A DNA stretch of 64,000 nucleotides from Heterodontus francisci (Eukaryota): assembly GCF_036365525.1 (NCBI RefSeq), contig NC_090404.1, positions 3,658,001 through 3,722,000 of the forward strand, read 5' to 3'. The translations under genes were made by a program, and so were the position numbers. The notes below the pieces were generated by a model. It did not search any database. It was not told the DNA's origin and saw nothing but the letters and a program-made list of their open reading frames with translations. Every line of letters begins with the position of its first letter. Within the stretch, counting starts at the first letter, position 1. Positions 1 through 64,000 of the stretch are shown here, piece by piece.

Positions 1-1255
1 AAAACCTGGAAGAATTTTGAACTGTGAGGGTGATAGGGATAAACTTCAAGAGAACATAGACAGGTTGATGGAATGGGCGGACATGTGGCAGATGAAATTC
101 AATGCAGTGAAGTGTGAAGTGATACATTTTGGTAAGAACGAGGAGAGCCATATAAATTAGAGGATATTGTTCTAAAGGAAGTGCAGGAGCAGAGGGGCCT
201 GGGGGTATATGTGCACAAATAATTGAAGGGGGCCGCACCGTTGGGCAGTGGTTAGCACCGCAGCCTCACAGCTCCAGCGACCCGGGTTCAATTCCGGGTA
301 CGGCCTACGTGGAGTTTGCAAGTTCTCCCTGTGCCTGTGTGGGTTTCCTCCGGGTGCTCCAGTTTCCTCCCACATGCCAAAGACTTGCAGTTTGATAGGT
401 AAATTGGCCATTATAAATTGCCCCTAGTATAGGTGGTAGGGAAATGTAGGGACAGGTGGGGATGTGGTAGGAATATGGAATTAGTGTAGGATTAGTATAA
501 ATGGTTGGTTGATGGTCGGCACAGAGTCGGTGGGCCGAAGGGCCTGTTTCAGTGCAGTATCTCTAAACTAAACTAAAACTAAACTAAGGTTGAAGAGCAG
601 GTTGAGAAAGCGGTTCATAATGCATACTGGATCCTGGGTTTTATAAGTCGAGGCATAGAGTGCAAAAGCAAGGAAGTTATGCTGCACCTCTATAAAACAG
701 TGGTTCGGCCTTAACTGGAGTGTTATGTCCAATTCTGAGCACCCCACTTTATGAAGGATGTGAAAGCATTGGAAAATGTGCAGACAAGAATTGTAAGAAT
801 GGTTTCAGGGATGAGGGAGTTCTGTCCTGAGGACAGATCAGAGAAGCTGGCGCCATTCTCCTTATAGAAGAGAAGTTTGAGAAGAGATTCGATAGAGTCG
901 TTCAAAATCACGAGGGGTCTTGACAGACGACAAACTGTTCCCATTGGCAGAAAGATCGAGAACCAGAACACACTGATTTAAGGTGATTGGCAAAAGAACC
1001 ATAGGCAACCAAAGGGAAAACTTTTTTTATGTAACCAGTTATTAGGATATGGAATGCACTAACTGAGTGTGTGCTGCAGACAGATTCAAACATGGCTTTC
1101 AAAGGGGTATTGGATAATTATCGAAAGAGAAAAAAAATGGCAGGGCCACGGAGAAAAGGCGGGGGAATGGGACGAGGTGAGTTGCTCCTGCAGAGACCCA
1201 GGACGGACACGCGGACCGAATGACACCTCTTTGGGGTGTAACCATTCTATGATAT
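1..1255 (+). mobile_element. Degraded CR1 LINE 3' fragment (interrupted by the SINE)
   Basis: Remnants of WQMKFNAVKCEVIHFG and LYKTVVRP.LE.YVQF.APHF. Confidence 0.8.
229..587 (+). mobile_element. tRNA-derived shark SINE (HE1-like) inserted in a CR1 fragment
   Basis: A-box-like GGCAGTGGTTAGC, B box GGTTCAATTCC, CR1-like 3' end and (CTAAA)n tail. Paralogue at ~27909-28271. Confidence 0.85.
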
Positions 1256-1619
1256 GCCAATGAGATACAAATTCGGACCAATCTCTTTGTCGAGAAGATG
1301 CTCCCTTTTTTATTGCGTTAATATTAAGTTAATAATTTTCGACCATTGTGAATACTTTGTGTGCCCAGTGCAACTGCATGTGACAGACTGGCAGGTGTAG
1401 ATACCGAACGGGCCTTTGCCTTGTTAGGCTCACTCTCGTGGCACTTCATTCACACTGCCCGGATTGTACTGGCAGATTCTGCTCAGAAAGGAAATCGGTG
1501 GCCCCCTCCAATGCTCACACGGACAGGCAGAGCTCTCTCCGTTGCAGTTAACATCCAGAGCGGATGCTAGACTCTGAACAATTTGCGTTTCTTTAAAACT
1601 AACTGAGGATCAGAGGTTT

Positions 1620-3105
1620 TTTTAATTCATTTCTTGGGATGTCGGTGTCTCTGGCAAGGCCAGCATTTGTTTCCCATCCTTAATTGCCCAAGTGAAGGTA
1701 GTGCTGAGCTGCTTTCTTGAACCGCTTCAGCCCATCTGGTGTGGAAACAGCAAAAGTGCTGTTAGGGAGGGAGTGCCAGGAAGTTGACCATACGGCACTG
1801 AAGGATCTGCGATATAGTTCCAAGTCAGGATGGTGTGTGGCTTGGAGGGGCATTTGCAGGTCGTGGTGTTCCCATCCATGTGCTACGTTTGTCCTTCTAG
1901 GTGGTAGAGGTCGCGGGTTTGGAAGGTACTGTCGAAGGAGCATTGGTGAGTTGCTGCAGTGCATCTTGTTGATGGAACACACTGCTGCCACTGTTCATCG
2001 ATGGTGGATGGAGTGAATAGTTAAGGTGGTGGATGGGGTATTGATTAAGCGGGCTGCTTTCTCCCGGATGGTTTTGAGCTTCCTGAGTGTTGTCGGAGCC
2101 GTACCCATCGAGGCAAGTGGGGAGTATTCGATCACACTCCAGACTTTTGTCTTGCAGATGGTGGACAGGCTTCAGAAGTCGGTGGCGGGGGTGGGGGGAG
2201 GGGGCGGTGGGGTTAATTGCGACAAAATCCCCATCCTCTGACTTGCTCTTGTAGCTACAGTATTTATGTGGCTGTTCCAGTTCAGTTTCTGGTCAATGGT
2301 AACCCCCAGGATGTTGATAGTGGGGAATTCAGCGAGGGTAATGCCGTGAACAGGAGGTGGTTAGATTCTCACGAATTGGAGATCGTCATTGCCTGGCACT
2401 TGTATGACACAAATGTTACTTGCCACTTATCAGCCCAAGTATGAATGTTCTCCAGGTCTTGCTGCACATGGACAGAGATGGCTTCAGTATCTGAGGAATG
2501 GCGAATGGTACTGAACATCAGACAAACATCGGCGAACATCCCCACTTCTGCCCTTATGATTGAAGGAAGGTCATTGATGAAGCAGCTGAAGCTGGTTGGG
2601 CCTGGGACATTACCTTGAGGAACTCCTGCACCCTTGTCCTGGGGCTGAGATGATTGGCCTCCAACAACCACTACCATCTTCCTTTCTGCTAAATATGAAT
2701 CCATCCAGTGGAGAGTTTTCCCCCTGATTCCCACTGACTTGAAAATGGCTAGGGCTTCTTGATGCCAACGTGACCATGTGCTGCCTTAATATCAAAGGCA
2801 ATCACTCTCACTTCATCTCATGGGGTTCAGCTCTTTTGTCCATGTTTGGACGAAGGCTGCAATGAGTTGAGGAGCTGATTGGCACTGGTGGAACACAAAC
2901 TGAGCATTGATGAGCAGGTTATTGCTGAGTCAGTGCTGCTTGATAGCACTGCCGAGAACACTTTTCATCACTTTGCTGAGTTGACTGATGGGGCTGTACT
3001 TAGCTGCATAGGATTTGTGCAGCTTCTTGTAGACGGGAGATACCTGAAGAATTTTCCACATTGTCGCGTAAATGCCTGTATTGTAGCTGTACTGGAACAA
3101 CGAGG
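1620..3105 (-). mobile_element. CR1/L2-group LINE reverse-transcriptase 3' fragment
   Basis: GVPQGNVPGP...FINDLP...FADV...WADKWQVTF. Paralogue at ~29305-30820. Confidence 0.85.
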
Positions 3106-3339
3106 CTAGGTGCGTGGCGTTCTGGATGTTAGTTGGATCCCCGACGTTCCCGTTAAGCCTGTTATCGTTCCAATGTGGTCAAACGACCAGACTTTCTGCT
3201 CTGTGGGCCTCTCACACCTCCCCTCTCTGGCATGACACATGGAGCCAAGTCCCGGATCATATTGTAGTTTCGAACGTAAATCTACACTGGATTTTTTTTT
3301 CATGAAAAAACAGTTATGTCTTATTTTGAAGGGGATTGC

Positions 3340-4897
3340 CGGTCTTCAGTCAATTCGATTCACTCCACGTGCTATTAAGAAACGACTGAAAGCACTGGAT
3401 ACTGCAAAGGCTATGGGCCCTGACAACATTCCGGCAATAGTACTGAAGTCCTGTGCACCAGAACACGCCTCGCCCATAGCCAAGCTATTCCAGTACAGCT
3501 AAAACAGTGGCATATACCCGACAATGTGGAAAATTGCCCAGGTATGTCCTGTACACAAAAAGCAGGTCAAGTCAAACCCGGCCAATTACTGCCACATCAA
3601 TCCACTATCGATCATCATTAAAGTGAAGGAAGTTGCCGTTGATAGTGCGATCAAGCGGCGCTTGCTTAGCAATTACCTGCTCAGTGACGCTTAGTTTGGG
3701 TTCCACCAGTGCTACTCAGCTCCTGACCTCATTGCAGCCTTGGTTCAAACATGGATGAAAGGGCTAACCACCAGATGTGAGGTGAGAGTGACTGCCCTTA
3801 ACATCAAGGCAGCATTTGACCGAGTATGGTATCAAGGAGCTCGAGCAAAACTTGGGTCAATGGGAATCAGGGGCAAACTTTCCACTGGTTGGAGTCATAC
3901 CTATTGCAAAGGAAGATGGTCATGGTTGTTGGAGGTCAATCGTCTCAGTATCAGTACATCATTGTCAGAGTTCCTCAGGGTTGTGATCTAGGCCCAATTA
4001 TCTTCAGTTGCTTCAGCAATGACCTTCCTTCAATCATAAGGTCAGATGTGGGGATGTTCGCTGATGATTGCACAATGTTCAGCCCCATTCGTAACTCCTC
4101 AGATATTGAAGCAGTCCGTGTAGAAATGCAGCAAGACCTGGACAGCATTCAGGCTTGGGCTGATAAGTGACAAGTTACATTTATACTTCACAAGTGCTAG
4201 GCAATGACTATCTCCAACAAGAGATAATCTATCTATCTCCCCTTGACATTCAATGGCATTGCAATCGCTGAATCCCCCACGAGCAACATCCTAGGTTTAC
4301 CATTGTCCCGAAACTGAACTGGAGTAGCCATATAAATACCGTGGCTGCAAGACCAGGTCAGAGGCGAGGATTCCTGCCGCAGGTAACTCTCCTCCTATCT
4401 CCCCAAAGCCTTTCCACCGTCTACAAGGCACAAGTCAGGGGTGTGATGGAATACTCTCCATTTGCCTGGATGAGTGAAGGTCCAACAACACTTAAGAAAC
4501 TCGACACCATCCAGGATAAAGCAGCCCGCTTGATTGGCACCCCATCTACAAACATTCATTCCTTCCCCCACCGACCCATCTACAAGATGTACTGCAGCAA
4601 TTCACCAAGGCTCCTTCGACAGCACTTTCCAAACCCGCGACCTCTACCACCTGGAAGGACAAGGGCAGCAGATGCATGGGAACACCACCACCTGCAGGTT
4701 CCCCTCGAAGCCACACACCATCCAAACTTGAAATTATATCGCCGTTCCTTCCCTGTCGCTGGATCAAAATGCTGAAAGTCCCGGTACCCACACCCCAAGG
4801 ACTGCAGAGGTTCAAGAAGGCAGCTCACAGGCAAATAGGGGTAGGCAATAAATGCTGGCCTAGCCAGCGACGCTCATATTCCATGAACGAATAAAGC
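3340..4897 (+). mobile_element. Same LINE family in the opposite orientation, RT 3' fragment
   Basis: KAMGPDNIP, MWKIAQVCPVHKK, AFDRVW, VPQG, FADD; ends in GAATAAA. Paralogue at ~31050-32596. Confidence 0.85.
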
Positions 4898-4984
4898 ATT
4901 CAGGTAACACTGATCACAATAATTAACTGATGGTGAACATTAACCGGGACAATCTGCAGCACAGCAGGATTAGGAGTCACTTAC

Positions 4985-5041
4985 CGGCTGTCACGGTCAC
5001 CACCGTCCCGGAACCATCCGCATAAGCAGACTTTTTATCCA
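4985..5041 (-). CDS. NTCRJ: NAR-TCR J segment, cassette 1 (DKKSAYADGSGTVVTVTA)
   Basis: 23-RSS: CACAGTG 5042-5048, 23 nt, ACAAGAACG 5072-5080 (read on + strand). GxGTVVTV motif; phase-1 GTAAGT donor at 4984. Confidence 0.92.
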
Positions 5042-5426
5042 CACAGTGACACCGCTGTCAATCACCTCCGTACAAGAACGACCGACAGTTCAATCTGCCG
5101 GCTGAACATCACCAGACAATCCGCGCTGCCCAATATTCCAGGGATTTCAGATCAGTCGACATTATTCCATGTTTCGTATTCCCCCGCTTCAAACTGTTCT
5201 TTGTGAGACTCTGAGCTCTTCGTAAAATAGCCCAGAAACAGGGGCTGGAGTTGGCGCTTCATATAAACGAAGCAAATGTCAAATAAAGATAACAGAAGAT
5301 ATGAAATTACAATGACATTAACCAGATTACAGCGATAATAATAACAACCCTGCAATTCAGGATTCTGGCACGGAGAATTTATATTTTAATTGTATAGGGA
5401 TATTTGCTCAGGTCTCCCCCACTGTG

Positions 5427-5441
5427 GTTTATCCAAGAAAA
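5427..5441 (-). other. NTCRD: NAR-TCR D segment, cassette 1 (TTTTCTTGGATAAAC), flanked by two 12-class RSSs
   Basis: Heptamers at 5420-5426 and 5442-5448. 3' nonamer GCAAATATC at 12 nt (5399-5407); 5' nonamer-like (G)TCAAATCC(C) at 12-13 nt (5461-5470). Lies between V and J. Confidence 0.85.
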
Positions 5442-5794
5442 CACTGTGCTTCAAATCAGCGTCAAATCCCCCGGTACTTGGTGAGATGTGAGAACGTTAG
5501 TTAAACGGCGGGGGTAGCGGTCCCCGGTTCCAACTGTTAGAACAGGATCCCATCTGGTGTTAGGGATTTGTAAATGGGATCAATCATTCCCAATCGCCAT
5601 TCACTGACACAAATCCTGGGAAAGACATCACCATCCGCACACACTCGGCATTTATAAAACTCAAGATGTTAACAGCAATAATCCAATCTCATTATTAACT
5701 AGACTGTGGAGCAGTCGGTGCGAGGCGGAACTGTGGGGTTTAACAGCAGATTAACTCCACTTTTTCATTTATTTCTGCGATAATCTGCAGTGAG

Positions 5795-5832
5795 AGTTTT
5801 TGTATCGCGGGAAGCCGAGGCCCATCACTGTG
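5795..5832 (-). other. RSS 3' of NAR-TCR V1 (23-class, 22-nt spacer)
   Basis: CACAGTG at 5832-5826, 22-nt spacer, ACAAAAACT at 5803-5795. Confidence 0.92.
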
Positions 5833-6120
5833 TGTTGTACCGGTACTCAGCTTTACAGTAATAGGTGGCGGTGTCTTCAACTCTCACATCCCGAATTTCC
5901 AATGAAAATGTCTTTTCTTCCGTATTCGTCTTCATCAAAAATCGCCCTCCGCTCGAGATCTTCTCCCGTTCTGTCCCGGTCTGGGTTTGTCTGAAGAAAT
6001 CCCCCCTCTTTAAAGGACGAGCGTAAAAACCACCATAGAAAACGCAGTTGATAGTGAGAGACTGACACTCCTTCTTGTTCTCCGATGCCGGGGTCTGTAC
6101 CACTGACTGGCTGAAAGAAA
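5833..6120 (-). CDS. NTCRV: NAR-TCR variable exon (IgNAR-like V), cassette 1
   Basis: Acceptor tttccAG ending at 6121, in frame with the leader. Translation QSVVQTPASENKKECQSLTINCVF...FFRQ...ISSGGRF...KTFSLEIRDVRVEDTATYYCKAEYRYN. VNAR hallmarks: CDR2 region deleted, 'ISxGGR', 'YYCKA'. Extra FR1 Cys as in NAR-TCR V. Confidence 0.92.
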
Positions 6121-6270
6121 CTGGAAATTAAACAGACAGAAAGTTTAATGGGCCATCAGAGCCGAACCACACAACGGGGCTAACACCCCAGAAAGTGACT
6201 GTAATTTGGATGGACTCGGGCAGCTTTATATTAAATCCACACAATGTCGGTGTGTTTGATCGGTACTCAC

Positions 6271-6313
6271 GGGGTAAACAGACACACAGGGCGAAAACAA
6301 GGAGGATTCCCAT
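6271..6313 (-). CDS. NTCRV: Leader exon of NAR-TCR V, cassette 1 (MGILLVFALCVCLP)
   Basis: ATG at 6313-6311; 43-nt hydrophobic signal-peptide exon; phase-1 GTGAGT donor at 6270-6265; TATA-like CATATAAA about 25 nt upstream. Confidence 0.9.
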
Positions 6314-6337
6314 CGTTCTGCTGCCTGGAGCTGATGG

Positions 6338-6440
6338 TTTATATGACGGGGAGCTGGAGACTGCAGTCCTGGACTGCTCTGGGAGACTGGACCTCAGAGC
6401 TGGACTGAAATGCTTTCGGAGTGGTCGAGTTGATTTGCAG
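6338..6440 (-). promoter_or_regulatory. Putative NAR-TCR V promoter: TATA-like box with adjacent CRE half-site and an octamer-like motif
   Basis: Minus strand CCCGTCATATAAA (6350-6338) and CTGCAAAT (6440-6433, 7/8 match to ATGCAAAT). Both are retained in cassette 2. Confidence 0.45.
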
Positions 6441-8434
6441 AGGGCAGTGTCCCGGAGATCATTTATCATTGATGGGCCGCACGGTTCCCGGGTCTCTGGA
6501 TGTGTGTTGTGACTGGTTTAAAGAGGAAACAGTTTTCTATCGCTTCATTGGGTCTATGAACTCGATGTGAAATCCCCTCCCACATTAGTCTGATGTACAC
6601 GGGGTGGGGCTGGGGGAGTTGTTCTGTCAGTAGACGCTGCCGCCCTCCTTTTCCCCACAGTAATGAGCTGGGAGGTCGGTCCATGTGTTTTCCTGGGTGG
6701 TGTTTGTTGAGGGTGGAATGTGGGCTCAGGACACCGGGAGAATCCCCTCTCCCGGCTCTTATTCCAATAGTGCCGGGGATTCTTTAACATCTCCCTGAAC
6801 GAGCTGGCCGGTCCTCAGTTCAAGGTATGGTCGAAGGACGGCGCTTCTCATAGAACCATCGAAAAATTACGGCACAGAACGAGGCCATTTAGCCCATCAT
6901 ATCAGCGCAGGCTGAAAAAAGAAACAAGTCGCCCTTCCAACAACTAGTCCGCAGCCTTGCAGGTTCCAGCTCTTCAGGTGTATATCCAGGTACCTTTTTA
7001 AAGAATTGAGGGTTTCTGCCTCCGTTCTGACACCGTTCCTGGCAGTCAAATCCAGGCACCCACCAACCTCTGGGTGAAAAGGTTTTTCCTCATGTCCCCT
7101 CTAATCCTTCTATCCTAAATCTGTGCCCCCTGGGAACTGACCTCTCCGCTAGGGGAAACAAGTCCTTCCTGTTTACTCAATCTAGGACCCTCAGAATGTT
7201 TTACACCTCAATTAAGTCACGCCTCAGGATCGTCTGTTCTCAGGAACACCACCCTCGCCGATCCAGTCTTTTCTCGCAGCTGCAACATTCAAGCCCGAGC
7301 AACATTCTTGTAAATCTGCACTGTACTCTCTCCAGAGCAATATGTCCTTCCTGTAATGTCTTGTGATGTCCTTCCAGCAATTGAGGCTCAGGTTACAATC
7401 TGAGACAGTCCAGTGTCATTGTCAATATCCAAATAGATATACACATTTTACACTATCCCTGCCATTTAAACGCATGCTCCCTGCAGCGCCACTAACACCC
7501 ACCCCGCACCCAACACCTACCCACCCCCACACCGACCCCCCCCCCCCCCCCACCCCTCCCCCCTGTGGTTTGCATTTAAAATGATGTCTCAATTCAGTAA
7601 TGATTGGCTTCCAGGTCTGTAATATTCAGAGTTTCCAGTTGCAAGGAATAAAGCGATACTCGGAAAGACATTGGGGGAATTCTATGCTTGGTGTTTGTTA
7701 AGATCATCGTCACCAGCTTGTGTAATCTGTACATTGTGGATAAACAGTCTCTGACCCAACAACATTGTCTGATCAAATAAAACCTGTGAACAGGCATCGG
7801 TCAAAAGCTCCAGGAAACCGACAGAAGAGATGGGGAAAGTGCTGCTCAACATTCAGGCAGGCATGGAAAGGGCAGTGAAGGAGCAAAGGGGACTTCAGAA
7901 TCAACGCACGTAACACAAACATGGCCGAATTTACGTCACACTAACATGGCCGATATTTAAATAACCTCACAGCAACGCCGGATGGGCGACCGTAGGGTCC
8001 CAATGTCCACCCAGATACAATTCTCATTTGCTTGATCAGAAACAACTTTAAAAGACCACACACAAACTCTTTGCTTTATACGTAATCTTTGCACAAATAT
8101 TTATCCAATTCCCCTTTGCTTTTGAATGTTATAATTGAATCTCCCTCTCCTACCCTGTCAGGCATTGCATTCCAGATCATAATTGGGTTGTTGGATAAGG
8201 CGTTTTTCCTCAAGACTACAACAAAGACAACTTTTATTTATATAGCGCCGTTAATGCAATGAAGCGTCGCCGCAGCAGGTAACGACAGTGATCTTATTGA
8301 AACATGAATCCTGCAGATGCCAATGTTGTTGAGAACATAATTCACCGTCTGCCCTGTCAGAAGACGGAATATTATCAATGTTAATATTACTCAGATTACT
8401 GCACAGCTCAATGTTACGAGACAACAAGCCCTGA

Positions 8435-8645
8435 AAAGAGCCAAAGACTTGCAGGTTGATAGGTAAATTGGCCATTAGAAATTGCCCCTAGTATAGGTCG
8501 GTGGTAGGGGAATATAGGGACAGGTGGGGACGTAGTAAGCATATGGGATTAGTGTAGGATTAGCATAGATGGGTGGTTGATGGTCGGCACAGATTCGCTG
8601 GGCAGAAGGGCCTGTTTCAGTGCTGTATCTCTAAATAAAAAAAAT
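8435..8645 (+). mobile_element. HE1-like SINE, 3' half
   Basis: Matches 377-570; absent from duplicate copy 2. Confidence 0.75.
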
Positions 8646-9829
8646 AATCGGAGGAAGAAATAATGATTGAATTAATTTCAATCCACACTTCAGGGAGGTT
8701 TTCAAGGCCTTGGAACGTTTGCAGAAGGCATTTAATAGAATTGGGCCAAGACTTCAATTCTGCAGAGATATTAGAAAAGTTTGGATCGTGCCCATAGAGC
8801 AGAGGAGTTTAAATGGAAATTTAATAGTGCTGATGAAGGGTTTTGAAAGTGTTGATAGTGAGATGTTATTTCCACTGGCAGGAGTGTTGGCAACCAGAGG
8901 ACACAGATTTCAGATAGTTGGTAAAGGAAGAAGACAGGAGATGAGCAGCTTTTCTTTCTAATGCACCGATTTGTTATGAGCAGGCATGAAGTTCCTGGCG
9001 GGCGGTGGAAGCAGATTTCAAATGGAAGTTGAATAATTACTTGAAAGGGAAAGATTTTCAGAACTTTGGGGAAAGACCCGGAGGGTGGATCTGATTGGAT
9101 AGTTCTTTCAAAGAGACGTCATGATGGGCCGAATAACATCCTTCTGTGTTGACAGATTTCAGAATTCAATGTATTTCCATTACATCAATCAACAGTTTTA
9201 TAATTGTGCTCCTGAAGTTGGTATTTGTGATATTAGTATATGAAAGTTTAACAGCAACGACATTAACCGTTAGAATAAACCTGTAGATATAAAATGTCAC
9301 CTTAGTTCATTCAGCATTTTAATAGCAATTTGGCTGAAGCAACTAGATTCTGATTTCAGATTCAGTAGATTGTGGATTCAACCTCAATTTCAGTACCTTA
9401 GCATTTTAACCAGGCTAAAATTGGTGCAGTGCTGTAAATGCACTATCTTTCTGGGGACAGTTTGAAGCAATCATCTCTCCCCTTCTATCTGCGCTGACCA
9501 AGCAGAGGAGTGGGACTGACCGAATATCTCCATGGGGGCATGCATGGATTTGATAGGCTGAATGGCCTCCTTCTGTGCCTTAAATGACTCTCTGATTCTA
9601 TGACTCTATGCCTGTTGCGGAGGGCATTACAACTCCCATTGTTCCACACTGTGTCCTGGTCAACATTTTTTCCTTTAACCGAGATCAACACAAATATATT
9701 CACAGGAATTGAGTCACTATGCTCGATTGCTGATATTGATGCGCAATAATCGGCCACGTTCATCTGAAATTAGTTGCACTTCATATACTTTGGTTCCTCC
9801 CGCAGAGTTGATGAGCTCATACATCAATG

Positions 9830-10650
9830 CAAGATGCAGTACTGTACTTGGTCTCACCTTTATCTGTCTGCATCTATTGATGTCTCTCTGTATCACTGTA
9901 TTCTGTCTCACCTTTATCTACCTCCCAATGTTGGTGTCTCTCTGTATCACACATTTTACTCAGTCTCACCTTCATCTATGTTCCTTATTTGGAAGCTCTC
10001 TCAAAGTTTACAGACCAGCACAGGATCTATGGAGGAGGGTCTCACTCAGCTTCAACGCTCCATCGATCAAATCTTCTACCGTTGAAAGCAGACAGCTGAT
10101 GCCCCGTTGGAGGGTGTGGGTGGGCGAGAGGCTGGGGGGCACATTCATCCTTCTGCACAGGGAAATTGCTCAGGTATTCAATCAGAGAGAGGACTGGCCC
10201 ACTGAAGAGAGCCTCATTCTCCTCCTCATGCAAAAATCTCAGATCGCTGATTATTGAGATCAGGGAGGCACTGAGTTGATCCACCATGCGGAGCCTCACT
10301 CATCTGCATAGGGACATTGATCAAAACTTTAAAGACTGAGAGCAGATATGCACTGAGCTGAGTAACATAGAGGACAGCATTCACCCACCTGCACAGGTAC
10401 ATTGCTCGGATCGTTAACCATTGAGTATAGAGAGACAGTCAGCTGATCCACCGTGGGGAACTTCATTCACCTGCACAGTTTACATTGTTAAGATTTTTAA
10501 CCATTGAATACAGACAGTATATGGGTTTATGCACAGAGGGGGCCTTACTCACCTGAATAGGTACGTTGCACAGATGTTAAACTTTGAGTACTTACAAGGA
10601 TACGACTGTTCCACCGTTAGGGCCTCACTTCCTTCCACTGGCACATTGCT
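9830..10650. repeat. Degenerate tandem repeats (CTCACCTTTATCT-containing units, then CACCTGCACAGG units)
   Basis: Recurring motifs; the first block has more units in copy 2 (~36440-36700). Confidence 0.55.
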
Positions 10651-11384
10651 CAGAGCTACCTTTCATTTTATTATTTCATGGTTTTAATCCACTGTTTATA
10701 TTCCTTCTCCATGTCTAGAGCTTTTTAAACCTCTATTTATCTCCGTTACTGTTTCTTTTTCCGATTGCTCGTTTCTCCCCATTTCCAGAATTCCATTCAC
10801 AATCCCCAGATACTCCCTTGGCATAAACATAAGGGAACAGTCATTTCAAACAGATGTTGAGAAAACAGACAGGTAACAAAAAAAAAACAAAGAACAGGTT
10901 AAAATAAAATAATTTTTTGTATGAAATAGGACAATGCAAGTAATGGAATGAAAGGAAGATCTGATCAATGACCCTGTACAGGTGACTGTGTGTTCCCTCG
11001 GTGGATCAGCTCAGTGCGTGTCGATGCTCAATTGTCAAAAGACGATTCCCACATCGCAGCTTTAGACTCAGTTCCCAGCGGCAGAGGGCTGATACTGGCA
11101 CAGGGCAGAAGCCATCGCCCATCCCATCACCACCACCACCCTGGATACAGACAATTCCCCTTGGAGTCTTCCACACCTCGGAGCGGGGTCTGTGATGCAG
11201 AAAGCTGTTACTTGGTAGTTGCGGGGCTCTGCACCGGGCAGAGCGGGGTTTGTGTGACAAGCCTCTGTTATATTCGCGGAAGTTAGAGATATTGACCTTC
11301 AGTCAGGTTGATAACTGTCTCTGTATCTCTAAACTTCCTGACTCACTGCACAGCTGCTGAAAGTGTATTGCAGGACGGTGGTTT

Positions 11385-11720
11385 ATAAAGTGAGGCATGG
11401 TCTGGTTAAGTAACAACTGACATAGGGTCTAACGTGTTATAAAAAGAAAGGGTCTAGTACAGTATAAACAGAGGCAAGATCTAGTGTAATATTAACAGAG
11501 ATGTGGTCGAGTGCAACAAAAACAGAGGCATATTCCAGTGCAGTACTTAGTGAGACAGGTACTCATGTAATATAATCAGAGACCTATTCTAGTGCAGTTT
11601 AACTGAGACAGGATCCAGAGTAATTTAAACAGAGACATGGTCTAGTTCAGTAATAATTGATGGCCTAGTGTAACATAACTAGAGATCGTGTCTGCTGCAT
11701 TAATAACTGAGACCGTCGCA
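11385..11720. repeat. Degenerate ~30-bp minisatellite (GGTCTAGTG.AATATAAACAGAGAC)
   Basis: Recurring motif; paralogue at ~38110-38435. Confidence 0.55.
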
Positions 11721-12086
11721 AGGGTGACCCATGGGTGAAAAGATACTTCTTATGGTGCGAATGGAATTCACACTTCTAACCAGATCATCTTAAACCTGAT
11801 TGTGGCGGCATTAACAGAATGGGTGTTAGCATTTGTAGATCCGACCGGAATCTATATTTTGTTATCTAGGGCACATCGAGTGGGCTGGAGACAGGCTGGA
11901 GAATCCGCTCCCCAGAGGACAGGTGAGCTCACCAATTTAATCCGAGTAGGTTCTGGGAACACAGTGAGATTTAAAACCACAGAGTTTCTGATGGTCAATT
12001 CCCAGATCTGCCAGCGAGTGAAGCTATCTCCAGGCACCTTAGCTCAGCAGTTAATGGCCGACTCGGTGTGCGACTTGTATAATACT

Positions 12087-12794
12087 TGTAAGCGGTGACC
12101 GCTTTGTGGAACATCTCCGCTCAGTCCGCAAGCAGGACCCTGAGCTTCCGGTTGCTTGCCATTTCAACACTCCCCCCTGCTCTCATGTTCACATCTCTGT
12201 CCTGGGATTGCTGCAGTGTTCCAGTGAACATCAACGCAAGCTCGAGGAACAGCATCTCATCTACCGATTAGGCACACTACAGCCTGCCGGACTGAACATT
12301 GAGTTCAATAATTTCAGAGCATGACAGCCCCCCCATTTTACTTTCATTTTTAGTTATTTTTTCTTCCTTTTTTTACATTCCTTCTTACATTTTTTACAAT
12401 CTTTTTTTGCATTTATTTCATTTCATCTTGGTTTGTTCAGTTTGCTTACCCACTGTTTTTTTCAGGTTGTTTTTCTTCAGGTTTGCACTTGCTGCTGTTC
12501 AATATTCAGTGTCTTCACACCTAATCTGTACTAATGCTTTGTCTTTCAACACACCATTAACATATTGTTTGCCTTTGCTCCGTGACCTTTTGGTCAGCTA
12601 TGTGGCCTGGTCCAATCTGCACCTTCTCCTTTGTTATCTCTTGCCCCACCCCCACCTCACTTATTTATAATCTGTGACTTTTCTAATATTTGTCAGTTCC
12701 GAAGAATGGTCACTGACCCGAAACGTTAACTCTGCTTCTCTTTCCACAGATGCTGCCAGACCTGCTGAGTGATTCCAGCATTTCTTGTTTTTGT
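12087..12794 (+). mobile_element. Penelope-like element 3' fragment (GIY-YIG end plus tail) with 18-bp target-site duplication
   Basis: EHLRSVR...VACHFN...RKLEEQHLIYRLGTLQPAGLN. Flanked by TGCGACTTGTATAATACT (12069-12086) and TGCGACTTGTATCATACT (12795-12812). Empty site in copy 2 at ~38754-38771. Confidence 0.88.
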
Positions 12795-13769
12795 TGCGAC
12801 TTGTATCATACTGGCAGAGATTAGCTTTTCCAGACTGATGCTGCAGGGTGATTACTGCAGGCTTGCTGCCATCTGGTGGAATAAATCAGAAGTTCTCTCT
12901 CAGCAATGTTTCCTTCATTCGGAGAACTTTTATTTCGGAGTTCATTTCCTAACACATTCAGAAGGAGACCACACTAAAATGGTTGTGATAATTAAATAAG
13001 TAAAGTGAACAGTGAGATTGTTAAGAATGTTACCTGCTGAGGCAATAAATATAGCAGAAGTGACATTACCGTCCGCATTGGGAGCAGACTTTGTCTTTTG
13101 TTCGTGCACTGACTCAAACTCTTATCTTGCACGTTTTTGAGCTTATATGTGTTGTATATCTTGTGCTCTTAGTCACAAGTTTCTAACGTGATAACATGTC
13201 AATGTATTCAGGTTATGTTTAATTGATGCTAAGCACTTTCATTAAATTATATCATTTTCTTTAGTGAGTGTGAGCGCCGCTTTTTATCTTTGTGTAATGT
13301 CCTTTTCACGGTTTTTATGTCACTATTGCAACATTTTTGACACTTTTTTATATTACAATTTTGTATTCAGTCGGTCTTTGACCATCTGGACTGGTGCCTA
13401 GAACACACCATACCTGTCCTTAGAGATTATTAGTCCATCAATCATTTTTTGTCAGCTTCTATTCCTGTCCTGAAAATAGCCTCTTAGATCCAAATATTAT
13501 TGTCGATTCTTAGTTTTAATATGTGTAAAAGTCTTTAAGATTGAGAAATGTTTAATCAAGCTCCTTTAATTATTCGGATCTTCCCCATCGAGCGTGCCTG
13601 CCGAGACTGTAGAATGATATTTTGAACCAAACATTACTTGTTCATTTGCAGTGAGTTATATCCGAAGCAGCGGTGCCTGGGAATAACTAATTCCACGCTA
13701 CCTGCTGGAGTTTGTATTTTCAGTGTGAACGGCGAGTTCCCAGAGATTCACAGATCAACAGCAGCCAAT

Positions 13770-14081
13770 TCATCCCCTACTCCCTGCACAGTAATAGACC
13801 GCGGTGTCAGACAGCCGCAGCTCCGAGATGATCAATCGGTACAACTTGTCTGACTGCTGGACTATATCAGAAAACCCGTTCTGAGAGAAATCCGCCTTAA
13901 AGACAGCACCGCCGCTAGCGTCCCTTCAGACTGCAAACTCGGACAGACTGCCTTGGTATTGGCGGTAGCAGAATAAGTAATAACCCTTGTCTGCATAGTT
14001 CCAGGTTAAAGTGGCATCTTCTGCCCTCTGTTTGTGTGAGCGAGGGCTCCCGATGAGTAACAGAATCTCCATCGCTCAGAT
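13770..14081 (-). pseudogene. TCR V-alpha/delta pseudogene (copy 1)
   Basis: Reads DGDSVTHREPSLTQTEG/EDATLTWNYADKGYYLFCYRQYQG...AV*...RLIISELRLSDTAVYYCAGSRG. Frameshift, first Cys changed to Trp, conserved Trp changed to Cys, internal stop, no RSS visible. Confidence 0.82.
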
Positions 14082-14189
14082 CTCGAACAAATCTTAAAGA
14101 AAGCGGAAGTCACCGATCAAACGTTCGAAATGGACCACACTGGCGGTGAAAATTCGCAGTCAGTGTTTTATACATTTAAATATAATCTA

Positions 14190-14728
14190 AAGCAAAGAAA
14201 AGATCATTCGGCCCAACTGGTCCAAGCCAAGCTTCACACGCCCCCCAGAGCATCCTTCACCCTCTTCATCTCCCTCTATCAGCATATCCTTCATCCTTTT
14301 CTCCCTCATCTGTTTACCCAGCTTCCCCTTAAATCATCTATGCTATTCACCTCTATCCCTCCTTGTGGTAGCGAGTTCCACATTTTCATCGCTCTCTTGG
14401 TAAAGAGGTTTCTCCAGAATTCTCTATTGGATCCTTTGGTGACTCATATTTATAGCCCATAGACTTGGAATTCTCCACGAGTTCAAACATCTCACCAAGT
14501 CTACCCTATCGAACTCCTGCATAATTTTAAAGGTATCTATCAGGTTACCCTTCAGACCCCCAGTCTGTCCAATCGTTTCTAATAGATTGTCAATTCTAGT
14601 TCCATTTCTGTAAATCGTTTTTTGCACTTTCTCCTGTTCCCCTATATCCTTGTTGTAACATGGAGACCAGAACTGCTCACAATAACCCAAGTGTGGTCTA
14701 ACTAAGCTTCGATACAAGTTTATCATGA
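14190..14728 (-). mobile_element. CR1 3' fragment in the V pseudogene intron
   Basis: LYRSLVRPHLGYCEQFWSP. Paralogue at ~40140-40685. Confidence 0.75.
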
Positions 14729-14793
14729 ACTGCCTTCTATTTCACATTTATTCCATTGATAATCAATCCCTTTCAAAAAATTTACCTTTTTAC

Positions 14794-14845
14794 CAGCAAT
14801 GAAGGTCATCCAGAGCACGGCGAGAATGGGAGCCGCACTGCCGTT
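14794..14845 (-). pseudogene. Probable leader remnant of the V pseudogene (GSAAPILAVLWMTFIA)
   Basis: Hydrophobic stretch ending in a phase-1 GTAAAA donor at 14793; no initiator ATG at the expected position; a CR1 fragment sits in the intron. Confidence 0.45.
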
Positions 14846-15109
14846 GCTCTGGAACTCAAGCGCCTTGCTTTGCCTCAGAAACCTGCAAAACAAAACAAAA
14901 AACAGGAAAGACATGATACTTGCCTCATGTCACTTCTTGCAGGGCACGAAATAGAAAAAGCTGAGAGAATTTGTTCAGACTGGTCTCATGCCACGTCCAT
15001 AACCACACGTATGTATTTTTTATTCGGAGAACTGAGACATGAATATAGCATACTGCTGATCAGAGAGAAAATTCATATCAATGGTCACCTGCATCTTAAA
15101 TTGACCTGA

Positions 15110-15722
15110 GATACAGCTTGATCTCCAATTCATCTGAGTCAGTTTGATCTGTAATTTATCTGAGAAATAGTTTGATCTCTAATTGATCTGAGAGACAGTT
15201 TCATCTCTAATTGATCTGAGACAGTTTGATCTCTAATTGATCTGAGACAGTTTGACCTGTAATTGATCTGAGAGACCGTTTGATCTCTAATTAAGCGAAG
15301 AGATAGATTGATCTGTAATTGATCTGAGAAAGTTTGATCACTCATTGATCTGAGAGACAGTTTGATCTGTAATTGATCTAAGAGACAGTTTGAACTCTAA
15401 CTGATCTGAGAGAGAGTTTGATCTCTAATTGATCTGAGGCCGTTTGATCTCTAATTGATCTGAGAGAGAGTTTGATCGCTAACTGATTTGAGACAGTTTG
15501 ATCTCGATTTGATCTGAGACAGTTTGATCTGTAATTGATCTAAGAAACAGTCTGATCTCGAATTGATCTGAGACAGTTTGATCTCTAATTGATCTGAGAG
15601 ACAGTTTGATCTCTCATTGATCTGAGACAGTTTGATCTCTAATTGATCTGAGGGACAGTTTGATCTCTCATTGATCTGAGACAGTTTGATCTCTAATTGA
15701 TCTGAGAGACAGTTTGATCTCG
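15110..15722. repeat. GATC-rich satellite, short array (24/26-bp unit (GA)GACAGTTTGATCTCTAATTGATCTGA)
   Basis: Direct tandem repetition. Confidence 0.95.
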
Positions 15723-16410
15723 ACCCGGCAATGTGAAAAATTGCCCAGGTATGTCCTGTACATAAATCGGGAGGACTATTCCAAACCGGCCAAGTAAACC
15801 CCCGCCCCCACCCCCCCCCCCCCCCCCCACCGCCAACAACCCCCGCACCCGCCTCCCCCCCACATCAATCTACTCTCAATCATCAGTAAAGTGATGGAAC
15901 GTGTCATCAGAAGTGCCATCAAGCGGCACTTGCTTAGCAATAACCTGCTCAGTGATGCCCAGTTTGGGTACCGCCAGGGCCACTCATCTCCAGACCTCAT
16001 TACAGCCTTGCTTTAAACATGGACAAAAGAGCTGAACTCAAGAGGTCAGGTGAGGGCTTCAGAGGGTACATGTTGAGAGGGCGTTTCCCGTCGTGGGGGA
16101 ATCTAGAACTGGGTGCACAGTTTCAAAATAAGGGATCTCCCATTTCGGACGGAGATGAAGAGGAAGCTCTTCTCTCACTGTGTGGTTATTTTTTGGAATT
16201 CTCTAACGCAGAGAGCAATGGAGGCGAGATCATTAAATATATTCAAGGCCGAGTTGGACAACTTTTTGGTCTACAAGGGAGTCAAGGGTTATGGGGAGTA
16301 GGCAGCAAAGTGGAATTGAGGCCAAGTTCAGATCAACCATGATTTTAGTGAATGCTGGAGCAGACCGAAGCGCCGAATGGCCTACACCTGTATGTATTTT
16401 TGATGTTTCA
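15723..16410 (+). mobile_element. Fused LINE fragments (RT piece plus CR1 3' end) abutting the satellite
   Basis: KIAQVCPVHK...QFGYRQGHS followed by HSFKIR...FWNSL...IFKAELD. Confidence 0.7.
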
Positions 16411-17000
16411 ATGATACCATTTTCCTGAACCAACTGAACATTACCCCAGTGATCATCTCTCCGTTCTCCACTCCCTCTGATACCATTTCCCTGAACTCAC
16501 TGAAATTCACTCCAGGGACCTCTCAGTGAACTTCACACCACCTCCTTCACCGTCTCATCGGCTTTTTCCAGAGCCTCCCGGCCACAGAAACACGTCCAAA
16601 GCTTTTTGATCGGAACCGAATATATTTTGACATTTGCCTTCTAATGCTGAGTAGCTTTTAATCTTAACTCCCTGCTCCATCCCTTCTGATATCATCTCCC
16701 TGAACTCAATGAGGATCACACGAGGAATATGCCAGTAGGCATCAGATCGTCCGTCCCTGTTACCCGAAAGTTTGGATCCACCTGTTTCGAGTCATCGATT
16801 TTATTATTGGCCTGGGGAATATCCACAGACGCTTTGGGAGTTAAGAATAGATATAGACTGATGTGATTAATTAACTCAATCGATGTATATTGAAAAATAA
16901 ATTGTGGGAAAATAATACTTCAGGTGAAAAATAAAACTAAATAAAATTATACTGATATGATATATTTTGTTCATAACGTAAATATGTTTCCTCCTCTACA

Positions 17001-17136
17001 TCGTCGTTGATTCCTCAGAAACATCTGGAATGAAGATAATGAGAAAGAGAGCGGCAACATCTGGACAACTGCTTCCACATTCATCATCCCGTTCTTCCTG
17101 ACCATTTTCTGCAGTTTTTCCTTCACTTTGGTGAAG
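17001..17136 (+). pseudogene. Orphan Ig heavy-chain (IgM-like) transmembrane exon TM1
   Basis: VDSSE/IWNEDNEKESGNIWTTASTFIIPFFLTIFCSFSFTLVK followed by a GTGAGA donor at 17137. Matches the IgH TM consensus WTTASTFIxLFxLSxFYSxxVTLVK|VK. Acceptor damaged, 1-nt frameshift, YS motif changed to CS. Confidence 0.82.
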
Positions 17137-18449
17137 GTGAGAATGTTCAGACTTCAGTATGACAGAGGTCGTTTCACAAATCTCTGAAAATATCATTGAT
17201 GAAAGCCTGAAGAAATTGCCCCAGACCATTAAACCACTGCTTCATTCTTTATCCCTCTTTTACAGGGCAAATGATCGATTGGATTTCGGGTGCCACGGAT
17301 TTTTCTTATCTGCTTCTCAATATTTCTGCATTCAGATAATGAAATATGTTGTCTTTGTGATTCTCCAAGTAAAATACGTTCATTTATTAGATCCGAATCC
17401 ACCGGTTGGACAAAGGGAAAACATTCATTCCAACATTCTGTTTGAAAAATGTATTCATGTGTGAGATAATCATGGTGATAATGTAATTGCATCTCAATGT
17501 TTCACAGTTGCTTGAATATTTAAGATACATATCCCTGAAGTTTCTCATTTCTTATTCATTCTTGTTCCCTTCCCTTTATTTTGATTCCTTGTTTTCTCTC
17601 TCTGGTCTTTTACAGTCGCACAGAGAGATGGAAGCTCAGACCGCGTGTATTCTGTTCTCAATGTGACGCTCATTTGTTACATTCACTTTGTGTTAACTTT
17701 TAAATTTTTCTCTCTCGATTGTTCTCTGTCAAATTGTTAATAAATCTCGAATAGCAAATCGGCAAAGTTCGCTTTTGCGGATTTATTTTTCTCCAAGGCG
17801 ACTCCTCACGGTCCCATTTTCCCATTCATTTTATTTCTCTGGCAGGTATTTTTCTCCTGCTTTGTCTGAGTAAGGTTTGAACACAAGTCCCTATTGTTCA
17901 AGGAACCAGTGCGCCATTCAATGACGCATCAAAGCAAACACACCTTTCCCTTCATGGCTCAGAGGCTGAATGGCTGCATAGACACGAGGTGCACCTCCCA
18001 GTCTACCCTGACACTTTAAACAGTAGCAATCACATTCCAGGTTCCATTAATGAGCAGGACTCTGCTCCAACACAGCCTTATATAATACAGCACATTGCTG
18101 ATTACATTTCCATTTACACAGTACCATCAAATATTCACAAGGCATGCACAGCACAGTTTAGGTGTCGGACACAGACACAACGGGAAGCACAAAACCTTGG
18201 AATGATTCACAGAGCCTGGGGCCCAGGGACACAACAAAAAGCATAAACCCTGAAAATTATTCCCATGGACTGGGACTTATCAAACACATCAAGGAACAGA
18301 AGCCCTCAGAAGGATTTGGCATTGTAACACTTCGCCTCAACCTATAAACACAAACACTCTATCTCCATCTGTTTTCTGTTATACCCATTAACCCGGCACA
18401 TCTGTCACCTGTTTCGCTGAAGACGCTTCGCTCTGCTCTGCTCCAGTCC

Positions 18450-18800
18450 CTCAGATCTCATCTCCTTGAACTCACTGAACATCACCACAGGGATCCTCTC
18501 TCCCTGCTCCATTCCCTCTGATGCCATCTCCCTGAACTCACTGAACATCACCACAGGGATCCTCTCTCCTTGCTTTCATTCCCTCTGATACCATTTCCCT
18601 GAACTCGCTGAACATCACCACCAGGGATACTCTCTCCTTGCTTTCATTCCCTCTGATACCATCTCCCTGAACTCGCTGAACATCACCCCAGGGTTACTCT
18701 CTGCCTGCTCATTTCCCTCTGATACCATTTCCCTGAACTCACTGAACATCACCACAGGGATCCTCCCTCCTTGCTTTCATTCCCTCTGATACCATCTCCT
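18450..18800. repeat. ~67-bp tandem repeat (about 5 units); related units at 16410-16720
   Basis: CTCTGATACCATCTCCCTGAACTCACTGAACATCACC at 18516, 18583, 18651, 18717 and (partial) 18784. Confidence 0.85.
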
Positions 18801-20307
18801 GGAAGTAACTCATGTATCGGCGAGTGACCCTCAGACTTTCCCTGCCTATTTCTCCGAAGTTTCGCTGCCTCTGCTTCCTCGTCTCATTTGATTATTTCGG
18901 TGCCTGCTGGCCACTGGAATGTCTCAAGAGGTTTCTGGCCACACCCGAGTATTGCCCTCTGATTCCGGAGCTGTTGTGGTTGAATAGAACATCAGGTTAA
19001 TGTGGGAAGAATTAAAGGACCATTATGAAGGGATCAGAAGGAAGTTTTGAATGCATGGAATTGCTCTTTAAAATCTGTCTGTGTTCCAATCTCTCACACT
19101 CCCCCCTCATATCTCCGGCCACCCTCCCCCTAACCTCATTCACCGTCTCCTTGATTTCTCCCCGTGCTCCCGCCGAACCTCGGCTCGGGTGGCTCTGACG
19201 GTGCGAGATCACTTTAAGAGGGCGGAGTTCACTCTCGTCACGGGTAGCACAGTCCTGGGTCACGAGTCACAGTCAGCGCAAACTGAACCTCATAATCCCT
19301 GAGTGGAGGGTGGTGAGGCCCCTTGATGCGGAATGAATGGGAGAAACGGCGCTGTGACGTGAAAGGATTGTGACGTCGTCCGCGATGGGGCAAACTGTCA
19401 GCCATCTTTGTGTGACGGAGCACACTGAAAATGTCATCTGTTTCTTTCTGTATAAAAACCTTTATTGAAAGGAAAAGTGACTTCAGTTTTCATCAAGATC
19501 GTTAGTTAATCTAAAAGGATAAACGCGAAATTTGGGTTGAAGCGAAACTTTTCAATGGGTGTCCTTAAAGCAGTTGGGGTAGTGTGCATGTGCGTCCCGT
19601 TCTCCCAGAGAGCAGGTCGGCCCGGCCCATCGAGAGGGGCCTTTCCCAGCTGTTGTGAATTGTGGGAGCAGCATCACTCAATGGCCCAGTCATTAACTGA
19701 GTGAATCCAAACGCAGAATAAAAACAGAAAGTGCTGGAAATACTCAGCATGTGGCAGCAACTGTGGACAGAAAAACAGTGTTAACTGTTCAGGTCTGTGA
19801 CGTTTCATCCTCCTTCCAGCCGGGACCTGCCCGGGTTGTTGGTCCCGAAAAACTGCGGATGTCCTGTTGAGTGGAGAATCTCTGATCGGAGAATGAAGCC
19901 GGGAAATCCCAGGAGGTGTTCACCAACGCAATCGGGAAAGACGGATTCAAACAAAGAAAAAGAGAGGAAACTTCACTGTTTGCCAGGCAAATCGGCAGTC
20001 AATAAATTTAACCTCTATGGTGATACACGACTAAGCAGAATATGCATTTTTATGGAAAGACTCACATTGTGTACACAGAAGGAAGTGAGAATGTGGGGTA
20101 AATGCTGAATTAATTAAATAGTGGAATCGAATTGGGCATCAGAAAGGAGCAATGCTGAAGGGCGTGAGCAGGAAAATGAAAGTGAAAACTTGATGAGCTC
20201 AGTGATGATTTATGCACGATAAATTCTACGATTAATTGCGATTGAAGATTTATACACTTTCCCCGTGCTTTATATCCTTGGGTCTCTGCAAATCACAGCA
20301 TGTTCAG

Positions 20308-20535
20308 GTTTTCTGTACAGCTTTGTCCGTGCGCTGTACCACTGTGTTTTGCTTTATCCCACCGTGCTCATGTTTCTGTACACTTGTCTCCGTGCTCTGT
20401 ATCACTGTGTGTCTGTAATCCCCACCATGTTCAGGTTTTTGTACAGCTCTCTCCGTGTTCTGTATCATTGTGTGTCTGTAATCCCCACTATGTTCAGGTT
20501 TTTGTGCAGCGCTTTCCGTGCTCTGTATCACTGTG
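20308..20535 (-). repeat. Tandem array of four 23-RSSs (63-bp period) 3' of the supporting V-delta
   Basis: Heptamer/nonamer pairs, each with a 23-nt spacer: 20535-20529 CACAGTG / 20505-20497 ACAAAAACC; 20472-20466 CACAATG / 20442-20434 ACAAAAACC; 20409-20403 CACAGTG / 20379-20371 ACAGAAACA; 20346-20340 CACAGTG / 20316-20308 ACAGAAAAC. Confidence 0.93.
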
Positions 20536-20843
20536 AGCTATGCGCCGACTCAGTGCACAGTAATACACAGCAGAGTCACTCAGTTGTAGTTTGGAGATGT
20601 TTAACCGGCTGATTTTCTCGGCAGGATCAATGGAAGCAGAAATTCGTCCCCCAGCAGCGTTTTCTTTATTCTCCTCTCCTGAAGTTTGTCTCTGAAGCAG
20701 GTATTTCGGAGCCTGCCCTGGGGACTGACGGTACCAGTGTACTGTGTACTGACAGAACCCTGAATATTCACAGCTTAAAGTAACAGTCTCACCGACAGCA
20801 GAGGTTTGTCGAGGCGGACTCCGGGACACCAGCGAACTGGAAT
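20536..20843 (-). CDS. STCRDV: Leaderless supporting TCR-delta V exon (partner of NAR-TCR cassette 2)
   Basis: Acceptor ctacAG ending at 20844; phase 1, matching the J2 donor. Translation (D)SSSLVSRSPPRQTSAVGETVTLSCEYSGFCQYTVHWYRQSPGQAPKYLL...SRLNISKLQLSDSAVYYCALSRRIA, with canonical C/W/C and a non-canonical CDR1 Cys. No leader exon seen just upstream. Confidence 0.92.
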
Positions 20844-23161
20844 CTGTAGTTTGAAAATATGATATTATTATGTCTTTAGTTGCTGTTTCCTTGGAGACAC
20901 ATGTGAATCACATAGTGCGGCCTTTCGCGATAATGCCTCTGAAGCCCTTTCGAACTTGATTCACTTTCATTGGCAAAGAAGCAAGCCGGGAGCTTCCAGT
21001 GACATTGATACTTTATTTATTTAGGCTGCGAGCTGTTCTGAAAGGGTGGTGGATCAGTTTCAATGATAACTTTAAACAGGCAATGGGATATATATAGTGG
21101 GGAAAGAGCAGGGTGCGTGGGACCAACAGAATAGCTCTTTCAAAGGGCCGGCGCAAGCAAAATGGGTCGAATGGTTTAATTCTGTGCTATATCTTTCTAT
21201 AATTTCTATTAAATACCTGTTTCTTTTTTGGTGTGTGTGAAAGTCTACCAAAAGAAACATTTCAGTAGTGTATTCTGATCCTGTTGGAGACGATCACCTT
21301 GCAAAGGTGTTTGACGGCGCTTAACCCGTGTGTTGGTCAAAGGTGCACAGCAAGATCTAACAGAAAGCAACGATTGAGCAAAGTTGACTCAGAACTCCTG
21401 TGTGTTGACGATCAGGGTTTAACTGCAGGTTAACATTCACGGGAGCGCCTACCTACCTCTTGCTTTATTTGTTCCTCTTTTTTTTCAATAATGAGGCCCG
21501 TTTTAATCCGTTCCACTTTAATCTGAGATGCATGCAGTTACTTTCATTTTATTTCCACATCTGGGTCGCTCATGTTGTTCTGTTATTTGTCACCATGGGA
21601 ACTTGTCCCGATGTCTCTCAGTTGTCGGTTGGATTCAGTCTGTGCAGTTTCCGCAGTGGTTTTACTGTTACTCTCTGGGAAATGGCTCTTCCGGCTTTCT
21701 GGCAATTTATATTCCTGCAGCCCATTCGTTGATTTTCTTCCGTGTTCTCCGAGCGGAGTTTTCTCTTTTTAATAATATACAGAATCTGCAGAACAGGAAT
21801 AGACCATTCCACCCAGCTGGTCTATGCCGGTTTTAATGTTCAGCATCCTGCCATATGAATTCCCTCTTCCCACCCCGAGCCCTGTGTTCCTCCATTCCTT
21901 TCTCTCTCCTGTATTTTTCAAGCCTCCCTTAAATTACACAATGTTGTTTGCTCCAACCATTACATGTTCTATACTCCATAATAAGTGTGTCCTAACGTCT
22001 TTTTTTTTCTCAGTGACTATTTTATATTGATGGCCTCTTGTTCTGGATTCACTAACAAGTGCAAACTGTTTCTCCTCCTGTACCCTATCCAACCACATTA
22101 CAATATTAATGACATCGATCTAGTCTCCTCATTGTCTTCTCTTTTCCAATGAAAAGAGCCCCAGCCTCTTCGATCTTTCCACATGATGTAGATTGCTGCT
22201 GCTCTCTGTTCACAAGAATATAAGAAATCCAAAACTGCGGAAAGGACCAGAGCTCATTCGTAGCCCGTCCCTCCAATAAAGCTCATTGCCTCGGTGTCAG
22301 ATTGTCCTTTCACTGGCTTTGAGATTGTTTTCTCCACACTCGCGCCTGGCCGATGAATCCGATTTTTGTCTCCCGTTCCGTGAATTATTTCTTGCTTGCT
22401 GTAAATGGACTCTCTTCCAGTCTGCATTTGTTCCCTGGGGTGTTCCTCTTCTCGTTTATAACAATTTGAGAAGCTCGCACTCACGAGCGCACTGAACAGT
22501 ATTGTTTCACGAATCAATAAATAGGGATGCAGTTAAATTACTGTCATCCAAATTCTCAGACACGGATAGGAAATATTAGAATTATCATAGAATGTTATAA
22601 CGCAGAAGGAGGCGATTCACCCTGTCGTGTCTGTGAAGGTTCTCTGCAAAAGAAATTTCACTACTCCCCGCCCTTCTCTCGTCGTCCTGATTTTTTCCCC
22701 CTTTCAGCTGCGTATCCAATTCCGTTTTAAAAAACACGGTGAAATCAGCCTTGACCACACTCTCAGCCAATGAATTCCAGAATGTATTCCAACTCGCTGT
22801 GTGATGAGGTTTTTCCTCATGTCGCCTTTAGTTCTTTTGCCATTCACTTTAAACCTTTGTCCTCTGCTTCTCGATACTTCTTCAAATGGGAACAATTTCT
22901 GTCTATTGAGATCTCTCATGATTTTGTACACCTCGATCAAATCTCCTCTCAACCTCCTCTTTTCGAAGGAGAACATCTCCAGTTTCTCCAATCAATCCTC
23001 GAAACCGAAGTACCTGAAATCTGGAATAGTTTTCATAAATCTGTCCTGCACCCCCTCTAACACATTTAGATTCTTACTAAAGTACTATCGCAGAATTCGA
23101 CACAATACTCGAGCTGAGGCCGAAACGGTGTTTTATAAAGATTCATCATAACTTCCATGTT

Positions 23162-25790
23162 TAGAACATAGAACATAGAACATAGAAAATACAGCACAGA
23201 ACAGGCCCTTCGGCCCACGATGTTGTGCCGATCCTTTGTCCTCTGTCAAGGACAATTTAATCTATACCCCATCATTCTCCTTTATCCATATACCTATCTA
23301 AAAGCCGTTTGAAAGTCCCTAAAGTTTCTGACTCAACAACTTCCCCAGGCAAGGCATTCCATGCCCCGACCACTCTCTGGGTAAAGAACCTTCCCCTGAC
23401 ATCCCCCTTATATCTCCCACCCTTCACCTTAAATTTATGACCCCTTGTAACGCTTTGCTCCACCCGGGGAAAAAGTTTCTGACTGTCTACCCTATCTATT
23501 CCCCTGATCATCTTATAAACCTCTATCATGTCACCCCTCATCCTTCTCCGTTCTAATGAGAAGAGGCCTAGAATGTTCAGCCTTTCCTCGTAAGACTTAT
23601 TCTCCATTCCAGGCAACATCCTGGTAAATCTCCTCTGCACCCTCTCCAAGGCTTCCACATCCTTCCTAAAATGAGGCGACCAGAACTGCACACAGTACTC
23701 CAAATGAGGCCTTACCAAGGTCCTGTACAGCTGCATCATCACCTCACGGCTCTTAAATTCAATCCCTCTGCTAATGAACGCTAACACCCCATATGCCTTC
23801 TTCACAGCCCTATCCACTTGAGTTGCAACTTTCAACGATCTATGCACATAGACCCCAAGGTCTCTCTGCTCCTCCACATGCCCAAGAACTCTACCATTAA
23901 CCCAGTATTTTGCATTCGTGTTTGTCCTTCCAAAATGGACGACCTCACACTTTTCAGGGTTAAACTCCATCTGTCACTTTTCAGCCCAGCACTGCAACCT
24001 ATCCAAGTCCCTTTGCAGACGACAATAGCCCTCCTCGGTATCCACAACTCCACCAACCTTTGTATCATCTGCAAATTTACTGACCCACCCTTCGACTTCC
24101 TCATCCAAGTCGTTAATAAAAATCACAAACAGGAGAGGACCCAGAACTGATCCCTGTGGCACGCCACTGGTAACTGGGCTCCAGGCTGAGTATTTACCAT
24201 CTAAGACCACTCTCTGCCTTCTATCAGTTAGCCAATTCTTAATCCAACTGGCCACATTCCCCACTATCCCATGCCTCCTGACTTTCTCCATAAGTCTACC
24301 ATGGGGGACCTTATCAAATGCCTTACTAAAATCCATGTACACCACATCCACTGGTTTACCCTCATCCACTTGCTTGGTCACCTGCTCAAAGAATTCAATC
24401 AGGCTTGTGAGGCAAGACCTACCCCTCACAAAACCGTGCTGACTGTCCCGAATCAAGCAGTGTCTTTCCAGATGCTCAGAAATCCTATCCCTCAGCACCT
24501 TTTCCATCAACTTGCCTACCACCGAAGTAAGACTAACTGGCCTGTAATTCCCAGGGTTGTTCCTATTCCCTTTCTTGAACAGGGGCACAACATTTGCCAC
24601 CCTCCAATCACCTGGTACCACCCCCGTCAACAGAGAAGATGAAAAGATCATTGCCAGCGGCTCTGCAATTTCATCCCTTGCTTCCCATAACATCCTTGGA
24701 TATACCCCGTCAGGCCCGGGAGACTTGTCTATCTTCAAGTTATTCAAAAACCCCAACACATCTTCCCTCCTAACGAGCACTTCCTCGAGCTTACCAGTCT
24801 GTTTCACACCGTCCTCTTCAGTAATACACCCCTTCTCATTCGTAAATACCGAAGAGAAGTACTCATTCAAAACCTCACTTATCTCTTCCGGCTCAACACA
24901 CAGTCTCCCGCTATTGTCCTTGACCGGACCTACGGTCCCCCTAGTCATCCTCATATTTCTGACATACGCGTAAAAGGCCTTGGGGTTTTCTTTTATCCTA
25001 CCCGCCAAGCATTTTTCATGCCCTCTCTTAGCTCTCCTAATCCCTTTCTTCAGATCCTTCCTGGCCATCTTGTATCCCTCCAGAGCTATGCCTGTGCCCT
25101 TTTTCCTCAACCTTATATACGCATCCTTCTTCTTCCTAACAAGACTCTCAACCTCTCTTGTCAACCACGGTTCCCTCACATGACCATCCCTTCCCTGTCT
25201 GACAGGGACATGCTTATCAATGGCCCCTACTATCTGCTCCTTGAAAAAGTTCCACATTTCGACCGTGCCCTTCCCTGCCAGCATATGCTCCCAACTTATG
25301 CTCCTCAGTTCCTGCCTGACAGCATCATATCTACCCTTCCCCCAATTGTAAACCTTGCCCTGTTGCACATACCTATCCCTCTCCATTACCACAGTGAATG
25401 CTACAGAATTGTGATCACTATCTCCAAAGTGCTCGCCCACCAACAGCTCTATCACTTGCCCTGGTTCATTACCTAGTACCAAATCCAATATTGCCTCCCC
25501 TCTGGTCGGGCAGTCTACATACTGAGTCAGAAAAGCTTCCTGGACATACTGCACAAACACTACCCCATCCAAACTATTCGATCTAAAGAGTTGCCAATCA
25601 ATATTTGGGAAGTTGAAATCCCCCATAATTACTACCCTGTGACTTCTGCTCCTTTCCAAAATCTGTTTCCCAATCTGCTCTTCCACCTCCCTGCTGCTAT
25701 TGGGGGGCCGATAGAAAACTCCCATCAAGGTGACTGCTCCTTTCCTGTTCCTGACCTCAACCCACAGTGCCTCAGTCGGCAGATCCTCCT
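23162..25790 (-). mobile_element. Young 5'-truncated CR1 LINE (ORF2: endonuclease end, RT, C-terminus), nested in an older CR1
   Basis: 584-aa and 232-aa ORFs in one frame, split by a single [27 protein letters not shown] and FADD motifs; (TTCTATG)n tail. Older CR1 continues on both sides (~22575-23160 and ~25795-26460). Confidence 0.95.
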
Positions 25791-26469
25791 CAATGTGTGC
25801 TCAATGGCTCTATTTATTACACCCAAGATTCAGTATGTCTTTTTTCACTGCATTCTCAACCTGTTCTGCCACCTTCAACAATTTGTCACCTGATCCTTCT
25901 GTTCCTGCACCCCCTTAGAATTGCACTCTCTAATTTATATTGCCTCTCCTTATCCTTCCTACCAAAAATATATCGCTTCACACTTCTCTTGTTAAATTTA
26001 ATCTGCCACATCTTCGTCTATTCCACTGTCCTGTCTATGTTCTCTTGAACTTTATGACTGCCCTTCTCAGAGTTCGCAATCGTTCCAAGTTTTGCGTTAG
26101 ATGAAAATTTGGAAATTGTGCCAGGTTATTAATATGGATCAAGAAATGAAGTGGTCGTAATACCGACCAATGGGGAACCCCACTCCATAGCTTCCTCCAG
26201 GCTGTGAAACAACCGTTCATCTCCTTACTCCTGTCACCCAGCTAACTTCGTATCCATGCTGTCATGGCTTGAACTTGGCTGGCGAGCCTATTATGTAGCA
26301 TTTTATCAAACGTATTTTGGAAGTTCATATGCACCACAAAAATCGCATTATCCACATCAACCCTCTGTTACCTCACCAAAAATACTATATCAAGTTAGTT
26401 CAACACGATTTGTCTTCAACAAATCCGTGATCACTTTCCTTAATTAATCCCCACTTGTCCACTTGTCTG

Positions 26470-27850
26470 TTAATTTTGTCCCCGATTATATGTAGCAACC
26501 ACTTAAGGAGAAATTGCATAACTCTCAACAAATATATATCCATTGAGAATGAAAAAACTCTACGAAAGGATGAACCATCTGTCGCTAACGAAGGAAGTTA
26601 AGAATGGCATCAAATTGAAAGAAAAGCCATACAATGGTGCGAAGATTAGTGGGAGGTCAGAAGTTTGGGAAAGTTTTCGAAACTAGATGACTGAAAAGAA
26701 ATAAAGAGGAAGAAATTACTATATCAGAGTAAACGAGCAAGAAATCGAAAAACAAAGTAAGAGCTTCTTCAAGTAACTAAAATGGAAGTAAAGTAAACCT
26801 TGATCCCTGAGAGGATGAGATTGGGGAATCAATAATAGGAAACAAGGAAATGGCAGAGACTTTGAACAATCATTTTGTATCTGCCTTTGTTGGAGAACAC
26901 ACTATAACAAGTCCCAGGAATAGTAGAAGATCAAAGGGCAAAGGGGAGGGATAAACTTGAAACTCACTATCACGAGAGAAAAATTACTGGGAAAACTAAT
27001 GGGACTGAAGGATGTCAAGTTCCCTGGACCTGTTGGCCTGCATCCTAGGGTCTTAAAAGAAGTGGCTGCAGAAATAGTGGATGCATTGGCTATAATATTC
27101 CAAAATATCTCGAGTCGGGCAAGGTCCAAATGGTTTAGAAAAAATGCAAATGTAGCAACACCACCCCCCCCCCTCCCCCGCCCCCGCTCCACCTGTTCAA
27201 GAAAGGAAGGAGTCAGAAAGCAGGAAACTATAGGCTAGTTAGCCTAACGTCTGTCATTGGGAAAATACTGAAATCCATTATTAAGGAAGTAATAGTAGGA
27301 TATTTAGAAAACTCATAATACAATCAAGCAGAATTACCATGATTTCATGAAGGAAAGTTCAATGGGGAAGTGAAAAAAGAAATAAGAGCAGCAAAGAGAG
27401 AGTATGAGAAGAGACTGGCAGACAACATAAAAGGGAATCCAGAAAACTTCCATAGGCATTTCATTGATAAAAAGGGTGGAAAAAGGAAGAGTGGAGCCAA
27501 TTAGAGGCCTAAAAGGTGAAAGTTGGCTGTGATGTGAAAAAAAGAATAGTGGCGAATGGTCGTTTTTAGGACTAAAGGAAGGTAGATAGTGGGGTTAGGG
27601 CCATTGTTTTTCTTGATCTATATTAATAACAAGAATTTGAATGTGCAGGGTACAATTTTAAAATTTGTGGATGACGCAAAACCTGGAAGAATTTTGAACT
27701 GTGAGGGTGATAGGGATAAACTTCAAGAGAACATAGACAGGTTGGTGGAATAGGCATACATGTGGCAGATGAAATTCAATGCAGTGAAGTGTGAAGTGAT
27801 ACATTTTGGTAAGAAGAACGAGGAGAGCCATTTAAAGTAGAGGATATTGT
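26470..27850 (+). mobile_element. Degraded CR1 ORF2 fragments
   Basis: KFPGPVGLHPRVLKE and GNYRLVSLTSV remnants. Confidence 0.7.
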
Positions 27851-30800
27851 TCTAAAGGAAGTGCAGGAGCAGAGGGGCCTGGGGGTATATGTGCACAAAT
27901 AATTGAAGGGGGCCGCACCGTTGGGCAGTGGTTAGCACCGCAGCCTCACAGCTCCAGCGACCCGGGTTCAATTCCGGGTACGGCCTACGTGGAGTTTGCA
28001 AGTTCTCCCTGTGCCTGTGTGGGTTTCCTCCGGGTGCTCCAGTTTCCTCCCACATGCCAAAGACTTGCAGTTTGATAGGTAAATTGGCCATTATAAATTG
28101 CCCCTAGTATAGGTAGGTGGTAGGGAAATGTAGGGACAGGTGGGGATGTGGTAGGAATATGGAATTAGTGTAGGATTAGTATAAATGGGTGGTTGATGGT
28201 CGGCACAGACTCGGTGGTCCTAAGGGCCTGTTTCAGTGCAGTATCTCTAAACTAAACTAAAACTAAACTAAGGTTGAAGAGCAGGTTGAGAAAGCGGTTC
28301 ATAATGCATACTGGATCCTGGGTTTTATAAGTAGAGGCATAGAGTGCAAAAGCAAGGAAGTTATGCTGCACCTCTATAAAACAGTGGTTCGGCCTTAACT
28401 GGAGTGTTATGTCCAATTCTGAGCACCCCACTTTATGAAGGATGTGAAAGCATTGGAAAATGTGCAGACAAGAATTGTAAGAATGGTTTCAGGGATGAGG
28501 GAGTTCTGTTGTGAGGACAGATCAGAGAAGCTGGCGCCATTCTCCTTATAGAAGTGAAGTTTGAGAAGAGATTCGATAGAGTCGTTCAAAATCACGAGGA
28601 GTCTTGACAGACGACAAACTGTTCCCATTGGCAGAAAGATCGAGAACCAGAACACACTGATTTAAGGTGATTGGCAAAAGAACCATAAGCAACCAAAGGG
28701 AAAACTTTTTTTTATGTAACCAGTTATTAGGATATGGAATGCACTAACTGAGTGTGTGCTGCAGACAGATTCAAACATGGCTTTCAAAGGGGTATTGGAT
28801 AATTATCGAAAGAGAAAAAAAATGGCAGGGCCACGGAGAAAAGGCGGGGGAATGGGACGAGGTGAGTTGCTCCTGCAGAGACCCAGGACGGACATGTGGA
28901 CCGAATGAGGCCTCTTTGGGGTGTAACCATTCTATGATATGCCAATGAGATCCAAATTCGGACCAATCTCTTTGTCGAGAAGATGCTCCCTTTTTTATTG
29001 TGTTAATATTAAGTTAATAATTTTCGACCATTGTGAATACTTTGTGTGCCCAGTGCAACTGCATGTGACAGACAGGCAGGTGTAGATACCGAACGGGCCT
29101 TTGCCTTGTTAGGCTCACTCTCGTGGCACTTCATTCACACTGCCCGGATCTGACTGGCAGATCCTGCTCAGAAAGGAGATCGGTGGCCCCCTCCAATGCT
29201 CACACGGACAGGCAGAGCTCTCTCCGTCGCAGTTAACATCCAGAGCGGATGTTAGACTCTGAACAATTTGCGTTTTTTTAAAACTAACTGAGGATCAGAG
29301 GTTTTTTTTAATTCATTTCTTGGGATGTCGGTGTCTCTGGCAAGGCCAGCATTTGTTTCCCATCCTTAATTGCCCGAGTGAAGGTAGTGCTGAGCTGCTT
29401 TCTTGAACCGCTTCAGCCCATCTGGTGTGGAAACAGCAAAAGTGCTGTTAGGGAGGGAGTGCCAGGATTTTGACCCTACAGCACTGAAGGATCTGCGATA
29501 TAGTTCCAAGTCAGGATGGTGTGTGGCTTGGAGGGGCATTTGCAGGTCGTGGTGTTCCCATCCATGTGCTACCTTTGTCCTTCTAGGTGGTAGAGGTCGC
29601 GGGTTTGGAAGGTACTGTCGAAGGAGCATTGGTGAGTTGCTGCAGTGCATCTTGTTGATGGAACACACTGCTGCCACTGTTTTTCGGTGGTGGATGGAGT
29701 GAATAGTTAAGGTGGTGGATGGGGTATTGATCAAGCGGGCTGCTTTCTCCCGGTTGGTTTTGAGCTTCCTGGGTGTTGTCGGAGCCGCACCCATCGAGGC
29801 AAGTGGGGAGTATTCGATCACACTCCAGAATTGTGTCTTGCGGAGAGGCTTCAGAAGTCGGTGGCGGGCGGCGGGTGGGGGGTGGGTGTGGGGGGGGGGG
29901 GGGAGGGGGCGGGGGGATTAATCGCGACAAAATCCCCATCCTCTGACTTGCTCTTGTAGCGACAGTGTTTATGTGACTGTTCCAGTTCAGTTTCTGGTCA
30001 ATGGTAACCCCCAGGATGTTGATAGTGGGGAATTCAGCGAGGGTAATGCCGTTGAACGTGAAGAGGAGTAGGTTAGATTCTCACGAATTGGAGATCGTCA
30101 TTGCCTGGCACTTGTATGACACAAATGTTACTTGTCACTTATCAGCCCAAGTATGAATGTTCTCCAGGTCTTGCTGCACATGGACAGAGATTGCTTCAGT
30201 ATCTGAGGAATGGCGAATGGTACTGAACATCAGACAAACATCGGCGAACATCCCCACTTCTGCCCTTATGATTGAAGGAAGGTCATTGATGAAGCAGCTG
30301 AAGCTGGTTGGGCCTGGGACATTACCTTGAGGAACTCCTGCAGCCTTGTCCTGAGGCTGAGATGATTGGCCTCCAACAAACACTACCATCTTCCTTTCTG
30401 CTAAATATGAATCCATCCAGTGGAGAGTTTTCCCCCTGATTCCCACTGACTTGATGATGGCTAGGGCTTCTTGATAACAACGTGGCCATGTGCTGCCTTA
30501 CTATCAAAGGCAATCACTCTCACTTCATCTCATGGGGTTCAGCTCTTTTGTCCATGTTTGGACGAAGGCTGCAATGAGTTGAGGAGCTGATTGGCACTGG
30601 TGGAACACAAATTGAGCATTGATGAGCAGGTTATTGCTGAGTAAGTGCTGCTTGATAGCACTGCCGAGGACACTTTCCATCACTTTGCTGAGTTGACTGA
30701 TGGGGCTGTACTTGGCTGCATAGGATTTGTCCAGCTTCTTGTAGACGGGAGATACGTGAAGAATTTTCCACATTGTCGCGTAAATGGCAGTATTGTAGCT

Positions 30801-32684
30801 GTACTGGAACAACGAGGCTAGGTGCGTGGCTTTTTGGATGTTAGTTGGATCCGCGACGTTCCCGTTAAGCCAGTTATCGTTCCAATGTGGTCAAACGACC
30901 AGACTTTCTGCTCTGTGGGCCTCTCACACCTCCCCTCTCTGGCATCACACATGGAGCCAAGTCCCGGATCATATTGTAGTTTCGAACGTAAATCTACACT
31001 GGATTTTCTTTTCATGAAAAAACAGTTATGTCTTATTTTGAAGGGGATTGCCAGTCTACAGTCAATTCGATTCACTCCACGTGCTTTTAAGAAACGACTG
31101 AAAGCACTGGATACTGCAAAGGCTATGGGCCCTGACAACATTCCGGCAATAGTACTGAAGTCCTGTGCACCAGAACACGCCGCGCCCAGAGCCAAGCTAT
31201 TCCAGTACAGCTAAAACAGTGGCATATACCCGACAATGTGGAAAATTGCCCAGGTATGTCCTGTACACAAAAAGCATGTCAAGTCAAACCCGGCCAATTA
31301 CTGCCACATCAATCCACTATCGATCATCAGTAAAGTGATGGAAGGTGACGTTGATAGTGCGATCAAGCAGCGCTTGCTTAGCAATTACCTGCTCAGTGAC
31401 GCTCAGTTTGGGTTCCACCCGGGCCACTCAGCTCCTGACCTCATTGCAGCCTTGGTTCAAACATGGATGAAAGAGCTAACCACCAGATGTGAGGTGAGCG
31501 TGACTGCCCTTAACATCAAGGCAGCATTTGACCGAGCATGGTATCAAGGAGCTTGAGCAAAACTTGGGTCAATGGGAATCAGGGGCAAACTTTCCACTGG
31601 TTGGAGTCATATCTATTGCAAAGGAAGATGGTCATGGTTGTTGGAGGTCAATCGTCTCAGTATCAGTATATCATTGTCGGAGTTCCTCAGGGTTGTGATC
31701 TAGGCCCAACTATCTTCAGTTGCTTCAGCAATGACCTTCCTTCAATCATAAGGTAAGATGTGGGGATGTTCGCTGATGATTGCACAATGTTCAGCCCCAT
31801 TCGTAACTCCTCAGATATTGAAGCAGTCCGTGTAGAAATGCAGCAAGGCCTGGACAGCATTCAGGCTTGGGCTGATAAGTGACAAGTAACATTTGTGCCA
31901 CACAAGTGCTAGGCAATGACTATCACCAATAAGAGAGAATCCAACTATCTCCCCTTGACATTCAATGTGATTACAATCGCTGAATCCTCCACTAGCAACA
32001 TCCTAGGTTTACCATTGTCCAGAGACTGAACTGGAGTAGCCATATAAATACCGTGGCTACAACAGCAGGTCAGAGGCTAGGATTCCTGCCGCAGGTAACT
32101 CACCTCCTATCTCCCCAAAGCCTGTCCACCGTCTACAAGGCACAAGTCAGGGGTGTGATGGAATACTCTCTCTTTGCCTGGATGAGTGAAGCTCCAACAA
32201 CACTTAAGAAACTCGACACCATCCAGGATAAAGCAGCCTGCTTGATTGGCACCCAATTCACAAACATTCATTCCTTCCCCCACCGACGCATCTACAAGAT
32301 GTACTGCAGCAATACACCAAGGCTCTTTCGACAGCACTTTCCAAACCCGCGACCTCTACCACCTAGAAGGACAAGGGCAGCAGATGCATGGGAACACCAC
32401 CACCTGCAGGTTCCCCTCGAAGCCACACACCATCCTAACTTGAAATTATATCGCCGTTCCTTCCCTGTCGCTGGATCAAAATGCTGAAACTTCCTGTACC
32501 CACACCCCAAGGACTGCAGCGGTTCAAGAAGGCAGCTCACGGGCAAATCGGGGTAGGCAATAAATGCTGACGCTCACATTCCATGAACGAATAAAGCATT
32601 GAGGTAGCACTGATCACAATAATTAACTGATGGTGAACATTAACCGGGACAATCTGTAGCACAGCAGGATTAGGAGTCACTTAC

Positions 32685-32747
32685 CGGCTGTCACGGTCAC
32701 CACCGTCCCGGATCCATCCGCATAAGCAGTGTACCACTTTTTATCCA
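32685..32747 (-). CDS. NTCRJ: NAR-TCR J segment, cassette 2 (DKKWYTAYADGSGTVVTVTA)
   Basis: 23-RSS at 32748-32786; GSGTVVTV motif; GTAAGT donor at 32684. Confidence 0.92.
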
Positions 32748-33132
32748 CACAGTGACACCGCTGTCAATCACCTCCGTACAAGAACGACCGACAGTTCAAT
32801 CTGCCGGCTGGACATCACCAGACAATCCGCGCTGCCCAATATTCCAGGGATTTCAGATCAGTAGACATTATTCCATGTTTCGTATTCCCCCGCTTCAAAC
32901 TGTTCTTTGTGAGACTCTGAGCTCTTCGTAAAATAGCCCAGAAACAGGGGCTGGAGTTGGCGCTTCATATAAACGAAGCAAATGTCAAATAAAGATAACA
33001 GAAGATATGAAATTACAATGACATTAACCAGATTACAGCGATAATAATAGCAACCCTGCAATTCAGGATTCTGGCACGGAGAATTTATATTTTAATTGTA
33101 TAGAGATATTTGCTCAGGTCTCCCCCACTGTG

Positions 33133-33148
33133 GTTTATCCCAGTTAAA
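33133..33148 (-). other. NTCRD: NAR-TCR D segment, cassette 2 (TTTAACTGGGATAAAC)
   Basis: Heptamers at 33126-33132 and 33149-33155; 12-class RSS on both sides, as in cassette 1. Confidence 0.85.
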
Positions 33149-33539
33149 CACTGTGCTTCAAATCAGCGTCAAATCCCCCGGTACTTGGTGAGATGTGAGA
33201 ACGTTAGTTAAACGGCGGGGGTAGCGGTCCCCGGTTCCAACTGTTAGAACAGGATCCCATCTGGTGTTAGGGATTTGTAAATGGGATCAATCATTCCCAA
33301 TCGCCATTCACTGACACAAATCCCGGGAAAGACATCACCGTCCGCACACACTCGGCATTTATAAAACTCAAGATGTTAACAGCAATAATCCAATCTCATT
33401 ATTAACTAGACTGTGAAGCAGTCGGTGCGAGGCGGAACTGTGGGGTTTAACAGCAGATTAACTCCACTTTTTCATTTATTTCTGCGATAAACTGCAGTGA
33501 GAGTTTTTGTATCGCGGGAAGCCGAGGCCCATCACTGTG

Positions 33540-33827
33540 TGTCGTACCGGTACTCAGCTTTACAGTAATAGGTGGCGGTGTCTTCAACTCTCACATCCCG
33601 AATTTCCAATGAAAATGTCTTTTCTGCCGTATTCGTCTTCATCAAAAATCGCCCTCCGCTCGAGATCTTCTCCCGTTCTGTCCCGGTCTGGGTTTGTCTG
33701 AAGAAATCCCCCCTCTTTAAAGGACGAGCGAAAAAACCACCATAGAAAACGCAGTTGATAGTGAGAGACTGACACTCCTTCTTGTTCTCCGATGCCGGGG
33801 TCTGTACCACTGACTGACTGAAAGAAA
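33540..33827 (-). CDS. NTCRV: NAR-TCR variable exon, cassette 2
   Basis: 288-nt open exon, 4 substitutions versus V1 (by eye). RSS: CACAGTG 33539-33533, 22 nt, ACAAAAACT 33510-33502. Confidence 0.92.
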
Positions 33828-33977
33828 CTGGAAATTAAACAGACAGAAAGTTTAATGGGCCATCAGAGACGAACCACAGAACGGGGCAAAAACCCCAGAC
33901 AGTGTCTCTAACCAGGATGGACTCGGGCAGCTTTATATTAAATCCACACAATGTCGGTTTGTTTGATCGGTACTCAC

Positions 33978-34020
33978 GGGGTAAACAGACACACAGGGTG
34001 AAAACAAGGAGGATTCCCAT
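33978..34020 (-). CDS. NTCRV: Leader exon of NAR-TCR V, cassette 2 (MGILLVFTLCVCLP)
   Basis: Paralogue of 6271-6313; ATG at 34020; GTGAGT donor at 33977. Confidence 0.9.
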
Positions 34021-37000
34021 CGTTCTGCTGCCTGGAGCTGATGGTTTATATGACGGGGAGCTGGAGACTGCAGTCCTGGACTGCTCTGGGAGACTGGACC
34101 TCAGAGCTGGACTGAAATACTTTAGGAGCGGTCGAGTTCATTTGCAGAGGGCAGTGTCCCCGAGATCATTGATGGGCCGCACCGTTCCCGGGTCTCTGGA
34201 TCTGTGTTGTGTGAATAAGTGACTGGTTTAAAGAGGGAACCTGCAGTTTTCTGCTGCTTCATTGGGTCTGTGAGGCCGATGTGAAATCCCCTCCCACATT
34301 AGTCTGATGTACACGGGGTGGGGCTGGGGGAGTTGTTCTGTCAGGAGAGGCTGCCGCCCTCCTTTCCCCCACAGTAATGAGCTGGGAGGTCGGTCCATGT
34401 GTTATTCTTGGGTGGTGTTTGTTGAGGGTGGAAAGTGGGCCCAGGAGACCGGGAGAATCCCCCCCTCCTCGCTTATATTCCAATAGTGCCCCGGATTCTT
34501 TAACATCTCCCTGAACGGCTGGCGGGTCCTCAGTTAAATGTATGGTCGAAGGACGGCGCTTCACATAGAACCATAGAAAAATTACGGCACAGAACGAGGT
34601 CATTTAGCCCATCATATCTGCACCGGCTGAAAAACGAAATCGGTCGCCCTTCCAACAACTTGTCCGCTACCTTGCAGGTTCCAGCACTTCAGGTGTATAT
34701 CCAGGTACCTTTTTAAAGAATTGAGTGTTTCTGCCTCCGTTCTGACACCGTTCCTGGCAGTCAAATCCAGGCACCCACCAACCTCTGGGTGAAAAGGTTT
34801 TTCCTCATGTCCCCTCTAATCCTTCTATCTTAAATCTGTGCCCCCTGGTAACTGACCTCTCCGCTAGGGGAAACAGGTCCTTCCTGTTTACTCAATCTAG
34901 GACCCTCAGAATGTTTTACACCTCAATTAAGTCACGCCTCAGGATCGTCTGTTCTCAGGAGCACAACACTCGCCGATCCAGTCTTTTCTCGCAGCTGCAA
35001 CATTCAAGCCCGAGCAACATTCTTGTAAATCTGCACTGTACTCTCTCCAGAGCAATATGTCCTTCCTGTAATGTCTTGTGATGACCTTCCAGCAATTGAG
35101 GCTCAGGTTACAATCTGAGACAGTCCAGTGTCATTGTCAATATCCAAATAGATATACACATTTTACACAAAGAATCAACTTTCCCTGCCATTTAAACGCA
35201 TGCTCCCTGCAGCGCCACTCACACCGTCTGCCCTGTCAGAGCAAGGAATATTATCAATGTTAATATTGATTAATATTTCAATCCACACTTCAGGGAGGTT
35301 TTCAAGGCCTTGGAACGTTTGCAGAGGGCATTTAATAGAATTGGGCCAAGACTTCAATTCTGCAGAGATATTGGAAAAGTTGGGATCGTGCCCATAGAGC
35401 AGAGGAGTTTAAAGGGAGATTTAATAGTGCTGATGAAGGGTTTTGAAAGTGTTGATAGCGAGATATTATTTCCACTGGCAGGAGTGTCGGCAACCAGAGG
35501 ACACAGATTTCAGATAGTTGGTAAAGGAAGAAGAGAGATGAGCAGCTTTTCTTTCTAATGCACCGAGTTGTTATGAGCAGGCATGAAGCTCCTGGCAGGG
35601 CGGTGGAAGCAGATTTCAAATGGAAATTGAATAATTGCTTGAAAGGGAAAGATTTTCAGAACTTTGGGGAATGACCCGGAGGGTGGATCTGATTGGATAG
35701 TTCTTTCAAAGGGACGTCACGATGGGCCGAATAACATCCTTCTGTGTTGACAGATTTCAGAATTCAATGAATTTCCATTGCATCAATCAACAGTTTTATA
35801 ATTGTGCTCCTGAAGTTGGTATTTGTGATATGAGTATATGAAAGTTTAACTGCAACGACATTAACCGTTAGAATAAACCTGTAGATATAAAATGTCACCT
35901 TAGTTCATTCAGCATTTTAATAGCAATTTGGCTAAAGCAACTAGATTCTGATTTCAGAATCAGTAGATTGTGGATTCAACCTCAATTTCAGTACCTTAGC
36001 ATTTTAACCAGGCTAAAATTGGTGCAGTGCTGAAAACGCACTATCTTTCAGGGGACAATCTGAAGCAATAATCTCTCCCCTTCTATCTACGCCGATCAAG
36101 CAGAGGAGTGGGACTGACCGAATATTTCCATGGGAAGTCAGCATGGATCTGATAGGCTGAATGGCCTCCTTCTGTGCCTTAAATGACTCTCTGATTCTAT
36201 GACTCTATGTCTGTTGAGGAGGACATTAAAACTCCCATTGTTCCATATTGTGCCCTGGTCAACATTTTTTCCTTTAACTGAGATCAACACAAATATATTC
36301 ACAGGAATTGAGTCAGTATGCTCGATTGCTGATATTTATGCGCAATAATCGGCCACGTTCATCTGAAGTTAGTTGCACTTCATATACTTTGGTTCCTCCC
36401 GCAAAGGTGATGAGCTAATACATCAATGCAAATGCATTACTGTACTTGGTCTCACCTTTATCTGTCTGCATCTATTGATGTCTCTCTGTCTCACTGTATT
36501 CAGTCTCACCTTTATCTATCTCCCTCTGTTGGTGTCTCTCTGTATCACACATTGTGTTCAGTCTCACCTTTATCTCTCTCCATCTGTTTCTGTCTCTCTG
36601 CATCACACATTGCATTCAATCTCACCTTTATCTATCTCCCTCTGTTGGTGTCTCTCTGTATCACACATTTTACTCAGTCTCACCTTTATCTATGTTCCTT
36701 ATCTGGAAGATCTCTCAAAGTTTACAGACTAGCACAGGATCTATGGAGGAGGGTCTCACTCAGCTACAACACTCCATTGGTCAAATCTTCTACCGTTGAA
36801 AGCAAACAGGCACTGAGATGATGCCCCGTGGGTGGGTGTGGGTGGGCGAGAGGGTGGGGGGCACATTCATCCTTCTGCACAGGGAAATTGCTCAGGTATT
36901 CAATCAGAGATAGGACTGGCCCACTGAAGAGAGCCTCATTCACCTCCTCATGCAAAAATCTCAGATCGCTAATTATTGGGATCAGGTAGGCACTGAGTTG

Positions 37001-39734
37001 ATCCACCGTGTGGAGCCTCACTCATCTGCATAGGGACATTGATCAAAACTTTAAAGACTGAGAGCAGATATGCACTGAGCTGAGTAACATAGAGGGCAGC
37101 ATTCACCCACCTGCACAGGTACATTGCTCGTATCGTTAACCATTGAGTATGGAGAGACAGTCACCTGATCCACCGTGGGGAACTTCATTCACCTGCACAG
37201 TTTACATTGTTAAGATTTTTAACCATTGAATACAGACAATATATGGGTTGATGAACAGAGGGGGCCTTACTCACCTGAATAGGTACGTTGCTCAGATGTT
37301 AAACTTCGAGTACTTACAAGGATACGACTGTTCCACCGTTGGGGCCTCACTTACTTCCACTTGCACATTGCTCAGAGCTACCTTTCATTTTATTATTTCA
37401 TGGTTTTAACCCACTGTTTATATTTCTTCTCCCTGCCCAGAGCTTTTTAAACCTCTATTTATCCACATGTTACTGTTTTCCGATTGCTCGTTTCTCCCCA
37501 TTTCCAAAATTCCATTCACAATCCCCAGATCCTCCCTTGGCATAAACATATGGGAACAGTCATTTCAAACAGATGTTGAAAAAACAGACAGGGAACAAAA
37601 AATAACAAAGAACAGGTTAAAATAAAATATTTTTTGTATGAAATAGGACAATGCAAGTAATGGAATGAAAGGAAGATCTGATCAATGACCCTGTACAGGT
37701 GACTGTGTGTTCCCTCGGTGGATCAGCTCAGTGCGTGTCGATGCTCAATTGTCAAAAGACGATTCCCGCATCGCAGCTTTAGACTCAGTTCCCAGCGGCA
37801 GAGGGCTGATACTGGCACAGGGCAGAAGCCATCGCCCATCCCATCACCACCATCACCCTGGATACAGACAATTCCCCTTGGAGTCTTCCACACCTCGGAG
37901 CGGGGTCTGTGATGCAGAAAGCTGTTACTTGGTAGTTGCGGGGCTCTGCACTGGGCAGAGCGGGGTTTGTGTGATTAGCCTCTGTGATATTAGCGGAAGT
38001 CAGAGTCATTCACCTTCAGTCAGGTTGATAACTGTCTCTGTATCTTTAAACTTCCTGACTCACTGCACAGGTACTGAAAATGTATTGTAGAATCGTGGTT
38101 TATGAAGAGAGGCATGGTCTGGTGAAGTAACAACTGAGATAGGGTCTAACGTGTTATAAAAAGAAAGGGTCTAGTATAGTATAAACAGAGACAAGGTCTA
38201 GTGTAATATTAACAGAGACGTGGTCCAGTGCAACATAAACAGAGGCATATCCCAGTGCAATAGTTAGTGAGACAGGTACTCATGCAATATAAACAGAGAC
38301 CTATTCTAGTGCAGTTTAGCTGAGACAGGATCCAGAGTAATTTAAACAGAGACATGGTCTAGTTCAGTAATAATTGATGGCCTAGTAAAAAATAAATATA
38401 GATCGTGTCTACTGCATTAATAACTGAGACCGTCGCAAGGGTGACCCATGGGTGAAAAGAGTTCACACTTCTTACCAGATCATCTTAAACCTGATTGTGG
38501 CGGCGTTGACAGAATGGGTGTTAGCATTTGTTGATCTATATTTTTGTTATCGAGGGCACATCGAGTGGGATGGAGACAGGCTGGAGAATCTACTCCCCGG
38601 AGGACAGGTGAGCTCACCAATTTATTCCGAGTAGGTTCTAGGGACACAGTGAGATTTGAAACCACAGAGTTTCTGATAGACAATTTCCAGATCTGCCAAC
38701 GAGTGAAGCTATCTCCAGGCACCTTAGTTCAGCAGTTAATGGCCGACTCGGTGTGCGACTTGTATAATACTGGTGGAGATTAGCTTTTCCAGTCTGATGC
38801 TGCAGGGTGATTACTGCGGGCTTGCTGCCATCTGGTGGAATCAATCAGAAGTTCTCTCTCAGCAATGTTTTCTTCATTCGGAGAACTTTTATTTCGGAGT
38901 TCATTTCCTAACACATTCAGAAGGAGACCACACTAAAATGGTTGTGATAATTAAATAGTTAGTACAGGACAAAGTGAATTGAACAGTGAGATTGTTAAGA
39001 ATCTTACCTGCTAAGGCAACAAATATAGCAGAAGTGACATTACCGTCCCCATTGGGAGCAGACTTTGGCTCTTGTTCGTGCACTGACTCAAACTCGTATC
39101 TTGCACGTTTTTGAGCTTATATGTGTTGTAGATCTTATGCTCTTAGTCACAAGTTTCTAACGTCATAACATGTCAATGTATTCAGGTTATGTTTGATTGA
39201 TACTAAGCACTTTCATTAAATTAAATCATTTTCTTTAGCGAGTGTGCGCGCCACTTTTTATCTTTGTGTAATGTCCTTTTCACGGTTTTTACGTCACTTT
39301 TGCAACATTTTTGATACTTTTTTATATTACAATTTTGTATTCAGTCGGTCTTTGACCATCTGGACTCTTGCCTAGAACAGACTACACCTGTCTTTAGTGA
39401 TTATTAGTCCATCAATCATTGTTTGTCAGCTTCTATTCCTGTCCTCTTCGAACCAAATTTTATCGTAGAATCTTAGTTTTAATATGTGTAAAAGTCTTTA
39501 AGATTGAGAAATGTTTAATCAAGCTCCTTTAATTATTCGGATCTTCCCCATCTCGCGTGCCTGCCTATACTGTAGACTGATATTTTGAATCAAACATTAC
39601 TTGTTCACTTGCAGTGAGTTATATCCGAAGCAGCGGTGCCTGGGTATAACAAATTCCACGCTACCTGCTGGAGTTTGTATTTTCAATGTGAATGGCGAGT
39701 TCCCAGAGATTCACAGATAAACAGCAGCCAATTC

Positions 39735-40044
39735 TTCCCCTACTCCCTGCACAGTAATAGACCGCGGTGTCAGACAGCCGCAGCTCCGAGATGATCAATC
39801 GGTCCAACTTGTCTGACTGCTGGACTATATCAGAAAACCCGTTCTGAGAGAAATCCGCCTTAAATACAACACCGCTGCTAGTGTCCCTTCAGACTGCAAA
39901 CTCGGACTGTCTGCCTCGGTATTGGCGGTTGCAGAATAAGTAATAACCCTTGTCTGCATAGTTCCAGGTTTAAGTGGCATTTTCTCCCCTCTGTTTGTGT
40001 GAGCGAGGACTCCCGATGAGAAACAAAATCTCCATCGCTCAGAT
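39735..40044 (-). pseudogene. TCR V-alpha/delta pseudogene (copy 2)
   Basis: Paralogue of 13770-14081. Shares the frameshift, Cys/Trp losses and stop, plus an extra TAA; ends ...SELRLSDTAVYYCAGSRG. Confidence 0.82.
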
Positions 40045-41069
40045 CTCGAACAGATCTTACAGAAAGCGGAAGTCATCGATTAAACGTTCACGCTGGCGGT
40101 GAAAATTCGCATTCAGTGTTTTATAAATTTAAATATAATCTAAAGCACAGAAAAGATCATTCGTCCCAACTGGTCCAAGCCAGGGTTCATACGCCCCCCG
40201 AGAATCCTTCACCCTCTTCATCTCACTCGATCAGCATCTCCTTCATCCTTTTCTCCCTCATCTGTTTACCCAGCTTCCCCTGAAATGCAACTATGCTATT
40301 CACCTCGATCCCTCCTTGTGGTGGCGAGTTCCACATTTTCATCGCTCTCTTGGTAAAGAGGTTTCTCCAGAATTCTCTATTGAATCCTTTGGTGACTCAT
40401 ATTTATAGCCCATAGACTTGGAATTCTCCACGAGTACAAATATCTCACCACGTCTACCCTATCGAACTCCTGCATAATTTTAAAGATATCTATCAGGTTA
40501 CCCTTCAGACCCCCAGTCTGTCCAATCGTTTCTAATAGATTGTCTGTCAATTCTAGTATCATTTCTGTAAATCGTTTTTTGCACTTTCTCCTGTTCCCCT
40601 ATATCCTTGTTGTAACATGGAGACCAGAACTGCTCACAATAACCCAAGTGTGGTCTAACTAAGATTCGATACAAGTTTATCATGAACTGCCTTCTATTTC
40701 ACATTTATTCCATTGATAATCAATCCCTTTCAAAAAAATTAATTTTTTACCAGCAATGTAGGTCACCCAGAGCACGGCGAGAATGGGAGCCGCATTGCCG
40801 TTGCTCTGGAATTCAAGCGCCTTGCTTTGCCTCAGAAACCTGTAAAACAAAAACAAAAAACAGGAAAGACATGATATTTGCCTAATGTCACTTCTTGCAG
40901 GGCATCAAGTAGAAAACGCTGAGAGGACTGATTCAGACTGGTCTGATGCCCCATCCATAACCACACATATGTGTGTTTTTTTAGGAGAACTGAGAGTTTA
41001 ATATCGTATTCTGCTGATCAGAGAGAAAGATTAATATCAATAGTCACCTGCATCTTAATTTGACCTGAG

Positions 41070-44000
41070 ATACAGCTTGATCTCCAATTCATCTGAGTCA
41101 GTTTGATCGCTAATTGATCTGAGACAGTTTGATCTCCAATTGATCTGAGACAGTTTGATCTCTAATTGATCTGAGATAGTTTGCTCTCTAATTGATTTGA
41201 GAGACAGTTTGATCTCTAATTGATCTGAGATAGTTTGATCTCTAATTGATCTGAGATAGTTTGATCTCTAAATGATCTGAAAAAGTTTGATCTCTAATTG
41301 ATCTGAGAGACAATTTGATCTCTAATTGATCTGAGAGACAGTTTGATCGCTAATTGATCTGAGACAGTTTGATCTCTAATTGATTTGAGAGACAGTTTGA
41401 TCTCTAATTGATCTGAGAGACAGTTTGATCTCTGATTGATTTGAGAGACAGTTTGATCTCTAATTGATCTGAGAGACAGTTTGATCTCTAATTGATTTGA
41501 GAGACAGTTTGATCTCTAATTGATGTGAGACAGTTTGATCTCTAATTGATCTGAGAGATAGTTTGATCTCTAATTGATCTGAGACAGTTTGATCTGTAAT
41601 TGATCTAAGACAGTTTGATCTGTAATTGATCTGAGATAGTTTGATCTCTAAATAATCTGAAACAGTTTGATCTCTAATTGATCTGAGAGACAATTTGATC
41701 TCTAATTGATCTGAGAGACAGTTTGATCGCTAATTGATCTGAAACAGTTTGATCTCTAATTGATTTGAGAGACAGTTTGATCTCTAATTGATTTGAGAGA
41801 CAGTTTGATCTCTAATTGATCTGAGATAGTTTGATCTCTAAATAATCTGAAATAGTTTGATCTCTAATTGATCTGAGAGACAATTTGATCTCTAATTGAT
41901 CTGAGAGACAGTTTGATCGCTAATTGATCTGAGACAGTTTGATCTTAATTGATCTAAGACAGTTTGATCTGTAATTGATCTGAGAGACAGTTTGATCTCT
42001 AATTGATCTGAGATAGTTTGATCTCTAAATAATCTGAAACAGTTTGATCTCTAATTGATATGAGAGACAATTTGATCTCTAATTGATCTGAGAGACAGTT
42101 TGATCGCTAATTGATCTGAGACAGTTTGATCTTAATTGATCTAAGACAGTTTGATCTGTAATTGATCTGAGAGACAGTTTGATCTCTAATTGATCTGAGA
42201 TAGTTTGATCTCTAAATAATCTGAAACAGTTTGATCTCTAATTGATCTGAGAGACAATTTGATCTCTAATTGATCTGAGAGACAGTTTGATCTCTAATTG
42301 ATCTGAAACAGTTTGATCTCTAATTGATTTGAGAGACAGTTTGATCGCTAATTGATTTGAGAGACAGTTTGATCTCTAATTGATCTGAGAGACAGTTTGA
42401 TCTCTGATTGATTTGAGAGACAGTTTGATCTCTAATTGATGTGAGACAGTTTGATCTCTAATTGATCTGAGAGACAGTTTGACCTCTAATTGATTTGAGA
42501 GACAGTTTTATCTCTAATTGATCTGAGACAGTTTGATCCCAAATGGAACTGAGAGACAGTTTGATCTCTAATTGATCTGAGACAGTTTGATCTCTAATTG
42601 ATCTGATAGACAGTTTGATCTCTAATTGATTTGAGAGACAATTTGATCGCTAATTGATCTGAGACAGTTTGATCTCTAATTGATCCGAGAGACGGTTTGA
42701 TCGCTAATTGATTTGAGAGACAGTTTGATCTCTAATTGATCTGAGACAGTTTGATCTCTAATTGATCTGAGACAGTTTGATCAGTAATTGATCTGAGAGA
42801 CAGTTTGATCTCTGATCTGAGTGAGTTTGATCTGTAATTGATCTGAAAGACAGTTTGATCTCTAATTGATCTGAGACAGTTTGATCTTAATTGATCTAAG
42901 ACAGTTTGATCTCTAATTGATCTGAGACAGTTTGATCTCTAATTGATCTGAGACAGTTTGATCTTAATTGATCTAAGACAGTTTGATCTGTAATTGATCT
43001 GAGAGACAGTTTGATCTCTAATTGATCTGAGACAGTTTGATCTTAATTGATCTAAGACAGTTTGATCTCTAATTGATCTGAGACAGTTTGATCTCTAATT
43101 GATCTGAGACAGTTTGATCAGTAATTGATCTGAGAGACAGTTTGATCGCTAATTGATCTGAGAGATAATTTGATCTCTAATTGATCTGAGACAGTTTGAT
43201 CTTAATTGATCTAAGACAGTTTGATCTGTAATTGATCTGAGAGACAGTTTGATCTCTAATTGATCTGAGACAGTTTGATCTCTAAATGATCTGAAAAAGT
43301 TTGATCTCCAATTGATCTGAGAGACAATTTGATCTCTAATTGATTTGAGAGGCAGTTTGATCTCTAATTGATCTGAGAGACAGTTTGATCTCTGATTGAT
43401 TTGAGAGACAGTTTGATCTCTAATTGATCTGAAAGACAGTTTGATCTCGAATTCATCTGAGACAGTTTGATATCTAATTGATTTGAGAGACAGTTTGATC
43501 TCTAATTGATGTGAGACAGTTTGATCTCTAATTGATCTGAGATAGTTTGATCTCTAATTGATGCGAGAGACAGTTTGATCTCTAATTGATCTGAGAGTTA
43601 GTTTGATCTCTAATTGATCTGAGTGAGTTTGATCTCTAATTGATCTGAGAGACAGTTTGATCTCTAATTGATCTGAGAGATAGTTTGATCGCTAATTGAT
43701 CTGAGACAGTTTGATCTGTAATTGATCTGAGACAGTTTGATCTTAATTGATCTAAGACAGTTTGATCTGTAATTGATCTGAGAGACAGTTTGATCTCTAA
43801 TTGATCTGAGACAGTTTGATCTCTAAATAATCTGAAACAGTTTGATCTCTAATTGATCTGAGAGACAATTTGATCTCTAATTGATCTGAGAGACAGTTTG
43901 ATCGCTAATTGATCTGAGACAGTTTGATCTTAATTGATCTAAGACAGTTTGATCGCTAATTGATCTGAAACAGTTTGATCTCTAATTGATCTGAGACAGT

Positions 44001-45275
44001 TTGATCTCTAATTGATCTGAGAGATAGTTTGATCGCTAATTGATCTGAGACAGTTTGATCTGTAATTGATCTGAGACAGTTTGATCTTAATTGATCTAAG
44101 ACAGTTTGATCTGTAATTGATCTGAGAGACAGTTTGATCTCTAATTGATCTGAGACAGTTTGATCTCTAAATAATCTGAAACAGTTTGATCTCTAATTGA
44201 TCTGAGAGACAATTTGATCTCTAATTGATCTGAGAGACAGTTTGATCGCTAATTGATCTGAAACAGTTTGATCTCTAATTGATCTGAGACAGTTTGATCT
44301 CTAATTGATTTGAGAGACAGTTTGATTTCTAATTGATCTGAGAGACAGTTTGATCTCTGATTGATTTGAGAGACAGTTTGATCTCTAATTGATCTGAAAC
44401 AGTTTGATCTCTAATTGATCTGAAAGGCAGTTTCATCTCGAATTCATCTGAGACAGTTTGATCTCTAATTGATTTGAGAGACAGTTTGATCTCTAATTGA
44501 TGTGAGACAGTTTGATCTCTAATTGATCTGAGAGACAGTTTGATCTCTAATTGATCTGAGACAGTTTGATCCCAAATGGAACTGAGAGACAGTTTGATCT
44601 CTAATTGATCTGAGACAGTTTGATCTCTAATTGATCTGAGAGACAATTTGATCTCTAATTGATTTGAGAGACAATTTGATCGCTAATTGATCTGAGACAG
44701 TTTGATCTCTAATTGATCCGAGTGACGGTTTGATCGCTAATTGATTTGAGAGACAGTTTGATCTCTAATTGATCTGAGACAGTTTGATCTCTAATTGATC
44801 TGAGACAGTTTGATCTCTAATTGATTTGAGAGACAGTTTGATCTCTAATTGATCTGAGAGACAGTTTGATCTCTGATTGAGTTGAGAGACAGTTTGATCT
44901 CTAATTGATCTGAAACAGTTTGATCTCTAATTGATCTGAAAGACAGTTTGATCTCGAATTGATCTGAGACAATTTGATCTCTAATTGATTTGAGAGACAG
45001 TTTGATCTCTAATTGATCTGAGAGACAATTTGATCTCGAATTGATCTGAGAGACAGTTTGATCTCTAATTGATCCGAGAGACAGTTTGATCTCTAATTCA
45101 TCCGAGAGACAGTTTGATCTCTAATTTATTTGAGAGACAGTTTGATCTCTAATTGTTCTGAGAGATGGTTTCATCACTAATTGATCGGAGACAGTTTGAT
45201 CCCTAATTGATCTGAGACAGTTTGATCCCTAATTGATCCGAGACACTGCTTGATCTCTAATTGATCTGAGAGACC
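41070..45275. repeat. GATC-rich satellite, ~4.2 kb array of the same unit
   Basis: Direct tandem repetition with recurring variant units, suggesting higher-order blocks. Confidence 0.97.
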
Positions 45276-46224
45276 TGCGTAGCCTGAGGAAAGATATCTC
45301 AAGGAGAAATAGACTGGAATTGAATGGAGAAGAAGACACTCAGTTTATGTCACTCACTGTCACGTAGACATCAGACTGAGCTGTTCGGCGGGGATGAGGC
45401 GTGGGCTGTGATGTGGGTGTTGTGTTTCATCAGCCTTCCGCTGGAGATACAGACAAGTGGAAGATTTACGCTGATCTCTCTGTACTAGCGACATCCCAAA
45501 CTGAATGGGAAATCTGCTGGCTCGTTTAGTAGATTAGTCTCTCATTCACGATTCCGCTAGCTCTCGCGACCAGAAAAAATCTATCCGACAGAGTGGATTG
45601 TCAATGATGTTTGCAAGACAAAGATTGCGTAACTTGTAAGCTTTCCCAGGTCAGGGTGCTGCATTATTTGTAGATTGAATACAAAGTAACAACCAACATG
45701 TTTGAAGAGAGATGATGGCGAATTGAACAGACCGGGTTGAACCAGGCAAGAGTTAGAGGATGTTCATTCATATCCGGTCTCTCTACCGATTGGTTAATTC
45801 CTCAAAGAGTCAACAGGTGACATGCAATCAGTTCACAGGACCTTTCTTCTACAATTCATTACGTCAGGGCGGGGAGCAGGAAATGGGTGCAGGAAATGTT
45901 CTCCTGACAACAGGAAACTGGACGAGGATTAAATTCAATGCTGGCCCTGAACAGAGTCCGTCTGTGAGGTGGAGCAGTGAGGGGAAATGGTTAATGTGCT
46001 TTCGTTATTAACGCCAGAGGCTCCTATTAAATGAGCTTCTCACTGACCATGGGAACCATCCACAGCCGATATTAAGAGGGATCTTACACAGAATGACATA
46101 GAGTCTGCAACACAGAAATGTGTCACTGGGCGCAACTTGTCTTTATTTTTGTTCTCGTTCTAATATCTGCGAATAAACTAGGCCCTAGGTCTAATCCAGT
46201 GAGAGGGGGTGGGAGTCATTTGTT

Positions 46225-46550
46225 GATTTTTGTATGGACTGGCTGGACCCCTGTAACAATGTGCGGCTCAGCGCACTGTGATACAGAGCAGAGTCAGGCA
46301 AAAAATCGCTGGCGATTTTAAAGAACCGTTTTCTTGTCTTGGTTAAAGGTAGCAGAGAACCGATCCAGAAAATCTGGAGACTTGTCCCCGGTTTCCTTGC
46401 CGTATCTCTTCAGTAAATATCTTGGAGCTTCCCCGGGATACAGTGGAGGTAGGAAAAGCTCTCCGATGTGAAGTAACTGCAATTCAGTATTATGATCTGT
46501 CCTCTTGAATCGTTAATGCAGGCGGATCCTGGAGACTGAGTCTTTGCCAC
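46225..46550 (-). pseudogene. TCR V-alpha/delta pseudogene with residual 23-RSS
   Basis: Frameshifted DSV/QDPPALTIQE/QIIILNCSYFTSESFSYLH/YPGEAPRYLLKRYG...DRFSATFNQDKKTV/KIASDFLPDSALYHSALS. RSS: CACATTG (46263-46257), 23 nt, ACAAAAATC (46233-46225). Confidence 0.82.
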
Positions 46551-47804
46551 TCGTTCGTGTAACATAAACACAAGAATATGTCAAAATTTTAGGGGTAAAT
46601 ATAACCCATGGAACACGCACTGACAATTTAACATCGGGTCACCGAGCAGCATGACCATTACGATCAGTAAGGAACATGAGGAGCAAATGGTGTAAGGTTT
46701 AGAGTTCCACAGAAAATAATAAAATCCTTTAAATATGTAGACACGTGCAGTCTGATATTAAACAGTAAACTCAGATAAGGGGGAGATTTCACTGGTTGTT
46801 CGAATGCGGGGAGGTTTCCCATTGAGAGGATTTGCTGGTCTGTCAGAACTGACAGTAGATGTGTGCCAATCAGTGCGAGCTGTGATCCACTTACTGATGT
46901 CTCCCGACAAACATTTTTTTTGCTTAGGCGTGTGAGTCTCTGTCTCTGTCTGTCTGTCTGTCTGTCTCTGTCTCTGTTTCTCTCTCTCTCTCTCTTTTTC
47001 TCTCTCACTGTCTATCTGCCTCCCCCTCTCTCTGTCTATCTGTGGCTCCCTTTCACTCTGTCTCGGTGTCAATCATTCTGTTTAACTCGGCCTCTGTCTC
47101 ACTCTGTTTGCTTGTCCCTCTGTCTCTCTTTGTCTGGACAGATCTCGTTCGCTTTGTCAAACTCGGCGTCTTTCTCTCTTCATCTGTCTCCGTTTCTCTC
47201 TTTTGGTGTCTCTCTTTTTAACTAGGCTCCACTTTGTTTGTTTAACTTGCTGTCTTTCTCATTCCCTCGTTTCCACAATCTCTATATCCACGCACCTCTC
47301 TCAGGAACATATGCAGCAGGAAAATAATAGAGATCAGTGCCCACGGTGTGTGTGACCACAGGTCTGTATATTTCTATCAGGACTCCCTCTGACTTCTGTC
47401 TTTGTTGTTTCGCTGCTAAACATTTGATTGGTGTTGCTGACTTCTAGACTGCATTCCCTGCCCATGTGGGACGTGATTTCAATATCTTTCTCTTTCTTTG
47501 ATTCTGACTGTCTCTCTCTGGCGTGTTCCATGCAAGTGCAGAGTGTAGAAAATCCAATTTCTCCCGAGCTCTCGGTTCAATGAGTTTCCCACATGAATTA
47601 CTCCATTAATAGCATCAGTTATAATGGATAAAAGATAATAACCATAGCTCAGGGGTACGTTTAATGTAGCAGCAGTTGCATTAAAATCCCAAAGAATGTA
47701 GGATAGGCATGAATGATGCGTCACGCTTACATCATTTGTATATGACAAGGTGATTAATCTTCTCTGTGGCTTCCTCTTTTAAACTAGCAATATTACTAGA
47801 GGAA

Positions 47805-48625
47805 CATAGATAGGCTGCAGAGCTGGGCTGAGAGATGGCAAATGGAGTTTAATGCGGAAAAGTGCGAGGTGATTCACTTTGGAAGGAGTAACAGGAATGC
47901 AGAGTACTGGGCTAATGGGAAGATTCTTGGTAGTGTAGATGAACAGAGAGATCTTGGTGTCCAGGTGCATAAATCCCTGAAGGTTGCTAACTAGGTTAAT
48001 AGGGCTGTTAAGAAGGCATATGGTGTGTTAGCTTTTATTAGTAGGGGGATCGAGTTTCGGAGCCACGATGTCATGATGCAGCTGTACAAAACTCTGGTGC
48101 GGCCGCACCTGGAGTATTGCGTGCAGTTCTGGTCACCGCATTATCGGAAGGATGTGGAAGCTATGGAAAGGGTGCAGAGGAGATTTACTAGGATGTTGCC
48201 TGGTATGGAGGGAAGGTCTTACGAGGAAAGGCTGAGGGACTTGAGGTTGTTTTCATTGGAGAGAAAGAGGAGGAGAGGTGACTTAATAGAGACATATAAG
48301 ATAATCAGAGGGTTAGATAGGGTGGATAGTGAGAGTCTTTTTCCTCGGATGGTGATGGCAAACATGAGGGGACATAGCTTTAAGTTGAGGGGTGATAGAT
48401 ATAGGACAGATGTCAGAGGTAGTTTCTTTAGTCAGAGAGTAGTAGGGGCGTGGAACGCCCTGCCTGCAACAGTAGTAGACTCGCCAACTTTAAGGGCATT
48501 TAAGTGGTCATTGGATAGACATATGGATGAAAATGGAATAGTGTAGGTCAGATGGTTTCACAGGTCGGCGCAACATCGAGGGCCGAAGGGCCTGTACTGC
48601 GCTGTAATGTTCTAATTCTAATTCT
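47805..48625 (+). mobile_element. CR1 LINE 3' fragment
   Basis: 173-aa ORF LYKTLVRPHLEYCVQFWSPH...; TTCTAA tail. Confidence 0.9.
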
Positions 48626-49311
48626 GCCATTATGACTGAATATTAAAAATAAACAAAAGGAATCACCAGGATTTAAAATGAAGTTGGCATTAACGCCAAG
48701 TATATGATTTTCTGCATTACATTGTTTTGACACATTAATAATAGTGAGAACGTGAATAATGTATCATACCTATGTAACAACTTCCTTCAGCAATTTGAGA
48801 ATTCATTAATTTCCCAGGCAGAACGTCATTTACTTCACATCGCCACCAGAAGAACTGCAGACCTGCTAGCCTAACGTCAGTCGTAGGGAAAATGCTGAAA
48901 TCCATAATAAAGAATGTGATAACAGGACACTTAGAAAATTATGGTAGGATTGGGCGGAGTCAACGTAGATTCATGAAAGGGAACTCATGTTTAACAAACA
49001 TATTGAAGTTTTCTAAGGATGTAACTAGCAGAAGAGATCAGGGAGAACCTGTGGATGTGGTCGACTTAGATTTTCAGAAAGTCTTTGATAAGGTTCCACC
49101 CAAGAGGTTTGTAAACAAATTATATCTCATGGTATTGGGGGCAATATTCGGGCATAGATTGAGAACTTATTAAGGGACAGAAAACAGAAAGTAGGGAAAA
49201 GTGGGTAATTTTCAGGTTGGCAAACTGTGACTAGTTGGGTACCGCAAGGATCAGTGCTTGGGCCCCAGTTATGATTTGGATGTGAGGATTAAGTGTAATA
49301 TTTCCAGGTTT

Positions 49312-50425
49312 GCCACAAAGCGGTCACCCAGTCTGCACTTGGTCTCCCCAATGTAGAGGAGACCACACTGTGAGCAGCGAATACAGTATACTACGTTGAA
49401 AGACGTACAAGTAAATCGCTGCTTCACCTGAAAGGAGTGTTTGGGGCCTGGGATAGTGAGGAGAGAGGAGGTAAATGGGCAGGTATTACACCTCTTGCGA
49501 TTGCAGGGGAAGGTGCCATGGGACGGGGACGAGGTGGTGGGGGTAATGGAGGAGTGGACCAGGGTGTCGCGGAGGGAACGATCCCTTCGGAATGCTGACA
49601 GGGGAAGGGAGGGGAAGATGCGACTGGTAGTGGCATCACGCTGGAGGTGGCAGAAATGGCGGAGGATGATCCTTTGGATATGGAGGCTAATGGGGTGAAA
49701 AGTGGGGACAAGGGGAACCCTGTCACGGTTCTGGGAGGGAGGGGAAGGGGTGAGGGTAGAGGTGCGGGGAATGGGCCGGACACGGTTGAGGGCCCTGTCA
49801 ACCACAGTGGGGGAAATCCTCGCTTGAGGAAAAAGGAGGTCATATCAGAAGCATCGTCATGGAAGGTAGCATCATCAGAGCAGATGCGTCGGAGACGGAG
49901 AAACTGGGAGAATGGAATGGAGTCCTTACAGGAGGTAGGGTGTGAAGAAGTGTAGTCGAGGTAGCTGTGGGAGTCAGTGGGCTTATAATGGATATTAGTA
50001 GACAACCTATCCCCAGAGATGGAGACAGAGAAGTCAAGGAAGGGAAGGGAAGTGTCAGAAATAGACCATGTAAAGGTGAGAGAAGGGTGGAAATTGGAAG
50101 CAAAGTTGATAAAGTTTTCCAGTTCGGGGCGGGAGCAGGGAACGGCACCAATACAGTCATCAATGTACCGGAAAAAGAGTTGGGGGAGGGGGCCTGAGCA
50201 GGACTGGAACAAAGAATACTCGACATATCCCACAAAAAGACAGGTATAACTAGGACCCATGCGGGTACCCATAGCGACACCTTTTACTTGAAGGAAGTGC
50301 GTGGAGTTGAAGGAGAAGTTGTTCAATGTGAGAACAAGTTCAGCCAGGCGGAGGAGGGTGGTGGTGGATGGGGACTGGTTGGGCCTCTGTTCCAGGAAGA
50401 AGCGGACAGCCCTCAAACCATTCCT
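49312..50425 (-). mobile_element. Penelope-like element (RT plus GIY-YIG)
   Basis: QVKGVAMGTRMGP, FRYIDD, LPFLD, YKPT; VVYCIRC..C.LLYIGET. Confidence 0.9.
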
Positions 50426-50429
50426 GGTG

Positions 50430-50670
50430 GGTAAAGTTCTTTCCACAGTCAGTGCACTAGAACACTCCCACTCAGCTGTGTGTGTCTCGGTGCTTTTACA
50501 GTCACACTGATGTTTGAAATCTTTTCCCACAGACAGATTAAACAAATGTTTCTTTTTGCACATTCAAAGACTAATGATATTCATGTCTTGATTAATTGAG
50601 TGACTGTGTTGAATCTTGATGTGATGTTTAGTTGGTGTTTCCCGTCAACAAATCTGCCCCGTCAAATATC
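50430..50670 (-). pseudogene. Truncated shark-type C2H2 ZNF last exon, cut by the Penelope insertion
   Basis: Acceptor ttatAG ending at 50671; sequence resembles the 5' part of the ZNF exon at 57915-58150 (CTDCGKNF-type finger start). Confidence 0.55.
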
Positions 50671-51179
50671 CTATAAAATGAATTTAAAGCAGGAAAAATG
50701 GAGTGTGAGAGAGAACAGAAACACAAAGACAGGATGTGAAATGGACCATATTGAAATGGGAATTTGTGGAGCTGGCACTAGAAAAAATGACTGAAAGCTG
50801 TCAGATTGTCATAAAAACCCACATGCCAACATTTTTATTTCAAATATGCACATGTAAAATGGATTAAAATTCTCGACAGAAATACTTGTGCCTAAAACAA
50901 TACTCTTTCACAAAACGGACAGTACCGATTTAACAACCCAATCTTCCCTAGTATCTACTGCACTTGACAGGCCAAACATTTGAAATCATTGGACCCCACT
51001 AAGCTCAGAAGGACTCGGGATTAAAACCAACCACTTCCCCGCCACCTCCATTCCAGTTTACCCTGTAATCTGTCTGTTTCAGCATTAAATATGCTCAATG
51101 ATGGAACGTCCACAAATCACTGGGTAGAGGATTCCAAAGAAAATAAAAGATAACACGATAAAAGATTGCTGGTAAAGCA

Positions 51180-54050
51180 GAAGACTTGGGGGCGATGATT
51201 AGCACATGGGAATATGATATTATTGCTAACACAGAGACATGGTTGAGGGAGGGGCAGGACTGGCAGCTCAATATTCCAGGGTATAGAATCTGCAGGCGGG
51301 ACAGGGGGTAAAAGAGGAGGTGGCATTGCACTGTTGATCAAAGAGTCAATTACTGCAGTAAGGAGGGATGATATCTTAGAACATTCCTCAAATGAGGCCA
51401 TATGGGTGGAACTTAAAAACAAAAAGGGGGCAATAACTTGGCTGGGAGTGTACTACAGGCCTCCAAATAGTCAGGGAGAGATAGAGGAGCAGATGTGTCT
51501 GAAAATCTCAGAGAGGTGTAAAAGTAATACGGTAAGAATAGTAGGGGATTTCAACTTCCCCAATATCAACTGGGATAGTCTTACTGCAAAAAGGCTTAAA
51601 GGGGGTGGAATTCTTAAAATGCATACAGGAGAGCTTTTTGAGCCAGTACGTAGAAAATCATACAAGAGAAGGGGCAGTACCAGACCTAATCCTAAGGAAT
51701 GAAGCTGGTCAAGTGGCAGAAGTGTCAGTGGGGGAGCATTTCGGTGATAGTGACCAAAACTCTGTAAGATTTAAGGTAGTTAAGGAAAAGGACAAAGATG
51801 GGCCAGAAATAAAGGTACTGAACTGGGGGAAGGCCGATTTCAATATGATAAAACAGGATCTGGCTAAAGTGGAGTGGGAGCAGCTACTTGTAGCAAAGTC
51901 TACATCAGGCCAGTGGGAGTCATTCAAAGAGGAAATAGTGAGAGCTCAGAGTCAACATGTACCCGTTAAGGTGAAGGGTAGGACCAGCAAGTGCAGGTGA
52001 GGTTTTCAATGATTACTTTTCATCTGTGTTCACTTTGGAGAAGAACGATGTAGGTATAGATATCAAGGAGGGGGATTGCGATATACTTGAACATATTAGC
52101 ATTGAAAGGGAGGAAGTATTAGCTGTTTTAGTGGGCTTAAATGTGGCCAGATGAGATGTATCCCATGCTGTTATGTGTGGCAAGGGAGGAGACAGCGGGG
52201 GCTCGGAAACAAATTTTCGAATCCGCTCTGGCCACAGGAGAGGTACCAGAAGATTGGAGGACAGCGAATGTAGTACCATTATTTAAGAAGGGTAGCAGGG
52301 ATAAACCAGGTAATTACAGGCCGGTGCGCCTAACATCAGTGGGAGGGAAACTATTGGAAAACATTCTAAGGGACAGGATTAATCTCCACTTGGAGAGGCA
52401 GGAATAATCAGGGATAGTCAGCATGGCTTTGTCAGGAGGAGATCGTGTCTAACGAACTTGATTGAATTTTTCGAGGCGGTGACTAGATGTGTAGATGAGG
52501 GTAAGGCAGTTTATGTAGTCTACATGGACCTCAGTAAGACTTTTGATAAAGTCCCGCATGGGGGATTGGTTAAGAATGTAAGAGCCCATGGGATCCAGGA
52601 CAATTTGGCAAATTGGGTCCAAAATTGGCTTAGCGGCAGGAGACAGAGGGTGATGGTCGAGGGTTGTTTTTGTGAGTGTAAGCCTGTGACCAGTGGTGTA
52701 TCGCAGGGATCGGTGCTGGGACCCTTGCTGTTTGCAGTGTACATTAATGATTTAGACATAAATATAGGCGGTATGATCAGTAAGTTCGCAGATGACATGA
52801 AAATTGGTGGTGTCATAAATAGTGAGGAAGAAAGCCTTGGATTACAGGACGATATAGATGGGCTGGTAAAATGGGCAGTGCAGTGGCAAATGGAATTTAA
52901 TCCTGAGAAGTGTAAGGTGATGCATTTTGGGAGGACTAACAAGGCAAGGGAATATACAATGGATGGTAGGATCCTAGGAAGTACAAAGGGTCAGAGGGAC
53001 CTTGGAGTACTTGTCCATAGATCACTGAAGGCAGCAGCACAGGTAGATAAGGTGGTTAGGAAGGCATATGGGATACTTAGCCTTATTAGCCGAGGTTCAG
53101 TATATAAGAGCAGGGAGATTATGATGGAGCTGTATAAAACGCTAGTTAGGCCACAGTTGGTGTAATGTGTACAGTTCTGGGCACTACACTATAGGAAGGA
53201 TGTGATTGCACTGTAGAGGGTGCAGAGGTGATTTACCAGGATGTTGTCTGGACTGGAGCATTTAAGCTATGAAGGGAGACTGAAAAGGTTGGCGTTGTTT
53301 TCCTTAGACCAGAGAAGGTTAAGGGAGGGAGGGGGGAACATGATTGAGGTATACAAAATTATGAGGGCATTGATAGGTTAGATAGGAAGAAACATTTTCC
53401 CTTAGCGGAGGGGTCAATAACCAGGGGGCATAGATTTACGTTAAGGGGCAGGAGGTTTAGAAGGGATTTGAGGAAAAAAATTCACTCAGAGGGTGGCACA
53501 GTGGTTAGCACCGCAGCCTCACAGCTCCAGCGATCCGAGTTCAGTTCTGGGTACTGCCTTTGCAGAGTTTGCAAGTTCTCCCTGTGACCGCGTGGGTTTC
53601 CGCCGGGTACTCCGGTTTCCTCCCACAGCCAAAAACCTGCAGGTTAGTCGGTAAATTGGCCATTGTAAATTACCCCTAGTGTAGGTAGATGGTAGGAGAA
53701 TGGTGGGGATGTGGTCGGGAATAATGGATTAATGTAGGATTAGCATAAATGGGTGGTTGTTGGTCAGCACAGACTTGGTGGGCCGATGGGCCTGTTTCAG
53801 TGCGGTATTTCTCTATGAATCGAAATCAGGGTGGTTGGAATCTGGAACTCACTGCCTGAAGAGGTGGTAGAGGCAGGAACCATCACAACGTTTAAGAAGT
53901 ATTGAGATGAGCACTTGAAACGCCATAGCATACAAGGCTACGGGCCAAGTGGTGGAAAATGGGATTAGAATAGTTAAGTGCTTGATGGCCGGCACAGACA
54001 CGATGGGCCGAAAGGCCTGTTTCTGTGCTGTACAACTCTATGACTCTGTA
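51180..54050 (+). mobile_element. Degraded CR1 ORF2 (EN and RT), with an HE1-like SINE inserted at ~53493-53820
   Basis: TETW, YRPP, GDFN, GNYRPV, QGSVLGP and FADD motifs with frameshifts; CTATGA tail. Confidence 0.9.
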
Positions 54051-54149
54051 ATCTAACAAACTAGAAAGAGAAAATGCTGGGAATACTCAGCAGGTCGGGC
54101 AGTATCTGGGGAGAGAGAAACAAAATCAACGTTTTGGTCAGCCTACAGG

Positions 54150-54660
54150 AAAACACTTACTGACAGCCGCTGACTAATGGCAGCCGCAGCTCCCACAATT
54201 CTCTGCGCACTTGCAACCGGTCTATTCACCGCGCTGATTTCCCCGTCCACTGAGAGTGCGCATGCTACCCAGGTCCAGGCGCGGGGCATTGTGGGCGGCC
54301 TCGGTCCTGTCTTTTGTTGCGAGCCGGACTCGGTGGAAACGGGAGAAGAAACAGGGAAGCAGCGGGTAGGATGGGGGAGGCGCTGCATCATCAGCTGAAT
54401 AGTTTCCCCTCCTGCCCCGGGGCGCTCGCCGCAGGTCCGCCGGGTCCCGCGGCTCTGATTTGGGCCCTGAGAGCCGCTGAGACTCGGTGTCGCTCACACT
54501 GCGCTCAATCTCGGTCAGCACCCTGGAGGCACACAGCGCATGCGCCGCAACGACTGGCGGTCTCCGGGGGCGGGGCGTTCGTGCGCCTGCGCGTTACTGC
54601 CCCACTGCTGGAGCTATGACGTATTCGCTCGCGCTCCGTATTCTGGGTAGGATAGTCAGC
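54150..54660. promoter_or_regulatory. CpG-island promoter, probably bidirectional
   Basis: High CpG density; NRF1-type GCGCATGCGC (~54536) and TGCGCCTGCGC; GC box GGGGCGGGGC; minus-strand donor GTAAGTG near 54159. Confidence 0.65.
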
Positions 54661-54784
54661 CATTGAGATTTAACAGACTGGAGGGGAAGTTCATGGCCAT
54701 AATCGTCGAAAAGAAAATGGTCTAAAACTCCCATTACCCACCGGTGTTGTGTAAGATGAATAATCAATTATATCAATATCTATT

Positions 54785-56345
54785 GCTCCCGCTCCCAACT
54801 AGAAAACTTTATCAGCTTTGCTTCTAATTTCCACCCTTCTCTCAACTTACATGGTCCACCTCCGACACTTCCCTTCCCTTCCTTGACTTCTCTGTCTCCA
54901 TCTCTGGGGATAGGCAGTCCACTGACATTAATTATAAGCCCACCGACTCCCAAAGCTACCTCGACTACACTTCTTCACACTCTGCTTCCTGTAAGGAGTC
55001 CAATCCATTCTCCCAGTTACTCTGTCTCCGACGCATGTGCTCTGATGATGCTCCCTCCACGACAGCGCTTCTAATATGTCTTCCTTTTTCCTCAACCGAG
55101 GATTTCCACCCCCCCCCCCACCCCCACACTGTGGTTGACAGGGCCCTCAATGGTCTGGCCCATTTCCCGCACCTCTGCCTTCACCCCTTCCCCTCCCTCC
55201 CAGAACCACAACAGGGTTCCCCTTGTCCTCACTTTCCACCCCACCAGCCTCCACATCCAAAGGATCATCCTGCACCATTTCTGCCACCTCCAGCGTGATG
55301 CCACTACCAAACGCATCTTCCCCTCCCCTCCACTGTCAGCATTCTGAGGGGGTAATTCCCTCCGCGACACCCTGGTCTACTCCTCCATTACTCCCAACAC
55401 CTCGTCCCCTTCCCACGGCACCTTACCATGCAATCGCAGGATGTGTAATACCTGCCCATTCACCTCCTCTCTCCTCACTATACAAGGCCCCAAACACTCC
55501 CTTCAGGTGAGGCAGCGATTCACTTGTACTTCTTTCAATTTACTAAACTGTATTCACTGCTCACAATGTGGTCTCCTCTACATTGGGGAGACCAAACGTA
55601 GATTGGGTGACTACTTTGTGGAACACCTCCACTCAGTCTGAAATCATGACCCTGAGCTTCTGGTTGCTGGCCATTTCAACACTTCCCCCTGCTCTCATGC
55701 CCACATCGCTGTCCTGGGCTTGCTGCAGTTTTCCAGTGAACATCAACGCAAGCTCAAGGAACAGCACCTCATTCACCAATTAGGCACACTACAGCCTGCC
55801 GGACTGAACATTGAGTTCAGTAACTTCAGAGCGTGACGCCCCCCACCACCACCACCACCCACCCCCCCCCCCCCCCCACCCCACCTTTTTATTTTTAGCT
55901 ATTTTTCTTTGTTTATTATTTGTTTATTTTATTTCATTTTGTTTCATCATTCATTTTTTTACCATGTGCCTACCCACTGCTTTTTTTTTGTCCTGTTCGT
56001 GCTTTGGGCCAGGTTGTTCTACTTTTCTGTCAATTAACACCCTCTCTGCACTAACGATTTGTCTTTCAGCACACCATTAACATACCGTTTGCCTTTGCTC
56101 CATGACCTTCTGGTCCGTCATTCCCTGTGACCCTGACCTATCAACACCTTCTCTTTGGTTATCTCTTGCCCCACCCCCGCTTTATTTGCTTAAAACCTGT
56201 TATATTTCTAGCCTGTACCAGTTCTGATGAAGGGTCAGTGGCCTGAAACATTAACTCTGCTTTTCTCTCCACAGATGCTGCCAGACCTGCTGAGTATTTC
56301 CAGCATTTCTTGGTTTTATTTCAGACTTCCAGCATCTGCAATATT
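54785..56345 (+). mobile_element. Penelope-like element, degraded RT end, GIY-YIG and 3' tail
   Basis: LLYIGETKRRLGD.F.EH; same tail as 12087-12794. Confidence 0.88.
56221..56256 (+). ncRNA. Minimal hammerhead-ribozyme-like motif in the Penelope tail
   Basis: CTGATGA, then a short stem (GGTC/GGCC), then GAAAC. A variant CCGAAGA...GAAAC lies at 12695-12731. Penelope-like elements are known to carry minimal hammerheads. Confidence 0.55.
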
Positions 56346-58199
56346 TTGCTGTTATATCAATTGCAATATTTGATTTGATTTGGTTATGAATGGTTTAGTC
56401 TACCATTCGAATCATGCTTCTCTAATTGTATTTACCAACATAGATTAATGGTATCATTTTTTCTTTCTCTGAGCCCCTGAACCTAGCAGTGATTGATTCA
56501 CTTGGAAACCAACAGGAAGACAGTTCAGGGGCCGTATGGACAAGGTTCTGTAAACTGTCATGGAGTTCGAGGGCTGGAAATTGAGCTGGCCAGTCAGGTG
56601 AGTCAGTGTGAATCCCTGTTAAACAATTTAACTTATAAAATTTAAACCAAGATTTTTTTTGCCAACAAAACTGTTTAACATGTGTCAATATTTTGATTTT
56701 CTATTCTGAGTTTCAGACAAGTGGACCAGGTGTTTCCCTCTTTCCACGTCGCTGTTTGTTAAAGGTACAGAGATTGATTTCCCCCTCATTATGCATTAAT
56801 TTGTTTATTCAGATGGACAATGTTGCACCTGCCTGCACTTGCAGTTATTAAAGGTAACATCCTTCCCATAAGTGGTGAATCACAGTCCTGTGGTTTCAGC
56901 CTTTAGAATTCCCCTCCTTCTGTTCAAATCCCTCCCTATCTCAGTACCCTCCTCCAGCCCTACAATCCTTTGAGATCTCTGCATTCTTCCAATTCTGGCC
57001 TCTAGCACCTATTTCACTCCACCATTGATGACCATCCCTTCCATCGTCTTAGCCCTAAAATTAGACGCTTAGCTCTCTGTCAGTTTTTGACTGATTGGGC
57101 TCTTGTCATGTGTCTTGGGATGTTTTACTACTTTACAAGATCCCCAAGGTCAAAATGCTGGCAACTCGCTGTCTATGCTCACAAGTTCAGAATTATCACT
57201 TGGCAAGGTGCTGGAGGGTAAACAGTGACTGGGACTGAACCCCACCATCACACAGCACCTTCAGGAGAGAAGGGGACAAAAATAGGAGCCTGTGAGGAAT
57301 CTGGATTTCAAACAGTGAGGATGTGGCAAGGAGGGAGAGTGTGTGGGATGTGTGATTTAAAGCTTAGGAGAGAGAAAGGAGGAAAGAATATTCCAGAAAA
57401 ACTCGAACTGTCTGTTTTGAATTGCTATCCTGTACTTACAGTAATGACTTTTTTAAATTATGAGGGCAGGTTTCATTAACTAGGGTTATATTCTCCTGAA
57501 TACAGAAGATTATGGAGTGATCTAATAGAGGTGTTTAAGATGATTAAAGGCATTGATGGGACAGATGTAGAGAAACTATTTCCTCTGGGGAGGGAATTCA
57601 CAACAAGGGGACATAACCTGAAAATTAGAGCTCGGCTGTTCAGTGGTGATGTCAGGAAGCCGTGGAAACCTGGAACTCTCCCCACCAAAAAAACTGGAGC
57701 GGCTCTGGGTCAATTGAAAGTTCAATACTGTGTCCATTAAATTTTCGTTGGACAAGATTACTAAGGGCTCCAGAACCAAGGTGGGTAGATGGAGTTAAGA
57801 TTGAGATCAGCCATAATCTAATTGAATGCCAGAATAGGCTCAATGGGCTGAATGGCCTCCTGCTGTTCTGATGTTCCTACTTAGAGTGATGACTTTTGTA
57901 AACTCCTTTCACAGGTTTTTATAAGGGGAGGATTTGCAGACGGGTAAACTCAAAGGAAACATCACATCAAATCTGAGAGGATCACTCGGTTCATCGGTGT
58001 CTGAATGTCAGTGGTCACTGAATATAGAAGGAGAAATACTTGTTTGTGGGAAAAGGCTTCAAACATCAATGTGACTGGAAAAGCACTGAGACAGACTCAC
58101 CCGAGTGAGAGTGTTCCAGTGCACTGACTGTGGAACGAGCTTTAACCAGTTACACAGCCTGAAAAACACCCCACCATTCACAGTGGGGAGAAACCTTAT

Positions 58200-59195
58200 A
58201 TGTGTTCGTTGTTTGGTCGAGGCCTCAACAGATTGTCCAACCTGGAAAGACGCAAGGACATCCACAACACGGAGAAACCATGGAAATGTGGGGACTGTGG
58301 GAAGGGATTCAATTACCCATCTCAGCTGGAAATTCATCAACGCAGTCACACTGGGGAGAGGCCGTTCACCTGCTCTGTGTGTGGGAAGGGATTCACTAAG
58401 CCAACCAACCTCCTGATACACCAACTTGTTCACACAGATAAGAAACCCTTTAAATGTTCTGACTGTGTGAAGAGATTTAAAAGTAAAAATGAGCTGCTGA
58501 AACACCAACGTACTCACACTGGAGAGAGGCCATTCACCTGCTCCATTTGTATGAAGGGATTCACTCAGTCATCCCACCTGCTGACACACCAGCGTGTTCA
58601 CACTGGGGAGAAGCCATTCACCTGCTCTGTGTGTGAAAAGGGATTCGCTCAGCCATCCAACCTCGTGAGACACCAACTTGTTCACACTGATAAGAGGCCT
58701 TTTGAATGTTCTGACTGTGAAAAGAGATTTAAAAGTAAAAATGAGCTGCTGCAACACCAACGTACTCACACTGGGGAGAGGCCGTTCACCTGGTCTGAGT
58801 GTGGGAAGGGATTCACTCGATTATCCAACCTTCTGATGCACCAGCGAGTTCACATTGAGGAGAGGCCGGTCACCTGCACTGAATGTGGGAAGGAATTCAC
58901 TCGATTATCCAAGCTACTGACACACCAGCGAGTTCACACAGGGGAGAGACCGTTCATCTGCACCGTGTGTGGGAAAGGATTCACAGCGACATCTCACCTC
59001 ATTGTACATCAACTTGTTCACACCGATAAGAGACCTTTTGAGTGTTCTGACTGTGAGAAGAGATTTAAAACTAAAAGCAATCTGTTAGCACACCAGCGAG
59101 TTCACACTGGGGAGAAGCCATTCACCTGCTCTGCGTGTGGGAAGGGATTTGTTAATTCAAATCATCTGCTGAGACACCAGCAAGTTCACAAGTGA
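58200..59195 (+). CDS. C2H2 zinc-finger protein (11 tandem fingers, one with C changed to W), shark expanded ZNF family
   Basis: 331-aa ORF with TGE(K/R)PF linkers; upstream acceptor tttcacAG at 57914. Confidence 0.9.
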   Translation: MCSLFGRGLNRLSNLERRKDIHNTEKPWKCGDCGKGFNYPSQLEIHQRSHTGERPFTCSVCGKGFTKPTNLLIHQLVHTDKKPFKCSDCVKRFKSKNELLKHQRTHTGERPFTCSICMKGFTQSSHLLTHQRVHTGEKPFTCSVCEKGFAQPSNLVRHQLVHTDKRPFECSDCEKRFKSKNELLQHQRTHTGERPFTWSECGKGFTRLSNLLMHQRVHIEERPVTCTECGKEFTRLSKLLTHQRVHTGERPFICTVCGKGFTATSHLIVHQLVHTDKRPFECSDCEKRFKTKSNLLAHQRVHTGEKPFTCSACGKGFVNSNHLLRHQQVHK

Positions 59196-60147
59196 CTGCA
59201 GGGATTGGATTCTGCTGTTATTGCTGCTGTTAATCACATCCAGGGATGAATCCTTTTTCCAGTTGGGTTTCCACAGGGCTCAGCTTGCTTTTCGTGGTAT
59301 ATATCAATGATGTAGACATCTGTAGGGGGCCATGATCTGTAGGTGGACCATTTTAATAATGTGTTAACTTTTTATCAAATAACTTCATCTCTGTTGATGT
59401 AAACTCAGAGTCTCTGGCTGTATTTGTTCCAGTCTCGCTGCTAACAGGTGATGAAAGTGGCTGTGGAATTGTCACTGAGAGCTGAACACTGAGCAGCGAA
59501 TTTCCTTTAGCTTTCAAATTCAATTCCACACACCGAGTCCCAGAATCATCACTCAGAATCACCGCTATGAAAGTAGGAAACTGCTCCAAATACACAACAG
59601 GATGGGCAGCTCGTGAAAAACTATTCAACTTTTGGTGTGTCGACTTTTCCCAGAACTTCAAACAGGACCGTGTGACAATATAAACTGAGTTTGTGTATGT
59701 GGCTGTCATTTTTCTGTATAAACTGTGAGTGTTTATGTTATGAGTGCAATGCTTTGTATATGTATCAGTTGTAAATTAACTTTTATTTTCAAAATATACA
59801 TTCGGTTCTAAATATATAAATATTTTTGATTGATACTGTGAGACTTGTAAATGTATTGTGGATGCACGAGTGTGCCAGTTATGAATAAATGTGTGTGTTA
59901 TTTCTGAATGTATTTGTTCAGATCTATGTTGTGTATAAATGTATTTAGGTGTAAATGAAAAGTAAGAGAGAAATAAATAGGCAGAAAGTACTTTCCGAAT
60001 GAAGGCAGATTGAAGCGAAAAATGAACACATGTAAATAGATCTGTAAGCAGCAGAGTTATGAAATGGATTTACATCCAGCACAAAAGTCAATTAATTCCA
60101 ATACTTTCAATTATATCTACATTTGCCGCATGGCTTTTCAACAGCAT

Positions 60148-60219
60148 TCCTTGGTAGTCTAATGGTCAGGATTCGGCGATCTCACCACCATGGCCCGTGT
60201 TCGACTCATGGTCAAGGAA
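60148..60219 (+). tRNA. tRNA-Glu(CTC)-derived gene, probably a pseudogene
   Basis: 72 nt matching vertebrate tRNA-Glu-CTC. Acceptor and T stems pair, but the anticodon stem has two C-A mismatches. TTTT follows. Confidence 0.8.
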
Positions 60220-60777
60220 ACAAGTTTTGCAAAGCAGTTAATCTGTCAGATGGGGAAAAACTGTGCACATCACTGTTAATAAACCAACAAGATCCTGTTA
60301 CACACTGAAGGAAATGTATCCCAAGTGACCAGGGAATTTCTGCGAGTAAGGCAAAGCTGATAATCCCTACTCGACATCAACATCCTAACAACCTGGCCTC
60401 AGGTCAGAGGAGTTGAGGAAGATGGTGAAATACTGCACTCACTCGGACAAACATTTCACCGTACCAAACAAGTCACACGGGAAAAATATCCATTACAAAG
60501 TCGTTAAACTCCCAAAGCAGTTTCTGAATGTCCTTCCCTGAATCTTTGGAATCAGATCACTCTTATTAGGATCCATTTGGATGGAAACCAGCTGCCCCCT
60601 CGCCCCAGCTCCGGGAAACACCATTCTAATCCTGTGACTGGGGTGAGTTTTGATTGGAAAGTGGGTGTCATGTCATCTCAACTGCACATTCTCAAAATCA
60701 CGTTCTCAGGATGTTAGACTCACAGACAAATTCCACATTTTTCAGCTCTGACAAGCGAGGTTGTACAGGTTTACCCA

Positions 60778-61592
60778 GGGAGTTCACCTACCTAGGCTCA
60801 ACTATCACCAGTAACCTGTCTCTAGATGCAGAAATCAACAAGCGCATGGGTAAGGCTTCCACTGCTATGTTCAGACTGGCCAAGAGAGTGTGGGAAAATG
60901 GCGCACTGACACGGAACACAAAAGTCCGAGTGTATCAGGCCTGTGTCCTCAGTACCTTGCTCTACGGCAGCGAGGCCTGGACAACGTATGCCAGCCAAGA
61001 GCGACGTCTCAATTCATTCCATCTTCGCTGCCTTCGGAGAATACTTGGCATCAGGTGGCAGGACTATATCTCCAACACAGAAGTCCTTGAAGCGGCCAAC
61101 ATCCCCAGCTTATACACACTACTGAGTCAGCGGCGCTTGAGATGGCTTGGCCATGTGAGCCGCATGGAAGATGGCAGGATCCCCAAAGACACATTGTACA
61201 GCGAGCTCGCCACTGGTGTCAGACCCACCGGCCGTCCATGTCTCCGTTATAAAGACGTCTGCAAACGCGACATGAAATCGTGTGACATTGATCACAAGTC
61301 GTGGGAGTCAGTTGCCAGCATTCGCCAGAGCTGGCGGGCAGCCATAAAGACAGGGCTAAATTGTGGCGAGTCGAAGAGACTTAGTAGTTGGCAGGAAAAA
61401 AGACAGAGGCGCAAGGGGAGAGCCAACTGTGCAACAGCCCCAACAAACAAATTTCTCTGCAGCACCTGTGGAAGAGCCTGTCACTCCAGAATTGGCCTTT
61501 ATAGCCACTCCAGGCGCTGCTTCACAAACCACTGACCACCTCCAGGCGCGTATCCATTGTCTCTCGAGATAAGGAGGCCCAAAAGAAAGAAA
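60778..61592 (+). mobile_element. RTE-clade LINE, 5'-truncated, with uninterrupted ORF end
   Basis: FTYLGS, LLYGSEAW, RRLRWLGHV.RM, C-terminal CxxC...H; (AAAG)n tail. Confidence 0.9.
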
Positions 61593-61594
61593 GT

Positions 61595-61770
61595 ACTGCA
61601 GGGCAGGTATACACAGGAACTAGCACTGTGGGGCTGGGATATCCAGGGACTCACACTGCGGGACATATATACATAGGGAGTAGTGCTGTGGGGCAGGTAT
61701 ACACAGGGATTTGCACTGCTGGACATGGATCTCCAGGCACGAGCACCACTGGGCAGGTCTCCACAGTGTT
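61595..61770. repeat. ~30-bp GC-rich minisatellite
   Basis: Recurring (CA)CTG.GGG..GG.TATACACAGGGA. Confidence 0.6.
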
Positions 61771-62189
61771 ATGCCCACGTGATGAGGGGTGTGGGTGGTT
61801 CCCACTATTCAACTCCCACCTGGTCACGCGAGTGTTTTTGTTGTTAGATTTTTAACCCCTTTGTGTTTTATTTGTCAAATAAACAGACTGTGGCAGGTGT
61901 TCTTGTAAGTTTAAAAACTGAAGATTAATTGCATAGGAAGCAGGTGGGACAATTTTGTGAAGAAATTATATTACTATTAATCAAAACAACAACAAATGTG
62001 TATTTTTGTGAAGAACAATTAAATGAGAAGATTAATTGATTGACTTACTTTCTCATCACGATGCTGAACATTGATTTAGTGAAATACCTGGCAGTTTTTG
62101 CTTGCACAAGTAGTCAATGTTTGCCCACACACTTCTTGTAGTAATGCAGAGTATTCTAGATAGATGCTCATCTGTCAGGAATTATCTAA

Positions 62190-62880
62190 GTTGCTCTCTC
62201 TCTGTCTCTCTTCTGAGAACCCTTCTCTTTCCCTTTCTCTTACTGTGTTCCTCCCTCTCTGTGCTGTTCCCCCATCTCTATGTTATTCCCCCCCCCCCCA
62301 CTCTGTGTCATAATTTTTCTCTTTCTGTCCCCCCTCTTCCTCTCTCTCCCTCTGCCCCGCTCTCTCTGCACCCCCCACCCACTCCCCCCCCCACTCTCTC
62401 TCTATCCCTCCTCTCTCTCTCTGTCCCCATCCCTCTTTCTGTCTCTTCCCTCTTTCCCTCTGTCCCCATTATCTCTCTGATCCCCTCTCCCTCTTTCTCG
62501 CTGTCTACTCTCCCCTCTTTCTGCCCCTCTCTCTCTGTGTCTCCCTCTTATGCTCTCTCTGTCTTGCTGCCCCCTCTCTCCCTCCGTTCCCATTCTCTCT
62601 ATGATCCTCTCTCTCTTTTTCTCTCTCTGCCCACCCCCCCCCCCACTCTCCCTGCTCCCTCTCTGTCTTGTGTGCCACCTCTCACTCTCTGCCCCTCTCT
62701 CTACCCCCTCTCTCTTTGCCCCCTCTCTCTTGTGTCCCTCCCTCTCTCTCTCTCTCTGTGCCGCCTCTATCTCTGTCCCCCTCTCTCTCTGCTTCTCTTT
62801 CTCTCTCTCTGTTTCTCTCTCTCTCTCTCTATTCACCCTCTCTCTCTCTCTCTTTCTGCTTCCCTCGCTGTTTCTCTGAC
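62190..62880. repeat. CT-rich low-complexity tract (a similar tract lies at 46935-47230)
   Basis: Polypyrimidine composition. Confidence 0.9.
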
Positions 62881-63135
62881 AGTTGCAGGGAGTGGGAATG
62901 ATCCACACAGTAGCTTTGTGTTTGGCCTATTTTTTTAAAAAAAATTGCAAGTCAGTTTCACAGCTGACAGCCGCTGACATAGGGAACAGCGGTTTCCCAA
63001 CTTCGGACAGATTTGCAGTTTTCTGCTGGGTCCCAACGTTTTTTTAAAAGCCTGCAGGAAAATCCCGAATATGGCCGAAGTTGGGAAACCAGTGTTCCCA
63101 CTCCAATCACCTGTGAGCTGCGAAACTGACAGCAC

Positions 63136-63136
<1 letters not shown>

Positions 63137-63172
<36 letters not shown>

Positions 63173-63177
63173 TTATA
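63137..63177. repeat. (TA)n microsatellite
   Basis: Direct. Confidence 0.95.
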
Positions 63178-63294
63178 AAGCTGGTCTGAAAGAAGAAGAC
63201 AATGGGAAATTGCTCATCTCTGAGATACATCCACAGGCTGGATGGAAATCTTTGGCAGGCCGGATCCTGGCCCTTGGGCCATATGTGAGACAAC

Positions 63295-63490
63295 CCTGGT
63301 GTAGAGGAAACTTTATTCTGTATCTAACCTGTGCTGCACCTACCCTGGGGGCGTTTGATGGGACAGTCCAAATGGAGCTTTATTCTGTATCTAACCTGTG
63401 TTGTACCTGCCCTGAGAGTGTTTGACAGGACAGTGTAGAGGGAGAGTAACTCTGTATCTATCCCATGTCGTATCTGTCTTGGGAGGGTTT
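63295..63490. repeat. ~65-bp tandem repeat (GGGACAGTGTAGAGGGAGCTTTATTCTGTATCTAACC...)
   Basis: About three units. Confidence 0.7.
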
Positions 63491-64000
63491 TCCAGCTTAC
63501 AAGAGTTGCTTTGAACACTCTGACTCTGGGAAAATCTTCAAAATTTCAAAGCAGCTGATGCATGATTAGCGCATTCTCCCACTGGACAGATGCTGTTTAA
63601 ATATTCTGTGTGTGGGAAGAAATTAACCCCAATTGCTGAGACAACATTGAACCTCATGGATTCTGTTGTGTTTAATCACATCCAGGACTGGAGCATAGCA
63701 GAGGGCCCTTAAACTTGGGTTTCAGTGTGAATTTTTCGTTAAATTTATCTCAATAGGATCACAGAGAATTCTTTTCCAATCATCATGGGGGAGCTGATAC
63801 CCAGCATTCCACACGGACATGAACATGCCCTTTTAAACTTAAATCAGGGCAATTATGAGGGCATGAAAGCAGAGCCAGATAAAGTGAACTGGCAAATCTG
63901 GTTAAAGGATATGCCAATAGAGATACAGTGTCAGACATTTAAGGAGATATTTCAGAATACACAGAATAGATAAATTCCAAGGGTGGGACCCGCCATCCAT

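What the first reader, a model, noticed from the sequence alone, without database searches (positions are those of the whole stretch)
17001..17142. Orphan IgM-like transmembrane exon inside the TCR-delta/NAR-TCR region, on the opposite strand
Seen: a recognisable IgH TM1 exon with an intact donor, not called by the ORF track, with no CH exons visible nearby. It lies between the supporting V-delta and the next cassette. Inference: it may be a fossil of an IgH cluster that inserted into the TCR alpha/delta locus, the type of event proposed to have generated NAR-TCR and Ig-V/TCR-delta chimeras. Its inverted orientation and IgM-like sequence suggest an event separate from the NAR V-D-J insertion.
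Basis: partly seen in the sequence, partly recalled or inferred. Interest (0 to 1): 0.7.

Follow-up and report, generated by a model that had tools for sequence, protein, structure and literature searches.

The report
Dead IgM tail beside NAR-TCR cassette
This is a broken leftover of the membrane-anchor end of a shark IgM antibody gene, one of 61 such exons mixed among T-cell-receptor genes on this chromosome, and it was likely copied along with its neighbouring T-cell-receptor cassette and then eroded, so it is ordinary debris of an arrangement already published for other sharks.

Summary
The exon is real and of IgM type: 30/39 residues match intact IgM TM1, 10-13/39 match IgW or IgNAR. It is dead: the splice acceptor is AG>TG, one base is deleted, and substitutions look neutral. 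It is not alone. TM2 and IgM 3' flank follow, so the relic spans about 16,410-20,105 and ends about 200 bp from the supporting V-delta's RSS array. Nor is this a TCR-only region: 61 IgM TM1 exons (33 on +, 28 on -) lie among TCR V segments and NAR-TCR cassettes over 10 Mb, a mix already tabulated for great white shark (PMC12227049, table S1). Seven of 25 supporting V-deltas examined continue into IgM 3' flank, in an erosion series from a whole IgM cluster down to flank only. Four sister copies add a dead TCR-type constant gene beyond the IgM piece. Likely history: an old IgM/NAR-TCR tail-to-tail block, duplicated and deleted. It appears much younger than NAR-TCR, and its orientation says nothing. 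The scan earlier described a sister relic and that constant gene elsewhere in this genome.

The parts
15093..15721 (.). 27/28-bp satellite; end of the recent local duplication unit (1-15.7 kb matches 27.7-41.7 kb at 91-96%). The IgM exons upstream of the relic are missing beyond the repeats that follow it
16412..16670 (+). Left edge of the relic: remnant of the 66-bp minisatellite and the flank that normally follow an IgM TM region; likely the tail of a lost upstream TM copy (TM-A)
   Evidence: 67% to IgM 3' flanks at G000:C34 9.990 and 11.223 Mb
16975..17009 (+). Pyrimidine tract and dead splice acceptor (TG in place of AG at 17008-17009)
17010..17136 (+). IgM TM1 pseudo-exon (TM-B type): one-base deletion at 17019/17020; 10 replacement and 3 silent changes against the majority of intact copies
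17137..17265 (+). TM1-TM2 intron, GT donor and AG acceptor intact
17266..17274 (+). IgM TM2 exon, reads GK-stop where intact copies read VK-stop
17275..18430 (+). IgM 3' UTR and flank; one AATAAA at 17739
   Evidence: 67-69% to intact IgM clusters, 82% to the TM-B copy at 6.054 Mb
18431..18810 (.). 66-bp minisatellite (5.1 copies) found downstream of IgM TM regions
18811..20105 (+). Distal IgM 3' flank, collinear in pieces with flanks of IgM clusters at 3.89, 7.33, 8.34, 12.27 and 13.86 Mb
20106..20250 (.). Junction segment between IgM flank and supporting V-delta, shared with sister cassettes
20299..20535 (-). Array of four 23-bp-spacer RSS copies at 63-bp period behind the supporting V-delta
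20533..20868 (-). Supporting V-delta exon, open, with CDR1 cysteine
   Evidence: feature described in PMC1845163 passages
32685..33834 (-). NAR V (33532-33834), one D (about 33132-33177) and J (32685-32747) of the same cassette
5825..6127 (-). NAR V of the next, duplicated cassette; its supporting V-delta lies just left of the window and keeps only the 3' flank part of the relic

Best explanation
This is a non-functional IgM membrane-exon remnant (TM1, intron, TM2 and 3' flank) that likely descends from an IgM minicluster lying tail-to-tail with a NAR-TCR cassette, and was likely carried along when that block was duplicated and then trimmed by deletions. Shown: IgM type, dead acceptor, frameshift, 3.7 kb extent, and paralogous copies with more or less of the IgM left. 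Inferred order: (1) an IgM 3' flank came to lie about 200 bp from a supporting V-delta's RSS array; (2) in one lineage the IgM TM region duplicated in tandem (TM-A, TM-B); (3) the block was copied to several places along the 10-Mb array; (4) each copy lost a different part. At 6.27 Mb a whole IgM remains (a different, single-TM cluster). At 8.49, 8.57 and 8.66 Mb CH1, CH2, a bit of CH3, TM-A and TM-B remain. The window keeps only TM-B. At 3.65 and 11.12 Mb only 3' flank remains. It likely makes no protein and does not take part in NAR-TCR rearrangement.
For: Isotype: 30/39 to intact IgM, 10-13/39 to IgW/IgNAR; IgM separates from IgW+IgNAR at 99/99. Lesions. Substitutions are 10:3 replacement:silent, fitting neutrality (binomial p 0.74), against 53:47 pooled over 27 distinct open copies (p 9e-9). 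Closest paralogues are 6.054 Mb (85%) and 8.50/8.58/8.67 Mb (84%), against at most 74% for the other 45 of the 50 copies aligned; these five form a 100/100 clade on 588 columns, and all five lack the AG acceptor. Erosion series. Junction-flank tree: window, 3.653, 8.499, 8.671 and 11.126 form a 99/99 clade; all 7 cassette rows fall on one side at 83/81. Mixed array. The same mix of 'IgM pseudo', 'IgM (missing V)', NARTCR and TCR V is listed for great white shark in table S1 of PMC12227049.
Against: The supporting V-delta exons of the seven junction-bearing cassettes are not one clade (4 changes, 0 of 200 bootstrap trees with one), so losses or exchanges between cassettes must be assumed. On the exon plus 80 upstream bases alone (213 columns) the five TM-B copies split into two supported groups with no supported join. 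The neutrality test has little power (Fisher p 0.14 against the open copies), and the pooled open set counts related copies repeatedly. The 6.28 Mb junction differs after about 20,105 and may be independent. The order of events is inferred from one genome; 11 of 61 TM1 copies were not fetched for the trees.
Confidence: 0.83

Rival explanations
1. An IgM cluster was inserted, inverted, into a self-contained NAR-TCR unit (NAR V-D-J, supporting V, then D-J and its own constant gene), replacing the D-J part and killing that constant gene; the window keeps the last trace of this insertion.
For: At 8.48, 8.56, 8.655 and 11.118 Mb a broken TCR-type constant gene lies on the cassette's strand beyond the IgM piece, giving the order NAR V-D-J, supporting V (-) | IgM (+) | C (-). 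All 4 places found for this gene in the genome are in such blocks. The IgM flank ends about 200 bp from the RSS array.
Against: A sawshark gene model (P0095/P0240, Pristiophorus japonicus) joins the orthologous constant region (60%) to a different V and J, so it may be a separate neighbouring gene whose V-J was deleted together with the IgM's 5' end. No TCR J was recognised between that C and the supporting V (2 stray motif hits in the four stretches scanned). The window itself holds no trace of the C gene. General shuffling of the array explains adjacency without a targeted insertion.
Confidence: 0.11
2. The coding exon is dead, but the IgM 3' flank is kept next to the supporting V-delta because it carries a regulatory element (for example an IgM 3' enhancer) that opens the cassette.
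For: The distal flank (about 19,570-20,105) is the part kept in all seven junction-bearing cassettes, even where the TM exons are gone.
Against: Deletions that spare the V will tend to spare the DNA next to it anyway. 18 of 25 supporting V-deltas examined do without this flank. The flank diverges as much as the rest (82% window vs 8.67 Mb).
Confidence: 0.04
3. The exon is an isolated orphon moved by retrotransposition or by a repeat, or an ancient relic of the event that created NAR-TCR.
For: No CH exon lies within 64 kb upstream, and LINE/SINE fragments and a satellite border its left edge.
Against: The TM1-TM2 intron and kilobases of genomic flank are kept. Sister copies still hold CH exons. 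All strong copies sit in one 10-Mb region. The sequence is IgM, closest to this genome's own IgM, whereas NAR-TCR is shared with chimaeras (PMC1845163).
Confidence: 0.02

Closest known systems
Elasmobranch antigen receptor complex (AgRC), Flajnik et al. 2025, PMC12227049 (seen: parts 1-2 of 8 of the text, keyword passages, and all of table S1)
   Same: IgW, TCR alpha/delta C, IgM, NAR-TCR and IgNAR on one chromosome. TCR V exons lie between IgH clusters. In great white shark, 'IgM pseudo?' and 'IgM (missing V)' models alternate with NARTCR and TCR V models in both orientations; the stingray sheet lists 'IgM C only' and 'IgM pseudo' next to NARTCRV.
   Different: The table lists gene models, not TM-only relics. 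In the parts seen it does not describe a shared IgM-tail/supporting-V junction, a duplicated TM region or an erosion series. This genome holds far more IgM copies (61 TM1 hits).
Shark IgM minicluster (VH-D-D-JH-CH1-4-TM1-TM2), including pseudogene and germline-joined clusters (PMC5192425, keyword passages; membrane IgM C region P0005)
   Same: TM1 sequence, short TM1-TM2 intron, TM2 and 3' flank.
   Different: No V, D, J or CH exon; acceptor lost; frameshift; belongs to a sub-family with a tandemly duplicated TM region.
NAR-TCR cassette (NAR V-D-J plus leaderless supporting V-delta; PMC1845163 passages; Criscitiello 2006 not held)
   Same: The host cassette has a NAR V, D, J and a supporting V-delta with CDR1 cysteine, and matches full-length NAR-TCR gene models of other sharks.
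   Different: The relic is a passenger on the opposite strand and is absent from most cassettes.
IgH V/TCR-delta trans-rearrangements and TAILV (known here only through PMC12227049 and PMC6795676 passages; Deiss 2019 and Ott 2021 not held)
   Same: Both reflect the close mixing of Ig and TCR genes.
   Different: Those involve V segments with RSSs; this is a constant-region tail with no V to donate.

Membership tests
Elasmobranch IgM TM1 exon (origin) | Sequence closer to IgM TM than to IgW or IgNAR TM | tested here: met
   30/39 vs 10-13/39; 99/99 split. The IgW and IgNAR labels are inferred from position, last-C-exon similarity and linked NAR-like V, not from named records
Elasmobranch IgM TM1 exon (origin) | TM1, short intron, two-codon TM2, IgM 3' flank | tested here: met
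Functional membrane IgM | AG acceptor and open phase-1 frame | tested here: not met
   TG at 17008-17009; one-base deletion; stop after 30 codons
Functional membrane IgM | Linked VH, D, JH and CH1-CH4 upstream on the same strand | tested here: not met
   none by tblastn or nhmmer in the window; nearest CH4 64.8 kb away with its own TM
Functional membrane IgM | Transcribed and spliced | tested here: inconclusive
   contigs of three guessed-RNA runs laid on TM1 carry other letters, as expected of paralogues; contigs cannot show absence
IgM pseudogene fragments of the AgRC | Broken or partial IgM among TCR alpha/delta V and NAR-TCR segments, linked to TCR-delta C, IgW and IgNAR | tested here: met
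   compare table S1
Relic of the NAR-TCR founding event | IgNAR- or IgW-type sequence | tested here: not met
Relic of the NAR-TCR founding event | Present at most cassettes of the genome | tested here: not met
   TM1 at 5 of 26 supporting V hits; IgM flank at 7 of 25 examined
Relic of the NAR-TCR founding event | Older than the elasmobranch-chimaera split | tested here: not met
   closest to own-genome IgM, 19/38-39 to chimaera IgM; non-coding flank still 71% to an intact cluster. The protein tree does not resolve branches within elasmobranch IgM
Relic of the NAR-TCR founding event | Same junction in other shark species | not testable with these tools

The most novel reading that the evidence does not exclude
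The relic marks an old three-part block, NAR-TCR cassette | inverted IgM | a third, divergent TCR alpha/delta-type constant gene. An IgM cluster invaded and silenced a self-contained NAR-TCR unit that had its own constant region, which survives intact in sawshark. NAR-TCR would then once have been organised as Ig-like miniclusters with a dedicated C gene.
Probability: 0.11. Interest if true: 0.65.

Novelty: new member of a known kind. Interest (0 to 1): 0.24.

Why it matters
As a gene it does nothing. Its value is as a marker: a shared junction and a graded series of deletions show that IgM clusters and NAR-TCR cassettes were duplicated together as blocks in the shark antigen receptor complex. 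That is the physical setting in which Ig/TCR chimeras arise. The trail also leads to a divergent TCR-type constant gene, dead in all four copies found here but with an intact-looking sawshark gene model, which deserves its own look.

Tried and rejected
Cryptic acceptor at 17017-17018: it would be in frame only with a phase-2 donor, whereas intact TM1 exons are phase 1; rejected. Retroposed orphon: rejected because intron and flanks are kept. IgW or IgNAR origin: rejected. Degraded CH exons or the extra TCR C gene in the window or the 154-kb stretch around it: none beyond the complete cluster at 3.59-3.61 Mb. Pfam gives no family for the TM peptide or for an intact TM1. Expression: no RNA holder listed. 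Contigs of three guessed-RNA runs of one sample lay on TM1 only with other letters (2-8 per 37-96 bases, T>C at 17070 in all depth) and left TM2 and the 3' UTR uncovered; this is no evidence of absence. A single origin of the junction from the supporting-V exon tree: not shown. Named longer relatives of the extra C exon: none in the word-indexed search; one at 61% in the representative search. Deiss 2019, Ott 2021, Criscitiello 2006, Matz 2021 and Flajnik 2024 were not held, so they and their supplements could already describe IgM relics beside NAR-TCR. Seven paper searches showed no title or abstract on this junction. PMC3964593 gave one passage on Ig/TCR linkage; its supplement was not read.

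Full report
Observation. The window is G000:C34:3,658,001-3,722,000. On the + strand, 17020-17136 reads as an Ig heavy-chain TM1 peptide ending at a GT donor. An intact paralogue finds it at E 2.9e-11 in the whole genome. It lies between a supporting V-delta (20533-20868, -) and the NAR V of the next cassette (5825-6127, -). Both V types match full-length NAR V-J-V-J-C-delta gene models of other sharks, and the supporting V has the CDR1 cysteine described in PMC1845163 (passages). No CH or IgM VH exon was found in the window.

The exon is dead. In intact copies the exon starts after AG in phase 1. All 41 of 41 reference copies outside the TM-A/TM-B set have that AG; the window has TG at 17008-17009. 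One base is missing at 17019/17020, so the normal phase stops after 30 codons. Against the majority of 39 open copies the window has 10 replacement and 3 silent changes, which fits neutral drift (p 0.74). The 27 distinct open copies pool to 53:47 (p 9e-9). The direct contrast is not significant (Fisher p 0.14). The changes include Leu>Pro in the membrane span and loss of a Tyr that intact copies keep; that this Tyr matters for CD79 binding in mammals is recalled, not tested.

It is IgM. The peptide matches 30/39 residues of an intact IgM TM1 from a full VH-D-D-J-CH1-4 cluster. It matches 24-26/39 of catshark and bamboo shark IgM, 19/38-39 of chimaera IgM, and 10-13/39 of this genome's IgW-like (1.5-2.0 Mb) and IgNAR-like (33.8-43.6 Mb) TM exons. 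IgM separates from those at 99/99; branches within elasmobranch IgM are unresolved.

It is larger than reported. A GT-AG intron leads to TM2 at 17266-17274. IgM 3' UTR and flank follow, with a 66-bp minisatellite, and align in collinear pieces to several IgM clusters up to about 20,105. The RSS array of the supporting V begins about 200 bp further on. To the left, 16412-16670 again matches IgM 3' flank, likely the tail of a lost upstream TM copy. The relic therefore spans about 3.7 kb.

Context. The genome search gave 68 matches from 68 candidates. Sixty-one are IgM TM1 exons, all on C34 between 3.61 and 13.86 Mb, 33 on + and 28 on -; six weak ones are IgNAR-like and one (E 1.0) is on another contig. 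Fifty-three of the 61 have a CH4 within 9 kb upstream; 8 do not. Over the same span lie 26 supporting-V hits, about 37 NAR V hits and many ordinary TCR V segments in both orientations (lower bounds). Two C-delta genes lie at 3.30 and 3.46 Mb and C-alpha at 3.18 Mb. A complete, germline-joined IgM cluster sits between them and the window. Flajnik et al. 2025 (PMC12227049; parts 1-2 of 8, keyword passages and table S1 read) report this linkage, and their great white sheet alternates IgM, 'IgM pseudo?', 'IgM (missing V)', NARTCR and TCR V in both orientations. An IgM fragment here is expected, and its orientation carries no information.

Relatives. Fifty of the 61 copies were aligned. The closest are 6.054 Mb (85%) and 8.50, 8.58 and 8.67 Mb (84%); all others are at most 74%. 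The five form a 100/100 clade on 588 columns. On the exon and 80 upstream bases only, they fall into two supported groups without a supported join. The 6.05 Mb copy is the second TM (TM-B) of a complete VH-J-CH1-4 cluster with a tandemly duplicated TM region. The three 8.5-8.7 Mb copies keep CH1, CH2, 40 bases of CH3, TM-A and TM-B, and each ends 2.3-2.4 kb from a supporting V on the opposite strand, as here. All five TM-B copies lack the AG, by two different changes.

Which cassettes carry it. Five of 26 supporting V hits have an opposite-strand TM1 within 8 kb downstream. Of 25 examined for flank (the partial V at 13.663 Mb left out), seven continue into IgM 3' flank: the window, 3.653, 6.281, 8.499, 8.580, 8.671 and 11.126 Mb. 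An eighth copy of the junction at 10.429 Mb has an RSS array but no V directly attached. On the flank tree the window, 3.653, 8.499, 8.671 and 11.126 group at 99/99, and all seven cassette rows included fall on one side at only 83/81 (8.580 not included). Against a simple history, the V exons of these cassettes need four label changes on their own tree, and the 6.281 junction, beside a whole single-TM IgM, differs in detail. Pairwise identity is 96% to the neighbouring 3.653 copy, 86% to 6.05 Mb, 82% to 8.67 Mb and 71% to an intact cluster.

A third element. Beyond the IgM piece, the copies at 8.48, 8.56, 8.655 and 11.118 Mb hold a TCR-type constant gene on the cassette's strand: a C1-set exon (Pfam E 2e-11) and a TCR alpha/delta-like TM exon. 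It is only 20-27% identical to this genome's C-delta and C-alpha. Three copies have a stop and a frameshift; the fourth has an open C1 exon but no GT donor at the expected place and a shortened TM. A sawshark gene model carries a 60% identical C with its own V and J, and a TM in one isoform; that V was not found in G000. The window has no trace of this gene.

Mechanism. Most likely (0.83) an IgM cluster came to lie tail-to-tail with a NAR-TCR cassette in the mixed array, its TM region duplicated in one lineage, and the block was copied and eroded by separate deletions. The window keeps only the second TM unit. Identity, lesions, extent and paralogue anatomy are shown; order and single origin are inferred. 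Rivals: insertion of IgM into a self-contained NAR-TCR unit with its own C (0.11); retention of a regulatory flank (0.04); isolated orphon or founding-event relic (0.02). NAR-TCR is shared with chimaeras (PMC1845163; PMC3964593, one passage), so a relic nested among this genome's IgM copies is unlikely to date from its origin.

Verdict. Observation confirmed, interpretation partly supported. A new member of a known kind: IgM pseudogene debris in the elasmobranch antigen receptor complex. Seven paper searches showed nothing on this junction, but five key papers were not held. Interest 0.24.

Noticed in passing
window 20299-20535 (-); other cassettes on G000:C34: Four 23-bp-spacer RSS copies at 63-bp period follow the supporting V-delta. 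19 of 25 supporting V-deltas examined have two or more within 520 bp; the one at 10.435 Mb has 13.7 repeat units. The scan has noted such arrays in other shark and ray genomes.
   Followed up: partly
L104:88-408 (-) (G000:C34 11.118 Mb); also 8.481, 8.561, 8.655 Mb: [quoted passage not shown] Possibly an undescribed TCR-like chain.
   Followed up: partly
L042:5521-5880 (G000:C34 3.5935 Mb) and following loci: IgM cluster with an in-frame germline-joined VDJ and open CH1-4 and TM1, about 130 kb from a TCR-delta C gene.
   Followed up: no
L091, L092 (G000:C34 3.46 Mb +, 3.30 Mb -): Two divergently oriented TCR-delta-like C genes, 57% identical in the C1 exon, each with a TM exon.
   Followed up: no
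L032-L033 (G000:C34 6.050-6.055 Mb): Complete IgM cluster with a tandemly duplicated TM region separated by a 2.3-kb 66-bp minisatellite. TM-A has splice sites but no TM2; TM-B has TM2 but no acceptor.
   Followed up: partly
L088 (G000:C34 8.8834 Mb, -): A second TM1 without CH exons in the 14 kb upstream that was fetched, protein-identical to intact IgM TM1 but with TM2 partly deleted; TCR V segments lie upstream.
   Followed up: partly
window 13776-14045 (-), 39739-40008 (-), 46257-46437 (-): Broken ordinary TCR V segments; the first two are copies from the local duplication.
   Followed up: no
window 1-15721 vs 27678-45274: Recent local duplication (91-96%) of a NAR-TCR cassette, ending in a 27/28-bp satellite that is 0.6 kb in one copy and 4.2 kb in the other.
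   Followed up: partly
window 58146-59195 (+): 349-codon open frame of tandem C2H2 zinc-finger repeats (pattern recognised by eye).
   Followed up: no
G000:C34 4.00-4.83 Mb: Twelve near-identical IgM clusters on the - strand at about 75-kb spacing.
   Followed up: no
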